NCBI GenBank assembly: GCA_041745595.1 | Contig: JBGTIR010000065.1 | Span: forward strand, 1-41,023 | Source: Planctomycetaceae bacterium | Lineage (GTDB): Bacteria > Planctomycetota > Planctomycetia > Planctomycetales > Planctomycetaceae | Direction of reading: 5' to 3' | Length of the DNA stretch: 41,023 nt | Shown: positions 1-41,023 of the stretch, piece by piece | Layout of the letters: each line of letters opens with the position of its first letter | How positions within the stretch are numbered: the first letter of the stretch is position 1 | Position numbers and translations under genes: made by a program | Notes under the pieces: model-generated | The model's input: only the letters and a program-made list of their open reading frames with translations | Told to the model about the DNA's origin: nothing | The model's database searches: none

Positions 1-2
1 GT

Positions 3-104
3 ACATCGAGACGTTCTACAATACCGAACGCCTCCATCAGACGTTAAACTACCAGACGCCCGAGGAATTCGAGAGCAACCACGCCGCCAACCTGGCCGCA
101 TGAA
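3..104 (+). mobile_element. C-terminal fragment of an IS3-family transposase (integrase/rve domain tail), truncated by the window edge
   Basis: Frame-3 translation YIETFYNTERLHQTLNYQTPEEFESNHAANLAA* ends at TGA 102-104. The motif E-x-FYN-x-R-x-H-x-x-L-x-Y-x-(T/S)P-x-EFE is the conserved C-terminus of IS3-family OrfB proteins. There is no start codon in the window, so the ORF track misses it. Confidence 0.55.
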
Positions 105-174
105 CCAACGATTTGTTCTCCGCCATTGTTGGTCTACCGCACCCACGCACGCGACTGACCGGCGGAGAACCGCG

Positions 175-1866
175 TCAGTGCAGATGCTGGATCGTTCCCG
201 ACGCGTTGACGCGGATCCGCAGCGCGGCGGGTTCGGACGGGAGTCCCGGCATCGTGCTGATGTCCCCCGCCAGTGCGTACAGGAAGCCCGCGCCGGCTGC
301 CAGGCGGACTTCCCGGACGGGCAATCGAAACCCGGTCGGACGACCGAGCCGATGGGGATCGTGTGACAGCGAATACTGCGTCTTGGCGACGCAGACCGGC
401 AGGCGGCCGTACCCAAACGAGTCGAACCGATCGAGCTGCTCCCGGGCCGCCGGTTCCAGATCGACCCCATCGGCGCCGTAGATCTGCGTGGCGATGCGTT
501 CGAGTTTCTCCCGCGGCGAGAGGCTGTCTTCGTACAGCAAACGAAATTGCGCGGGCGGGGCGCCGGCCCCAACGACCGCCTCGGCCAGCGCCTCGGCGCC
601 GCGACTGCCGTCGGAAAATGCGGTCGACACGGCCACCTCGTCGGCCCCCGCTTCGCGGGCGAGTTCGCGGATCAATTCCAGTTCGGCATCGGTGTCATCG
701 GGAAAACGATTGATCGCCACCACGATCGGGATGCCGAACCGCCGCAGCAGCGCCAAGTGTGCGTGCAGGTTGACCGCGCCGGCGCGAAGGGCTGGGAGAT
801 CCTCCCTCGACAGACCGGGCGGCAACGAGCGCCGATTCTGCAAGGCGAATTGACCGCTGTGCAGCTTGAGCGCGCGAGCCGTACAGACCAGCACCACCAC
901 GTCGGGGGTCAATCCGCTGGCGCGGCATTTGATGTTCATGAACTTCTCGGCTCCGCAGTCGGCTCCGAAACCGCTTTCAGTGACGATGTAGTCGGCCAGA
1001 CGCAGTCCGATCCGATCGGCCAGCACGGAACTGTTGCCGTGGGCGATGTTCGCAAACGGGCCGGCGTGGACGAGGGCGGGAGTCCCTTCGCAGGTCTGCA
1101 CCAGGTTGGGTCGCACTGCGTCGCGCAGCAGCGCAGCCAGCGCGCCGGTGGCCTGCAACTGATCCACCGTGACGGGCGTTCCCTCGGGCGAGACGCCAAC
1201 GACCATCCGCCCGATCCGCCCGATCAAATCGCCCAGGTTCGACGCCAGCGCGAGGACGGCCATGATTTCCGACGCGGGGGCCAGGTCGAACGCCGTCGAC
1301 CGCGTGATCCAACCGGCCGCATCGCCGCGTCCCGTTTCGACTCCGCGGAGACTGCGGTCGCACAGATCGAGACAGCGCCGCCAGGTGACGCTGCCTTCCT
1401 CCACCAGAGGAGTGCGGCGGCGTGCCAGGTGGTTGTCGAGGAGCGCCGCGAGCAGGTTGGTCGCGGTGCTGACCGCGTGGATGTCCCCGGTGAAGTGCAG
1501 ATTGATGTCGTCGGCGGGAACCAGGTGCGCCCGGCCGCCGCCTGCGCCGCCTCCTTTCATCCCGAACAGCGGACCGAGCGACGGTTCGCGCAGCGCGGCC
1601 AGCGCGCGGCAGCCGATGCGATTCAGCCCCATCGCCAGTCCGATCGCCATCACGGTCTTGCCTTCGCCGAGGGGCGTGGGGCTGATGGCCGTCACCGCCA
1701 CGTATTTCCCGAGCGGACGCTCCGCGAGCCGTTCTTCCAGGCCGAGTGCGAACTTCCCCTTGTACCAGCCGTACGGTTCGAGATCTTCCTCGCGCAATCC
1801 GAGCGTTTCGCGGAGTGCATCGATTCGGCGGATCTCGCCCAGCGGAAATCCCGCGCGGTCGTTCAT
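175..1866 (-). CDS. fhs: formate--tetrahydrofolate ligase (formyltetrahydrofolate synthetase)
   Basis: 563-aa ORF with the FTHFS hallmark P-loop TPLGEGKT, the conserved block EPYGWYKGKF near the N-terminus, and a typical length. Confidence 0.9.
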   Translation of the reverse strand: MNDRAGFPLGEIRRIDALRETLGLREEDLEPYGWYKGKFALGLEERLAERPLGKYVAVTAISPTPLGEGKTVMAIGLAMGLNRIGCRALAALREPSLGPLFGMKGGGAGGGRAHLVPADDINLHFTGDIHAVSTATNLLAALLDNHLARRRTPLVEEGSVTWRRCLDLCDRSLRGVETGRGDAAGWITRSTAFDLAPASEIMAVLALASNLGDLIGRIGRMVVGVSPEGTPVTVDQLQATGALAALLRDAVRPNLVQTCEGTPALVHAGPFANIAHGNSSVLADRIGLRLADYIVTESGFGADCGAEKFMNIKCRASGLTPDVVVLVCTARALKLHSGQFALQNRRSLPPGLSREDLPALRAGAVNLHAHLALLRRFGIPIVVAINRFPDDTDAELELIRELAREAGADEVAVSTAFSDGSRGAEALAEAVVGAGAPPAQFRLLYEDSLSPREKLERIATQIYGADGVDLEPAAREQLDRFDSFGYGRLPVCVAKTQYSLSHDPHRLGRPTGFRLPVREVRLAAGAGFLYALAGDISTMPGLPSEPAALRIRVNASGTIQHLH

Positions 1867-1964
1867 GCAACACTCCGGAGACTATGCGACGGGGAACACG
1901 TGCGCCGATCCCCGGGCTTCGCCCGCCGCCGCGGGAGCAAGACGCGGTCGAGCATCACCATGCG

Positions 1965-3404
1965 CTACGTCAATTCGGGGATCGGTTTGCCGTGATCGAC
2001 GATCGGCGTGGGGCGGCCGTTGAAATCCTTGATCAGCGTACTGGCCGAGTCGATCCCGAGGTGATGGTAGATCGTCGCCAGGAAGTCTCCGGGGCCGCAA
2101 ACGCGTTCGATCGAGTCCTCGCCGCGCTTGTCGGTCGCGCCGACGAACCGGCCCGTTTCGATGCCGCCGCCGAACCAGATGTTCGAAAAGCCGCGCGGCC
2201 AGTGGTCGCGTCCAGGCTGCGTGGTCCCCGCCGGGGCGCTGGCATTCCCCTCGCCGGTGCTGGCGGCGTAGCTGATCTTCGGAGTGCGGCCGAATTCCCC
2301 CGTCACCACGACGAGCACCCGCTGGTCGAGACCGCGATCGTAGAGATCCTCGATCAGCGCCGAGACGGCCTGATCGTAGACCTCGGAGCGGAAGCGCATC
2401 GCGTCGAAGACGTGGTGATTGACAGCGTGGTCGTCCCAGTTCTGCACGCGGCCGCACAGCGGACCGCTGAGACTGGTCGTGAGCACGTCGACCCCGGCTT
2501 CGATGAGCCGCCGCGCCAGCAGCAACTGCTGGCCCCAGGCGTTCCGCCCGTAGCGATCGCGCGTGCGGGGATCTTCGAGGTTCAGGTCGAAGGCGACTTT
2601 GGTCTGCGGATTGGTGAGGAGCGTCATCGCCTGCGACTCGAACTCGTCGAGCGCCTCCAGCTCGCGCGCCTGGTCGAAACTGCGTTCGAGCGTGTCGAGC
2701 CGCTGCCGCAGCGTCGAACGGCGTCCCAGGCGGCGGACTTCGCCGGCGTCGGACAGGCCGATGTTCGGGACCGAGAAGTTCGGAGAATTCGGATCGCCCG
2801 AGACGACGAACGGCGAATACGCGTCCCCCAGATAGGCGGGACCGTTGTACTCCAGCGGGGGATTGATCCCCACGTAGGCCGGCAGCGGGTTCTGACGCGG
2901 GCCCCCCTGCGAGCGCAGATAGTTCGAGACCGACATCCAGTCGGGATAGCGGGGCTTCGGCTTGTCGCGCGTATCGGGATCGCCGGAGAGCAACTGCATC
3001 GACCCGGCGGGGTGTCCCCCCGCGGCCTGCCGCATCGAACGCAGCACGACGAGCTTATCCGCGAGCGCCGCCTGCCGGGGAAGCAGTTCGGTGAACTGCA
3101 ACCCGGGCACCTTGGTGTCGATCAGATCGAACGGTCCGCGGTATTCGCTCCCCGAATGCGGCTTGGGATCGTACGAGTCGAGATGCGAGAGTCCGCCGGG
3201 CTGCCAGATCATGATCACCGCGTTCTTTTCGCGGCCCGGCGATGCCGATTCCGCCCCCCGCGCTTGCAGCCGGAGAATCCCGGGCAGACTCAGCGTGGCG
3301 AAACCCGCGAGCCCCGCTTGCAGGAACGCGCGGCGTCCGCTCGGACCGAACGGAACCGGTCCGGGACAGCGGAAGGGGTGAGTCTGGAATGGGGTACGGC
3401 TCAT
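1965..3404 (-). CDS. DUF1501 family protein (Planctomycete sulfatase-like; Tat signal)
   Basis: 479 aa. Twin-arginine signal RRAFLQAGLAGFATL. Architecture and length are typical of DUF1501 proteins that pair with DUF1549/DUF1553 genes in Planctomycetes. Its start overlaps the upstream gene's stop (ATGA at 3401-3404). Confidence 0.8.
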   Translation of the reverse strand: MSRTPFQTHPFRCPGPVPFGPSGRRAFLQAGLAGFATLSLPGILRLQARGAESASPGREKNAVIMIWQPGGLSHLDSYDPKPHSGSEYRGPFDLIDTKVPGLQFTELLPRQAALADKLVVLRSMRQAAGGHPAGSMQLLSGDPDTRDKPKPRYPDWMSVSNYLRSQGGPRQNPLPAYVGINPPLEYNGPAYLGDAYSPFVVSGDPNSPNFSVPNIGLSDAGEVRRLGRRSTLRQRLDTLERSFDQARELEALDEFESQAMTLLTNPQTKVAFDLNLEDPRTRDRYGRNAWGQQLLLARRLIEAGVDVLTTSLSGPLCGRVQNWDDHAVNHHVFDAMRFRSEVYDQAVSALIEDLYDRGLDQRVLVVVTGEFGRTPKISYAASTGEGNASAPAGTTQPGRDHWPRGFSNIWFGGGIETGRFVGATDKRGEDSIERVCGPGDFLATIYHHLGIDSASTLIKDFNGRPTPIVDHGKPIPELT

Positions 3405-5662
3405 GGTGCCTCCGCCGGCTGAATGCGAATCGCAATGGGTTCGGTGACAACAATATCGACAATATCTCTCGGCTGCGCCACTTCCGTGGCCCGCTTGAGC
3501 TGGGCCTCGGCGGCGGCGACCCGTTCGTTGGCCGCTTTGAGACGGGCCGTGAGGTCGGCCACGACCTGCTCGGACTCCGGCTTTTGATCGGCCGGCGCGG
3601 CTTGGGCGGTCTCGACCGCCTGCTTCAATTGGGTCTCCAGTTCCGCCGCCTCCCGCTGCGCCTGCTCACGGGCGGCTGCGGCGACATCGACCGCTTCCGG
3701 ATGATGGCGGTACTTCGCCACGGCTCCGCCGTGGAAGGCGATCAGATAGTCTCCCGGCGGCACCTTGAGCGCGGCGAGATCGAGGACCGCCTCGGAGCGC
3801 TCGGCGGTGAGCGACAGTTCGAACGCGGGGACGCGCTCGAAACCAGCGCCAATCGCCCGCATCTGCATCGTCGCGCCGGAGAACTCGCTGCGGCGCGTGT
3901 GGACCAGCGGGATCGTCAGTTTCTCGCCGGTCTTCGCTTCGAGCCGGGGTATTTCAGGAGCGATCGTCAGCGGGGCCAGATCGATGCCGCTGACGGAGAC
4001 CGGCACGTCGGCCAGCAGCCGCGGACTGGGAATCTCGCCCCACGAATCGGGAATCGGCCACGCCACCGAAGCCATGCGGCAGGGGCGCGTCACCGCCTGT
4101 CCGCCGATCTGCGAACGACCGACGAACGCCGCATTGGTGAACGCCCGCGGCGCATCGGCCCGGGCGGAGATCAGCATCAGGCCGCGGGACTGACCCGCCG
4201 GAATCTTCAGTCCGTGAGCCGTCACGCCCTCCGGCAGCCCTTCCATCGCCAGCTCAATGTCGCCGTCGAATCCGTCGCGGCGAAACGCCACGACTTCCAG
4301 AGCCATCGTGGCTCCGCCGCGCAGAGCGATCGGCTTCGACAGCGCGTTGCGGTCGCCGTTGCGGAGTTCCATGTGCAGCGCCCAGGCGACGAGCGCGAAA
4401 TCGGGCGCCGCCCGGCGAACGACGAGCCGATAGACGTTCCCCGGATCGTTGCGCGTTCCGCCGAACAGGTCAGTCATCTGCAGACGGTAGAGTCCATCGT
4501 GCGGAATCACCAGTTTGCCGAGAATGTCGGACGTTCCCGCGTTGTAGGGAGGACCGTCGTAGGCGTAACCGTTGCTGGAAACCTTCACCGGACTGGGAAC
4601 GTCGTTGAGTTCGACGACGTCGGTCAGCGTTTCTCCGTCCGCCGTGCGGACAACGTGCTGCACGAGGAGGGCCGGGTCGGTCGGCAGGCCGAAGCGTTCG
4701 GAGGCGACCTCGATCCACCATTCCTCCCCTTGTTTCGCTTCGAACTCGAACACGTCGACATCGGCCGCCGGATAGAAACTCCCCGCGATGTCGCAGGGAA
4801 GCGTGATCCGCTGGGCGCGGGGAGCATCGTTGTTGGGTTCCTGCTCGAGGGCCTCGGCCCGCGCGGCCAGTCCGACTGGAGGCCAGGAGAACGCGTTGAC
4901 GGGCTGCGTCGCGGGTTGCCGGACGATCGGAGCCTCCGCGGGTTGCTCCCACAGACCGAGGCGGTAGTAGAACGCCGCCCCTCCCTTGAAGGTCAATTCA
5001 TGGACTTTGATCACGTACGTGCCGTCCTGCGGAACCGCGAAGTCGAGCACTCCTCCGCGGCGTTCGACCAGCAGGTCGCGTCCCTCGGCGTCGGCGATGA
5101 TGACCGTGGCGTTGAGTTTGGAGTCGATGCCCCGCGACGCACAGTCGACGACGATCCGCTGTCCCTGCCGGGCGGGGAACGTGTAGAAGTCGACCGCCCG
5201 GTCGGAGATCGTGGCGTTGCAGACCGAGTTGAGCGGCAATTCGAGCGCCGTCGCCAGCGACGTGTTGGGCTGCGTCCGCACGACTTCGGCCAGCGTTCCG
5301 ACGGAAAACACCCGCGACGAGGACAGGCCCAGCCGCGTCATGACGCGGGCTTCGTAAATCCCCGCCGGGCAATCCTCGGCGACGTGGACCAGGTACTTGT
5401 TCGGCACCGGGTTCCCTTGCGCATCGAGCAGGCGGGCGGCGGTGATCCGCGCGTCGGAAAAGACCAGTTCGCCGGCGTCGTCGAGGTGTTCGCCGCCGAT
5501 CGTGACCTCAAAACGGGTTCCGACCTGGCCCCCCATCGGCAGCGTGGTCAGCAACCGCGGCGCCGGCAGGCAGACCGACTGCGCGAACGCGGCGGATGCA
5601 CTCCCCAGAAGCGCGGTGCTCAGCGCGAGCCGAAGCAACGAATTTGTGACGCAAGTTGTCAT
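3401..5662 (-). CDS. large secreted protein with pre-peptidase C-terminal (PPC)-like beta-sandwich repeats and a C-terminal coiled-coil/Ala-Glu-rich tail
   Basis: 753 aa. N-terminal signal peptide (LLRLALSTALLGSASAAFAQ). Repeated Cys-containing beta-sandwich segments and an AEQ-rich C-terminus. Lies between the DUF1549/DUF1553 and DUF1501 genes with an 8-nt and a -4-nt junction, so it is operonic. Confidence 0.7.
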   Translation of the reverse strand: MTTCVTNSLLRLALSTALLGSASAAFAQSVCLPAPRLLTTLPMGGQVGTRFEVTIGGEHLDDAGELVFSDARITAARLLDAQGNPVPNKYLVHVAEDCPAGIYEARVMTRLGLSSSRVFSVGTLAEVVRTQPNTSLATALELPLNSVCNATISDRAVDFYTFPARQGQRIVVDCASRGIDSKLNATVIIADAEGRDLLVERRGGVLDFAVPQDGTYVIKVHELTFKGGAAFYYRLGLWEQPAEAPIVRQPATQPVNAFSWPPVGLAARAEALEQEPNNDAPRAQRITLPCDIAGSFYPAADVDVFEFEAKQGEEWWIEVASERFGLPTDPALLVQHVVRTADGETLTDVVELNDVPSPVKVSSNGYAYDGPPYNAGTSDILGKLVIPHDGLYRLQMTDLFGGTRNDPGNVYRLVVRRAAPDFALVAWALHMELRNGDRNALSKPIALRGGATMALEVVAFRRDGFDGDIELAMEGLPEGVTAHGLKIPAGQSRGLMLISARADAPRAFTNAAFVGRSQIGGQAVTRPCRMASVAWPIPDSWGEIPSPRLLADVPVSVSGIDLAPLTIAPEIPRLEAKTGEKLTIPLVHTRRSEFSGATMQMRAIGAGFERVPAFELSLTAERSEAVLDLAALKVPPGDYLIAFHGGAVAKYRHHPEAVDVAAAAREQAQREAAELETQLKQAVETAQAAPADQKPESEQVVADLTARLKAANERVAAAEAQLKRATEVAQPRDIVDIVVTEPIAIRIQPAEAP

Positions 5663-5669
5663 ACGAAGC

Positions 5670-7991
5670 CTAATGATTGAAGAGGAATTCTTTCGTGTTC
5701 ATCAACGCCCACAGCAGATCTTGAAAGTTCTCGCGGGCCGCCCGCTGCGCATCGACCGGGTTGCCGGCGGCATCGAGGGGTGTTTCGGCGAGATACTCGA
5801 GCGCCGTTTGTAGCTCGTCGGCCCGCGGCTCGCGGGCGAAAGCCGCCCGGTACAGTTCTCGCACCTTCTCTTCCGGCAGGCGCTGATCCTGAGCCAGACG
5901 CAGGGCGCGGCCCGTCGGGCTGGCGAGCTTGGATTTCAGGTCGTTCGCGTTGATCAGATGCAGACTCTGCGCCAGGCTCGACGACTGCACCCGCTCGCAT
6001 TCGCAGACGCTCTCTCCGTCGGGCCGGCCGAACACTCTCAAAAACGGCGACGAGCGGTTGTAGCTGTTGTCGGGGAGCGCCACCGCGCGGGTGCCCGGCG
6101 GCAGGTTGGCGAAGTCCGTCTGCGTCCCGGCCAGCCGGTCGATGGCGTCGAGCAGCACCTCGGCCTGCAGCCGCCGCGGATAGTAGCGCGAATAATTCTG
6201 CCGGTCGCCGAGGTTGTGTTCGTTGGGAATCGCGCTCAACTGATACGCGTTCGAGCGGACGAGCGTCCGGACGAGTTCCTTCAGATCGAACCCGCTGGCA
6301 ATGAAGTGGTGCTCCAGGGCCGCGAGCAATTCGGGATTCGTGGGGGGGTTCGAATCGCGGATGTCGTCCTCGGGTTCGATCAATCCCCGCTGGAAAAAGT
6401 GCTTCCAGTAACGATTGACCAGGGCCCGGGCAAAGAAAGGATTGCTGGGAGAACTCATCCAGTCGGCCAGCTTGAGTCGGGGGTCTTCGTCCGCGGCGAT
6501 CGGAGGAATCGCGTCCCCCAGCGCGGCCGGCGGCAGCGCGGCGCCCGTCTTGATGTTCGTCGCCGTGGCGATGCCGCGCTGATGAAAAATCAGATCTTCG
6601 CCCCGCGTGCCCGACGGCTTGCGGCCGACCCGCGTGAAGAACGCCACCAGCGAGTAGTAGTCGTCCTGGCTCCAGCGTTCGAAGGGATGATGGTGACACT
6701 GGGCGCACTGCATCCGCACCCCCAGGAACAGTTGCGCCACGTCTTCGATCTGGTTCTTCGGTTCCTGCACGCGCTTGTACCAGGCCACGGGCGGGTTGCC
6801 GATGACGGTCCCCGTGGCGGCCAGCAGTTCCCGCACGAACTGGTCGTAAGGCTTGTTGGCCAGCAGACTGTCGCGAACCCAGGCGTGAAACACGAAGTTC
6901 GACACCAGATCGCTGGCGTCGTCCCGCCGGTTCTTCAGCAGCGCGGTCCATTTGTTGGCAAAGAAATCGGCGTAATCGGGGCTGCGGAGGAGTTCGTCGA
7001 TCGCCCGTTCGCGTTTGTCGGGTTCCGTGCTCGCCAGGAACGCGGCGACTTCCTCCTCAGTCGGCAGTCGCCCGCCGATGTCGAGCGAGACGCGCCGCAG
7101 AAACGTGGCGTCGTCGCAGACGGGCGACGGCGGAATTCCGAGTTCTTTCAGATTCGCGAAGACCGCCTCGTCCACGAAGTTCTTCGCCGGAGGAAGTTCG
7201 CCCACGGGCGCTCCCAGCGGAATCACCGCGTTGAAGACCGAGACATGCCCCTGATAACGGACCATCACGGCGACTTTTCCCGTGAGATCGAGAATCGTCA
7301 CCCGGCCGCTGCCGGAGACTTCGGCCATCGCGGCGTCGTTCGATTCGAACAGCGCCCGCTCGGTGACGTCGCGAACGCTGCCGTCGGAGTAACGGGCCAG
7401 CGCTGTCAGTTGCTGTTCGCCGCCGCGTTGCAGCGACCCCCGCGCGGGCTGAACCTCGAACCCGATGAGCCGCGGTGCTGATTCGGCATCGAGCGGCGCG
7501 CCCTGGCGGATCCAGTCGCGGAGCACGCCGTACCCGGACGACTCCGCGGGAAGTCGAATTCCGCCGCCGTGGGGCACCCGCCCGGACGCCTTCCGCAACA
7601 ACAGGCTCTGCTCGGGCTGGGTGAACGACAGCCGCCGTCCGCGAGTTTCCGAAACGAGCTGTTCGTAATCGTCGCGGGGCTCGAAACCGAGCAGCGACAA
7701 CTGGAACCCCTTCTGTCCGCCCCCCGCCTTCGCGTGGCAGACCCCCAGATTACAGCCCGCCTTGGTGAGCACCGGAATCACGTCGTTGAAAAAGCTGACG
7801 GTTGGTTCCGACTCCCCGGCCAGGACCGGCGCGGCCGGAGGCACGATCAGAGCGAGGACGACCGCCGAGAGGAGGCGCAGCGCCGTTCTCCGCGGATTCC
7901 GGCGTTCAAGAACAGGCACAGCAAGTCTCTCCGTCACAATCCCAGGGGATTCGGAACCGACGCCCCTGCCGGCCACGAGAGCCGACACCAA
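5670..7991 (-). CDS. DUF1549/DUF1553 protein with N-terminal Planctomycete cytochrome-c-like domain (PSCyt/PSD1 family)
   Basis: 773 aa. Conserved N-terminal heme-binding-like motif FNDVIPVLTKAGCNLGVCHAKAGGGQ, followed by the long DUF1549 and DUF1553 regions. The ORF-track start is a TTG at 7991, so the true start is uncertain. Confidence 0.8.
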   Translation of the reverse strand: MVSALVAGRGVGSESPGIVTERLAVPVLERRNPRRTALRLLSAVVLALIVPPAAPVLAGESEPTVSFFNDVIPVLTKAGCNLGVCHAKAGGGQKGFQLSLLGFEPRDDYEQLVSETRGRRLSFTQPEQSLLLRKASGRVPHGGGIRLPAESSGYGVLRDWIRQGAPLDAESAPRLIGFEVQPARGSLQRGGEQQLTALARYSDGSVRDVTERALFESNDAAMAEVSGSGRVTILDLTGKVAVMVRYQGHVSVFNAVIPLGAPVGELPPAKNFVDEAVFANLKELGIPPSPVCDDATFLRRVSLDIGGRLPTEEEVAAFLASTEPDKRERAIDELLRSPDYADFFANKWTALLKNRRDDASDLVSNFVFHAWVRDSLLANKPYDQFVRELLAATGTVIGNPPVAWYKRVQEPKNQIEDVAQLFLGVRMQCAQCHHHPFERWSQDDYYSLVAFFTRVGRKPSGTRGEDLIFHQRGIATATNIKTGAALPPAALGDAIPPIAADEDPRLKLADWMSSPSNPFFARALVNRYWKHFFQRGLIEPEDDIRDSNPPTNPELLAALEHHFIASGFDLKELVRTLVRSNAYQLSAIPNEHNLGDRQNYSRYYPRRLQAEVLLDAIDRLAGTQTDFANLPPGTRAVALPDNSYNRSSPFLRVFGRPDGESVCECERVQSSSLAQSLHLINANDLKSKLASPTGRALRLAQDQRLPEEKVRELYRAAFAREPRADELQTALEYLAETPLDAAGNPVDAQRAARENFQDLLWALMNTKEFLFNH

Positions 7992-8135
7992 CGCCCGAAT
8001 CTTCCCATGATACCCATCAGCGACAGTTGATGCAAATCCTGATTGCGTCGAGGGTATCGCAGGGTGTACGTTGAAGTTTCGTGTATGGCGCAGCGGCTCC
8101 GATAAAGGATGCTACTCGGCAGGACATGTCCGCTT

Positions 8136-8726
8136 ATGGACGAAACTTCGCTCAGTTTGCTCGCCCGTGTTCGCCAAACCACCGATTCGACATCGTGGGA
8201 GCGACTGGTTGATTTGTACGCGCCGCTGATGCGGGATTGGCTGCGGACATACGGCGTGCAAGATGCCGATGCCGAGGACTTGATTCAGGAGGTGTTGACC
8301 GTCGTCGCTCGGGAAATTGCTCATTTCGATCACAATCAGCGGTCGGGAGCATTTCGTAATTGGTTACGAGCAACGCTCGTTCACCGCTTGCGGCATTTTT
8401 GGCGGTCAAACAGCCACAGGATGGTTGCCGCAGGGGGCACCAGCGTGCTGGAACAACTCAACCAGCTTGAGGACGAAACCAGCCAGCTCAGCCGCGTCTG
8501 GAACGAGCAACACGATCGCGAAGTGATCGCGCGGCTCGTCGAAATCGTGAGGCCGACATTCCTCCCCAAGACTTGGGAGGCATTTCATCGGCAAATGTTC
8601 GAGGGCCATCCCCCCGAACAGGTGGCCGTGGAGCTTGGGATGCCGCTCGGTTCGGTTTATATGGCCCGTCACCGGGTGCTCAACGCCCTGCGCCGGGAAG
8701 CGGCAGGGTTGATCGACTCGCCGTAA
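8136..8726 (+). CDS. ECF-type RNA polymerase sigma factor (sigma-70 family)
   Basis: Sigma-70 region 2 (DLIQEVLTVVAREIAHFD...FRNWL) and region 4 (PEQVAVELGMPLGSVYMARHRVLNALRRE). The start is taken at ATG 8136 (MDETSLSLLARV, the usual ECF N-terminus) with an AGGA 12 nt upstream; an alternative ATG lies at 8109. Confidence 0.85.
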   Translation: MDETSLSLLARVRQTTDSTSWERLVDLYAPLMRDWLRTYGVQDADAEDLIQEVLTVVAREIAHFDHNQRSGAFRNWLRATLVHRLRHFWRSNSHRMVAAGGTSVLEQLNQLEDETSQLSRVWNEQHDREVIARLVEIVRPTFLPKTWEAFHRQMFEGHPPEQVAVELGMPLGSVYMARHRVLNALRREAAGLIDSP

Positions 8727-8843
8727 CATGGCGGCGGACGGAAATTTGGAGTTAATTTCCGCAGCCGGCGTGAGGAATCCGCGGTTGCTGCACTCTCTCT
8801 TTGTGTGTAGCCGCCACTCGCCTCTCCGAATCGAGATCGACCC

Positions 8844-10838
8844 ATGACCGACGAATCCGCAGCACATCCGAAAAGCGATCAGCTTGTAGCGTTCGGACTG
8901 GGAAAACTCGATCCGGACAAGGCCACTGAGATCGCGGAACACCTGGACCAGTGTCGCGAATGTGCAGAAACCATAGTCAGTTTGCAGGACGATACGTTCA
9001 TGGGGCTGGTCCGCCAATCGCCGGCGCCACCTCTCTTCCCCGCTGGCAGCGAGGATTCGCCGCCCCCAGTCGAGCAACCAGAGCATCCTCTAGCCACGTT
9101 GGTCGTCGCTTCCGGCGAGACGGAAACAGGAAGCACGCCGGTCGAGTTGCCGCGCGAATTGCGTGAGCATCCGCGGTACGAAGTCGCGGAGTTGATCGGG
9201 CGCGGGGGAATGGGCGATGTGTATAAAGCACAGCACAAGCTGATGAATCGGCCGGTGGCGCTGAAGGTCATCAAGCCGGAACTGGTTCAGAACGAATCCG
9301 CCGTGCGCCGCTTTCACCGCGAGGTGCAAGCCGCCGCGCGGCTGCATCACGGAAACATCGTCGCCGCCTACGACGCCGAGCAGGCGGGCCATCTGCACTT
9401 CCTGGTGATGGAGTTCGTGGACGGAGTGGATCTCGACCAGGTGGTCCGGCAGCGCGGCGCGCTGCCGGTCGAACTCGCCTGCGACTACATCCGTCAGGCG
9501 GCCGCCGGTTTGCAGCACGCCCACGAGCTGGGCATGGTGCATCGCGACATTAAGCCGCACAACCTGATGGTGACCGCCTCGGGCGAGGTGAAGATTCTCG
9601 ACTTTGGGCTGGCCAGCTTCGTGAGCGAGTTGGCGACCGAGGAACTGATCGATGCGAACGATTCATCAACCCAGGAGCCGGCCGCCCCGCGCCACACGCT
9701 GGAGCAGCTGACGCAAATGGGCACGATGATGGGCACGCCCGACTACATCGCCCCGGAACAGGCCGTCAACGCACACACGGCCGACATTCGCGCCGACATC
9801 TACAGCTTGGGATGCGCGTTCTACACGCTGCTTGCCGGTCGCTCACCGTTCGGACAGGGATCGGTGCTCGATAAGATCAAGGCTCACGCCGAGCAAACCG
9901 CACCGCCACTCGCTGACTTTCGCAACGATGTGCCGGCCGAGGTCGAAGCCATATTACGGAAGATGATCGCCAAGGATCCGGCCGAGCGATTTCAAACTCC
10001 GGCAGAGGTTGTGGCCGCTTTGGCAGCCTGTCGCTCGGTCACGCCGAAGGATTCCGCAATGAGTGGCGGGGGGCGGCGTCCCAGGCGGCTCGTCGGGATG
10101 GCCGGCATGTTCCTGGCCGCAGTCGCTGCGGCCATCATTTTCTACATCCAAACGAACAACGGCGTCGTACGGATCGAAGTCGTTGACGAAAGCCTGCAGG
10201 TGACGCTCAACGGACGGACGATCACGATGAAAGACGGCGACACGCCGCTGACGATCCGCGCCGGCGCTCCCAAGCTCCTCGTCCGCCGCGGCGACTTCTC
10301 CTTTGAGACGGAGAGTTTTCAACTCCGCCGCGGCGACACCATCGCGCTCAGGGTGGAGCTGCTGCCCGGCGAAATCGTCGTGCAGAAAGATGGCCAGCGT
10401 TTCGGGGCGAAGCCGCTCCCCGACGAACAACGCCTTATCCCTTCCATCGCAGATAGCGGGCCGAGCGCCCTAGGGCTGCTATTGCGGGACCGGTCGCGGA
10501 ACCTCCGCCAGATTGGCGGCGCACTCCTCGAATATCAAAAGGCGCACGGCAGTTTCCCTCCTGCTGCAAATTCGCCGGAGGCCTTCGACCCCAATGGCCG
10601 CCCGCACCTGAGCTGGCGGGTCCACCTGCTGCCGTTCCTGGGGCAGCAAAAACTCTACGAAAAGTTCCGCCTCGACCAGCCGTGGGACAGCGAGCACAAT
10701 AAGCCGCTGCTCGCCGAGATGCCCGCCGTTTATGGGCCTGGGCCCGACCCCGCGCGAACGCAGCTCCTCGCCGTCGTCGGCCAGGGTACCGCCTATGAAG
10801 GGCAGGCCGGACTAAAGCTGAGCGACTTACACGACTGA
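8844..10838 (+). CDS. Ser/Thr protein kinase with N-terminal anti-sigma-like zinc finger, one TM helix and a C-terminal DUF1559 (H-X9-DG pilin-like) N-half; ends at an in-frame TGA
   Basis: H-x3-C-x2-C motif (HLDQCRECAE). Hanks kinase motifs: GRGGMGDVYKA, HRDIKPHNLMV, DFGLA, GTPDYIAPE. TM helix LVGMAGMFLAAVAAAIIFYI. DUF1559-like segment LRQIGGALLEYQKAHGSFPP...SWRVHLLPFLGQQKLYEKFRLDQPWDSEHN. The TGA stop falls where the Gly of the DUF1559 DGTSNT motif is expected. Confidence 0.8.
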   Translation: MTDESAAHPKSDQLVAFGLGKLDPDKATEIAEHLDQCRECAETIVSLQDDTFMGLVRQSPAPPLFPAGSEDSPPPVEQPEHPLATLVVASGETETGSTPVELPRELREHPRYEVAELIGRGGMGDVYKAQHKLMNRPVALKVIKPELVQNESAVRRFHREVQAAARLHHGNIVAAYDAEQAGHLHFLVMEFVDGVDLDQVVRQRGALPVELACDYIRQAAAGLQHAHELGMVHRDIKPHNLMVTASGEVKILDFGLASFVSELATEELIDANDSSTQEPAAPRHTLEQLTQMGTMMGTPDYIAPEQAVNAHTADIRADIYSLGCAFYTLLAGRSPFGQGSVLDKIKAHAEQTAPPLADFRNDVPAEVEAILRKMIAKDPAERFQTPAEVVAALAACRSVTPKDSAMSGGGRRPRRLVGMAGMFLAAVAAAIIFYIQTNNGVVRIEVVDESLQVTLNGRTITMKDGDTPLTIRAGAPKLLVRRGDFSFETESFQLRRGDTIALRVELLPGEIVVQKDGQRFGAKPLPDEQRLIPSIADSGPSALGLLLRDRSRNLRQIGGALLEYQKAHGSFPPAANSPEAFDPNGRPHLSWRVHLLPFLGQQKLYEKFRLDQPWDSEHNKPLLAEMPAVYGPGPDPARTQLLAVVGQGTAYEGQAGLKLSDLHD

Positions 10839-10883
10839 ACCTCCTTCACGGCCTATGTCGTCGATGCCGGGCGCGAGAAAGCC

Positions 10884-13412
10884 GTGCCGTGGACGAAGCC
10901 TGAGGATCTCCCCTTCGAAGCCGAGGACCCGATCCGGGCGTTCGGCAAGTCGGACTTCGGCGACGAGTTCATCGCGCTCTTGGCCGACGATTCCCTGAAG
11001 GCCGTCCCGTACGACACCGCCCCCGAATCGCTGCGGGCCTTGTTCACTCGCGCGGCGGGGGACAAGTTCGATGAGTTGGCGAAACGGACGACGCCGCTCC
11101 CCACCCCGGCAAGTTCTCAGCCCGCGCCGTTGACGATCGGCATGAATGACGAATTCGGAATGCTTTTCGAAGGACGCCTTGTGGCGCCGGCCGAACTGTC
11201 CCGCCGGCTTATGGAAGCCTTAAAGGAGAATCCCGATCGCGAGGTGGTCATCGACTTGCCCAAGAGACCATGGACCGTCGCCGGGCACGTCGATCAGCTC
11301 GAGCAAATTGCCCGCATCACGGGGGCCAGGTGGATCACCCGGCCAGCGTGGTCCCAGATTCGCATCGTCTTCGGGGTCGAGAACTCCGGCCAGCAGACGC
11401 TCGACATCCAGGCGCCGGGCTACAGCGTCTCCGGGTTCGTGAAGGATCAGCTTCCCAACGTGCGGGAGGCCATTACGAAGAACAAGAACTTACCGGTGCA
11501 GATCGAGGTCGCGGAACACATCAGGTTTTCCGATCCGAAAATCGCCGAGGGGATCGAGGAAATCCGCCGCGTTGCCGAGGCGGCCGGGGCGGACGTGCGT
11601 GTCCTACGGACGCGACGGGCGACGGACGACAAGCCGGCGTTGCCGCGGGACGCTCTGGCCGTCTACACCTTCGAGGAAGACACGTTCTTCCGCACAGAGG
11701 GTCGGTCGCGGGTGCGCGATGTCTCTGGCAACGGTCACGACGCATCCCTCGAGGACGACCAGTTCGTTCATTCCCCCGACGGCAAGGTCGGCGGAGCCCT
11801 GCGCTGTAATCGCAAAGTTCTCACACTGCCTCTGCCGAAACTTCGTATCCCGGTGGCGCTGCTCGCGGGTCGCGACGAATACACGATGGCGCTGTGGGTC
11901 CGCGACTCCGGCAAGGCAACCGTTCCCAGCGGCAAGTCGGTCCGCACGGTTTATCAGGAAGGATTCCCGCAGGGCGCGAACGCCGCGTATCCTCTGTCGG
12001 TGAACTTCGTCGACCAGCGAATGCGAATCTTTTCTCTCAACGAACTTGTCGAGCAGAATCCCCCTGGGGGCGAGGTGGCCATCAACGGCGAGGTGTTCAC
12101 CGACGAAGACACGATCCCAAAGGATGAGTGGTTCTTCCTGGCTTTGACGCTGGTCAAGAAGGGGGACGCGCACGTGCTGCGCGTGACCATCGACGACCGA
12201 ACCACCGAGCATCCCTTCATCCCGATGCCTGGGCTTGAAAACGGCTTCGGCCTGCTCGGCGGCATCGACGGCATGATCGACGAAGTCGCCTTCTTCGGCC
12301 GGGCCTTCACGGAGCGGGAAATCGAGACGCTGCGGCAACACGGTTTGTGGAGAATTCGGCCGCCGGACAGCGCACAGCCTCGACATGATGACCAATCGAT
12401 CATGGAGATCCCTGGCCTCAAGGGGCAGGCGGGCTCGATCGAGCGACTGGCACCGGCCCGCAAACTCGAGGGACACACCGGGCCGGTAAAAGATGTCGCC
12501 TATTCGCCGAACGGCAAATGGATTGCCAGTGCCAGTGGGTGGCCGAAAGGCGACCAGACGCTGAGGATTTGGGACGGCAGCACAGGCCAGCCGGTACATC
12601 GCCTCGAGGGACACACCGACAATGTGACGTGCGTGGCATTTTCCCCCGACAGCCGGTATGTCGCCTCGGGATCCGCCAACAAGGACAAGTCGATACGGCT
12701 TTGGGACGTGGTGCAGGGACGGGAGGTCCGCGTCTTCCCAGGGCCTGCGTACGTGGACGATTTGGAAATCTCCGGCGATGGTGAAATCGTCGTCGCCCTC
12801 TTTGCTCATGAACTCGTCGTGTGGGATCTTCACGCCGGGGAGGAACGGCTGCGGATCGCGTTGGGGGAAACGAAGAACCGCGGAATGGCGCTGCTTTCCG
12901 GACAGCGGGCCCTAACCGGGGACGACAAAGGGAAGGTAGCGATCTGGGATCTGAAGGATGGCCGGAAAGTGGGGACGTTTGATTCCTATCCGGGTTTCGT
13001 CGACGAATTCGCCGTCTCGCCCGATGGCAAAACGGCGCTCGTCGTGGGGACCGGAATCGGCATGCTGTACTGGGAGATCGACACTGGCCGAGTGCTCCGC
13101 CGTTTCCCGGAGGCGACGTTTGGCAAGGATGTCGGGTTTTCACCGGATGGTCGTTTTGCCGCCGTCGCCCGCATCGGGTCGTTGCAGCTATTTGAACTTG
13201 AAACTGGCAAAATGTGGCTAGCTCCCGAAGACTTTGTGGGGGGCGGTTACGGATTTTGGTCGGTCGCCTTTTCTACGGATGGTCGTTCGCTCGTGGCGGG
13301 CGGCGGTTATGGGTCCAACTCCGCGGACGGCAAGGCGCTGCAAGGCGACTATGCCCTCCGCCTCTGGCAATTGCCGGAAAGCGTCTGGCCGACATCCCCG
13401 CCGCCAGAGTAG
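10884..13412 (+). CDS. DUF1559 C-half + unknown middle region + 7-bladed WD40 repeat protein (same frame as upstream kinase ORF; GTG start at 10884 if independent)
   Basis: Begins ..AVPWTKPEDLPF and FGDEFIALLADDSLKAVPYDTAPESLRALFTRAAGDKFDE, the C-terminal consensus of DUF1559. C-terminal WD40 repeats (GHTGPVKDVAYSPNGKWIASAS..., LEGHTDNVTCVAFSPDSRYVASGS..., IRLWD). Both ORF starts (8844 and 10884) are divisible by 3, so it is in the same frame as 8844-10838. Confidence 0.7.
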   Translation: MPWTKPEDLPFEAEDPIRAFGKSDFGDEFIALLADDSLKAVPYDTAPESLRALFTRAAGDKFDELAKRTTPLPTPASSQPAPLTIGMNDEFGMLFEGRLVAPAELSRRLMEALKENPDREVVIDLPKRPWTVAGHVDQLEQIARITGARWITRPAWSQIRIVFGVENSGQQTLDIQAPGYSVSGFVKDQLPNVREAITKNKNLPVQIEVAEHIRFSDPKIAEGIEEIRRVAEAAGADVRVLRTRRATDDKPALPRDALAVYTFEEDTFFRTEGRSRVRDVSGNGHDASLEDDQFVHSPDGKVGGALRCNRKVLTLPLPKLRIPVALLAGRDEYTMALWVRDSGKATVPSGKSVRTVYQEGFPQGANAAYPLSVNFVDQRMRIFSLNELVEQNPPGGEVAINGEVFTDEDTIPKDEWFFLALTLVKKGDAHVLRVTIDDRTTEHPFIPMPGLENGFGLLGGIDGMIDEVAFFGRAFTEREIETLRQHGLWRIRPPDSAQPRHDDQSIMEIPGLKGQAGSIERLAPARKLEGHTGPVKDVAYSPNGKWIASASGWPKGDQTLRIWDGSTGQPVHRLEGHTDNVTCVAFSPDSRYVASGSANKDKSIRLWDVVQGREVRVFPGPAYVDDLEISGDGEIVVALFAHELVVWDLHAGEERLRIALGETKNRGMALLSGQRALTGDDKGKVAIWDLKDGRKVGTFDSYPGFVDEFAVSPDGKTALVVGTGIGMLYWEIDTGRVLRRFPEATFGKDVGFSPDGRFAAVARIGSLQLFELETGKMWLAPEDFVGGGYGFWSVAFSTDGRSLVAGGGYGSNSADGKALQGDYALRLWQLPESVWPTSPPPE

Positions 13413-13479
13413 ATTAACCTCCTCCGAGAATTGCCAGGCTCGAAAGAGTGGATCACCGCCGTGGCCTAGACTGACCGAC

Positions 13480-14577
13480 ATGAAACGACGGGAATTCCTC
13501 CAGGGCGGATTAGCACTGACGCTCGGCAAATCGCTGCTGGCGGCACTGCCCGAGGAGCGTCTCGACAAAGCCGCGGCGGTTCTAGCCGAAGCCGTCCAGA
13601 GTGGGCAAGTCGCCTCGGCCGCGCTGACCGTGGTGCAGCAGGACGTCTCGTTCTCGCGTCATTTCGGAAAGGCTGCTTCCGACGACGCGATGTTTCTGCT
13701 CGGATCGATTTCGAAACCGATCTGCATCACGGCGTTGATGACGCTCTTCGATCGTGGTGAATTTCGACTCGACGATCGCTTGACCAGGTTTCTGCCGAAA
13801 TTTACCGGTGATGGACGAGACCGGGTCACGCTGCGACACTTGCTGACGCATGTCTCCGGGCTGCCGGATCAGTTGCCGGAGAACGAAACGCTGCGAAAAC
13901 GACACGCGGGTCTCGAAGAGTTCGTCGCCGGAGCCGTGCGCACGCCCCTGCACTTTGCGCCCGGTGCTCGATATCAATACTCCAGCATGGGAATCCTGCT
14001 GGCCACGCACGTCGCTGAATTGATCGGCGGAGTCGAGATTCGCGAATTCGTGGAGAAAGCCGTCTTTCAGCCGCTCAAGATGCGGCACTCGGCGCAGGGG
14101 CTGGGACGGTTTCAACTGGTTGATCTGGTGGCTTGTCAAACCGAACGGGCCGCACCCGAATCGGGAGCCGGCGACCCGACGGCGAAGGACTGGGACTGGA
14201 ACAGCGCCTACTGGCGCGGGCTCGGAGCTCCCTGGGGCGGCACGCATTGCTCCGCGCCGGACGTCGCGCGATTCCTGGCGGAATTCCTGCAGCAACGGGG
14301 CGACGTCGTCAAACCGGCAACCGCCAGGTTGATGATCGACAACCAGAACGGCAAAGACCTCACACCGCGAGGCCTGGGCTTCAACGTCGGCGCGACGGCA
14401 GGCAGCCCGGGGTGTTCGCAGAAAACCTTCGGACATACGGGATCGACCGGAACGATCGCCTGGGCGGATCCCGCGACGGAGACGATCTGCGTGGTCTTGA
14501 CGTCGCTCCCAGGACGAGCCGTCCAGCCGCACCCCCGCGAACTGGCCTCGGCGCACGTGGCCTCGCTCGAACGTTGA
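13480..14577 (+). CDS. serine hydrolase, beta-lactamase/transpeptidase-like family (Tat-secreted)
   Basis: Tat signal MKRREFLQGGLALTL. SxxK active-site motif (GSISKP), a Y-x-S/N-like motif (YQYSS) and an HTG-type KTG-equivalent (FGHTGSTG). Length is about 365 aa from ATG 13480. Confidence 0.8.
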   Translation: MKRREFLQGGLALTLGKSLLAALPEERLDKAAAVLAEAVQSGQVASAALTVVQQDVSFSRHFGKAASDDAMFLLGSISKPICITALMTLFDRGEFRLDDRLTRFLPKFTGDGRDRVTLRHLLTHVSGLPDQLPENETLRKRHAGLEEFVAGAVRTPLHFAPGARYQYSSMGILLATHVAELIGGVEIREFVEKAVFQPLKMRHSAQGLGRFQLVDLVACQTERAAPESGAGDPTAKDWDWNSAYWRGLGAPWGGTHCSAPDVARFLAEFLQQRGDVVKPATARLMIDNQNGKDLTPRGLGFNVGATAGSPGCSQKTFGHTGSTGTIAWADPATETICVVLTSLPGRAVQPHPRELASAHVASLER

Positions 14578-15088
14578 TCGGAATGCGTGCCCCGCGGCCG
14601 TTGTCGAACAGACCGCGAGGGCGACATGCACTCCTCCGTCGATAAAGCGATGGGCGATCTTCGCACCGGTTGTGAATCTCCGCGGCGGAGGCCGACTCGG
14701 CGAAATCCGCGGGCCGAATCCCCGGGAGGTGTCGTCACCCATGGCCGGGGTTGAGGCGACTCGCGAAAAAAACTCGACCTGACGGAAATTTCCGCGAACA
14801 TTTTCGAGCCGGCGCGCATCAGTTCTATGACCGGCGATGGCGGTCATCGCCGCCCAATAATCGTGACACGGATGATTTCACTTCAGCGATCCCGAAAATC
14901 ATGACGCTCCGACGGCTCCATCTCAGTTCCAAACGAAGCGATACGGTCCGTATCGCCGCGTACCTCATACGTCTCCAGATCCGGAATTATCGATTCGGAT
15001 CGGCGGGAAGTCTGGAACGGGGCGGCGAGAACTCCCCGTATCCCCTGCGCACGTGACATCGGCCACACGCCTCCGCGAGCTTTCCAAA

Positions 15089-15121
15089 GCCCGGTGTCAC
15101 GCAAAGGACGCCGGGCTTTTT
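15089..15121 (+). terminator. possible intrinsic terminator/insulator hairpin followed by T5, 33 nt upstream of the first tRNA
   Basis: GCCCGG(15089-15094) pairs with CCGGGC(15111-15116), with an inner GTC/GAC pairing, followed by TTTTT 15117-15121. The loop is larger than in a textbook terminator. Confidence 0.3.
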
Positions 15122-15154
15122 CGTTGCGCCGCAAGCGGACGATCAAAACCCAAT

Positions 15155-15226
15155 GGGCTGGTAGCTGAGACGGTTTAGCGCCTGGCTGAAGACCAGGAGA
15201 GAAGGATTCGAGCGCCTTCCAGCCCA
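15155..15226 (+). tRNA. tRNA-Phe (anticodon GAA)
   Basis: Acceptor GGGCTGG/CCAGCCC+A. D stem GCTG/TAGC with a GG-containing loop. Anticodon stem CCTGG/CCAGG, loop CTGAAGA (identical to the E. coli Phe loop). T arm AAGGA-TTCGAGC-GCCTT has one A:G mismatch at 53:61. No encoded CCA. Confidence 0.65.
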
Positions 15227-15273
15227 CTTTCCAAACCAGTGCATGACTGGAGACAGACAGCGTGCGCACACAG

Positions 15274-15346
15274 GGCCCGTTCGACTTCTCGTGAGGTTGC
15301 CGGTCTTTCAAGCCGGCCAGGTTGGGTTCGAATCCCACACGGGTCA
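15274..15346 (+). tRNA. tRNA-Glu (anticodon TTC)
   Basis: Acceptor GGCCCGT/ACGGGTC+A (G2:U71 wobble). Glu-like 3-bp D stem GAC/GTT with a GAGG-containing loop. Anticodon stem CCGGT/GCCGG, loop CTTTCAA. T loop TTCGAAT. Confidence 0.55.
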
Positions 15347-15378
15347 ATCGCCTGTTTCGACGACGGCCATCCCGATTC

Positions 15379-15449
15379 CGCTTGGTGGTGTAACGGAAGC
15401 ACATCGTTCTGATACGGCGAAAGCGGTGGTTCGACTCCACCCCGAGCGA
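15379..15449 (+). tRNA. tRNA-Ile (anticodon GAT)
   Basis: Acceptor CGCTTGG/CCGAGCG+A. D stem GTGT/GCAC, loop AACGGAA. Anticodon stem TCGTT/GGCGA (two G:U pairs), loop CTGATAC. T arm GGTGG-TTCGACT-CCACC. Confidence 0.6.
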
Positions 15450-15511
15450 CTGAGCACAGGAGCAACGCATGGCACAACCGCAGACGGACAAACGCAACCA
15501 CGTCCTCAATC

Positions 15512-15583
15512 GGGGTCGTGGTGTAACGGCAGCACAGCGAGCTTTTACCTCGCCCGGTGGGGGTTCGAATCCCTCCGGCCCCA
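15512..15583 (+). tRNA. tRNA-Lys (anticodon TTT)
   Basis: Acceptor GGGGTCG/CGGCCCC+A. D stem GTGT/GCAC, loop AACGGCA. Anticodon stem GCGAG/CTCGC, loop CTTTTAC. T arm GGGGG-TTCGAAT-CCCTC. Confidence 0.75.
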
Positions 15584-15596
15584 TGGCGAGACACGC

Positions 15597-15669
15597 GGGA
15601 TCCAGGTGTTAGCGGCAGCACACTCGGTTCTTACCCGAGCGGGTGATGGTTCAAGTCCATCGGATCCCA
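15597..15669 (+). tRNA. tRNA-Lys (anticodon CTT)
   Basis: Acceptor GGGATCC/GGATCCC+A. D stem GTGT/GCAC. Anticodon stem CTCGG/CCGAG, loop TTCTTAC. T arm GATGG-TTCAAGT-CCATC. Only 13 nt after the previous tRNA. Confidence 0.75.
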
Positions 15670-15680
15670 CTCAATGTCAA

Positions 15681-15752
15681 GCACTGGTCGTTTCGCGGCC
15701 AAGACTCCGCACCCGTAATGCGGCAACGTGGGTTCGAGTCCCACCCGGTGCT
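15681..15752 (+). tRNA. tRNA-Thr (anticodon CGT), non-canonical C33
   Basis: Acceptor GCACTGG/CCGGTGC+T. D stem GTTT/AGAC, loop CGCGGCCA. Anticodon stem CCGCA/TGCGG, loop CCCGTAA (C at position 33 instead of the invariant U). T arm GTGGG-TTCGAGT-CCCAC. Confidence 0.55.
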
Positions 15753-15788
15753 CTGCACTGTGTTCTTTGACAATTCGACGGATGCAGC

Positions 15789-15859
15789 GCACCCATGACG
15801 TAGCGGCAGCGTACCGTCTCGCCAGGGCGGAGGTGCGGGTTCGACTCCCGCTGGGTGTT
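15789..15859 (+). tRNA. tRNA-Gly (anticodon GCC), non-canonical C33 and G1:U72
   Basis: Acceptor GCACCCA/TGGGTGT+T. D stem ACGT/GCGT, loop AGCGGCA. Anticodon stem CCGTC/GGCGG, loop TCGCCAG. T arm GCGGG-TTCGACT-CCCGC. Confidence 0.5.
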
Positions 15860-15924
15860 CTTCGTTGCGGTCAGCGATCAGCGGTCGGGAATCTTTTCGA
15901 TGGCGGACGGCGCCGAGCAAAACT

Positions 15925-15998
15925 CAGCGTGTGGGATAGTCTGGGAATCCGCGTGCCTCGGGCGCACGAGAGCGTCGGTTCAAATCCGACCACGCTGA
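15925..15998 (+). tRNA. tRNA-Pro (anticodon CGG)
   Basis: C1:G72 first pair, as is typical for bacterial tRNA-Pro (CAGCGTG/CACGCTG+A). D stem GGAT/ATCC. Perfect anticodon stem CGTGC/GCACG, loop CTCGGGC with G37. T arm GTCGG-TTCAAAT-CCGAC. Confidence 0.75.
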
Positions 15999-16010
15999 CT
16001 GAGGATTGTT

Positions 16011-16085
16011 TGCGGCGGATCCCGTGCTGGTACGGGAGGGCGACTGTTAATCGCCTCGGCGCAGGTTCGATTCCTGCCGCCGCAG
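16011..16085 (+). tRNA. tRNA-Asn (anticodon GTT)
   Basis: U1:A72 and discriminator G, as in bacterial tRNA-Asn (TGCGGCG/CGCCGCA+G). D stem TCCC/GGGA. Anticodon stem GGCGA/TCGCC, loop CTGTTAA (identical to the E. coli Asn loop). T arm GCAGG-TTCGATT-CCTGC. Only 12 nt after tRNA-Pro. Confidence 0.75.
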
Positions 16086-16095
16086 CTTGAATCAG

Positions 16096-16178
16096 GGAAG
16101 TCATCCGGCCGGATGAGGAGCCTGTCTCGAAAACAGGTGCGGGTTACACCGTTGTGGGTTCGAGTCCCACGGCTTCCG
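16096..16178 (+). tRNA. tRNA-Ser (anticodon CGA), long variable arm
   Basis: 83 nt. Acceptor GGAAGTC/GGCTTCC+G. Anticodon stem CCTGT/ACAGG, loop CTCGAAA (matches the E. coli Ser loop). About 16-nt variable arm. T arm GTGGG-TTCGAGT-CCCAC. 10 nt after tRNA-Asn. Confidence 0.7.
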
Positions 16179-16199
16179 CTGCTTGTGAACCAGTCTCAG

Positions 16200-16270
16200 G
16201 GGCTCATGGTCCAACAGAAAGACATCGGTCCTGCAAACCGAGGATTCGGGTGCGAGTCCCGATGAGTCCA
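16200..16270 (+). tRNA. tRNA-Ala (anticodon TGC), non-canonical (C33, T-loop TGCGAGT, no GG in D-loop) but with the G3:U70 Ala identity pair
   Basis: Acceptor GGGCTCA/TGAGTCC+A gives G3:U70. Anticodon stem TCGGT/ACCGA, loop CCTGCAA. T arm TCGGG-TGCGAGT-CCCGA. The D arm is short (GTC/GAC) and lacks G18G19. Confidence 0.5.
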
Positions 16271-16285
16271 CTTTCGATGCGAGTC

Positions 16286-16358
16286 GGTCCTGTCGCCCAG
16301 CGGCCAAGGCAGCTTCCTTACAAGAAGCAGATCGGTGGTTCGAGTCCACCCAGGACCA
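16286..16358 (+). tRNA. tRNA-Val (anticodon TAC)
   Basis: Acceptor GGTCCTG/CAGGACC+A. D loop AGCGGCCAA. Anticodon stem GCTTC/GAAGC, loop CTTACAA. T arm GGTGG-TTCGAGT-CCACC. Confidence 0.75.
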
Positions 16359-16444
16359 TTGCGGAATCGACTGTCTGTGTTCGTGATCGGAGACGAGGTT
16401 GAGAACGGATTCACGACGAACAATGGACGACTGACGAAGAACTC

Positions 16445-16519
16445 GTCCTCGCGGAGCAGTCCGGAGTGCTCGCCACCCTGTCACGGTGGAGATCGGGGGT
16501 TCAAATCCCCTCGGGGACG
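16445..16519 (+). tRNA. tRNA-Asp (anticodon GTC)
   Basis: Acceptor GTCCTCG/CGGGGAC+G. Perfect D stem GAGC/GCTC. Anticodon stem CCACC/GGTGG, loop CTGTCAC (identical to the E. coli Asp loop). T arm GGGGG-TTCAAAT-CCCCT. Confidence 0.7.
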
Positions 16520-16620
16520 CTTTTCACAACACGACCCGGTGCGAAATCCGCATAGGCAGCAAACACGCGGGCTGTCGTGATCGGGAAACTCGACCCTCGC
16601 TTGAGTCACTGACAACAGAC

Positions 16621-16702
16621 GCGTCGGCTGGGCATTGGCGAGCCCTCGGGGCCGTAACCCCCGCGCCGCGAGGCTGTGCAGGTTCAACTCCTGCTCGACG
16701 CA
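16621..16702 (+). tRNA. tRNA-Tyr (anticodon GTA), long variable arm, C33
   Basis: 82 nt. Acceptor GCGTCGG/TCGACGC+A. D stem GGGC/GCCC. Anticodon stem CGGGG/CCCCG, loop CCGTAAC. 14-nt variable arm with a GCC/GGC stem. T arm GCAGG-TTCAACT-CCTGC. Confidence 0.6.
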
Positions 16703-16784
16703 CTGGCAAGAGAAAGGCACGTCGCCCACGATCGGAGCTGACTTTCTGACGACGGACGATGTTTCACTTTCTCGCCACAGACGA

Positions 16785-16869
16785 GGCCAAGTGGTGCAAC
16801 CGGTAGACACGCGACGCTCAGAACGTCGTGCCCCTTGCGGGCTTGGGAGTTCGACTCTCCCCTTGGTCA
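16785..16869 (+). tRNA. tRNA-Leu (anticodon CAG), long variable arm
   Basis: 85 nt. Acceptor GGCCAAG/CTTGGTC+A. 3-bp D stem GTG/CAC. Anticodon stem CGACG/CGTCG, loop CTCAGAA. Variable arm with a GCCC/GGGC stem. T arm GGGAG-TTCGACT-CTCCC. Confidence 0.7.
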
Positions 16870-16889
16870 TTTGCCGATTGGAATTTCGA

Positions 16890-16958
16890 CGCGGGTGGGC
16901 CAGTGCCCATTGGAGCCTCATAAGCCTCGATCGCCGGGTGCGACACCCGGACCCGCCA
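16890..16958 (+). tRNA. tRNA-Met/Ile2-like (anticodon CAT), degenerate/non-canonical
   Basis: 69 nt. Six of seven acceptor pairs (CGCGGGT/ACCCGCC+A). Anticodon stem GGAGC/GCCTC with one A:C mismatch, loop CTCATAA. T arm CCGGG-TGCGACA-CCCGG. Compact D arm without GG. It shares the TGCGA T-loop/GG-less D-loop combination with the Ala tRNA. Confidence 0.35.
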
Positions 16959-17049
16959 TTTGGATCGGACCGAGTCCGCAAACTCAGGCAAAGCGATCTC
17001 ATCGCGTAACGGGTGTTTGCAGGTTCGACGCCCGTCTGGGAAGACGCAC

Positions 17050-17137
17050 GGAAGGTAGCCGGATACGGTTGGCCGGGCCGCATTGCTAATGCGGTTCTCC
17101 CGCAAGGGAGATGAGGGTTCGAATCCCTTGCCTTCCG
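17050..17137 (+). tRNA. tRNA-Ser (anticodon GCT), long variable arm
   Basis: 88 nt. Acceptor GGAAGGT/GCCTTCC+G. D stem CCGG/CCGG. Anticodon stem CCGCA/TGCGG, loop TTGCTAA. 18-nt variable arm with a CTCCC/GGGAG stem. T arm GAGGG-TTCGAAT-CCCTT. Confidence 0.7.
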
Positions 17138-17148
17138 CTGGAAAGAAG

Positions 17149-17176
17149 CATTCAGCATTCAGCAGTCAGCGGTCAG
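17149..17176. repeat. imperfect tandem heptamer repeat (CATTCAG)2-CAGTCAG-CGGTCAG in a tRNA spacer
   Basis: Four consecutive 7-nt units seen directly in the sequence between tRNA-Ser(GCT) and tRNA-His. Confidence 0.5.
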
Positions 17177-17227
17177 CCAACAACGGCACGACTGGCCAAC
17201 GACAAAGGACAAAGCGCACCCAATCAC

Positions 17228-17302
17228 GGTGTTCGTGGTGTGGTGGTTTCCGCACGTCGGCTTGTGACGCCGAAGGGAGGGGTTCGATTCCCCTCGGACA
17301 CC
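17228..17302 (+). tRNA. tRNA-His (anticodon GTG) with encoded G-1
   Basis: An extra 5' G (17228) opposite discriminator C73 is the His hallmark. Acceptor GTGTTCG/CGGACAC. D stem GTGT/GCAC. Anticodon stem TCGGC/GCCGA, loop TTGTGAC. T arm AGGGG-TTCGATT-CCCCT. Confidence 0.75.
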
Positions 17303-17376
17303 CATCGCCAGGCGAGCGGGCGGAGACAGGAACGACCTCGTTCGTTTCGCCCTTCCCCTTCGACTGTCTGCTGAAC

Positions 17377-17446
17377 GCGAGCGTGCTCCTGGGAGAGTCA
17401 GCCGTCTCCAAAACTGCTGTATGAGGTTCGAATCCTCACGCTCGTG
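17377..17446 (+). tRNA. tRNA-Trp (anticodon CCA), short D arm, one anticodon-stem mismatch
   Basis: Acceptor GCGAGCG/CGCTCGT+G (G1:U72). Anticodon loop CTCCAAA (identical to the E. coli Trp loop), stem GCCGT/ACTGC with one mismatch. T arm TGAGG-TTCGAAT-CCTCA. 70 nt. Confidence 0.55.
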
Positions 17447-17709
17447 CTTGAGGAGCTCTCTGCCGTCAACGGGCGGCGTTCAGAAAGACTCTCCGATGGC
17501 GGCACGATACCCCGATGCGGTCGCGGGACGAACTCCTCCCCGGTTTCGAACGACCGCCTGTGTGCTTGCATCCGCGACACAGTTCGGCGGGGTACGAAAT
17601 CCTCGTTCCTGGAGTATGAGGGAGAGCATGCAACTCTGCGAAGACGAGCTGCTCTGATCTCTCCAAATTCCGCGAACCTCTCGATCGATTCTCCCGTCTC
17701 TTGTCTTCA

Positions 17710-17726
17710 GACTTCTGACAGAAGTC
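17710..17726. other. perfect 17-bp palindrome GACTTCTG-A-CAGAAGTC (candidate protein-binding site)
   Basis: Seen directly in the 373-nt gap between tRNA-Trp and the degenerate tRNA-like element. A 1-nt loop excludes a simple hairpin, so a dyad-symmetric operator-type site is more likely. Confidence 0.3.
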
Positions 17727-17819
17727 CGTTGAGGTCGTTCGTCCAGCGGCGTGCGAGTCGCCCGGCAGGGTTTGGCGTCGCGCGTTCCGAACATGGAATC
17801 TGACCGGCGACGTCAACCA

Positions 17820-17891
17820 GCTCGGTTCGCTCAATGGTAGAGCACCAGACGATCACTCTGGCTGTTGCGGGTTCGAGTCCCGCACCGACAC
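17820..17891 (+). pseudogene. degenerate tRNA-like element (canonical D and T arms, aberrant acceptor stem and anticodon loop)
   Basis: D arm GCTC-AATGGTA-GAGC and T arm GCGGG-TTCGAGT-CCCGC are canonical. Acceptor GCTCGGT versus ACCGACA pairs at only 5 of 7 positions. Anticodon stem CCAGA/TCTGG, loop CGATCAC (G33, A34). Confidence 0.4.
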
Positions 17892-18346
17892 GTCGGTGAT
17901 GAGCCGACTCCTGGACGCGTGCAAACGCATCCGTCAACGAAGCCCAAAGGAGGCAGAGGTTTGTTCGATCAGCCGTCGTTCGGCGGTGAGCCGCAGAGCC
18001 GGTGGGCGTCAGCTCCCGGACTTCTCGCCGGCCCACGCCGTCGACGGCAGCACGCGGAGACGCCCTGTAGTGCGTCGAGACCGCGAGCGCAGCGGGAAGC
18101 CGGAGAGCGGGCGGGTGGAACGCAACGTCGCGCAGGCACAGCGTGCCGGCGTGCGTTGCCCCGCGCCGCTCAATGACTTTCCACGCGCCCGCGGAAGCGC
18201 ACTCCGCGATCGTCGTGTGTGATCGGCAAATGCTCTGCCTTCGGAGGGCGTTTATCGAAATATGATCGCGGCGATGACGCCGTGTGTATTGCCTCCGCAT
18301 CAGACGGAGGCTGGTTGTCCGCAGCAGGACTCCTGAGAGGTGAGCG

Positions 18347-19468
18347 ATGTTGATGTTCAAGCGTTTCAAAATCCGCAGCTACGAAATGGGACTGCTGTTC
18401 CGGGACGATGAGTTCCGCGGACTGGTCGAGGCCGGCACGTGCTGGTTCTTCGATCCGCTGCACAAGGTCAAGCTCGACGTCGTTTCGCAGCGCGACCCGT
18501 GGCTGATGCACGAGCAGCTCGACTTGATCGTCAAGTCGGGGGCGCTCGAGAACCGCGCCGTCGTGCTGGACCTGAAGGATCACGAGCGGGCCCTGGTCTG
18601 GATCGAAAACCGCTTCAGTCACGTCCTGCCGGCCGGACTGTACGCCTACTGGACGGGTCAGAAGCACGTCCGCGTCGAGGTGATCGACGCCCGCAACGTG
18701 CGGTTCGTTCACGACGAGCTGAAGCTCATCGCCCGTTCGCCGATGGTGCAGCGCGTCCTGGACGTCTGCTCGGTCGAGCGCGATCGCGTCGGCGTCCTGT
18801 TCATTGACGGCCGCTTCGTCGAGACCCTGGCGCCGGGGCTGTATGCCTTCTGGAAGGGACAGTCGGACGCCCGGATCGTCGAGATCGACCTGCGCGAAAC
18901 GATGGTCGACGTCGGCGGTCAGGACATCATGACGGCCGACAAGGTGACGCTGCGGCTCAACGCCGTCGTGACCTACAAGATCGTCGACGCCCGCAAGGCG
19001 GTCAGCCAGACGGACGACGTGCGGCAGGCGCTGTACCGCGAAACGCAGTTGGTGCTGCGCGGCGTGGTCGGCGTCCGGGATCTCGACGTCTTCCTGACGG
19101 AGAAGGATGCCGTGGCGCAGGAGCTCGAAGAGAACGTCCGCCGACGGGCGAACGAGCTGGGTCTGGAAATCGCCTCGGTCGGGATCCGCGACGTGATCCT
19201 GCCGGGTGAAATGAAGGAGCTGATGAACAAGGTCACGGAGGCCAAAAAGGCCGCCGAGGCCAACCTGATCGCCCGCCGCGAGGAGACGGCCGCCATGCGG
19301 TCGCAGGCCAACACGGCCAAACTGCTGGCGGACAATCCGGTCCTGATGCGGCTGCGGGAACTGGAAGTTCTCGAAAAGGTCGCCGCCGCGGGGAAGCTCA
19401 ATATCGTGCTGGGCGAAAAGAACCCGGGCGAGAAGGGGCTGGCCGACAAGGTGGTCAACCTGCTGTAA
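18347..19468 (+). CDS. SPFH/band-7 (stomatin/prohibitin/flotillin/HflK-C) domain protein
   Basis: 373 aa. Conserved SPFH core (GQDIMTADKVTLRLNAVVTYKIVDARKAV...) followed by a charged coiled-coil C-terminus (KKAAEANLIARREETAAMRSQANTAKLLA). GAGAGG RBS before ATG 18347. Confidence 0.85.
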   Translation: MLMFKRFKIRSYEMGLLFRDDEFRGLVEAGTCWFFDPLHKVKLDVVSQRDPWLMHEQLDLIVKSGALENRAVVLDLKDHERALVWIENRFSHVLPAGLYAYWTGQKHVRVEVIDARNVRFVHDELKLIARSPMVQRVLDVCSVERDRVGVLFIDGRFVETLAPGLYAFWKGQSDARIVEIDLRETMVDVGGQDIMTADKVTLRLNAVVTYKIVDARKAVSQTDDVRQALYRETQLVLRGVVGVRDLDVFLTEKDAVAQELEENVRRRANELGLEIASVGIRDVILPGEMKELMNKVTEAKKAAEANLIARREETAAMRSQANTAKLLADNPVLMRLRELEVLEKVAAAGKLNIVLGEKNPGEKGLADKVVNLL

Positions 19469-19720
19469 ACCGGCCGGGAGGCCGGAGACGGGAAAGGAAA
19501 GGTGGGAGCCGACTGACTCGCACCTTTCCCTCCCGACGAATGTCCCCGTCCCAACGACCGACACCCCCGGTTCGAGCCATCGAGTCGGGGGTGTTTTTCT
19601 GCGCCGCGTAACGCGGTGAATGCGACGCACGGAATCCCTTTGGCGACCGAACCTCTTGACCCGCGCGTCAGCCTCCCGGCATGATGGGGACACACCCCCG
19701 CCTCGCTCAGGAGCCCGCCC

Positions 19721-21364
19721 ATGTTGGCCTGCCGATTCGTTCTGTTCGCGCTGCTCGCCGGATCCCTCCTCCGGCCTGCGACGGCGGTCGCAGAGGACTT
19801 CACGCTGGCGCTGCGGCACCGTGTCGAAACGTCCGATAACAGCGGGCGGTTTCACACGCTCATGCGAAATGAAACGTGGAATCCCGCGCGGACGGCGTTC
19901 ATCGTCTGCGACATGTGGGACTTGCATCACTGCCTCAACGCTGTCCGCCGCGAAGGAGAGATGGCGCCGCGGATGAACGAACTGCTGCACCACGCTCGTG
20001 GTCGGGGAGCCGCGATCATCCATGCGCCGAGCGGATGTATGGCGTTTTACGAAGACCACCCGGCCCGGTTGCGGGCGAAGAACATGCCCCTCTCGAAAGA
20101 ACTCCCCGCCGAAATCGGCAACTGGTGCTATCGCATCCCGTCCGAAGAACGCGGGGTCTACCCCGTCGATCAGACCGACGGAGGCGAGGACGACGACCCC
20201 GCAGAACACGCCGCCTGGGCGAAAAAACTCGCCGACATGGGGCTCAATCCCCGCGCCCCGTGGACGCGGCAGACGCAGGATCTCGACATCGACGGCGAAC
20301 GCGATTTCATCAGCGACCGGGGGGACGAAATCTGGAGCATCCTCGAACGGGGAAACATCGACAACGTCGTGCTGCTCGGCGTGCATACCAACATGTGCGT
20401 GCTGGGGCGGCCGTTCGGACTGCGGCAGATGGCCAGAAACGGAAAAAACGTCGTGCTGATGCGCGACCTGACCGACACGATGTACAATCCCCAGCGCTGG
20501 CCCTACGTGTCGCACTTTTCGGGGACCGACCTGATCGTCGAGCACATCGAAAAGTTCGTCTGCCCGACCATCACCAGCGACCAGTTGATCGGCGGCAAGG
20601 AATTCCGGTACTCGAAGGATCTGCGCCCGCACGTCGCGGTCGTGATGTCGGAGGATGAGTACAAGACCGAAGAGACGCTGCCACCCTTCGCCCGGCACGT
20701 GTTGGGGAAACAGTTTCGCGTGAGCCTGATTTTCGGGAGCGACACCGAACGGAACGACATTCCCGGTCTGGACGCCGTCAACGAGGCCGACGTGCTGCTC
20801 GTCAGCATTCGCCGCCGCACGCTGCCGAAGGAACAATTGGACGTCTTCCGGCAGTTCGCCGCGTCGGGGAAGCCGATGCTGGGCATCCGCACCGCCAGCC
20901 ATGCGTTCTGCCTGCGCAATCAGCCCGCCCCCGAAGGACTGGCCGACTGGCCCGAGTTCGACGCCGAGATTTGGGGCGGCGCCTACACAAATCACCACGG
21001 CAACGGTCCGAAAACGATCGTTTCCTACGATGCCGGCGCCGATGCGAGCCATCCCATTCTGAAAGAGGTTCCGCGCGAGGGGTTCGTCGGGCACGGTTCG
21101 CTCTACATGGTGCGTCCGCTGGCGTCGTCCGCGACCCCGCTGCTGATCGGCACGATCGAGGGGAAAGATCCCGAACCGGTCGCCTGGATCAACGCCCGCG
21201 AGGGGGGCGGGAAGTCGTTCTACACCTCGCTGGGTCACCGCCTCGATTTTGAAGAGCCCGCCTTTCGGAGATTGCTGGCGAACGCCGTCCACTGGGCCGC
21301 CGGTCTTCCCCCTCTCGCCGATGTTCCGTCACCCGCCGAACTCGCTCCTCCCGCCCCGAAGTGA
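19721..21364 (+). CDS. secreted fusion protein: isochorismatase-like cysteine hydrolase N-domain + ThuA-like (class-I glutamine-amidotransferase-like) C-domain
   Basis: Signal peptide MLACRFVLFALLAGSLLRPATAVA. Isochorismatase-family motifs FIVCDMWDLHHC and LLGVHTNMCVLG (catalytic Cys). C-terminal ThuA-like signature GGKSFYTSLGH...FRRLLANAVHWAAG. Confidence 0.7.
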   Translation: MLACRFVLFALLAGSLLRPATAVAEDFTLALRHRVETSDNSGRFHTLMRNETWNPARTAFIVCDMWDLHHCLNAVRREGEMAPRMNELLHHARGRGAAIIHAPSGCMAFYEDHPARLRAKNMPLSKELPAEIGNWCYRIPSEERGVYPVDQTDGGEDDDPAEHAAWAKKLADMGLNPRAPWTRQTQDLDIDGERDFISDRGDEIWSILERGNIDNVVLLGVHTNMCVLGRPFGLRQMARNGKNVVLMRDLTDTMYNPQRWPYVSHFSGTDLIVEHIEKFVCPTITSDQLIGGKEFRYSKDLRPHVAVVMSEDEYKTEETLPPFARHVLGKQFRVSLIFGSDTERNDIPGLDAVNEADVLLVSIRRRTLPKEQLDVFRQFAASGKPMLGIRTASHAFCLRNQPAPEGLADWPEFDAEIWGGAYTNHHGNGPKTIVSYDAGADASHPILKEVPREGFVGHGSLYMVRPLASSATPLLIGTIEGKDPEPVAWINAREGGGKSFYTSLGHRLDFEEPAFRRLLANAVHWAAGLPPLADVPSPAELAPPAPK

Positions 21365-21379
21365 AGATTGGACTGGCTC

Positions 21380-24300
21380 ATGCGACTGTGGTGTGCTGCT
21401 GCCGCTCTGTGCGGATCGATCGCATTGCTCTCGGCCGGTGACGAGGATCCCTCGCGCCCTCCTCCGAATCCCGCGGCCTACGCCGACTGGGCCAACCTGC
21501 GCGTGCCGGGAACGTGGGATGAAAACTCGGGTGGCGACCTGTCGAAGTACGACGGGTTCGGCTGGTATCGCTGCCAGGTAATCCTGCCGGGCAACTGGAA
21601 GGACAACGTCGAACTCCTCGTCGCGAAGATCGACAACGCGCACGAAGCTTACGTGAACGGAAAGAAGGTCGGCGGCGCGGGCGCGTTTCCGCCGAATTAC
21701 CAAAGTGGCCTCGACGCGGAAAAGGCTTACGCGGTCCCCGGAGAACTGCTGAAGCCGGGGCCGAACAACGTCATCGCCATTCGCGTGTACGACAACGACG
21801 GCCGCGGCGGTTTCAAGTCGATCGCGCCCGTGCTGAAGCGCGGCGATCAGGCGATCGCCCTGAACGGCCAGTGGGAGTTCCGCACGAGGGACGACGTCGC
21901 CTGGGCGGCGGGCCCGATCAAACTGAGCAGCACGGCGGAGTTCTGGCGGGTGATGCCGACCGAAGAAGCGCTCGCCAACGCCACCGGCAGCGATCCTCCG
22001 CTGTCGCCGTCCGAGGCGCTGAAGACCTTCACCGTTCTGGACGATCTCGCCCTCGAACTGGTCCTGGCGGAGCCCGAGATCAGCCAGCCGCTGTTCATGA
22101 ACTTCGACGAACGGGGACGGCTGTGGGTCATGCAGTATTTGCAGTACCCGTATCCCGCCGGGTTGACGATGGTCAGCCGCGACAAGTTCTGGCGGGCGGT
22201 CTACGACAAGGTTCCCCCCCCTCCGCCGCACCATTTTCGCGGGGCCGACAAGATCACGATTCACGAAGACACCAACGGCGACGGCGTATTCGATGCGCAC
22301 AAGACGTTCGTCGAGGGGCTGAGCATCGCCACGTCGTTTGAACGCGGCCGCGGCGGCGTGTGGGTGTTGAATCCGCCGTATCTTCTGTTCTATCCCGATC
22401 GCGACAACGACGACGTTCCGGACGGCGATCCCGAAGTGCATCTGGCGGGCTTCGGCATGGAAGACACCCACTCGGTCGCCAACAGCCTGCGCTGGGGCCC
22501 CGACGGCTGGCTCTACGCGGGACAGGGGAGCACCGTCTCGGGAAACATCATCCGCCCCGGTCTCGACAAAGAGAAAGACGCCGTCCACTCGCTCGGTCAA
22601 CTGATCTGGCGCTATCATCCCGAGCGCCGCATTTACGAAATCTTTGCCGAAGGGGGGGGAAACACATTCGGCGTGGAGCTCGATTCCCGGGGGCGGATCT
22701 TCTCGGGACACAACGGCGGCGACACGCGCGGCTTTCACTACGTGCAGGGGGGCTATTATCAGAAGGGCTTCGGCAAACACGGGCCGCTCTCGAACCCGTT
22801 TTCGTTCGGCTACTTCGGCCAGATGAAGCACCACAGCGTTCCCAGGTTCACGCACAATTTCATCGTGTACGAGGGGGGGACGCTCCCCGAACCGTATCGC
22901 GGCAAGCTGTTCGGCGTCGAACCGATGCAGGGACAGGTCGTGCAGTCGGACATCATCCCCGAGGGATCGACCTTCGCCACCACCGACATCAACCGTCCGA
23001 TGCGGACCGACGACCGGCGTTTCCGCCCGGTAGACGTCAAGACCGGTCCCGACGGTGCGATCTACGTCGCCGACTTCTACGAGCCGCAAATCAGCCACCG
23101 CGAACACTTCGCGGGGCAGATCGACAAGACCAACGGGCGGATCTACCGGCTGAACGCAAAAGAAGCCCGTCCACCCGGAGCATTCGACCTGTCGGCCAAG
23201 ACGAGCCGCGAGCTTGTCGACCTACTCAAGCACGACAACAAATGGTTCCGCCAGACGGCGCTGCGTCTGCTGGCGGACCGGAAAGATGCGTCGGTGATTC
23301 CGTACATCGCAGAGACGCTCGCCAAAGAGCAGGGACAGTTCGCACTGGAACTGCTCTGGGCGTTGTCCGTCTCGGGCGGACTTAACGAGACGGCGGCGCT
23401 GAAGCTGCTCGACCATGTCGATCCGTTCGTGCGGTTGTGGACGGTGCGGCTCTTGTGCGATGAACAACAGGTTTCCATTCCAGCGGCCTACAAGCTGGCC
23501 GAGATCGCACGCCGGGAATCGCACCTCGAATGCCGCGTGCAGCTCGCCTGTTCGGCGAAGCGGCTCCCCCCCGAGCAATGCCTGCCGATCGTGTTGTCGC
23601 TGTTGACGCACCGCGACGACGCGACCGACCCGTTTCAGCCCCTGTTGTTGTGGTGGGCTCTGGAAGACAAGTGCGGGCTCGATCCCGATTCGGTCGTGCG
23701 GCTGTTCGAGCAACGGGAGATGTGGCAGAACCCGATCGTCGCCGGCACGCTCGTGGAACGCCTGATGCGGCGGTTTGCCCAGTCGGGAACCCGCAACGAA
23801 CTGCTCTACTGCGCCCGGTTGCTCGAACTGGCGCCCGACAAAGCATCGATCGACCGCCTGATGTCGGGTTTCGAGCAGGCTTTCAAGGGACGTTCGCTCG
23901 CGGCGCTGCCGAAGGAACTCACCGCCGCGCTCGCCAACGCGGGGGGCGGTTCGATCTCATTGCGGATTCGCTCGGGGGACGCGGCGTCGATTGACGCGGG
24001 CCTCAAGCTGATCGCTGATGCGGACGGCGACGCGCTCCAGCGGATCGAACTCGTGCAGACGTTCGGCGAAATCGACGAACCGCGGTCCGTTCCCGTGCTG
24101 CTCGACCTGCTGTCCGCAAAGAATTCCGACGACCTGTCGGCCGCGGCACTGACCTCGTTGCAGCGTTATCCCGGCGATGAAGTGGGGAACGCCGTTCTCG
24201 CGGCCTATCCCGCACTCCAGGGGGACGCGCTCGCCGCCGCTCAGACGCTCCTCTCCAGCCGCAAGAACTGGACGCGGCAACTGCTCGAAGCGGTCGACGC

Positions 24301-24889
24301 GGGGCGGGTCGCCGTCGACAGTTTACCGCTCGATCTGGTTCGCAAACTGACGCTGCACGGCGATTCGCGGATTGCCGAACTGATCGCCAAACACTGGCGG
24401 AACCTGGAAGGCGCCTCGTCCGCCCAGATGCAGGCCCGGATTCGCGAGATCGCGAACCTGCTCGAAGGGGAAACGGGCGATCCGTCAGTCGGCAAAGAAA
24501 TCTACATGACCAGTTGCGGCAAGTGTCATCTGCTCTACGGTGAAGGGGGCCGCATCGGCCCCGACCTCACCACGTACAAGCGCGACGATACGCTGAACAT
24601 CCTGATCAATATCGTGAATCCCTCGGCCGAGATCCGGGAAGGGTTCGAGAATTTCTCGATCATCACCGACGACGGTCGTGTGCTGAACGGCTTCCTCGCC
24701 GACCAGGACAATCAGGTCGTGGTGCTGCGCGGAGTCGACGGGCAAAACGTGACGATCCCCCGCAATACGATCGAGGAGATGGCCGCTCAGAAGAAGTCGC
24801 TGATGCCCGAAGGTTTGCTCGACAAGCTCGACGCGCGGCAACTCCGCGACCTGTTCGCCTACCTCCGCGGCTCGCAGCCGATCAACTGA
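21380..24889 (+). CDS. PVC-type putative membrane-bound dehydrogenase/heme-binding multidomain protein (GH2-like sugar-binding N-domain, beta-propeller dehydrogenase-like region, HEAT repeats, C-terminal c-type heme CxxCH)
   Basis: About 1170 aa. N-terminal jelly-roll (WYRCQVILPGNW...AYVNGKKVG), a central region typical of the Pirellula/Verrucomicrobium-type dehydrogenase domain, HEAT-like repeats, and the C-terminal heme motif TSCGKCHLLYGEGG. The first ATG is 21380; the ORF track starts at an upstream TTG 21368. Confidence 0.75.
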   Translation: MRLWCAAAALCGSIALLSAGDEDPSRPPPNPAAYADWANLRVPGTWDENSGGDLSKYDGFGWYRCQVILPGNWKDNVELLVAKIDNAHEAYVNGKKVGGAGAFPPNYQSGLDAEKAYAVPGELLKPGPNNVIAIRVYDNDGRGGFKSIAPVLKRGDQAIALNGQWEFRTRDDVAWAAGPIKLSSTAEFWRVMPTEEALANATGSDPPLSPSEALKTFTVLDDLALELVLAEPEISQPLFMNFDERGRLWVMQYLQYPYPAGLTMVSRDKFWRAVYDKVPPPPPHHFRGADKITIHEDTNGDGVFDAHKTFVEGLSIATSFERGRGGVWVLNPPYLLFYPDRDNDDVPDGDPEVHLAGFGMEDTHSVANSLRWGPDGWLYAGQGSTVSGNIIRPGLDKEKDAVHSLGQLIWRYHPERRIYEIFAEGGGNTFGVELDSRGRIFSGHNGGDTRGFHYVQGGYYQKGFGKHGPLSNPFSFGYFGQMKHHSVPRFTHNFIVYEGGTLPEPYRGKLFGVEPMQGQVVQSDIIPEGSTFATTDINRPMRTDDRRFRPVDVKTGPDGAIYVADFYEPQISHREHFAGQIDKTNGRIYRLNAKEARPPGAFDLSAKTSRELVDLLKHDNKWFRQTALRLLADRKDASVIPYIAETLAKEQGQFALELLWALSVSGGLNETAALKLLDHVDPFVRLWTVRLLCDEQQVSIPAAYKLAEIARRESHLECRVQLACSAKRLPPEQCLPIVLSLLTHRDDATDPFQPLLLWWALEDKCGLDPDSVVRLFEQREMWQNPIVAGTLVERLMRRFAQSGTRNELLYCARLLELAPDKASIDRLMSGFEQAFKGRSLAALPKELTAALANAGGGSISLRIRSGDAASIDAGLKLIADADGDALQRIELVQTFGEIDEPRSVPVLLDLLSAKNSDDLSAAALTSLQRYPGDEVGNAVLAAYPALQGDALAAAQTLLSSRKNWTRQLLEAVDAGRVAVDSLPLDLVRKLTLHGDSRIAELIAKHWRNLEGASSAQMQARIREIANLLEGETGDPSVGKEIYMTSCGKCHLLYGEGGRIGPDLTTYKRDDTLNILINIVNPSAEIREGFENFSIITDDGRVLNGFLADQDNQVVVLRGVDGQNVTIPRNTIEEMAAQKKSLMPEGLLDKLDARQLRDLFAYLRGSQPIN

Positions 24890-24893
24890 TTCC

Positions 24894-26438
24894 GTGAACA
24901 CGCCCCCCCCGCCCCCGCCCCCGCCCCCGCCCCCGTCCCCGCCTGCCCGCTCTGCGACTGCGATCACCCGAGGCGACGTCGTTGTCGCACTGGTGTTGCT
25001 GGCGGCGCTGATCGACTGGTCGCGGCAACCGCTGTGGCACACCGACGTCTGGGGGCATCTGGCCTATGGACGTGTTTACGCCGAGACGGGACAACTCCCC
25101 GATCGCGAGCCGCTGCTGGCTCTTTCCGAGCCGGTCGAGTACGTCGCTCCGGCGTGGCTGTCGCAATGGGGGGGCTATCACCTCGACCGACATGGGGGCG
25201 CAGTCGGACTGCAACTGTTCCATGCGGTCGCGATCGCCGGATCGTGCGGGGTGCTGTACCTGTGCTTGAAACGACGTGACGGGGAAGAACTTCCCGCACT
25301 CCTGATCCTCGCGGCGTACGTCGCCCTGGAGTGGCAGCAGATTCTGGTCATTCGGCCGCAGATGGCCGCGCTGGTTTGTTTTTCGCTGGTGCTCCTGTTT
25401 TTCCGCGGTCGCCGACGCACCTGGTTCGCGCTGCCGGTCCTTCTGCTGTGGGTCAACCTGCACGGTTCGTTTCCGATCGGCCTGGTTGCTCCGGGGTTGA
25501 TGTTGCTGGGAGAGTCGCTCGACGTCTGGGCGCGGACGGGAACGCTTCGCCGCGTCTGGAGCAATCACCATCGACAGCGCCAGGCGCTGATCCTCGCCTG
25601 TCTGACGGGGGTAACGCTCTGCAACCCGTACGGAGTGCGGTTGATCGTCGAAGTGCTGACGTTTTCCGGGAACCCCAATCTGTCGACGCTGGTCGAGTGG
25701 AAACCGATTTACGAAACGCCGCGACAGGGGACGGTGGTGCTGGTGGTTGTCATCGTCTCGGTGATCGTGCTGATGCTCAGTCGTCGCCGGTTTCGCTGGC
25801 GCGAGGGGCTTCCCGCGCTGGCATTCGGCGTACTGATGTTCGCCTCGTCGCGGTACATCGTCTGGTTCGCCGCGCTCTGGTCGCTGGCCATCTTTCCCCA
25901 CTGGTGCGATCTTTGCGCCCGGCTGGTCCTGCGCAGACAGACGCCGCGAGACGCAGCGCAGTTACCCCGTCCCGGATGGTGGATTGCAATCGCAACCATC
26001 GGGGCGCTGGCCTGCACGCCGTTCGGGTGGGCCGTTTTGGGACGCGGCGAGTGGTCGCCGCGCGCCGCGTATGGAAGCCGGACGCCGCTGGCCGCGACCG
26101 AAGTTCTCGCCGCGCGGGTGCCGAAGGGACTGGTGCTCAACACCATGGAATGGGGCGACTGGCTGCTGTGGAGCGTTCCGGACGGTCCGCGCCCGTTCGT
26201 CGCCTCGCACGTGCAGTTTCTTCCCGCGCGCGTGTGGGACGATTATCAGCTCGTCTCGAAATCCCGTCCGGGCTGGCGCGAGGCGGCGGCCCGCTATCCG
26301 TTTGTCGCGGCGCTGCTCGACGCGCGGAAGCAGCGGGAACTGATCGACGAACTCGATCGCGATCCCCGCTGGGAACGGATTTATTCCGATTCGCTTGCGG
26401 CCGTCTTCGTGGTCGTGGATGATCGAGGCCGTGACTGA
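24894..26438 (+). CDS. polytopic integral membrane protein (about 10 predicted TM helices; possibly a GT-C-type glycosyltransferase) with poly-Pro N-terminus
   Basis: 514-aa ORF, GTG start 5 nt after the upstream stop. Multiple hydrophobic helices (VVVALVLLAALIDW, LLILAAYVALEW, ALVCFSLVLLFF, VVLVVVIVSVIVLML, FGVLMFASSRYIVWFAALWSLAIF). No ATG exists upstream of the first TM helix. Function is uncertain. Confidence 0.55.
   Translation: MNTPPPPPPPPPPPSPPARSATAITRGDVVVALVLLAALIDWSRQPLWHTDVWGHLAYGRVYAETGQLPDREPLLALSEPVEYVAPAWLSQWGGYHLDRHGGAVGLQLFHAVAIAGSCGVLYLCLKRRDGEELPALLILAAYVALEWQQILVIRPQMAALVCFSLVLLFFRGRRRTWFALPVLLLWVNLHGSFPIGLVAPGLMLLGESLDVWARTGTLRRVWSNHHRQRQALILACLTGVTLCNPYGVRLIVEVLTFSGNPNLSTLVEWKPIYETPRQGTVVLVVVIVSVIVLMLSRRRFRWREGLPALAFGVLMFASSRYIVWFAALWSLAIFPHWCDLCARLVLRRQTPRDAAQLPRPGWWIAIATIGALACTPFGWAVLGRGEWSPRAAYGSRTPLAATEVLAARVPKGLVLNTMEWGDWLLWSVPDGPRPFVASHVQFLPARVWDDYQLVSKSRPGWREAAARYPFVAALLDARKQRELIDELDRDPRWERIYSDSLAAVFVVVDDRGRD
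24903..24941 (+). repeat. (CCCCCG)n hexanucleotide simple repeat encoding a poly-proline N-terminus
   Basis: Directly visible run ccccccccgcccccgcccccgcccccgcccccg, translated in frame as PPPPPPPPPPPPP immediately after the GTG start at 24894. Confidence 0.6.
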
Positions 26439-26467
26439 ACTCTCTCCCTCATTCGAGGACGCACCCC

Positions 26468-27982
26468 ATGATCTCCTTTCCAATGTCTGCGTGTCTGTGC
26501 GTTTGCGTTTTCGTTTCTGAAGTCGCGATCGCTCAATCGGCGCCTCACCGTATTCAGATCGTCGACGCCTCCACCGGTCGCGGCGTGCCGCTGGTCGAAC
26601 TCGAAACGGTCAATCACGTCCGCTGGGTCACCGACAGCAACGGAATCGCGGCCATCGACGAACCCGGACTGTTCGACAAGGACGTCTTCTTTTACGTGCA
26701 GTCGCACGGGTACGAGTTTCCCGCCGACGGGTTCGGCTATCGCGGGCGCAGAACCAAACTGGTCCCCGGCGGCGAGACCGTCTGGAAAATCGAACGCAGG
26801 AACATCGCCGAACGGATGTATCGCGTCACGGGACACGGGATCTATCGCGATTCGGTGCTGGTCGGCGCCGAGACGCCGATTCCCGCACCGCTGCTCAACG
26901 CCGACGTATTCGGCTCCGACAGCGTGATGACGGCCCTGTTTCGCGGGAAGATTCACTGGTTCTGGGGCGACACCAGCAAACCGAATTATCCGCTGGGAAT
27001 CTTCAACGTTCCCGGCGCGGTCTCGGAATTGCCCGAACGGGGCGGCCTCGAGCCCGGCCGGGGAGTGGCGCTGAACTATTTCACCGACGAGAACGGCGCG
27101 GTCCGCGATACCTGCCGCATGCCGGGCAAGGGACCGACTTGGATCGACGGACTGCTGGTTGTTACCGACGAGCAGGAACACGAACGCATGTTCGCCAAGT
27201 ACGTCAAGGTCGAACCGCCGCTGACCGTCTACGAACGGGGACTGGCCGAGTTCGACGCCGACGCGGGACAGTTTCGGCAGGCACTGGTCTTTCCCAAAGA
27301 GAGCGAACTCTATCCCGCCGGTCATCCGATCGCGCACGCCGACGGCCAGTCGAGTTACTTCTATTTCGCCGAACCGTTCCCCTGGGTTCGGGTGCGTGCC
27401 ACTGTCGCCGCGGTCACCGACCTCGCGACATACGAATGCTATAGCTGCCTCGAACGGGACAGCGACGGGAAGCCGCGAGTGGTCCGCGACGACGAAGGCC
27501 GCCTCGTTTACGAGTGGAAGCGGGACGGTCTCCCCCTGACACCCGATCGGTTCGACACGCTGCGCAAAGCCGGCGCGCTGCGTCCCGACGAAAACCCGTT
27601 CCGACTGCAAGCCCGCGGCGCTGACACCCGCGTGCAACTCCACGCCGCCTCGTCGATCGCCTGGAATCCGTACCGCGACCGCTGGACGATGATCGCTCTC
27701 GAAAAATTCGGCACCAGCGTGCTGGGCGAACTCTGGTACGCCGAGTCCGAACAGCTCGCAGGCCCCTGGAGCGAGGCGATTAAAATCGTTTCGCACGACA
27801 AGTACAGTTTCTACAACCCCAAACAGCACCCGCTCCTGTCGCAGGAGAACGGCCGCTATCTCTACTTCGAGGGGACGTATACCACGCTCTTCTCGGGAAA
27901 CAATCACCCCACGCCGCGCTACGACTACAACCAGATCATGTACCAGCTCGATCTGTCGGATCCGCGACTGGCGCTCGACTGA
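26468..27982 (+). CDS. secreted hypothetical protein
   Basis: 504 aa. N-terminal signal peptide (MISFPMSACLCVCVFVSEVAIAQS). Coding-like composition. No motif I can assign with confidence. Confidence 0.55.
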   Translation: MISFPMSACLCVCVFVSEVAIAQSAPHRIQIVDASTGRGVPLVELETVNHVRWVTDSNGIAAIDEPGLFDKDVFFYVQSHGYEFPADGFGYRGRRTKLVPGGETVWKIERRNIAERMYRVTGHGIYRDSVLVGAETPIPAPLLNADVFGSDSVMTALFRGKIHWFWGDTSKPNYPLGIFNVPGAVSELPERGGLEPGRGVALNYFTDENGAVRDTCRMPGKGPTWIDGLLVVTDEQEHERMFAKYVKVEPPLTVYERGLAEFDADAGQFRQALVFPKESELYPAGHPIAHADGQSSYFYFAEPFPWVRVRATVAAVTDLATYECYSCLERDSDGKPRVVRDDEGRLVYEWKRDGLPLTPDRFDTLRKAGALRPDENPFRLQARGADTRVQLHAASSIAWNPYRDRWTMIALEKFGTSVLGELWYAESEQLAGPWSEAIKIVSHDKYSFYNPKQHPLLSQENGRYLYFEGTYTTLFSGNNHPTPRYDYNQIMYQLDLSDPRLALD

Positions 27983-28005
27983 CCCGAAACGATACGTGCG
28001 GTCCG

Positions 28006-31000
28006 TCAGACGCGAACGACCTCCCCCAGAGCGATCAGCGCCAACCGCGTCGCGACCCGGTCGGCGGGAAGCTTGAAGACGGTTCGAATCGCGCCGGAGT
28101 ACTGCCGCAACTGCTCGCGGTAGCGTGCTTTCAACTCGTCGGCATCGGCGCCGCGATCGGTTTTGTAGTCGATGATGTCGACCGCAACGATCACGTCGCC
28201 GCGGCAATACAGAATCAACCGGTCGGCGATGCCGTTGACCAGTTCGCGATCGGTGCGATAAGTCAGCCGCCGTTCCCGTTCGACTCGCAGCTCGATTGTC
28301 CCTGAGGCCAGTTCGCCCGCCAACGGCGGGAAGAGCTGCGGCGCGACACGCTCGCGGTACTCGTCGGCGGTCAGATTCCACCGCAGACCGTCGTGGGCCA
28401 GCGCGTCGCGAAACGAAACCAGCATCGCGTCGACGTCGAGCCCCGGCTTGCGGTATCGTCCCGCGACGCTCAGAAGCCGTTCGTCCCCAGGCGGTCCCTC
28501 ATCGAGCCAGCCGATCTGCTCGAACCAGGCGTGGACCAGAGACCCTTGTGCACGGGCGAGCGAACGGTCGAATTCGGCAAGTCCCGCGAAACCAGCCGCG
28601 CCGCCGTGTGAAGAGGGTGTCACCACATTCAAATTCCTGATGCGCCGCGGATCGACCGGGGCGAGCTTGATCGGTTGGGGGAGGGGCTCCTCCGTCGCGG
28701 GAGCTGGTTGGAGAATACCGCCGTGGCGGGCTCGCTCGGCCTCGTACCAGTGCTCGTCGCCGGCGCGGAACTGTTCGACACCCGGATCCAGCGGCGCCGA
28801 TCCGACGGCGCTCAGCACGATCCCCGCCATCGTCAGTGGAGTGGGATTGGATTTTTTTGCGGCGGGGACAAAAACGTGCAACGCATGGACGGCGCGCGTC
28901 AGCGCCACATACAGCAGACACAGCGATTCGTTGACCAGCCGATTGCCGTGGGCCCGGTACAGGTCCCGCATATCGTCCGGCAACAGCGGCAGATAGTCCC
29001 GGGAGACGGAGCGCAGGATGCGCGAGACCGGTTCAGTCGGCCGATCGCGCTGGACCAGATAGCTCTCTCGTCCCCCGAGGATCAGCGCATCGAGTTCCGG
29101 AAGCACGACGATGTCGAATTCGAGACCTTTCGACTGATGAATCGTCATCACCCGCACGTCGGCTGACGAGGGGGATTCGACCCTGGTTTCCTCGACGAAG
29201 CGGACGAAGTCGGCGGGATCGAGCGTCGCGCGCGGTTCGTAGCGCCAGGCGAGTTCGACCAGTTGACCGAGCCGCGCCAGTTCCCGTTCGTTGCAGGACG
29301 GCGCACAGACCCGCACCCAGCGCTCGAGGGTCTTGCCGTAGCCGTCGCGCAGCAGTTCCGCGCGAATCCTGCCAGCCAGTTCGACGACGCGAGGATCGCG
29401 CGGACGATAGCCGTCCAGACCCACAAACTGCGCCAGCGGCGAATGAGCCACGTTGAACTGCGCCACCTGATTTCCCGGATGGGCGGCGAGCTTCAGGAGG
29501 GACAGCAGATAAATCGTCCCGGCGGCGTCGGTCAGCGGGTTCCCCCCTTCTTCGCTGGCGAAGACCGGTTCGCGATCGCTGCGAGGATTCCGCAACCGGT
29601 GGATCAGTTGCCGGACCGTCGCGTTGGTGCGGGTCAGCACGCCGATCGTGCAGCCGGAGTGCGTGCGGTGCAGTTCCGCAACGGCCTCCGCGACGATCTC
29701 AAATCGCAGCGATTTGTTGCCGGCGGGTTCCTCAGCTTCCGGATACGTCTGCACCCGGGCAAATCCCGCCAGTTCGCTGCGGACCGTGGAATGCGGTTGA
29801 AAGCGGTTCCGCCAGTTCGCTTTGACGCCCGCCAGAAAATCGGGTTCCAGAAACGTCTTCTCGTCAAGTTGCAGCGCGGGATTCCCGGTCAGATCGCCGA
29901 AGATCGCATTGACCGTCTCGATCACGACGGGAGACGATCGCCGGCTCTGTGCGAGCGTCGTCATCTGCACGTCGTTTAAGTCGACGGGAATGCGTTCGAG
30001 AATCTCCGACTCGCCTCCCCGCCAGCCGTAGATCGCCTGTTTGACGTCTCCCACGCAGAAGAGAGACTGACCGGGCGTCCGGTTGGCCCGCGCGACGAAC
30101 GGCTTGAGAACGTTCCACTGCGCGAGGGACGTGTCCTGAAACTCATCGAGCAGAAAATGCGACAGCGCTGCATCGATCCGATAACCGACTTGCGGCAGAA
30201 GTTCCTCGTTCAAGTGCCGCGAGAGAAGTCGCGTGACGTCGTCGAACCGCAGTTTTCCGCGGGATAGCTTGAGCGCGTGGTAGTGCTCGTGAAAGTGCCG
30301 CAGGAGTTTTCCGGTCGCCTCGGTCTGGTAATTGATCGCGTTGAGAAACACCCCGCGCGCGTGCTGGAGCAGAGGGCGAATCGCGTTCGCCAGATCTCCG
30401 GAAAGGACTTTGTTGTAGTACGAGAGCGAGTCACTCATCACGGCTTTGACCAGTCCGTTCCCGAGCACATTCTCCCAATTCTTCGAATCGACAGCCTCTG
30501 CGGCGGCGGCCACGAGCTTCTCGTGCGCCTTCGTGAAGCGGGCGTCGTCGGGAAGCGGCGTATCGCGCAAGCAACTCATCGCCTCGGCAAGCTCGCCGTC
30601 CGAAAGCGTCGGCAGAACGGGCCACACGTTCCAGATCGTCGGATCGGAATCGACGAACACCGCGTAGAAATCCTGAACCGTCGCGAGGAGATGGTCGATG
30701 ACGCCGCGCGCCGATTCCCCCCCCTGCAGCAAACCCAGGAGCGTCAGCAACGCGTCGAACGAGTTAGTTTCGCGTTGCAGCAGTTCGCGCAATGCTTCCA
30801 GTCGCAGCGCGCGATCGTCGATGTCTTCGAGGATGCTCCAGCGCCCGGGCAACTCCAGTTCGAGCGCAAAGCTGCCCGCGGTCTGAACGAAGAAACTGTC
30901 AAGCGTGCCGACGCGCAGGCGATGTACCTGCGACAGAACGCGTTCGAGCATCGCGGCGGCCTGATCGCGCGAGAGGGGCCCGAGATCGAGCGCCGCTTCG

Positions 31001-31230
31001 AGTTCGCCGCGGCGGCCTTCGTCGGAAGCGGCTTCCGCCAGTCGGGAAAGAATGCGTGCCAGAATTTCCCCCGCCGCCTTGCGCGCAAACGTACTGGCGA
31101 GGATCTGATCGAGCGGCTGCTCGCAGCGCAAGAGCCGCAGGTAGCGCGTCGTCAGTTGCCAGGTCTTGCCGGTCCCCGCCGATGCGAGAATGATCGTGTC
31201 GGGGAAGAGTGCGGCGAGATCGCGGGTCAT
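28006..31230 (-). CDS. addA: ATP-dependent helicase/nuclease subunit A (UvrD/REP-family helicase with C-terminal PD-(D/E)XK nuclease; AddA/RecB-like)
   Basis: Walker A ILASAGTGKTWQLT at the N-terminus (start taken at MTRDLAALFPD, minus-strand ATG at 31230), UvrD helicase motifs, and a C-terminal RecB-type nuclease motif (IVAVDIIDYKTD). Its start overlaps the addB stop (ATGA). Confidence 0.8.
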   Translation of the reverse strand: MTRDLAALFPDTIILASAGTGKTWQLTTRYLRLLRCEQPLDQILASTFARKAAGEILARILSRLAEAASDEGRRGELEAALDLGPLSRDQAAAMLERVLSQVHRLRVGTLDSFFVQTAGSFALELELPGRWSILEDIDDRALRLEALRELLQRETNSFDALLTLLGLLQGGESARGVIDHLLATVQDFYAVFVDSDPTIWNVWPVLPTLSDGELAEAMSCLRDTPLPDDARFTKAHEKLVAAAAEAVDSKNWENVLGNGLVKAVMSDSLSYYNKVLSGDLANAIRPLLQHARGVFLNAINYQTEATGKLLRHFHEHYHALKLSRGKLRFDDVTRLLSRHLNEELLPQVGYRIDAALSHFLLDEFQDTSLAQWNVLKPFVARANRTPGQSLFCVGDVKQAIYGWRGGESEILERIPVDLNDVQMTTLAQSRRSSPVVIETVNAIFGDLTGNPALQLDEKTFLEPDFLAGVKANWRNRFQPHSTVRSELAGFARVQTYPEAEEPAGNKSLRFEIVAEAVAELHRTHSGCTIGVLTRTNATVRQLIHRLRNPRSDREPVFASEEGGNPLTDAAGTIYLLSLLKLAAHPGNQVAQFNVAHSPLAQFVGLDGYRPRDPRVVELAGRIRAELLRDGYGKTLERWVRVCAPSCNERELARLGQLVELAWRYEPRATLDPADFVRFVEETRVESPSSADVRVMTIHQSKGLEFDIVVLPELDALILGGRESYLVQRDRPTEPVSRILRSVSRDYLPLLPDDMRDLYRAHGNRLVNESLCLLYVALTRAVHALHVFVPAAKKSNPTPLTMAGIVLSAVGSAPLDPGVEQFRAGDEHWYEAERARHGGILQPAPATEEPLPQPIKLAPVDPRRIRNLNVVTPSSHGGAAGFAGLAEFDRSLARAQGSLVHAWFEQIGWLDEGPPGDERLLSVAGRYRKPGLDVDAMLVSFRDALAHDGLRWNLTADEYRERVAPQLFPPLAGELASGTIELRVERERRLTYRTDRELVNGIADRLILYCRGDVIVAVDIIDYKTDRGADADELKARYREQLRQYSGAIRTVFKLPADRVATRLALIALGEVVRV

Positions 31231-34040
31231 GGAGCCACCTCGTCGCTCCGCTCTTCGCCGTGGTCGTCCGCCAGCAGCGATTGCAGGCAGATCTCGTCGA
31301 ACTCGCTCATCAAACCGCAGTCGCGGCTCGGCGGCCAGAAGACATTGTTGCGGACGTCGCGCACCACCTGCCGGGCGGCCTCGTCCGCCGATTGAAGTAA
31401 TTCGGAGGAAAACGCGGCGACGAGATGCTTCACGTCGGAAAGTTTTCGGGGGAGGTTGATATAGGCCAGCTCGACGTCCCCCTCGATCCCCAGCACCCGC
31501 ACGAGATGTCGATACAACGGAAGCTGCAAGTCGATCCACCGTTGTTGCCTGGGACGATAGTGCGCCGCCAGGGGATTCTGCGCCTGATCGCTGGACTTGT
31601 AGTCGTAGAGCCGCCAGACGTCCGTGTCGGGATGAAAGTCGATCCGGTCGATGCGGCCGGTCAAAGGCATCGGCACTCCGTCAACATCGAGCGCGGCGCC
31701 CTGCTCGACGGCGAAATCGTGCTCGATGTACCGAATCTCCCACCCTTCCAGCCGCTGTTCGGTTTGCCATTTCGCAAATTGGTGCAGCCGGAGACGGGCC
31801 CGCTCCACCTGAACGCGGATCGCCGGCGACGGATCGTCTCCGTAGGCGCGCAGCACTTCGCCGTTGAGCAGTCCGTTGAGCGCCTCGACCAACGGCTCGG
31901 TGCGGGACTGCTCGCGCAGTTCTTCATGGACGCCGAACTGACGCAGCACTTCGTGCAGCAGGTTGCCGAACGCCGCGCCGTCGAGTTCCTCGGCGGTGAC
32001 GTCGATGCTCTGAAGCTTCAACCGATGCCTCAGAAAATAACGATACGGACACTGCAGATAACTGCGAAACTCCGTGACCCGCATCGACTCGACCGCCTGA
32101 ACATAGGCGTCGAGACGCGGCGGTTCGAACCGGGCGCCCGGAGCGCCCGCGACCAGCCCACCCGGAACGGGCCGCGGCCGTGCGTGCGATTCCTCGCGGA
32201 AAAACTGCAACGTCCGCCGGACCTTCGCTCCCCGGTCGGCGCCGAACAACAGCCGACTCGGGATCAACGGGTCGTTCTGCGCCGTGACGCGGCCGGCGAT
32301 ACAGACGAGGTGCCTGCGCGACGCCGACATCAAGCTCAGCGCGTACGCGTCGCGCGCCGCGCGGCGATCGTTGTCTTCCAGTCCCAGCACGTGCCGCAAC
32401 CGGTTCGGCAGAAACAGATCGGCATTCTGCGACACCGGAACGCGGCCTTCGTTCATGCCGGTCACGATCAGCACGTCGGCATCCTCCCAGGGGAGTTCCA
32501 GCCAGCCGCGCAATTCGACCGACTGGGGATCGAGTTCGGGGGGGATCGGTTCGCGACCGATGTCGTCCAGCAGCAGATGTAGAAACGCCGCACCGCTGAC
32601 GGTCGGCGCCAGCGTTTCGGGAACGCGGTCGAATTTCTCGAGCGCCGCACGCATCGCACGTTCGATTTCGGCCGCTTCCCGGCGGTCGCGTTCGTTCTCG
32701 GTCAGATCGGGCGCTAACTGCCGCAGCAGCTCCGCGAACGGAGCGATCCAGGCCGACAGTGGACGCGTCTCGAACCGCCAGTCGCTCAGCAGTTCTCTCA
32801 AGCGGGCATACACTTCGCGGGGGAGTTCGGCCTTGCCGAGCCAGCCCCCCTTGAGGCGCGTCTGTAAATGCCGACCCCGATAGTCATCGAGCGCGGTGAG
32901 CACGTCCCCCGAGACGCCGTCCCGCGATAGAAAACGCCCGATCGCGGGATGGCGCAAGAGATTCTGAAACTCCGCCAGCGAATCGTCTTCCAGCCAGACC
33001 GCGAGTTGTGCCATCAGTTTGCCGAACCCAGTCACGGCGATCGTGCGCCCCACGCCGTACCGGCAGGCGACTCCCGCCGATTCGAGCCGTTGCTCGAGGT
33101 ATGGCACGAGCACTTCGTCGGGGACGCCGATCACGACGTCCTGCGGAGAGTATTGTCCCCCGAGTTCGGCCAGCGCGCGGAGAACTTCATCGGCCTGGTC
33201 GCCGGGACGGTCCACGACGCGGATCTGTTCGTCGCGGGGTTCGGCGAACGGATGCGGCCAGGCGTGCGGCATCAGGCAACCGTGCTCGTCGAACCGCTGA
33301 GACAATTCCGCCGGTGCGAAGATCAGACTCGTAACGTGCCCGGACACCTGATCGAGCATCTTTCGCAGCGAGGCGTTCATGTCGACGGTCCCGACCAGCA
33401 CGATCGGTCGTTCGGTATGGCATTCGCGATGACGGATCGCAAACAGCCGCGCCGTCTGCTTGTCCCACAGTTCCAATTCGTCGAGCACGCGCAGGTATTC
33501 GGACTGAATCCCGCGCAGCACCTCCCAGCGGTCGGCTTCGAGAAATCCCTCCAATTCGCTCCCCCGCGTTACGACGTCGGAAAAATCGAGATCGTCGGCG
33601 GCCAGTTCGCGGTGCAGCGCCGACAGCATTTCGGCATACGGAAGCCAGTCGGAGAATCGATCCGCGGAGGGAAGTTGTGGAAAATACTGCCGCAAGCGTT
33701 CCCCGTCGTTGTGCCGCAAGGCCTCGATCCAGGCCAGGAGCTGCGCCAGATCATCGGCGAACGGCTTCTGCTCGACGTACAACCGCTCGGGAAGATTTCC
33801 CAGCGTGATGATTTCGGGAGGGAGCAGTGCGACGCCGCGCGCTTCGACCTCGTCGAGGAGCAATTCGATCAGACGTCGCCCCGCGCCGGCGCCGGGAACG
33901 ATCAACAGCACTTCTCCCAATTCGACGATCGCGCCCCGCGTGTACTGCGCCACGAGGTACTCGGCGGCGGAGCGCAGAGCGGGGCGGTTCCAGGGAATGA
34001 GTTTCCGGGTGATCGGCATCCGCGGGATTTCCCTCTCCAC
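31227..34040 (-). CDS. addB: helicase/nuclease subunit B (AddB-type, PD-(D/E)XK nuclease domain, no evident 4-Cys Fe-S cluster)
   Basis: 937 aa. C-terminal nuclease motif GRIDRIDFHPDTDVWRLYDYKSS. Located immediately upstream of addA with a 4-nt overlap, so translationally coupled. Only two Cys in the C-terminal 200 aa, as in the Fe-S-less AddB variants. Confidence 0.7.
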   Translation of the reverse strand: MEREIPRMPITRKLIPWNRPALRSAAEYLVAQYTRGAIVELGEVLLIVPGAGAGRRLIELLLDEVEARGVALLPPEIITLGNLPERLYVEQKPFADDLAQLLAWIEALRHNDGERLRQYFPQLPSADRFSDWLPYAEMLSALHRELAADDLDFSDVVTRGSELEGFLEADRWEVLRGIQSEYLRVLDELELWDKQTARLFAIRHRECHTERPIVLVGTVDMNASLRKMLDQVSGHVTSLIFAPAELSQRFDEHGCLMPHAWPHPFAEPRDEQIRVVDRPGDQADEVLRALAELGGQYSPQDVVIGVPDEVLVPYLEQRLESAGVACRYGVGRTIAVTGFGKLMAQLAVWLEDDSLAEFQNLLRHPAIGRFLSRDGVSGDVLTALDDYRGRHLQTRLKGGWLGKAELPREVYARLRELLSDWRFETRPLSAWIAPFAELLRQLAPDLTENERDRREAAEIERAMRAALEKFDRVPETLAPTVSGAAFLHLLLDDIGREPIPPELDPQSVELRGWLELPWEDADVLIVTGMNEGRVPVSQNADLFLPNRLRHVLGLEDNDRRAARDAYALSLMSASRRHLVCIAGRVTAQNDPLIPSRLLFGADRGAKVRRTLQFFREESHARPRPVPGGLVAGAPGARFEPPRLDAYVQAVESMRVTEFRSYLQCPYRYFLRHRLKLQSIDVTAEELDGAAFGNLLHEVLRQFGVHEELREQSRTEPLVEALNGLLNGEVLRAYGDDPSPAIRVQVERARLRLHQFAKWQTEQRLEGWEIRYIEHDFAVEQGAALDVDGVPMPLTGRIDRIDFHPDTDVWRLYDYKSSDQAQNPLAAHYRPRQQRWIDLQLPLYRHLVRVLGIEGDVELAYINLPRKLSDVKHLVAAFSSELLQSADEAARQVVRDVRNNVFWPPSRDCGLMSEFDEICLQSLLADDHGEERSDEVAP

Positions 34041-34126
34041 CGGCGCGGCGAATCGCAGTTACGTTCCGAACTTGCATTATCGGACGCGCGTCCCACGACG
34101 CAAGCCCGCTCCATGGCCCTCGATGG

Positions 34127-35521
34127 CTACTCGAACTGGAACGCGAAGAGCTTCGCATCGTGCATCGCAATCCGCAGCCGGACCGTCTTGCCCGACAGGC
34201 CCGACACGTCGCCGCCCGCCTTCCACGCAACGGATTCGGACAGCGAATCACCTGTGAACGGGACGGCGTCGGCGAAGGCGAACCCCGGAACGGGGCGACC
34301 CTGCTCGTCCTCGATCTGCACTTTCAAGTGACCGCCGTCGCGGGCGATCGCGTTCAGCCGCAACCGTTCGCCGTCGAACCGCAGCGGTTTCGTCAGCAGT
34401 TCGCCGCCGGTCTTGCCGGTTTCGATCGCCACGTAGCCGTCGGCCCGGTAGGTAAATCGCCGGATGCGGCTGTCGGGGCCTTCGTAATACGCCTCGGTGG
34501 CGTAGACCGAGTAACGCTCCGGTTCGCCGGGGAGCGTCAGCACGCCCCAGGCCATGTAGTTGCTGCGGTTTCCCGAACGCTCCTCGGGCGCCGACTCGGG
34601 AACGACCGGGTCCAGCCAGCGCTTGAAGGTGATCCCGTCGCGGCTGGAAAGAAACGTCGGCTCGACGCGCTGTCCCTGATCGGGTAGAAACCGGGTCGGA
34701 AAGCCGATCAGCAGATGCGGCGCGCCGGGCGCGTTGCGGATCGCGTTCGTGTAAAGATGTTCGAGCGGGGTCTCGCCGTATTCGAGAAAACGCGGCTGCG
34801 TCCAGTTGAGAAAATCGGTCGACGTTTCGGTCTTGATGTCGCGCACCTTGCGGAAGTCGCGGTGATAGCAGCGATACAGCCGGGCGTGGGGATCCCAGAA
34901 CGCCAGGTTCTGCGAGTCGAAAGCCCCTTCGGTAATCACCGGCTCGTCGTGCATCAGCGACCAGTGAATCGCGTCGGCAGACTGGAACACGTACAGACCC
35001 TTCTTGCCCCCCGGCACGCCGCTGGAGATCGCCTTGTAACGTGCTTCGGGCGGCGCATCGGGATTCTCGTCCTTGAACGGCGTAAAGCAATGCGTTCCGA
35101 TGCCGTCCCAGACGATGTTGTTCTCCTTCGATCCCTCGAACTCGAACAGCCCCAAGTTCGGTTTGATCCACTGGATGCCATCCCGGCTCTCGGCGTAACA
35201 GGTCACTTCGCGATGCGTGGCCCGCTTGGCTTCGGTGTCCCAGTGCGAGCCGCGGTAGTACATGCGGTACAGCTCGCCATCCTGGAAGATTGTGTAGTAC
35301 GCGCAGGTGTTCCCCTCCCACGGGCGATCGGTCACGAGCGCCACGTCGCGCGGTTCGGGTTGCTGCACCTTCTGAACCGCATCGCCGCTCAGCCGGTCGA
35401 TCAGGACGTCGTCCACCAGTAGTTCGCGGCGCGAACCGATGTCGATCGGATCGGCGGCCGGCAATTCCGCGGGCACGCCCGCCAGCACACACAGCGCGAG
35501 ACAAGCCGAGAAGAGTCGCAT
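34127..35521 (-). CDS. secreted glycoside-hydrolase-like protein (beta-propeller GH43/GH32-type fold suspected)
   Basis: Start taken at MRLFSACLALCVLAGVPAELPAADP (signal peptide; minus-strand ATG at 35521). The longer ORF to 35692 has an Arg/Ser-rich non-protein-like leader. The family call is tentative. Confidence 0.5.
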   Translation of the reverse strand: MRLFSACLALCVLAGVPAELPAADPIDIGSRRELLVDDVLIDRLSGDAVQKVQQPEPRDVALVTDRPWEGNTCAYYTIFQDGELYRMYYRGSHWDTEAKRATHREVTCYAESRDGIQWIKPNLGLFEFEGSKENNIVWDGIGTHCFTPFKDENPDAPPEARYKAISSGVPGGKKGLYVFQSADAIHWSLMHDEPVITEGAFDSQNLAFWDPHARLYRCYHRDFRKVRDIKTETSTDFLNWTQPRFLEYGETPLEHLYTNAIRNAPGAPHLLIGFPTRFLPDQGQRVEPTFLSSRDGITFKRWLDPVVPESAPEERSGNRSNYMAWGVLTLPGEPERYSVYATEAYYEGPDSRIRRFTYRADGYVAIETGKTGGELLTKPLRFDGERLRLNAIARDGGHLKVQIEDEQGRPVPGFAFADAVPFTGDSLSESVAWKAGGDVSGLSGKTVRLRIAMHDAKLFAFQFE

Positions 35522-35576
35522 CGAAAGCTCCTCGTGGGTCGAAGGATCGAACACGGGCGATCGTCTCGCCGCACCT

Positions 35577-36461
35577 TCACAACGAGCGCGCCGCGTCGCT
35601 CGCCGCGAACTCCCCTTTGCCGTCGGCGACGAGACGCGCTCCAGCGTACTCGGGGTCGTGGTCGAACAGCAACCACCAGTTTTTTGATGCAATCTCCGCC
35701 AGCAGATCGCGTTTCACGCGGCGGGTCTGCATTTGAAACAGGTCATAGCCGATGCACCACGCCGTCGGCAGGTGCCAGCTCGTGGGGCAGATGTCTCCTG
35801 CGTAGACGGCCCCCTGCCCCGCGTGTTCGATCACCACCGCCTGATGAAACTCGGTGTGGCCCCCCGTCCGGCGGACGCTGACTCCGGGAACGATCTCCGC
35901 GTCCCCTTCGACCAGATGCAGCCGATCGGAATCCGCCAGCAACGCGAAGTTCTCTTGAGCATAGACGCCGCGGAGCAACGGTTCCCCGGATCGCGCCACG
36001 TCCCATTCCCCCTGCTGCACGACGTACGTCGCCCGGGGAAATGTCAGTTCGAGTTCGCCCGCTGCGTTGACTCGTGTGACACCTCCGGCATGATCGAAGT
36101 GCAGGTGCGACAGGATCACGAAATCGACGTCCTCCGGAGCGACGCCGAGTTGGGCGAGATTGCGCACCAGCGCATCGCCGGCCTCGGCGGCGTAGAGCTT
36201 GCGCTGCTTCTCGTTGAGCTTCGATCCGTAACCAGTGTCGATGAGGATCGTCCGTTCGCCCGTGCGCACGAGGACGCAGTTCGTCGCCTGGGGAATGCGA
36301 TTCAGTTCGTCAGGGACAATTTTACGCGCCCAGAGGACTTTGGGGACGACGGCGAACATCGTTCCGCCGTCGATGCGGAACCGTCCTCCCGAAACGGTGG
36401 CGATGTCCCAGTCCCCGAACTTCATGTACGATCTCAGCCGGAATGTGTTCGCACGGCTCAC
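35577..36461 (-). CDS. MBL-fold metallo-hydrolase
   Basis: HxHxDH motif (LSHLHFDHAGG) plus a downstream His/Asp ligand pattern. 294 aa; an alternative start at MKFGDW (36425). Confidence 0.8.
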   Translation of the reverse strand: MSRANTFRLRSYMKFGDWDIATVSGGRFRIDGGTMFAVVPKVLWARKIVPDELNRIPQATNCVLVRTGERTILIDTGYGSKLNEKQRKLYAAEAGDALVRNLAQLGVAPEDVDFVILSHLHFDHAGGVTRVNAAGELELTFPRATYVVQQGEWDVARSGEPLLRGVYAQENFALLADSDRLHLVEGDAEIVPGVSVRRTGGHTEFHQAVVIEHAGQGAVYAGDICPTSWHLPTAWCIGYDLFQMQTRRVKRDLLAEIASKNWWLLFDHDPEYAGARLVADGKGEFAASDAARSL

Positions 36462-36529
36462 CCATCATGCGAGACTCCCGAACGATTCGCAACCGTGCAA
36501 TTGCGGGGACGGCTCCGGACGAAGCTCCA

Positions 36530-37414
36530 TCAGCCGACGTCTTGCCCCAAAGTCTGCAAGCGTTCGAGCCGTTGAGGCTCCTCGGCGGCGAGCCATGCGT
36601 CGCACGAAAGGGTCGCGTGCGCTCGGGCGAACCACGGCCTGGCTGCCTCGGTTCGCCCCAGAGCGAGCAGACATTCGCCGAGTTCTTCGAAGACGTAGCC
36701 GTCGTCCTCGCCGAATTCTTTCCATTCCGCTTCGAGTGCGTACTGCCGGGCGAGCGCCGCTTCGACCTGACCCAGCGACCGCAGCGCACGGGCGACGCAC
36801 CAGCGGGCGATGCGCAGTTCCCGGGGCTGTTGCTTCTCCTCGCGAAACGCGACCGCTTTCTCGAAGATCTCCAGCGCCTGCGCGTAGTCTCCCGCGTCGT
36901 GCAGCGTCCAGCCGATGTTGTTGTAGAGCGAACCCAGCCAGTTGCGAGCGCGGGGAGACGCCGAGCGTTCCGCCAGTTCGAGCGCCAGCCGATTCCAGCG
37001 GAGCGCCTCTTCCTCTTGGCAGACGATGGCCGCCATGTGCGCGGCGTCAACCGCATAGGCGTCGAGCCCGGCCTCGCACGCCCTCTGCCAGGCCGCCTCG
37101 AACAACGGGCGTGCCTCGTCCCGCCGTCCCGAGGAATTGAAGACGCGGCCGCGTTCGAGCCCGTAGCGAACCGCCACCGTCGCGTCGGCGTCCGCCAGCC
37201 GAGGCTCGATCTCGTCGAGCATCTGGTGTGCTTCGTCAAACCTCCGCTGCAAACCCAGCGTGCGCGCGAGTTGCGTCAGCAGTTGCAGACGATACGACTC
37301 CTCGGCCTCCGCGCCGATCGCGGCGAGCCGGTCACGAAAGGCCCGCTCCGTTCCCACCGGATCGCTGTAATTCCACAACGACTCAAAGTCGAGCGGTGGG
37401 TCGTCATTGCGCAT
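36530..37414 (-). CDS. tetratricopeptide-repeat protein
   Basis: Repeated 34-aa helical units with the W-LG-Y / A-x-x-A-x-x-x-F-x-x-A pattern (ARNWLGSLYNNIGWTLHDAGDYAQALEIFEKAV...). Confidence 0.65.
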   Translation of the reverse strand: MRNDDPPLDFESLWNYSDPVGTERAFRDRLAAIGAEAEESYRLQLLTQLARTLGLQRRFDEAHQMLDEIEPRLADADATVAVRYGLERGRVFNSSGRRDEARPLFEAAWQRACEAGLDAYAVDAAHMAAIVCQEEEALRWNRLALELAERSASPRARNWLGSLYNNIGWTLHDAGDYAQALEIFEKAVAFREEKQQPRELRIARWCVARALRSLGQVEAALARQYALEAEWKEFGEDDGYVFEELGECLLALGRTEAARPWFARAHATLSCDAWLAAEEPQRLERLQTLGQDVG

Positions 37415-37509
37415 GAATCCGTTTCCGTTCGCGCCCAGCCAAGGATCGAATTCGACAGCTTAACCGCGCACCGCGCGGTCGATCAATCCGACGTCTCGAC
37501 GCGTTCCGG

Positions 37510-37821
37510 TTAAAACGCTCCGGGAAGTTCCGCCGGCGGGGCGGGGGGCGGGACGAGCAATCGCGGCGGAGCCGTTCCAGGCAATGACTGCGGAACCGGT
37601 ACGCTCAGCGTTTCCTCCTCGATCGGAGGGAGCGGCGGGATACGGTTCGTGGAGGGACTGAGAGAACGTGAACGTATTGGAGCCGCCGGGTATCCCGACA
37701 CGATGCGCCCGTCATCAACCGCGGGTCGCGACGCGGGCTGCGTCTCTTTGGAGCGACAACCCGAAACACCTGCGACCAGCGCCAGGCAGAACAGGATCAG
37801 AGATCGGCGACCAACGGTCAT
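37510..37821 (-). CDS. small Pro-rich lipoprotein (hypothetical)
   Basis: Start at MTVGRRSLILFCLALVAGVSGC, a lipobox-like signal. Pro-rich tail. Low-complexity, so weak. Confidence 0.35.
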   Translation of the reverse strand: MTVGRRSLILFCLALVAGVSGCRSKETQPASRPAVDDGRIVSGYPAAPIRSRSLSPSTNRIPPLPPIEEETLSVPVPQSLPGTAPPRLLVPPPAPPAELPGAF

Positions 37822-38065
37822 AGCGGGCACTCCTCCCCAGGGGAATTTCTCGGGTCCGGCGAGAATCATCGACGCTGCGGTCGGCCTTTCGTTATCGTCA
37901 CGGTCGCGCGGCGAAAATGCAGTCGATCGCCGTCGTCGACGCGATTTCCCCTCTCACGCGCCGAACGTTCCCACTGACCGCGATCTGTCGAAGACGCTCA
38001 AGACGCCCGTCAACGAAAGTTTGCGGCTTGCACGCGATGCGCGCGGTCTCCCATCGGAACAACCG

Positions 38066-38548
38066 TCACGGATTGCGCAAATCGACCGGCTTCGCCGAGC
38101 GGTCCGGAGCATCGAGATAGCTCTGCAGTATTGCCTGTGCAGCCAGCATGTCGCGGCGGTGCTTACGCTTCTTCTTCGTCAGTTCCGCCAACTGCAGAAT
38201 CTCGTCCGCGCGTTGTGACGAATGCCGTTCGTCCCAGAACGTCAGCGGACGATCGACGGCCTTCGCGGCCCATTCGCCGAAGACGCGGGCCTCGGACGCC
38301 TTCGCGCCTTCCTCGCCGCTCATGTGAACCGGCAGGCCGACCACGAGTCCCACAATGCGATACTCCTCGACCACCAGACGCAGCTTGCGAGCGTCGAGTT
38401 CGAGCGTGCGGCGTTCGTAGTTCTCCAGCGGTGAGGCGATCGACTGATCGCGGTCGCAGACGGCGAACCCGAGCCGTTTCGCGCCGAAGTCGATTCCCAG
38501 CAGAGCGCCTGCGGACGGGAACGTCGCCGGCTCAGAGGAACCGTTCAT
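38066..38548 (-). CDS. ruvX: Holliday-junction resolvase-like putative pre-16S rRNA nuclease RuvX/YqgF
   Basis: About 160 aa. N-terminal LLGIDFGAKRLGFAV with the catalytic Asp, conserved EER..S, and a lysine-rich C-terminus. Overlaps the manC stop by 17 nt. Confidence 0.85.
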   Translation of the reverse strand: MNGSSEPATFPSAGALLGIDFGAKRLGFAVCDRDQSIASPLENYERRTLELDARKLRLVVEEYRIVGLVVGLPVHMSGEEGAKASEARVFGEWAAKAVDRPLTFWDERHSSQRADEILQLAELTKKKRKHRRDMLAAQAILQSYLDAPDRSAKPVDLRNP

Positions 38549-39626
38549 GTCCCTCCTCCTTGAGCCGGTCGATCAGCTTGCGCAGCGCATTTTCGTCGTC
38601 TTTGCGGGCGATGAGCGTGGCGTCGTGGGTCTGCACAATGATCAAATCCTCAACGCCGTAAGTCGCAATCAGGTGCTGCTGATCTCCGTCGATAATGCAA
38701 CCCCTGGTCTCAATGCCGCAGTACGTCGCATGCACGGTGTTGCCGTGCTCGTCGCTTCCCAGCCGCCGCGGCAGCGATTGCCACGCCCCGACGTCGTCCC
38801 ACTCGAACGGCGCCTCAATCACACACACCTGTCCCCCGCCCGCCGCGGTTGCCGCGCGTTCCATCACCGCCACGTCGATGGGAACCGACTTCATTCCGGG
38901 AAACTCGGCCGCCAGCACGTCGTCCCACCGGTCGGTGCCGAATGCGGGACGCAGTTGTTCCAGCCGGGCCGCGATCTCGGGTTCGAAGCGTTTGAGCGCC
39001 TGCAACACGCGCGCCGCGCGCCACACGAATATGCCGCAGTTCCAATAAAACCGGCCGCTGTGAACGTATTGCTCCGCGATGTCGATATTCGGCTTCTCGC
39101 GAAACGATGCCACGGGAAACACGTTCGCGTCGACGTCAAGCGCAGGTTCGCCCCGTTCGATGTATCCGAATGCGACCGAGGGATAGCCCGGGCGGACTCC
39201 GAACAGCACCATCCGTTCCGGATTCGCCTCGATCGCGGCCACCGCCGTCTCGACGGCGCGATGAAACGCTGCGTGGGGTTGAATCACGTGATCCGCGGGA
39301 AGCACCAGCATCACGGCGTCGGGGTCGACGGCGCACAGCGCGAGCGCGGCCAGACCGATGCACGGAGCGGTGTTGCGTCCGACGGGTTCGATCAGAAACC
39401 GCGACGCCGAAATCTCGGGAAGTTCCTCCGCCGTCGCCGCTTGCTGTGCGCGGTTGGTCACCACCCAGGTCTGCTCCGGGGCAATCCACGGACGCACCCG
39501 GTCGACCGTCTCGCGAATCATGCTCCGCTCGCCGACCAGCGGCAGCAACTGCTTCGGCATCGACTGACGACTCTTGGGCCAGAAGCGGGTTCCGCTTCCT
39601 CCCGACATGATGACGGCATGCAGCAT
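38532..39626 (-). CDS. manC: mannose-1-phosphate guanylyltransferase (GDP-mannose pyrophosphorylase)
   Basis: Start at MLHAVIMSGGSGTRFWP, the nucleotidyl-transferase G-rich signature. Length and C-terminal beta-helix region are typical of ManC. Confidence 0.85.
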   Translation of the reverse strand: MLHAVIMSGGSGTRFWPKSRQSMPKQLLPLVGERSMIRETVDRVRPWIAPEQTWVVTNRAQQAATAEELPEISASRFLIEPVGRNTAPCIGLAALALCAVDPDAVMLVLPADHVIQPHAAFHRAVETAVAAIEANPERMVLFGVRPGYPSVAFGYIERGEPALDVDANVFPVASFREKPNIDIAEQYVHSGRFYWNCGIFVWRAARVLQALKRFEPEIAARLEQLRPAFGTDRWDDVLAAEFPGMKSVPIDVAVMERAATAAGGGQVCVIEAPFEWDDVGAWQSLPRRLGSDEHGNTVHATYCGIETRGCIIDGDQQHLIATYGVEDLIIVQTHDATLIARKDDENALRKLIDRLKEEGHERFL

Positions 39627-39782
39627 TCTGGCGCGTCTCCCTGAAGTGCGGTCCGGACCGGCTCTCGACCCGACACTACCGCGCGAGTCGCTCCGGTTCA
39701 ATTACGACAGCGATCCCGCTTTGGCTGCGGAGGTCGGATCGGAGCGATTCACGCCCGGATCGGCGTTCCCCGAGCACAACTT

Positions 39783-40127
39783 CTATGCCAGTCTGGAGCC
39801 GTTCGGAACCGCCTGATCGGGAACCGCCAGCACCACGCTCCCGTCTTCGCGATAGAACCCCGTGACCAGGCATTCCGAGCGGACCGGACCGATCTGTTTG
39901 GGAGGAAAGTTGACGACGCCGACGATCTGCCGTCCCACCAGCGTCTCGGGCGTGTAATGCACCGTCAACTGAGCGCTGGACGTTTTGACGCCGTACTCCG
40001 GGCCGAAATCGATCGTCAGCTTGTAGGCCGGTTTCCGCGCCTCGGGAAACGCCTCGGCGGTCACGATCGTCCCGACCCGCAACTCGACGCGGACAAACTC
40101 CTCCCACGAAATCGGCTCGACCGTCAT
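39783..40127 (-). CDS. csaA: tRNA-binding protein (CsaA/Trbp111/EMAP-II-like OB-fold domain)
   Basis: [25 protein letters not shown]...[18 protein letters not shown]...[22 protein letters not shown] matches the conserved tRNA-binding domain. The longer ORF to 40211 would overlap apt. Confidence 0.7.
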
Positions 40128-40173
40128 CCGCAACCCCTCGATGAAAAACTCCACCCACTCTGCCACTCTGCCC

Positions 40174-40707
40174 TCAATCCTCTCCCGCATACCGGACCAG
40201 GCTCTCGACACGGTGCGGGCGCAAACGTTCGCGGCCCCGCAGAAAATCGAGCTCGATCAGAAACGCAAAACCCACGACCGTCGCGCCGGTCTCCTCGACG
40301 AGTTTCAGGCAGGCGCCGATCGTCCCTCCCGTCGCCAGCAGGTCGTCGACCACCAGGACGCGGTCGTCGTTCGATACGGCGTCGGAGTGCATCTCCAGGG
40401 TGTCGCTGCCGTATTCCAGATCGTACGAGTGCGACCGCGTCTGATAGGGGAGCTTTCCCGGTTTGCGAACCGGAATGAACCGCGCCTTGAGAGCCAGCGC
40501 CAGGGGCGCGGCGAAAATGAAACCCCGCGCTTCGGCGGCGACGATGGCGGTCACTCCCGCGTCGCGATACAGCGCCACGAAGCGGTCGACCACCGACTGA
40601 AATGCGGCCGGTGAGGCCAGCAGCGTGGTAATGTCGCGAAACAGAATTCCCGGTTTGGGAAAATCGGGAATGCTGCGAATGTGTGCTTTCAGATCGATCT
40701 CAGACAT
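40174..40707 (-). CDS. apt: adenine phosphoribosyltransferase
   Basis: Start at [27 protein letters not shown] (the canonical Apt N-terminus). PRPP-binding motif [13 protein letters not shown]. Confidence 0.85.
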
Positions 40708-40741
40708 CGCGTCGAAACTTTCTGCAAGGAATCGGTGAATC

Positions 40742-41023
40742 TCAGGGAGAGTCGAGACTCTCCAACAGGGTTTGCGCGCGGGCTGTGAATTCCGCGGCCC
40801 GCGGATCGGTTCGGTAGGCGGCAATCAACGCCCGACATATTTCCCGCGCGTCTTCGAGACGATCCTCCCTGCGGGCCGCTTCGGCGCGCCGCAGAGCGGC
40901 TTCCAGAAACGGCCCGAAAGCGGATTCCACTTCGAGCGCGTCGTCGAGGACTTGGAGACGTTGCTCCACCTGCGCCCGCACCACCGCGTCGCCGTTCGGC
41001 GGCAGCAGCGCGCGCAGCGCCAC
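40742..41023 (-). CDS. C-terminal part of a hypothetical protein (gene continues beyond window end)
   Basis: Open minus-strand frame running to the window edge, with Ala/Arg-rich helical sequence. No assignable motif. Confidence 0.3.

Follow-up and report, generated by a model that had tools for sequence, protein, structure and literature searches.

A probable recent nonsense interruption in a modular receptor kinase gene of a planctomycete

Organisation of the locus

The stretch of DNA analysed here, hereafter the window, is an entire NCBI contig of 41,023 bases with a GC content of about 64%. Its neighbouring genes are typical of Planctomycetota, with a DUF1501 gene accompanied by a PSCyt2/PSD1 protein, and the best protein matches are found in Pirellulaceae MAGs. 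Two ORFs on the plus strand, at 8844-10838 (664 aa) and 10884-13412 (842 aa), are recorded as two distinct proteins. The first-pass annotation had read them as one long kinase-WD40 gene of 1520 aa, in one frame and without any stop between them other than a single TGA. Translation confirms this reading of the frame; the sole internal stop of 8844-13412 is the TGA at 10836-10838, which is codon 665, and the protein fused across it has a length of 1522 aa. The sequence at 10830-10844 is cac gac TGA acc tcc, continuing with ttc acg to 10850, hence the stop stands in the context GAC TGA ACC, and it falls on the column of a conserved Gly in the motif D-G-x-x-x-T. The translation around it is ...GLKLSDLHD*TSFTAYVVDAGREKAVPWTKPEDLPF..., and the junction of the fused protein is ...LSDLHD-X-TSFTAYVVDAGR.... 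In-frame third-position GC stays between 0.78 and 0.93 throughout, also across the stop, and the pair is more than two adjoining genes sharing a frame by chance.

Directly 5' of the kinase gene lies a gene for an ECF-type sigma factor at 8109-8726 (+; Pfam Sigma70_r2, E = 6e-9), whose start is either 8109 or 8136, the latter being the choice of the gene callers. The upstream ORF of the pair ends at the premature TGA; it is supported by Pfam and NCBIfam matches and is co-linear with its homologues from residue 1. It starts with an anti-sigma-like zf-HC2 N-terminus at 8880-8966 (residues 13-41; Pfam 7.8e-4), where NCBIfam gives a weak anti-sigma match to residues 14-63, followed by a Ser/Thr kinase domain at 9177-9995 (residues 112-384; Pfam Pkinase 4.2e-52). 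A single transmembrane helix is placed at about 10083-10154 (residues 414-437) by a lone peak in the Kyte-Doolittle profile. As this is the only strongly hydrophobic stretch of the protein, and as it comes just after the residues RRPRR, we place the kinase inside the cell and the remaining approximately 1085 residues outside.

The outer part begins with a DUF1559-like module at 10479-11099 (residues 546-752 of the fused protein), delimited by family alignment and an AlphaFold2 model. This module is the one that is split by the stop, its first 119 residues being encoded by the upstream ORF. The rest of the gene, 857 codons and a TAG at 10839-13412 (+), was assigned by BLASTP co-linearity with single-chain homologues. 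It holds the remainder of the DUF1559-like module and then two more modules common to the homologues P0001, P0006 and P0011, along with a weak LamG-like region at about 11844-12323 (Pfam Laminin_G_3, 3.2e-3) and a WD40 propeller at about 12405-13409 (Pfam WD40, 7.1e-30).

The order of sigma factor and kinase is repeated at the nearest homologue locus, L002, where a 196-aa Sigma70_r2 gene has the same place (sigma gene at 220-810 and kinase from 950 onward, the counterpart in the window being 8109-10154 on the plus strand). An ECF sigma gene followed by a kinase that carries zf-HC2 suggests a fused anti-sigma/Ser/Thr kinase regulator of the adjoining sigma factor.

Homologues across the stop column

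A search with the fused protein returned many single-chain relatives of about 980-1850 aa with a kinase and a DUF1559 module, often along with WD40. To compare the module itself we aligned 16 sequences, that is the window and 15 homologous modules from 14 proteins, and conservation is unbroken on both sides of the stop, with neither gap nor linker. The stop had been placed at the position of a conserved Gly, and this holds well, since the column is Gly in 12 of the 15 protein modules, the other three having N, D and P.

Protein databases cannot show interrupted genes, and a DNA-level scan was therefore added. A degenerate DNA pattern, based on the motif 30 bases after the stop, was run on genomes of GTDB and metagenomes of JGI, neither of which includes that of the window; the pattern is independent of gene calls. 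Three loci were found, all of them with Gly and none with a stop at the column. Over the total of 18 homologous modules (15 from proteins and three from the DNA pattern scans) the column thus holds 15 Gly and one each of N, D and P, and all 18 are uninterrupted.

P0002 is the nearest of the relatives, with 82% identity over the module; it has HDGTSFTAYV with the codon GGG, and its differences from the window in the flanking sequence are mostly synonymous on both sides of the stop. An alignment of orthologues had been proposed as the way to find the Gly codon, and it gave GGG in this relative and an uninterrupted module in every case. A single change from GGA to TGA had been suggested; GGA is the sole one-step route to TGA from a Gly codon, and the codon of the nearest relative is GGG instead. 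Relatives at 90% identity or above were absent from the collection, both ORFs form singleton clusters, and an intact allele was not seen in the lineage.

The kinase family to which the gene belongs (P0001-P0024) is a pronounced mosaic in which the N-terminal kinase part is 50-74% identical, and the sets and orders of the extracytoplasmic modules differ. For example, two DUF1559-like modules occur in P0003, about 1.3 kb of additional sequence follows the module in P0002, and the middle modules of P0006 stand in a different order. As judged from these sequences, the mosaicism points to frequent shuffling of modules.

A typical DUF1559-like module of a planctomycete-type kinase is also encoded on a 7.6-kb contig (L003, CAYYUU010000322.1) filed under the MAG of an "uncultured Alcaligenaceae bacterium", and this contig is probably a binning contaminant in that MAG.

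The DUF1559-like module

The Pfam model for DUF1559 (PF07596, SBP_bac_10) matches the upstream ORF with 66.1 bits (E 6.7e-18) and the fused module with 76.4 bits, the cutoff being 23.3. The alignment covers residues 551-626 (10494-10721), corresponding to positions 13-87 of the 268 in the profile, and it lies wholly upstream of the stop. It should be noted that the earlier claim of a stop inside the DUF1559 domain consequently rests on the family alignment and the structure model, both of which support it, and not on the Pfam match, which ends before the stop is reached. "DUF1559-like module" is for this reason the accurate label.

As modelled with AlphaFold2, the P0002 module forms a single compact domain (pLDDT 84, pTM 0.83). 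The Gly of the stop column is residue 120 in this model, and it is followed by strands at 125-129, 163-168 and 173-177 and by a helix at 182-193, which places three strands out of four, as well as the final helix, after the stop position. A Foldseek search of the module model against the PDB gave nothing below E = 1, that is no solved structure with the same fold, there was no NCBIfam match for the module, and the literature on DUF1559 that we found mentions the domain only in passing.

The module resembles the DUF1559 proteins of Planctomycetes in that its N-terminal third matches the model well above the cutoff, and in that the relatives keep the motif D-G-x-x-x-T at the stop position. It differs from them in being embedded in a kinase instead of forming a free-standing protein of about 300 aa. 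Free-standing DUF1559 proteins usually have an N-terminal prepilin-type cleavage/methylation motif and a C-terminal H-X9-DG motif. Pfam gave no N_methyl match for the products of the kinase gene, and the H-X9-DG companion motif was not encountered; the position at which most relatives show DG is DD in the window (ADDSLKAV versus ADGSV).

Recoding of UGA

An in-frame UGA inside a conserved domain is also what is seen in bacterial selenoprotein genes, and we considered whether the codon might be recoded, either as selenocysteine, by programmed read-through with a short and a long isoform, or as Gly according to genetic code 25. The stop sits exactly on a Gly column, as code 25 would give, and divergent tRNAs form a large array 4.3 kb further downstream. 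Further, the UGA is followed by A, a context in which termination is not at its strongest.

The usage of stop codons in the contig speaks against recoding. TGA is the majority terminator, ending 12 of the 19 well-supported genes, and conserved profiles run up to it; the FTHFS (formate-tetrahydrofolate ligase) gene reaches profile position 555 of 556 before its TGA, and after the TGA of a ThuA-like gene comes the signal peptide of the next gene. An altered genetic code is ruled out by this stop usage and these conserved profile ends, and the GC content and planctomycete-like gene content are not those of Gracilibacteria. The in-frame TGA is the only one among approximately 30 contig genes. A search for other UGA-interrupted genes had been proposed, and nothing else of the kind was found in the contig; a six-frame scan for coding-like segments joined by one stop gave just the site at 10836 and antisense shadows.

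Three other same-frame pairs were inspected and set aside. The pair 19721-21364 and 21368-24889, with one TGA between, is two ordinary genes, as the ThuA profile ends with the first and a signal peptide starts from 21381 in the second. Those at 7479 and 28609 are antisense shadows of real minus-strand genes.

Selenocysteine is rejected on several grounds. The segment 10830-10910 folds at -25.6 kcal/mol, the mean for shuffled sequences being -25.1 (z = -0.16), and accordingly a SECIS-like hairpin is absent; in 10600-11200 Rfam, run with a permissive threshold, gave chance matches only, with no recoding element among them. Cys is absent from the column in all 18 homologous modules, and neither tRNA-Sec nor a UCA anticodon was called in the window by ARAGORN, at default as well as relaxed thresholds. 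In these respects (hairpin, Cys in homologues and tRNA-Sec) the gene differs from selenoprotein genes. The same absence of a called UCA anticodon disposes of a suppressor tRNA in the nearby array. Programmed read-through finds no support either; the stop is present in none of the 18 homologous modules, including those found at the DNA level, and no structure 3' of the stop exceeds chance. Taken together, recoding in any of its forms appears extremely improbable.

Support for the TGA base

A base-call, consensus or assembly error would leave an intact 1522-aa gene with GGA as the true codon, the T stemming from low coverage or G-to-T oxidative damage, for example. Such an error would account for a one-base difference at a strongly conserved Gly and for the perfect integrity of the downstream sequence, and the contig is metagenome-derived, with no close relatives for comparison. 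On the other hand, a Logan contig from run SRR28170463, made by another assembler, is 100% identical over 15,154 bases (window 571-15724), carries the TGA and is unbroken for kilobases on either side of it. This identity makes an artefact of the assembler less likely, and it should be read with the reservation that the NCBI and Logan contigs very probably come from one run, and are hence independent assemblies and not independent data. The remaining approximately 30 genes of the contig have neither stop nor frameshift, and the consensus therefore appears to be of good quality. When short-read assemblies have sufficient depth, wrong consensus bases are far rarer than genuine nonsense alleles. 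We regard an error as rather unlikely, and infer that the TGA base is real in the organism.

Age of the break and the downstream frame

The 857 codons downstream of the TGA hold no further stop, and with this base composition so long an open frame has a chance of 1e-10. A stop would arise from 3.1% of all single-base changes in these codons, which places the neutral divergence since the break below about 3.7% at the 95% level, counting substitutions only. As no further lesion is present, the event is recent. Within the module, dN/dS against P0002 is 0.131 upstream and 0.137 downstream of the stop. The equal values fit a recent break, and they fit continued translation of the downstream part equally well; with dS near 1, and thus near saturation, they do not discriminate between the two.

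Continued translation would be the case if the break had made two working genes, one for the truncated kinase and one for an 842-aa protein with its own initiation, through re-initiation at the GTG at 10884 or further downstream. The downstream frame is indeed fully open with coding-like GC3, its dN/dS equals that of the upstream part, and the gene callers of both NCBI and Logan give the downstream protein. Against this, GTG 10884 is a Val inside the conserved motif AVPWTKPEDL, and no Shine-Dalgarno-like sequence comes before it. The 842-aa product would begin with a fragment of a domain that could not fold, and it would have neither signal peptide nor transmembrane helix, yet the homologous region is extracytoplasmic. 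The first-pass annotation had named orthologues organised as two genes near 10884 as the arrangement that would speak against a single gene, and not one of the 120 best matches has its start just downstream of the break or its end just upstream of it. It seems very unlikely that the locus has been divided into two functional genes in this way.

A related reading is that the break itself is functional, either by low-level or regulated UGA read-through giving a sensor-less kinase along with the full-length receptor, or by separate re-initiation of the sensor half. The intact downstream frame and its unchanged dN/dS would agree with this, and nothing positive was found in its favour. We consider it highly improbable; if true, the locus would be a snapshot of the gain or loss of a sensor module in modular planctomycetal kinases.

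A recent nonsense interruption as the probable explanation

The first-pass annotation had left three options for the TGA. A recent nonsense mutation fits all the evidence, a sequencing error is less likely, and nothing came out in favour of programmed read-through. We therefore suggest that the locus is probably explained by an ordinary nonsense mutation of recent date, which interrupted a receptor kinase gene of the modular planctomycetal type.

In this explanation the locus would have been a single gene, coding for a Ser/Thr kinase that spans the membrane once and is paired with the ECF sigma factor. The cytoplasmic side would have carried the anti-sigma-like zinc finger and the kinase, and the approximately 1085 residues outside would have held the DUF1559-like module, the further modules, the LamG-like region and the WD40 propeller. 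A Gly codon, GGA or another GGN, would then have been changed to TGA at codon 665. Translation would now end at the TGA, keeping the kinase and its membrane anchor and losing 857 of the approximately 1085 outside residues. The truncated product would stop in the middle of a domain that presumably cannot fold without its remaining strands, leaving a misfolded stub outside the cell, and it would be without the LamG-like and WD40 sensor parts. The truncated kinase would have lost its signal input, and full-length protein, if there is any, would come only from low basal misreading of the UGA. The 842-aa downstream ORF would be a remnant and not an independent gene.

The locus shares several features with an ordinary bacterial nonsense pseudogene or truncated allele; there is one in-frame stop, the relatives are continuous, and homology runs in frame on both sides. 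As in an ordinary nonsense allele, recoding signals are absent, and the organism uses the stop codon as a normal terminator. It is unlike an ordinary nonsense pseudogene in being very young, without a second lesion in 857 codons, and in that the kinase and its anchor are complete, so that the truncated, input-less kinase may still be active.

Planctomycetal STKs have been described as single-span membrane proteins with a cytoplasmic Pkinase domain and periplasmic WD40 (Genome Biol Evol 2024, PMC11032199). The window resembles these membrane STKs in having Pkinase, a single transmembrane helix and C-terminal WD40, in that order. In the homologues these elements are on single chains; in the window, read-through of the TGA would be needed to join them into one. 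Further differences from the described STKs (PMC11032199) are the N-terminal zf-HC2, the adjoining ECF sigma gene and the embedded DUF1559-like module, and the interruption of the chain in the window precedes the WD40 part.

If the nonsense reading is right, the two recorded proteins of 664 aa and 842 aa would represent one interrupted gene, with the 842-aa entry as an artefact of gene calling. Provided that the base is real, this would be a kinase that has just been stripped of its extracytoplasmic sensor modules in this lineage, and a small example of rapid turnover in the expanded Ser/Thr kinase families of Planctomycetota. Beyond the correction of the annotation we ascribe little significance to it.

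Other features of the window

The tRNA array at 15155-17891 (+) comprises 19 tRNA genes within 2.7 kb; they share one strand and cover 17 amino acids, and a 20th member, a tRNA-Met at about 16890-16958, was called at the relaxed threshold only. Many of these tRNAs are divergent; 13 reach the Rfam gathering score, and the scores range from 28 to 60 bits. The flanks of the array hold no integrase or phage gene, and blastn of the array against phage genomes gave generic single-tRNA matches only.

The last tRNA of the array, at 17820-17891 (+), has the anticodon loop C-G-A-U-C-A-C, with G at position 33 in place of the near-universal U. A base is missing from its 3' acceptor strand, which also contains mismatches. 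Even so, the tRNA reaches 45 bits with the Rfam tRNA model; it may be a pseudo-tRNA. It was also considered as an opal suppressor and rejected, as the UCA is one base out of register and both ARAGORN and the Rfam alignment give AUC.

A 233-aa ORF at 14883-15584 (-), called in the Logan contig, has no Pfam match and overlaps the tRNA genes for Phe, Glu, Ile and Lys; it is probably a spurious call. Finally, two large adjoining genes at 28006-34040 (-) encode a 1177-aa UvrD-helicase with a PD-(D/E)XK nuclease and a 937-aa PD-(D/E)XK nuclease, a pair that resembles the AddA/AddB recombination helicase-nuclease. Their ORFs overlap by approximately 310 bases, and the true start of the downstream 1177-aa ORF is therefore probably later.

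What the first reader, a model, noticed from the sequence alone, without database searches (positions are those of the whole stretch)
15155..17891. Dense same-strand array of about 20 tRNA or tRNA-like genes covering about 17 amino acids
About 2.7 kb carries tRNA-Phe, Glu, Ile, Lys(TTT), Lys(CTT), Thr, Gly, Pro, Asn, Ser(CGA), Ala, Val, Asp, Tyr, Leu, a Met-like CAT species, Ser(GCT), His and Trp, plus a degenerate copy. All are on the + strand, none encodes CCA, and several are only 10-15 nt apart. Class-specific identity elements are intact (G-1 for His, G3:U70 for Ala, C1:G72 for Pro, U1:A72 with G73 for Asn, long variable arms for Ser, Leu and Tyr), which argues these are genuine tRNAs and not random T-arm-like motifs. 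There is mostly one isoacceptor per amino acid, with Arg, Cys and Gln missing. The locus is embedded between unrelated protein genes and preceded by a lower-GC stretch (about 14750-15060). This matches the 'tRNA gene array' type described mainly in Firmicutes, Actinobacteria, cyanobacteria and phages. A Planctomycete-like, high-GC host would be unusual for such an array. It could serve as supplementary decoding capacity, as a horizontally acquired module, or as a reservoir of tRNA-derived RNAs.
Basis: partly seen in the sequence, partly recalled or inferred. Interest (0 to 1): 0.8.

Follow-up and report, generated by a model that had tools for sequence, protein, structure and literature searches.

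The report
Reserve tRNA operon with leader switch
This is a real, partly eroded extra set of about 20 transfer-RNA genes that many Planctomycetaceae bacteria carry at the same chromosomal spot, and it seems to be switched on by a small upstream "leader peptide plus terminator" device not described before for tRNA genes.

Summary
ARAGORN finds 19 same-strand tRNAs at 15155-17891, and a 20th odd CAT species lies at 16890-16958. None encodes CCA.

It is a "long tRNA array" (L-array), a known kind already listed for Planctomycetes in two surveys. It is not a local oddity. Colinear arrays of up to 40 tRNAs sit upstream of the same SPFH gene in dozens of Planctomycetaceae genomes and metagenome contigs. 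They are eroded to different degrees. The window has lost about half, including an embedded HNH endonuclease gene.

The tRNAs are non-canonical, but their stems are kept by many compensatory changes. The window mostly retained the isoacceptor that reads the commonest codon. It cannot be the housekeeping set.

Three features are new:
- Every array is preceded by a conserved ECF-type promoter motif, a conserved 32-51 aa leader ORF and a terminator hairpin abutting the first tRNA. The ORF's UGA stop lies inside a sequence complementary to the terminator's 5' strand. This is a candidate ribosome-mediated attenuator.
- The array ends in a conserved tRNA-like element with a hypervariable anticodon loop.
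- The locus is conserved across the whole family.

Function and regulation are inferred, not shown.

The parts
14794..14822 (+). ECF-sigma-type promoter-like motif of the leader (-35 GCGAAC 14794-14799, 17-nt spacer, -10-like CATCAG 14817-14822)
   Evidence: 40 of 53 metagenome leaders have (T/G)GCGAACCTT-N16-17-CGTCTAA, 50-80 nt before the leader ATG. The window keeps the -35 but has one mismatch in the -10 (CATC instead of CGTC). Assignment to ECF sigma factors rests on the known AAC/CGT consensus and is an inference.
14901..15056 (+). Leader ORF, 51 aa (MTLRRLHLSSKRSDTVRIAAYLIRLQIRNYRFGSAGSLERGGENSPYPLRT), UGA stop at 15054-15056
   Evidence: A conserved in-frame ATG...TGA is present in 10 of 11 genome loci and 82 of 84 unique metagenome leaders. 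The C-terminus is P-L-R-x-stop. Arg at -2 is invariant in 59/59 while its third base varies. There is no Pfam or NCBIfam match. Codon adaptation falls at the 8th percentile of gene windows.
15053..15062 (+). Candidate antiterminator 5' strand (GTGACATCGG), containing the leader stop codon
   Evidence: It is complementary to the terminator 5' strand at 15091-15100. 90% of cells are paired in 11 loci against 25-43% when slid. The RNA 15040-15104 folds into this helix at -21.6 kcal/mol. In 98% of 89 leaders the terminator 5' strand pairs here when the 3' strand is left out, against 20% in shuffles. There is little covariation.
15089..15121 (+). Intrinsic-terminator hairpin (GCCCGGTGTCAC...GGACGCCGGGC) plus T-run, 33 nt before tRNA-Phe
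   Evidence: Folds at -24.3 kcal/mol, z -5.8. 97% paired in 11 loci. The same hairpin lies 8-60 nt before the first tRNA of the array in about 95 of 120 metagenome matches.
15155..15227 (+). tRNA-Phe (GAA)
   Evidence: ARAGORN. Rfam 53.0 bits. 12 orthologues, 13 stem pairs with compensatory change, 0% broken.
15274..15346 (+). tRNA-Glu (TTC)
   Evidence: ARAGORN. Rfam 37.1 bits. 13 orthologues, 10 compensated pairs.
15379..15450 (+). tRNA-Ile (GAT), C1:G72
   Evidence: ARAGORN. Rfam 55.9 bits. 8 orthologues, 8 compensated pairs.
15512..15583 (+). tRNA-Lys (TTT)
   Evidence: ARAGORN. Rfam 60.2 bits. 10 orthologues, 10 compensated pairs.
15597..15670 (+). tRNA-Lys (CTT)
   Evidence: ARAGORN. Rfam 36.8 bits. 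8 orthologues, 9 compensated pairs.
15681..15753 (+). tRNA-Thr (CGT)
   Evidence: ARAGORN. Rfam 45.0 bits. Its body is unlike the canonical Thr CGT of L012/L045, which score 68 bits.
15789..15860 (+). tRNA-Gly (GCC)
   Evidence: ARAGORN. Rfam 50.7 bits. 13 orthologues.
15925..15999 (+). tRNA-Pro (CGG), C1:G72
   Evidence: ARAGORN. Rfam 58.9 bits. 11 compensated pairs.
16011..16086 (+). tRNA-Asn (GTT), U1:A72, G73, three bases between acceptor and D stem
   Evidence: ARAGORN. Rfam matches only the tRNA-Sec model, 35.8 bits, below threshold. 7 orthologues at 82-91% identity. In relatives a Gln CTG gene has nearly the same body.
16096..16179 (+). tRNA-Ser (CGA), long variable arm
   Evidence: ARAGORN. 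8 orthologues, 9 compensated pairs.
16200..16271 (+). tRNA-Ala (TGC), G3:U70
   Evidence: ARAGORN. Rfam 51.9 bits. 12 orthologues.
16286..16358 (+). tRNA-Val (TAC)
   Evidence: ARAGORN. Rfam 60.0 bits. 12 compensated pairs.
16445..16520 (+). tRNA-Asp (GTC)
   Evidence: ARAGORN. Rfam 49.3 bits. About 85% identical to tRNA-Asp of actinophages and mycobacterial plasmid arrays.
16621..16703 (+). tRNA-Tyr (GTA), long variable arm
   Evidence: ARAGORN. 6 orthologues at 78-88% identity.
16785..16869 (+). tRNA-Leu (CAG), long variable arm
   Evidence: ARAGORN. Rfam 46.2 bits. 13 orthologues.
16890..16958 (+). Odd CAT tRNA ('Met-like'): T loop TGCGACA, weak D arm, one A.C mismatch in the anticodon stem
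   Evidence: Found only with ARAGORN -ps80. 84% identical over 67 nt to the conserved CAT member of L076. The same odd type occurs in L010, L019, L021, L036, L057 and L061.
16968..17033 (+). Pseudogene remnant of tRNA-Leu (GAG)
   Evidence: 75-76% identical over 67 nt to Leu GAG of L004 and L020. Not called by ARAGORN or Rfam.
17050..17138 (+). tRNA-Ser (GCT), long variable arm
   Evidence: ARAGORN. 16 orthologues, 10 compensated pairs.
17229..17303 (+). tRNA-His (GTG) with encoded G-1 (17228)
   Evidence: ARAGORN. Rfam 50.7 bits. The base before the gene is G. 13 orthologues.
17377..17447 (+). tRNA-Trp (CCA), non-canonical
   Evidence: ARAGORN. No Rfam hit. 17 orthologues at 72-85% identity, 6 compensated pairs, 4.5% broken. 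In relatives an HNH gene lies between His and Trp; here the gap is 73 nt.
17607..17643 (+). Remnant of the 5' half of tRNA-Arg (GCG)
   Evidence: 87-88% identical over 34-38 nt to Arg GCG of L003 and L014.
17820..17891 (+). Terminal tRNA-like element (called Asp ATC): canonical D, anticodon and T arms, G33, open acceptor top, no CCA in the window
   Evidence: Rfam 45 bits. In an alignment of 54 loci the D, anticodon and T stems are 99-100% paired with covariation. Pair 1:72 forms in only 11 of 49, and the anticodon loop differs in nearly every lineage.
17892..17908 (+). Conserved hairpin after the tRNA-like element (GTCGG-TGATGAG-CCGAC)
   Evidence: 89.5% paired in 54 loci, with 4 of 5 pairs changed on both sides in some sequences.
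17909..18346 (+). Conserved non-coding spacer with blocks such as GAAGCCYGAAGGAGGCRGACGTTTG..GATCGGCC and CGCGGAAGCGCACTCCGCG
   Evidence: Alignment of 31 loci. No conserved ORF and no Rfam family. Role unknown.
18347..19468 (+). SPFH/Band 7 gene, the only protein gene constantly linked to the array
   Evidence: Pfam PF01145. 80 related loci at 67-88% identity. It also follows the array in L084 and L219, which were found through the HNH protein.

Best explanation
The locus is a partly eroded copy of a long, co-directional tRNA operon (an 'L-array') that is ancestral to the family Planctomycetaceae and sits upstream of a tRNA-like element and an SPFH gene. It supplies a second, non-canonical set of tRNAs on top of the dispersed housekeeping set.

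In the window 18 cloverleaf tRNAs and one odd CAT tRNA survive. They are mostly the species that read the commonest codon of each amino acid.

The likely mode of action has four steps:
1. Transcription starts at an ECF-type, stress-responsive promoter about 100 nt before a small leader ORF.
2. While ribosomes translate the leader normally and sit on its UGA stop, they cover the sequence GTGACATCGG. The terminator hairpin just before tRNA-Phe then forms and the array stays off.
3. When ribosomes lag or stall, from shortage or damage of tRNAs, antibiotics or starvation, that sequence pairs with the terminator's 5' strand. RNA polymerase reads through and the whole precursor is made.
4. RNase P and RNase Z cut out the tRNAs, the CCA enzyme finishes them, and they add decoding capacity.

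Shown here: the genes, their homology and colinearity across the family, selection on the cloverleaves, the extra (non-housekeeping) status by inference, and the conserved leader ORF, terminator and alternative helix.

Inferred: transcription as one unit, the attenuation logic, the sigma factor, aminoacylation and use in translation.
For: Genes: ARAGORN finds 19 and Rfam 15.

Family-wide homology: colinear arrays of up to 39-40 tRNAs lie upstream of the SPFH orthologue in genome contigs and in about 95 metagenome contigs.

Selection on structure: every window tRNA has 6-17 orthologues, with 3-13 stem pairs changed on both sides and only 0-7% unpaired cells.

Extra set:
- The window array lacks Arg, Cys, Gln and an initiator.
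- Relatives have 0-3 tRNAs at the locus, for example the complete genomes of Planctomicrobium sp. SH664 and Schlesneria sp. DSM 10557.
- Non-array tRNAs in the same loci are canonical and score highest, 61-69 bits against a median near 51.
- Published tRNA counts in the family fall into 51-55 and 74-77 (PMC10923784, PMC7717036).

Use in decoding: the retained isoacceptors read CTG, CCG, ACG, TCG, GGC, ATC, GAA and AAG, the top codons of the window's genes.

Regulation:
- The terminator abuts the first tRNA, often only 8-9 nt away, leaving no room for a promoter.
- The leader ORF is conserved in 82 of 84 leaders, with selection at the amino-acid level on its end.
- The alternative helix includes the stop codon.
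- An ECF-like promoter motif is conserved.

Precedent: the Anabaena L-array is silent and induced by translational stress (PMC8421152).
Against: - There are no expression, processing or charging data.
- The array is eroding in the window: half the members and the HNH gene are lost, two pseudogene remnants remain, and the -10 motif has a mismatch.
- Several members are structurally odd (Trp, CAT species, Asn; A53.G61 in Phe) and score poorly.
- The antiterminator is supported by conserved complementarity only, with almost no covariation. With the full RNA the terminator is the more stable fold.
- The leader has no run of regulatory codons, and its rare-codon bias is weak (8th percentile).
- The conserved peptide end could mean a different mechanism, such as nascent-peptide arrest or a peptide acting in trans.
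- Ala and Val do not follow the top-codon rule.
- The whole genome of the source organism was not available, so the housekeeping set was not seen directly.
Confidence: 0.6

Rival explanations
1. Decaying relic. The array is a non-functional remnant of an old insertion. Its tRNAs are pseudogenes on the way out, and the leader and terminator are leftovers.
For: About half of the ancestral members and the HNH gene are gone, and two remnants remain. Rfam scores are low and Trp is not recognised. Many relatives have lost nearly everything. The window's -10 motif has a mismatch.
Against: The remaining genes keep their cloverleaves through many compensatory changes across the family. Which isoacceptors were kept is not random with respect to codon use. 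Leader ORF, stop codon, terminator and alternative helix are intact in the window. Identity elements are intact.
Confidence: 0.15
2. Back-up against tRNA attack. The divergent tRNA bodies serve to replace or shield housekeeping tRNAs that are cut or inactivated by anticodon nucleases, toxins of toxin-antitoxin systems or phage-encoded tRNases. The leader senses the resulting ribosome stalling.
For: The bodies are very unlike the canonical tRNAs of the same anticodon. Full arrays use Arg GCG/TCG/CCG and Ile TAT and almost no A34 anticodons, so they would not need the A34 deaminase or lysidine synthetase. A leader using 17 different amino acids could report loss of many different tRNAs. Phage tRNA sets are known to play this part; this last point is from my own knowledge and was not tested here.
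Against: No tRNA-targeting toxin or defence gene is linked to the locus in the window. Nothing here distinguishes this from general supplementary decoding.
Confidence: 0.15
3. Cargo of a prophage or other mobile element recently inserted in this chromosome.
For: tRNA arrays with HNH endonucleases are typical of phages and plasmids. A homologous HNH (44% identity) sits inside a 27-tRNA array on a Mycolicibacterium plasmid and next to other arrays on viral contigs. One contig with the same array is filed as viral in IMG/VR (L084). Upstream flanking genes differ between genomes.
Against: There is no integrase, no phage or conjugation gene and no direct repeat of the terminal tRNA-like element. 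GC content is only slightly below the surroundings. The position relative to SPFH is fixed across the family, and tRNA divergence roughly follows SPFH divergence. L084 carries the same SPFH gene, and the other eight L084 ORFs scanned against Pfam showed no phage hallmark.
Confidence: 0.07
4. Normal housekeeping tRNA set that happens to be clustered in this family.
For: The array is present at the same locus in many relatives, and full versions cover nearly all anticodons.
Against: The window's version lacks Arg, Cys, Gln and an initiator. Complete genomes of relatives have 0-6 tRNAs there. Canonical tRNAs with the same anticodons lie elsewhere. Family members without arrays have 51-55 tRNA genes and those with them about 20 more (PMC10923784, PMC7717036).
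Confidence: 0.02

Closest known systems
L-array (trn operon) of Anabaena sp. PCC 7120 and related cyanobacteria (Santamaria-Gomez et al. 2021, PMC8421152; Puerto-Galan and Vioque 2012)
   Same: Both are long same-strand operons of 20-40 supernumerary tRNA genes that are patchy among relatives, and both have an HNH endonuclease gene as neighbour. The Anabaena array is silent and induced when translation is impaired. The leader found here would give a similar response.
   Different: In Anabaena control is by 9-nt direct repeats over the -10 box, a putative repressor site. Here there is an ECF-type motif plus leader ORF and terminator. The planctomycete array is chromosomal at a fixed locus across a family, ends in a tRNA-like element, and has a different gene order. 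Homology of the tRNAs themselves was not tested.
tRNA array units of Mycobacterium and Mycolicibacterium plasmids and chromosomes, and of Bixzunavirus-type actinophages
   Same: High-density arrays with an embedded HNH endonuclease of the same family (44% identity, E 2e-25). The tRNA-Asp is about 85% identical.
   Different: Gene order differs. Those arrays use Arg ACG and sit on plasmids or phages. No leader of this type was looked for or seen there.
tRNA array unit as defined by Tran et al. 2016 (PMC4758250); Acidithiobacillus ICE-borne array
   Same: The density criterion is met. Planctomycetes are listed among the phyla with a few such units.
   Different: The window has 19-20 genes, at the edge of the 20-gene threshold. 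It is not on an integrative conjugative element.
Ribosome-mediated transcription attenuators (trpL, hisL, pheL; antibiotic-responsive leaders of resistance genes found by Term-seq)
   Same: Short leader ORF, intrinsic terminator, and a mutually exclusive upstream helix whose 5' strand is covered by a ribosome at the end of the leader.
   Different: The regulated genes are tRNAs, not enzymes or resistance proteins. There is no run of codons for one amino acid. The conserved peptide end is P-L-R-x-UGA. It is untested.
tRNA-like RNAs (YrlA/Y RNA tRNA-like domain, mascRNA, viral 3' tRNA-like structures)
   Same: The terminal element keeps D, anticodon and T arms, but its acceptor top is open and its anticodon loop is free to vary.
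   Different: Rfam gives only a chance-level YrlA match (18.7 bits, E 2.1). There is no Ro/Rsr gene nearby. The position between a tRNA operon and an SPFH gene has no known counterpart.

Membership tests
tRNA array unit (Tran et al. 2016) | At least 20 tRNA genes in one region | tested here: inconclusive
   19 at the default ARAGORN threshold, including the tRNA-like last one, and 20 with the low-threshold CAT species. Orthologous arrays have 32-40.
tRNA array unit (Tran et al. 2016) | At least 2 tRNA genes per kb | tested here: met
   19 genes in 2.74 kb, about 7 per kb.
L-array (Santamaria-Gomez et al. 2021) | Long array, all genes in one orientation and close enough to be one operon | tested here: met
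   All on the + strand. Gaps are 9-180 nt within the 18 genes. There is no promoter-like site inside.
L-array (Santamaria-Gomez et al. 2021) | Supernumerary: adds to, and does not replace, the housekeeping set | tested here: inconclusive
   Supported indirectly by the missing amino acids, by canonical paralogues in related loci, by array-less complete genomes and by published counts of 51-55 against 74-77. The source genome itself could not be scanned.
L-array (Santamaria-Gomez et al. 2021) | Patchy presence among related species | tested here: met
   Among 80 SPFH loci the number of tRNAs ranges from 0 to 39.
L-array (Santamaria-Gomez et al. 2021) | Spread by horizontal transfer | tested here: inconclusive
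   The fixed locus and roughly parallel divergence argue for vertical descent with loss. The shared HNH family with plasmid and viral arrays hints at an old mobile origin.
L-array (Santamaria-Gomez et al. 2021) | Linked HNH homing-endonuclease gene | tested here: not met
   No HNH gene in the window. It is present between His and Trp in 12 of 18 larger related arrays, so it has been lost here.
L-array (Santamaria-Gomez et al. 2021) | Silent in normal growth, induced by translational stress | not testable with these tools
   Needs RNA data.
Ribosome-mediated transcription attenuator | Translated short leader ORF upstream of the regulated genes | tested here: met
   The ORF is conserved in 82 of 84 leaders, with amino-acid-level constraint at its end. 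Translation itself is not shown.
Ribosome-mediated transcription attenuator | Intrinsic terminator between leader ORF and regulated genes | tested here: met
   Hairpin plus T-run at 15089-15121, z -5.8, conserved.
Ribosome-mediated transcription attenuator | Mutually exclusive antiterminator whose formation depends on ribosome position | tested here: inconclusive
   Conserved complementarity that includes the stop codon, but almost no covariation and no experiment.
Ribosome-mediated transcription attenuator | Regulatory codons for the sensed amino acid | tested here: not met
   There is no codon run. 17 amino acids are used, with only a weak rare-codon bias. This fits a general sensor of ribosome progress, not a sensor of one amino acid.
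ECF sigma-factor-dependent promoter | -35 with AAC and -10 with CGT(C), 16-17 nt apart | tested here: inconclusive
   Met in 40 of 53 related leaders. The window has the -35 but CATC at the -10. The sigma factor is not identified.

The most novel reading that the evidence does not exclude
The conserved leader is a ribosome-progress sensor that gates a reserve tRNA operon. It comprises an ECF-type promoter, a 32-51 aa ORF ending P-L-R-x-UGA, an antiterminator that contains the stop codon, and a terminator abutting tRNA-Phe. When ribosomes fall behind RNA polymerase because tRNAs are scarce, damaged or the ribosome is inhibited, the terminator fails and about 20-40 alternative tRNAs are made. 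This would be the first leader-peptide attenuator known to control tRNA genes. It would give a direct mechanistic answer to how cryptic L-arrays sense 'translational stress'. The terminal tRNA-like element with a free-running anticodon loop may be a further, unknown RNA part of the same unit.
Probability: 0.35. Interest if true: 0.8.

Novelty: new variant of a known kind. Interest (0 to 1): 0.6.

Why it matters
Long tRNA arrays are widespread, but only the Anabaena one has a known physiological role. How cells keep 20-40 extra tRNA genes silent and turn them on is largely open.

This locus shows three things:
- Such an array can be an old, family-wide chromosomal feature that erodes gene by gene under selection for the most useful anticodons. 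It need not be a recent import.
- It comes with a compact, conserved and easily testable control element, in which translation of a leader peptide would decide whether the tRNA operon is transcribed.
- Cultured relatives carry related loci. Schlesneria sp. DSM 10557 and Planctomyces sp. SH-PL14 were seen here. Planctopirus and Schlesneria paludicola are inferred from their tRNA counts and, for S. paludicola, from an HNH orthologue. The idea can therefore be tested with standard RNA methods.

Tried and rejected
- **Synteny of flanking genes.** The beta-lactamase-family, WD40 and ThuA-like neighbours are not conserved next to related arrays. Only SPFH is.
- **att-like repeat.** I searched for a partial copy of the terminal tRNA-like element at the upstream edge of the array in 12 loci. 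Only T-arm matches to other tRNAs were found.
- **Phage and plasmid collections.** 'Near' and 'distant' searches gave only a tRNA-Asp match of 56-68 nt. No colinear array was found.
- **ORFs overlapping the array in the ORF list** (for example 14883-15584 -, 16481-17158 -). These are treated as spurious products of high GC. They have no family hits and overlap tRNA genes.
- **A small protein in the 450-nt spacer before SPFH.** The SD-like block followed by TTG does not open a conserved frame.
- **Known RNA families for the leader or spacer.** Rfam gave nothing at E up to 10 except tRNA models and chance-level hits.
- **Sigma-70 promoter scan.** None was found in 14400-18500.
- **Covariation proof for the antiterminator.** Not obtained, because the sequences are too conserved.
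- **Which planctomycete the two surveys listed.** Their supplementary tables are not held.
- **Look-up of the Schlesneria paludicola HNH protein.** It failed. Schlesneria sp. DSM 10557 was used instead.
- **Two of my regular-expression scans for the hairpin in array-poor loci.** They were too strict and are not used as evidence, except for L054 and L059.
- **An early note gave the leader ATG as 14891.** The correct position is 14901.

Full report
**What is there.** ARAGORN finds 19 tRNA genes in the 41-kb window, all on the + strand between 15155 and 17891, and none elsewhere.
- Rfam's tRNA model recognises 15 of them above its gathering score, but with modest scores of 36.8-60.2 bits.
- Asn, Ser CGA, Tyr and Ser GCT match the tRNA-Sec model best, below threshold. 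Trp is not recognised at all.
- No gene is followed by CCA. Five spacers are only 9-14 nt long.
- The last gene, called 'Asp ATC', has G33 and an open acceptor top.

**Context.** The window is a planctomycete chromosome segment. Its genes carry DUF1501, PSCyt2/PSD1 and DUF1559 domains, together with FTHFS, a Ser/Thr kinase, WD40, an AddAB-like helicase-nuclease pair and others. GC content is 61% in the array against about 64% around it. There is no integrase, phage or conjugation gene.

**Relatives.** I used the SPFH/Band 7 protein encoded 455 nt downstream (18347-19468) to fetch related loci from one genome per species. This gave 80 loci, nearly all Planctomycetaceae, at 67-88% identity.
- Many carry a same-strand tRNA array directly upstream of the SPFH gene, with the same gene order as the window.
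- That order is Phe-Glu-Pro-Ile-Lys-(Ile TAT)-Lys-Thr-Gly-Pro-Asn-Ser-Gly-Gln-Gln-Ser-Ala-Val-Leu-Leu-Asp-Leu-Tyr-Glu-Leu-Met-Leu-Val-Thr-Ala-Ala-Ser-Arg-Ser-Arg-His-[gap]-Trp-Thr-Arg-Arg-Arg-Cys-[tRNA-like]-SPFH.
- The largest arrays have 39 (L060), 36, 35 and 34 genes.
- Others keep a handful or only the last element. Examples are the complete genomes of Planctomicrobium sp. SH664 (3 genes) and Schlesneria sp. DSM 10557 (6 genes).
- The window's array is an intermediate stage of erosion. Blast of the orthologous tRNAs finds a Leu GAG pseudogene at 16968-17033 and the 5' half of Arg GCG at 17607-17643 in its larger gaps.
- The upstream neighbours (beta-lactamase family, WD40) and the downstream ThuA-like gene are not conserved in the other loci.

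**Are they functional RNAs?** For each window tRNA I aligned the same-anticodon genes of the other arrays and counted pairs on the ARAGORN structure. There are 6-17 orthologues per gene (2 for the CAT species) at 60-99% identity. Between 3 and 13 stem pairs per tRNA are changed on both sides in some sequence, and only 0-7% of cells are unpaired. This is the pattern of RNAs kept by selection for the cloverleaf, not of drifting pseudogenes.

**Is it the housekeeping set?** No, for four reasons.
- The window's version lacks Arg, Cys, Gln and an initiator.
- Relatives with complete genomes have almost nothing at the locus.
- The few tRNAs that lie outside the arrays in the fetched loci have ordinary bacterial sequences and top the Rfam ranking at 61-69 bits, against a median near 51 for array members. 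These are Thr CGT in L012 and L045, and Pro CGG and Met in L063 (all scored), plus Asn, Gln and Leu elsewhere (sequence only). The array Thr CGT has a quite different body. These canonical genes also lack CCA, so absence of CCA is the norm in this family.
- Species descriptions report 51-55 tRNA genes for Caulifigura, Maioricimonas, Planctomicrobium piriforme and Planctoellipticum. They report 74-77 for three Planctopirus species and Schlesneria paludicola, and note the gap of 'at least 20' without explaining it (PMC10923784, PMC7717036).

The array explains such a gap, though I could not count tRNAs in those genomes myself.

**Which members were kept.** Codon usage of 14 well-supported genes of the window shows a clear pattern.
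- For Leu, Pro, Thr, Ser, Gly, Ile, Glu and Lys, the retained isoacceptor reads the most used codon: CTG, CCG, ACG, TCG, GGC, ATC, GAA and AAG.
- For Ala and Val the broad-reading U34 species was kept instead.
- With five ancestral Leu species, three each for Pro and Thr and four for Ser, this is unlikely to be chance. I estimate roughly 1 in 100 to 1 in 1000, without correction for relatedness.
- It argues that the tRNAs are used in decoding.

**Known kind.** Two surveys define such clusters. One calls them tRNA array units, with at least 20 genes and at least 2 per kb (PMC4758250). The other calls them L-arrays: long, same-strand, supernumerary, patchy, and often next to an HNH homing endonuclease (PMC8421152). 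Both list Planctomycetes among the phyla with a few cases, without further analysis. The only functional study shows that the Anabaena array is silent and induced by ribosome-targeting antibiotics through direct repeats in its promoter.

**The HNH gene.** In the planctomycete arrays the His-Trp gap of 650-990 nt encodes a conserved ~195-aa HNH endonuclease (PF14279, PF01844).
- It has 74-96% identical orthologues in many planctomycetes.
- The window has only 73 nt there and no HNH anywhere.
- The same protein family sits inside a 27-tRNA array on a Mycolicibacterium plasmid (44% identity, E 2e-25) and next to other arrays on viral contigs. This ties the planctomycete arrays to the wider class.
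- Apart from that, phage and plasmid collections share only a tRNA-Asp of about 85% identity.

**The leader.** All arrays that start with tRNA-Phe share about 250 nt upstream. Immediately before tRNA-Phe lies a strong hairpin followed by a T-run. In the window this is 15089-15121, at -24.3 kcal/mol, z -5.8, 33 nt before the tRNA.

In about 95 of them the hairpin is followed by tRNA-Phe, or by Glu or a later member where Phe is lost, and then by the colinear array of up to 40 genes. Often only 8-9 nt lie between the T-run and the tRNA. There is no room for a promoter, so the array must be transcribed through this hairpin.

Upstream of the hairpin is a small ORF.
- In 82 of 84 unique leaders an in-frame ATG leads to a TGA stop 34-40 nt before the hairpin.
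- The usual peptide has 32-33 residues, with a consensus close to M-T-S-L-R-S-S...F-A-G-Q-P-A-N-T-L-P-x-H-P-L-R-L.
- The window has a 51-residue variant (14901-15056) shared with L020, L060, L212 and others.
- Arg at -2 is invariant in 59 of 59 while its third base varies. Pro at -4 uses all four codons. Third positions vary more overall, so the peptide itself is under selection.

The stop codon lies inside the conserved sequence GTGACATCGG (15053-15062), which is complementary to the 5' strand of the hairpin.
- The helix can form in 90% of cells in 11 loci, against 25-43% when slid.
- It is the predicted fold when the 3' strand is not yet made, at -21.6 kcal/mol.
- It is predicted in 98% of 89 leaders against 20% of shuffles.
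- Covariation is nearly absent because the sequences hardly vary, so this rests on conserved complementarity only.

About 50-80 nt before the ATG, 40 of 53 leaders carry (T/G)GCGAACCTT-N16-17-CGTCTAA. This has the AAC/CGT architecture of ECF sigma-factor promoters, an assignment from established knowledge that I did not test. The window has GCGAAC at 14794-14799 and CATCAG where CGTC is expected.

No paper in the held library links a tRNA array to a leader peptide or attenuation. Rfam, Pfam and NCBIfam have no family for the RNA or the peptide.

**Proposed mechanism.** This is inferred. A ribosome that translates the leader at normal speed sits on the UGA and covers GTGACATCGG while RNA polymerase makes the hairpin, so transcription stops. 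A ribosome that lags or stalls earlier leaves that sequence free. It then pairs with the hairpin's 5' strand and polymerase runs on into the array.

The conserved P-L-R-x-UGA end might prolong the ribosome's stay on the stop codon. The logic is that of the trp-type attenuator, but it would sense ribosome progress in general. The leader has no codon run, uses 17 different amino acids and has only a weak rare-codon bias. It would produce the behaviour reported for Anabaena by a different device.

**The terminal element.** The window's last 'tRNA' is the most widely conserved part of the locus. It is also present where no array remains, usually about 380-560 nt before the SPFH start (up to several kb in a minority of loci).
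- In 54 loci its D, anticodon and T stems are 99-100% paired, with compensatory changes.
- Its body looks like a canonical elongator Met-type tRNA.
- Acceptor pair 1:72 forms in only 11 of 49 and pair 2:71 in 30 of 52.
- The anticodon loop differs from lineage to lineage: CAT, ATG, CAG, ATT, GAT, TTG, TTA, and loops of 6 or 8 nt.
- Many copies encode a 3' CCA although real tRNAs of these genomes do not.
- It is followed by a covarying hairpin (17892-17908 in the window) and by further conserved non-coding blocks up to the SPFH start. No conserved ORF and no Rfam family are present.
- No copy of it marks the other end of the array, so it is not an obvious attachment-site repeat.

Its role is unknown.

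**History.** Mean identity of shared tRNAs roughly follows the nucleotide identity of SPFH, with some discordance. L060 gives 0.89 against 0.79, and L077 gives 0.85 against 0.86. Together with the fixed locus, this favours old vertical inheritance with repeated loss, perhaps with some recombination, over recent transfer.

**Verdict.** This is a real tRNA array of a known kind. It is ordinary in being supernumerary, non-canonical and HNH-associated. It is more interesting than first thought for three reasons: it is a family-wide, eroding chromosomal locus; its erosion follows codon usage; and it carries a conserved, previously undescribed leader that looks like a ribosome-mediated attenuator for tRNA genes. 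It also has an unexplained tRNA-like terminal element. Expression, charging and regulation remain to be shown.

Noticed in passing
window 17820-18346; L002-L081, about 380-560 nt before the SPFH start in most loci: A conserved tRNA-like element with intact D, anticodon and T arms. Its acceptor top is open and its anticodon loop is hypervariable. In many relatives it encodes a CCA end. It is followed by covarying hairpins and conserved non-coding blocks up to the SPFH gene. It is present even where the array is gone.
   Followed up: partly
L060 7035-7692, L019 1909-2563, L021 8304-8954, L056 7900-8569; L217 4754-5248: A ~195-aa HNH endonuclease sits between tRNA-His and tRNA-Trp in related arrays. 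It is 74-96% identical across planctomycetes and is kept even in Schlesneria sp. DSM 10557, where the array is nearly gone. A 44%-identical homologue lies inside a mycobacterial plasmid tRNA array. It is absent from the window.
   Followed up: partly
L082 (Planctomyces sp. SH-PL14, CP011270.1) 7416-8591 and 8983-9783: A full-length EF-Tu gene (TIGR00485, 561 bits) and a conserved 266-aa ORF without family lie between tRNAs of a fragmentary array. The 266-aa ORF also occurs in L040, L047, L060 and L076. I did not determine whether the EF-Tu is a second copy.
   Followed up: partly
Arrays in L004-L081 (census): Full arrays decode Arg with GCG, TCG, CCG, TCT and CCT (ACG only once) and include Ile TAT. 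A34 anticodons are almost absent, so the set would not need the A34 deaminase or lysidine synthetase.
   Followed up: partly
L019, L021, L060, L077 and others: Array genes called Leu TAA, TAG, CAA and GAG are only 74-81 nt long and lack the long variable arm. Array Leu CAG (83-85 nt) and non-array Leu genes (85-87 nt) have it.
   Followed up: no
L063 6833-6908, L077 5834-5909 versus Asn genes such as window 16011-16086: The Gln CTG and Asn GTT genes of the arrays share almost the same U1:A72 body. This suggests an anticodon switch after duplication.
   Followed up: no
L060 with L026 (MAG JAKFVC01); L021 with L023 (MAG JAWXBB01): The same MAG holds two SPFH loci, one with a full array (39 or 34 tRNAs) and one with only 2-3. 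This is either a real duplication or two strains binned together.
   Followed up: no
L084 (IMGVR_UViG_3300007072_000340, 94 kb): A contig filed as viral carries the same 36-tRNA array, HNH gene, terminal element and SPFH gene. The other eight ORFs scanned against Pfam showed no phage hallmark. It is possibly a chromosomal fragment misfiled because of its tRNAs.
   Followed up: partly
L054 8837-8866, L059 8926-8956: The leader hairpin persists in loci where the array is lost (Maioricimonas sp. JC845) or reduced to four genes.
   Followed up: no
window 8109-10838: An ECF-type sigma factor gene (Sigma70_r2) is followed by a Ser/Thr kinase with an N-terminal zf-HC2 anti-sigma-like motif and a DUF1559 segment. 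A link to the ECF-like promoter of the array leader was not examined.
   Followed up: no
window 28006-34040 (- strand): A pair of large genes with UvrD helicase plus PD-(D/E)XK nuclease domains, resembling an AddAB-type helicase-nuclease. Their ORFs overlap by about 300 nt in the mechanical ORF list, so the start of one is probably further in.
   Followed up: no
window 15155-15227: tRNA-Phe has A53.G61 in place of the nearly universal G53:C61 pair closing the T loop. Several other members also depart from canonical tertiary positions.
   Followed up: no

Follow-up and report, generated by a model that had tools for sequence, protein, structure and literature searches.

The U33 of the anticodon loop and the contact between G18 and psi55 are textbook invariants of working tRNAs. 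A run of tRNA genes from a bacterium of the Planctomycetaceae departs from both, and the question raised by this locus is whether such departures are damage in dispensable gene copies, signs of a role outside translation, or variants that a charged and decoding tRNA can accommodate. The window, by which we mean the whole stretch of DNA analysed, comprises 41,023 nt of contig JBGTIR010000065.1 (GCA_041745595.1) on the forward strand, and the rest of the source genome lies outside it.

An order-conserved tRNA operon

Positions 15155–17891 carry, on one strand and within 2.7 kb, 19 tRNA genes called by ARAGORN together with a Met-like gene (Table 1). The spacers measure 9–180 nt, with 372 nt ahead of the last gene, and as a same-orientation run with spacers below the operon threshold the cluster is a long tRNA array (L-array) as defined in PMC8421152. 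CCA is not encoded in the array tRNAs. Genes for Gln, Cys, Arg and elongator Met are absent from the window array, and it is from this incomplete gene set, together with the literature on long arrays, that we infer an auxiliary status.

Table 1. The tRNA array and its leader, in coordinates of the 41,023-nt window.
Feature	Positions	Strand	Remark
Leader motif CTGCGCACGTGACATCGGCC	15045..15064	+	Conserved upstream of arrays
Leader hairpin AAGCCCGGTGTC / GACGCCGGGCTT with T run	15087..15121	+	In 64/69 arrays
tRNA-Phe(GAA), U33	15155..15227	+	Orthologue 100% identical in locus L110
tRNA-Glu(UUC), U33, U14, no GG in D-loop as parsed	15274..15346	+	ARAGORN
tRNA-Ile(GAU), short D-loop AACGGAA	15379..15450	+	
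tRNA-Lys(UUU)	15512..15583	+	
tRNA-Lys(CUU), swapped tertiary pair A8:U14	15597..15670	+	A8:U14 in 66/70 family orthologues
tRNA-Thr(CGU), C33 (15713), private A14C (15694)	15681..15753	+	
tRNA-Gly(GCC), C33 (15820), loop TCGCCAG	15789..15860	+	
tRNA-Pro(CGG)	15925..15999	+	
tRNA-Asn(GUU)	16011..16086	+	
tRNA-Ser(CGA), class II	16096..16179	+	
tRNA-Ala(UGC), C33 (16231), A18/G19 (16216/16217), G55 (16252), G3:U70	16200..16271	+	
tRNA-Val(UAC)	16286..16358	+	
tRNA-Asp(GUC), C8	16445..16520	+	
tRNA-Tyr(GUA), class II, C33 (16653)	16621..16703	+	
tRNA-Leu(CAG)	16785..16869	+	
Met-like tRNA(CAU), Met-2 family	16890..16958	+	ARAGORN at lowered threshold; covariation
tRNA-Ser(GCU), class II	17050..17138	+	
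tRNA-His(GUG), encoded G-1, C73	17229..17303	+	
tRNA-Trp(CCA)	17377..17447	+	
Terminal tRNA-like gene (ARAGORN 'Asp-AUC', G33)	17820..17891	+	

Homologues of the serine-hydrolase gene upstream of the array, where they occur on long contigs, have no adjoining array, so orthology by flanking genes was abandoned and the family was collected instead with one DNA anchor pattern free of every disputed position. The search returned 108 loci, nearly all from Planctomycetota, and nearly all of them hold one and the same tRNA operon with its genes in a constant order (Phe-Glu-Pro-Ile-Lys-Ile-Lys-Thr-Gly-Pro-Asn-Ser-Gly-Gln-Gln-Ser-Ala-Val-... throughout), with up to 43 genes and often 2–3 array copies per genome. 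Among the carriers with a complete genome is Schlesneria sp. T3-172 (NZ_CP172346.1), whose array lies at about 824–832 kb. Orthologues that share the anticodon and match over at least 50 nt exist for all window tRNAs except His, which matches other His(GUG) genes over 48 nt only, and the terminal tRNA-like gene; occasional anticodon shifts occur within the family. The upstream flank is not conserved between loci, and the SPFH gene downstream of the array in the window recurs at no fewer than 8 other loci. The DNA blocks taken at the loci contained a single clear stand-alone tRNA gene (in locus L082, a canonical initiator), too small a number for a housekeeping baseline. A viral origin was considered and rejected: in IMG/VR the same anchor recovered four phage tRNA clusters only, of other order and content, and the family was not found on the viral contigs of that database. 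Arrays in Planctomycetes were reported in both surveys (PMC8421152; PMC4758250); the array type is already known, and the features at position 33 and at 18:55 appear to be undescribed. Taking both parts of the statement jointly, we consider it likely that 15155–17891 is a single reduced copy (19–21 genes) of an order-conserved long tRNA operon widespread in Planctomycetia, and that it forms an auxiliary, probably functional set.

The leader hairpin, 34 nt ahead of the first tRNA, looks like an intrinsic terminator and may hint at the default silence and stress induction described for L-arrays. Its consensus stem has 12 bp, with compensatory changes at 3 pairs, and it has no match in Rfam. The conserved motif ahead of it is a possible promoter element or could instead pair with the 5' arm of the following hairpin; GTGACA in the leader may likewise be a -35 box or, alternatively, an antiterminator strand, and a consensus scan of the leader found no sigma-70 promoter.

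The Ile, Lys, Lys, Gly and His genes had been described as sharing a near-identical D arm, taken as a trace of duplication within the array and anticodon remoulding. The shared arm holds for Ile (GTGT-AACGGAA-GCAC), Lys-UUU (GTGT-AACGGCA-GCAC) and Lys-CUU (GTGT-TAGCGGCA-GCAC), and is confined to the stem in His and to the loop in Gly. Recent duplication with remoulding is not well supported: the five genes average 64% mutual identity against 58% for other pairs, and for each of them other arrays contain separate orthologues of identical anticodon, so that any duplication must be older than the family.

It may also be supposed that the genes are silent, dispensable copies drifting to pseudogenes, and that C33, G55 and the like are damage in a G+C-rich genome. 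This is quite unlikely in our judgement, even though the window array retains 19–21 genes of up to 43 and has private defects, its Rfam scores are modest (37–60 bits), and in other bacteria long arrays are poorly expressed, with 3 of 26 Anabaena genes being pseudogenes (PMC8421152). No tRNA remnants were recognisable in the spacers: when the ten window spacers and the DNA following the array were compared by BLAST with every family tRNA, nothing matched at E<0.01, and the gaps are therefore not claimed as decayed tRNAs.

Cytidine at position 33

Elongator tRNAs are described as having an invariant U33 (PMC5041475). The original prediction placed C at this position in the Thr, Gly, Ala and Tyr genes, and the same C was found by both ARAGORN folds and Infernal alignment to RF00005, in the anticodon loops CCCGTAA (Thr-CGU), TCGCCAG (Gly-GCC), CCTGCAA (Ala-UGC) and CCGTAAC (Tyr-GUA). 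RF00005 scores are 51.9 bits for Ala, 50.7 for Gly, 45.0 for Thr and 36.6 for Tyr, all above the gathering score of 29 bits. No change of register would bring a U to position 33 in any of the four loops, and in Ala the G3:U70 identity pair gives a second, independent fix of the register. Base-calling error, named beforehand as grounds for rejecting the observation, is excluded because the closest orthologues in independent assemblies (88–99% identical) keep the same C33. With two independent methods agreeing on the register and the same nucleotides recurring in about 100 independent assemblies, the chance that sequencing errors or a wrong fold account for these features is practically negligible. 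Thr, Gly, Ala and Tyr of the window therefore lack the U33 of canonical elongators, and 4 of 19 genes is far outside expectation for an invariant position. The terminal tRNA-like gene, absent from the first list of deviating genes, has G33 according to ARAGORN.

Family-wide, C33 occurs in 259 of 1769 tRNAs and a purine at 33 in only 11 genes. Its distribution follows the first letter of the codon: 127/428 (about 30%) for G, 61/414 for C and 13/318 for U, and among decoders of A-starting codons 51/109 (47%) in Thr and 7/500 in all others. Lys (0/175) and Phe (0/70) have none, and Tyr has 24%. These isoacceptor statistics are raw gene counts, uncorrected for shared ancestry; a rough parsimony count gives about 87 changes at position 33, with none in Lys-CUU, Phe, Leu-CAA/CAG/UAA/UAG, Trp, Cys and Arg-UCU, and none to C in Lys-UUU. 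Such a restriction to pyrimidines and to codon classes argues against decay, as does the finding that C33 genes are no more mismatched than U33 genes (stem mismatches 0.42 against 0.61, with conserved loop nucleotides alike). What would suit decay is the frequency of flips between U33 and C33, which differ even among the array copies of one genome; this within-genome difference fits weak selection as well as tolerance.

We favour the explanation that C33 is a nearly neutral pyrimidine swap, which would flip repeatedly between U and C in readers of G- or C-starting codons, in Thr and in some Tyr, and would be excluded from readers of A/U-rich codons, where the U-turn and A37 hypermodification should matter most. 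Two isoacceptors do not conform to simple rules of this kind: Thr (47% C33) violates a t6A rule and Tyr (24%) a weak-codon rule. Synthesis of t6A37 in E. coli no longer accepts a tRNA that carries U33C (PMC8887486).

A working tRNA with C33 is already known in the cytoplasmic initiator tRNA-Met of multicellular eukaryotes (PMC5041475; PMC8887486). The array genes share its C at 33 and differ in that they are bacterial and of elongator type (Thr, Gly, Ala, Val, Glu, Leu, Pro and Tyr), with C33 polymorphic, not fixed. It had also been proposed that such deviations are characteristic of array tRNAs in general. For C33 this is true of the planctomycete family, but it does not extend to the Anabaena array, where C33 is found in 0/24.

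Elbow and core contacts

The second observation, that Ala and the Met-like gene combine a TGCGA T-loop (G55) with a D-loop without GG, was confirmed. In Ala the T-loop is TGCGAGT and the D-loop CAACAGAAA, in which Infernal puts CAG under UGG, yielding A18 and G19. Both genes thus have A18 G19 with G55 C56 where G18 G19 would be expected to face U55 C56. The remaining 17 canonical window genes have TTC, with Glu-UUC among these being without a D-loop GG as ARAGORN parses it.

The proposal of a compensated swap at the 18:55 contact, linking G55 with the GG-less D-loop, is supported in the family. Among 1780 array tRNAs, 51 have G55, and 50 of the 51 show AG in place of GG, with none (0/51) having GG not preceded by A; by comparison, 1658 of the 1728 U55 genes have GG. 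A18-G55 replaces G18-U55 in three tRNA lineages, and both sides revert together: the Met-2 genes of L069 and L012 and Thr-UGU of L015 have GG with TTC, and their orthologues have AG with TGC. The regular company of A18 is difficult to reconcile with G55 as random damage. The co-variation itself is observed; as to geometry, since G55 comes with A18 and G19:C56 is retained, an A18-G55 contact would replace G18-psi55 at the elbow, and G55-C56-G57-A58 may make the same backbone turn as with U55, like the G of a GNRA loop. Similar patterns are seen at other tertiary pairs of the family: 91 genes have A8:U14, G8:G14 is found among Arg genes, and the Met-1 genes of related loci show A54:U58. The T-loop of these Met-1 genes thus contains A54, and it also contains A60; both are marks of eukaryotic initiators.

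The Met-like gene was called by ARAGORN at lowered threshold only and found no match to RF00005 even at E<=10. It has a T-loop TGCGACA (position 55 being the G at 16940), a 4-bp D stem with the tetraloop CAGT (16901–16904), a C1xC72 mismatch, and one A.C mismatch (16914/16926) in its anticodon stem, GGAGC/GCCTC, the stems of the family varying (GAAGC/GCTTC and others). The Met-2 relatives show pairing in 94.4% of cells and two-sided changes at 10 of 22 pairs; pair 1:72 is open in 20 of 21 members, as in initiators, and the CAU anticodon and its loop are nearly invariant. Two assignments were tried and rejected. A bacterial initiator tRNA-fMet would have three consecutive G:C pairs at 29-31:39-41, and because these are missing the gene was not filed as an initiator. 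The tymovirus tRNA-like structure (RF00233) scores 23.7 bits against a gathering score of 40, a weak match explained by a shared D hairpin (..CCAGUGC..) and T-arm (GGGUGC.AC.CCC); unlike that structure, the Met-like gene lacks a pseudoknotted acceptor, is a cloverleaf with a CAU anticodon, and shares with its orthologues elsewhere the operon slot that follows Leu-CAG. For the terminal gene three orthologues are known; across them the body is preserved, with the anticodon loop wholly different. Blemishes private to the reduced window copy are A14C in Thr, the A.C mismatch in the anticodon stem of the Met-like gene, and G33 in the last gene.

It is conceivable that the deviant members, above all the Met-like and terminal genes, encode non-decoding tRNA-like RNAs, serving as regulators, processing signals or non-ribosomal amino-acid donors. 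The failure of the Met-like gene against RF00005, its minimal D arm and conserved 1:72 mismatch, and the terminal gene's freedom in the anticodon loop all point this way; we nevertheless hold it to be very improbable, given the near-invariant anticodon and loop of Met-2, the anticodons and identity elements retained in Ala, Thr, Gly and Tyr, and the codon-class dependence of C33, which makes sense only if decoding is under selection.

The coordinate replacement of several 'invariant' positions with preserved structure suggests a further possibility, that of a back-up set whose U8, G18, U33, T54 and U55 are altered to escape toxins, phage-defence nucleases or modification-dependent attack, and which the leader would switch on when the normal tRNAs are hit. 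In its fullest form this would be an 'orthogonal' reserve set, with U8:A14, G18:U55, U33 and T54:A58 swapped without loss of structure so as to evade toxins directed at tRNA or attack that depends on modification, a leader attenuator released when normal translation breaks down, and C33 tRNAs such as Thr-CGU that decode without t6A37. The 2–3 array copies of many genomes and the conserved leader with its terminator-like hairpin are compatible with it, induction by translational stress has been reported for the Anabaena array (PMC8421152), and phage-encoded tRNAs, which are likewise accessory sets with loops unlike the host norm, evade anticodon nucleases by anticodon-loop changes (PMC10264068). 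The array differs from the phage tRNAs in that it stands off viral contigs, where the family was not found, its altered tRNAs are not known nuclease targets, and elbow and core are changed as well. The classic targets Lys, Asn, Asp, His and Arg are indeed those that keep U33 here, and U33C had no effect on cleavage by K. lactis gamma-toxin, the one anticodon nuclease for which data were found (PMC2275089). As C33 flips as if nearly neutral, and no toxin or defence gene was found adjoining the array, we regard the escape of a back-up set as unlikely, and the fuller reserve-set version is equally doubtful.

Charging, decoding and related arrays

The Thr-CGU genes show pairing in 97.8% of cells and two-sided changes at 9 of 21 pairs; both for these genes and for Met-2, none of 500 shuffles came up to the observed values, and pairing in slid controls was 21–49%. 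Covarying stems are not expected of drifting pseudogenes. The same applies to the identity elements, above all the G3:U70 wobble of Ala, which structure alone would not preserve: it is present in 69 of 71 Ala genes (97%), including all 25 with C33 and all 21 with G55, and at that pair in 12 of 1586 other tRNAs. His G-1/C73 is found in 24/27 genes, Asp G73 in 49/49 and Lys-UUU A73 in 93/93, and the synthetase identity set of Ala G3:U70, His G-1/C73, Asp G73, Gly U73 and Tyr A73 with a long variable arm is in place. The loss of pairing, identity elements and conservation by which tRNA pseudogenes are recognised is thus not observed.

Stem covariation, retained identity elements and a codon-specific constraint at position 33 thus speak, on comparative grounds, for tRNAs that continue to be charged and to decode. 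In the reading we prefer, the long array is auxiliary and probably functional, its tertiary swaps are compensated, and C33 is tolerated conditionally; on this comparison of sequences we consider it the likely one; as part of it, the flagged oddities are probably inherited, structurally accommodated variants, not damage. The genes would be co-transcribed through the conserved leader with its terminator-like hairpin, the transcript would then be cut into tRNAs, CCA would be added post-transcriptionally, and the products, charged by the ordinary synthetases whose identity elements are conserved, would serve as an auxiliary decoding set.

The closest parallel is the array of Anabaena PCC 7120, likewise a dense same-strand run of the kind seen in planctomycetes (20–43 tRNA genes, short spacers, redundant isoacceptors). 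In that array 23 of 26 tRNAs are charged in vivo, and the paper's text does not name the 3 pseudogenes (PMC8421152). Its Glu-CUC, with a TGCAACT T-loop and a GG-less D-loop, is an independent gene of the A18/G55 type. Treating the two as one family was rejected, the gene order being entirely different. The planctomycete family is moreover chromosomal, often in 2–3 copies per genome and with its own conserved leader, and no homing-endonuclease gene adjoins the window array.

The family amounts to a natural assortment of about 1800 related tRNA genes from bacteria. C33 is present in one gene of every seven, its distribution tracks the codon table, and the elbow and core contacts exist in swapped forms (18:55, 8:14 and, less cleanly, 54:58). 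If the array tRNAs are active, they would reveal which 'invariants' are truly needed and for which codons, and would make it possible to test, on existing genes, how U33 and A37 modification are linked, besides supplying new scaffolds for engineered or orthogonal tRNAs. Long tRNA arrays emerge as a common, order-conserved feature of Planctomycetia with a leader of their own, which bears on how such arrays are controlled.

Extent and setting of the array

ARAGORN places 19 tRNA genes in the window, in the order Phe, Glu, Ile, Lys-UUU, Lys-CUU, Thr-CGU, Gly-GCC, Pro-CGG, Asn, Ser-CGA, Ala-UGC, Val-UAC, Asp, Tyr, Leu-CAG, Ser-GCU, His, Trp and a last gene read as "Asp-AUC", with Rfam support of 33–60 bits. 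The window has a G+C content of 60–68%, and the genes on both sides of the array are those of a typical planctomycete chromosome. Homologues of the upstream gene were looked up for synteny and none adjoins an array; relatives were therefore sought by DNA pattern in a single genome for each species, using 28 nt taken from the D arm and anticodon loop of array Ile and Lys genes, an anchor free of all disputed positions. This retrieved 108 stretches, nearly all from Planctomycetaceae, Schlesneria, Planctomicrobium, Fuerstiella, Isosphaeraceae and Pirellulaceae assemblies, one being the complete genome of Schlesneria sp. T3-172; the window's source genome is not among them. Almost all carry one and the same operon, with a common gene order and as many as 43 genes; the window array is a reduced version of these arrays, 70–97% identical to them gene by gene. 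In several genomes the whole array is present two or three times (the locus sets L039/L069/L111, L026/L054/L092 and L015/L098), and the family was not found on viral contigs. The planctomycete array is an instance of the long tRNA array, a type known from surveys, with some examples in Planctomycetes (PMC8421152, PMC4758250); the long array of Anabaena differs in having an unrelated gene order. The downstream SPFH/Band-7 gene recurs at at least eight other loci with 66–82% amino-acid identity, unlike the upstream flank, which is not conserved among loci. Single-base anticodon shifts on conserved scaffolds are seen in related loci (L110, L087, L052 and others): a Lys-UUU body with AUU, Pro with AAC, Gly-GCC with GCU, Phe with GUA, Thr-UGU with UUG or ACC, and a first Ala slot with UGC or CGC.

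Coordinates of features in the window and in related loci (L numbers)
Feature	Position	Remark
Serine hydrolase	end at 14577	array flank
Ser/Thr kinase with DUF1559 domain		array flank
WD40 protein		array flank
DUF7133-HEAT-cytochrome c protein		array flank
Leader	15045-15121	upstream of tRNA-Phe in L005-L111
tRNA array	15155-17891	+ strand
Lys-CUU	15597-15670	A8:U14
Thr-CGU A14 to C	15694	private to window, absent from orthologues
Met-like tRNA(CAU)	16890-16958	family Met-2
A.C mismatch, Met-like anticodon stem	16914/16926	private to window, absent from orthologues
Terminal tRNA-like gene	17820-17891	orthologues L006:130-420, L079:2280-2570
AAGGAGG	17948	strong ribosome-binding site, downstream of terminal gene
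SPFH/Band-7 gene	18347-19468	downstream of array
Met-2 genes with ~17-nt insertion replacing anticodon loop region	L044:3621-3706, L039:4472-4556, L111:4130-4214	some Met-2 genes
Met-1, second CAU family	L030:4002-4071, L042:7262-7330	examples; absent from window
Anabaena trn operon Glu-CUC	L118:3007-3084	Nostoc sp. PCC 7120 plasmid delta

A leader is shared by 64 of 69 arrays and has no match in Rfam. Its motif, (C/T)TGCGC-NN-GTGACA-N-C-N-GGCC, is followed after about 25 nt by a 12-bp hairpin (GCCCGGTGTC/GACACCGGGC) and a T run, and since this run stops just a few bases before tRNA-Phe in many loci, transcription must read through the hairpin. The motif is similar to the 3' arm of the hairpin and thus could serve as an antiterminator; another possibility is that GTGACA is a -35 box.

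Position 33 and the codon table

C at the normally U33 position had been proposed for tRNA-Thr, Gly, Ala and Tyr, and the ARAGORN folds and Infernal alignments to RF00005 agree: the loops CCCGUAA, UCGCCAG, CCUGCAA and CCGUAAC all place C under the consensus U33, and no alternative register can provide a U. At this position 1769 array tRNAs of the family have a pyrimidine, C in 259 of them, and just 11 genes have a purine. The distribution of C33 tracks the codon table, from 127/428 for codons starting with G and 61/414 for C to 13/318 for U and 7/500 for A when Thr is excluded, Thr (ACN) itself having 51/109. C33 occurs in 26 of 29 Leu-GAG and 27 of 37 Glu-CUC genes, and never in Lys (0/175), Phe (0/70), Leu-UUR (0/68), Trp or Cys. 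A rough parsimony count gives about 87 changes at this position, none within the U33-only isoacceptors, and the same isoacceptor may be U33 in one array copy and C33 in another within a single genome. Stem mismatches are no commoner in C33 than in U33 genes (0.42 vs 0.61), and the two share the same conserved loop nucleotides. Position 33 thus behaves as pyrimidine-obligatory, with U needed for certain codons only. This fits the reports that U33 contacts are most important for weak, A/U-rich codon-anticodon pairs (PMC5041475) and that an E. coli U33C tRNA is unable to receive t6A37 (PMC8887486); such an account does not cover Thr and Tyr.

The 18:55 contact and other tertiary pairs

The original prediction also linked G55 to D-loops lacking GG. 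Window tRNA-Ala indeed has the T-loop UGCGAGU and the D-loop CAACAGAAA, in which Infernal sets CAG under the consensus UGG, so that G18 becomes A18 and G19 is retained; the Met-like gene has UGCGACA and a D region made of a GGGC/GCCC stem and a CAGU tetraloop. In the family, 50 of the 51 G55 tRNAs have AG and none has GG without a preceding A, vs GG in 1658 of 1728 U55 tRNAs (Fisher p about 1e-65, ignoring shared ancestry). G18 with G55 has zero cases in the family, and A18 with U55 is limited to a few singletons. G55 arises in three unrelated lineages (first Ala slot, Thr-UGU and Met-2); Ala paralogues combine CAACAGGAA with UGCGA or CAACGGGAA with UUCGA, both sides altered jointly, and GG with UUC occurs in Met-2 of L069 and L012 and in Thr-UGU of L015. 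Such family-wide paired changes support the proposed compensatory covariation of 18:55, and we infer that G55-C56-G57-A58 would make a U55-like turn in the fashion of a GNRA loop. In Anabaena, Glu-CUC has the T-loop TGCAACT and the D-loop AAATAAGATAA, an A18/G55-type combination like that of the planctomycete arrays, independent and in an unrelated array.

The D arm described as common to five genes is shared by Ile and both Lys genes, His having only the stem and Gly only the loop, and recent duplication within the array found no support. A8:U14 replaces U8:A14 in 91 genes, among them 66/70 Lys-CUU and 21/21 Thr-GGU; Arg-GCG and Arg-UCG genes have G8:G14, and many Asp genes C8. The Met-1 family has A54:U58. 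Its members carry a U1:A72 pair, and their T-loop is either ATCGTTA or ATCGATA, giving A54 with U58 or A58, plus A60, which is reminiscent of eukaryotic initiator tRNAs.

Probable selection on the array tRNAs

Stem covariation is strong, and identity elements are retained: G3:U70 in 69 of 71 Ala genes vs 0.8% at that pair in other tRNAs, G-1/C73 in 24 of 27 His and G73 in 49 of 49 Asp genes. CCA is unencoded in 99% of the genes. Short of proof, these features argue for folded tRNAs that would be charged and that selection would maintain for decoding. The Met-like gene is called by ARAGORN once its threshold is lowered, though neither by its defaults nor by RF00005 even at E<=10. The Met-like family is 94% paired (D stem 100%), with both sides changed in 10 of 22 pairs and a conserved 1:72 mismatch, which marks it as a genuine, constrained tRNA-like gene despite the failure of RF00005. 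The blemishes private to the window copy (Thr A14C, the Met-like A.C mismatch and G33 in the last gene) temper the case for working tRNAs. The terminal gene keeps its body among three orthologues, with a conserved upstream block of some 80 nt and a wholly different anticodon loop in each (CGATCAC, TTATGGA, TTTGAAC).

We found no earlier description in the literature of codon-dependent C33 or of swapped tertiary pairs. Codon-dependent C33 and compensated swaps of "invariant" tertiary pairs appear to be new, and both are open to testing in culturable carriers of the array.
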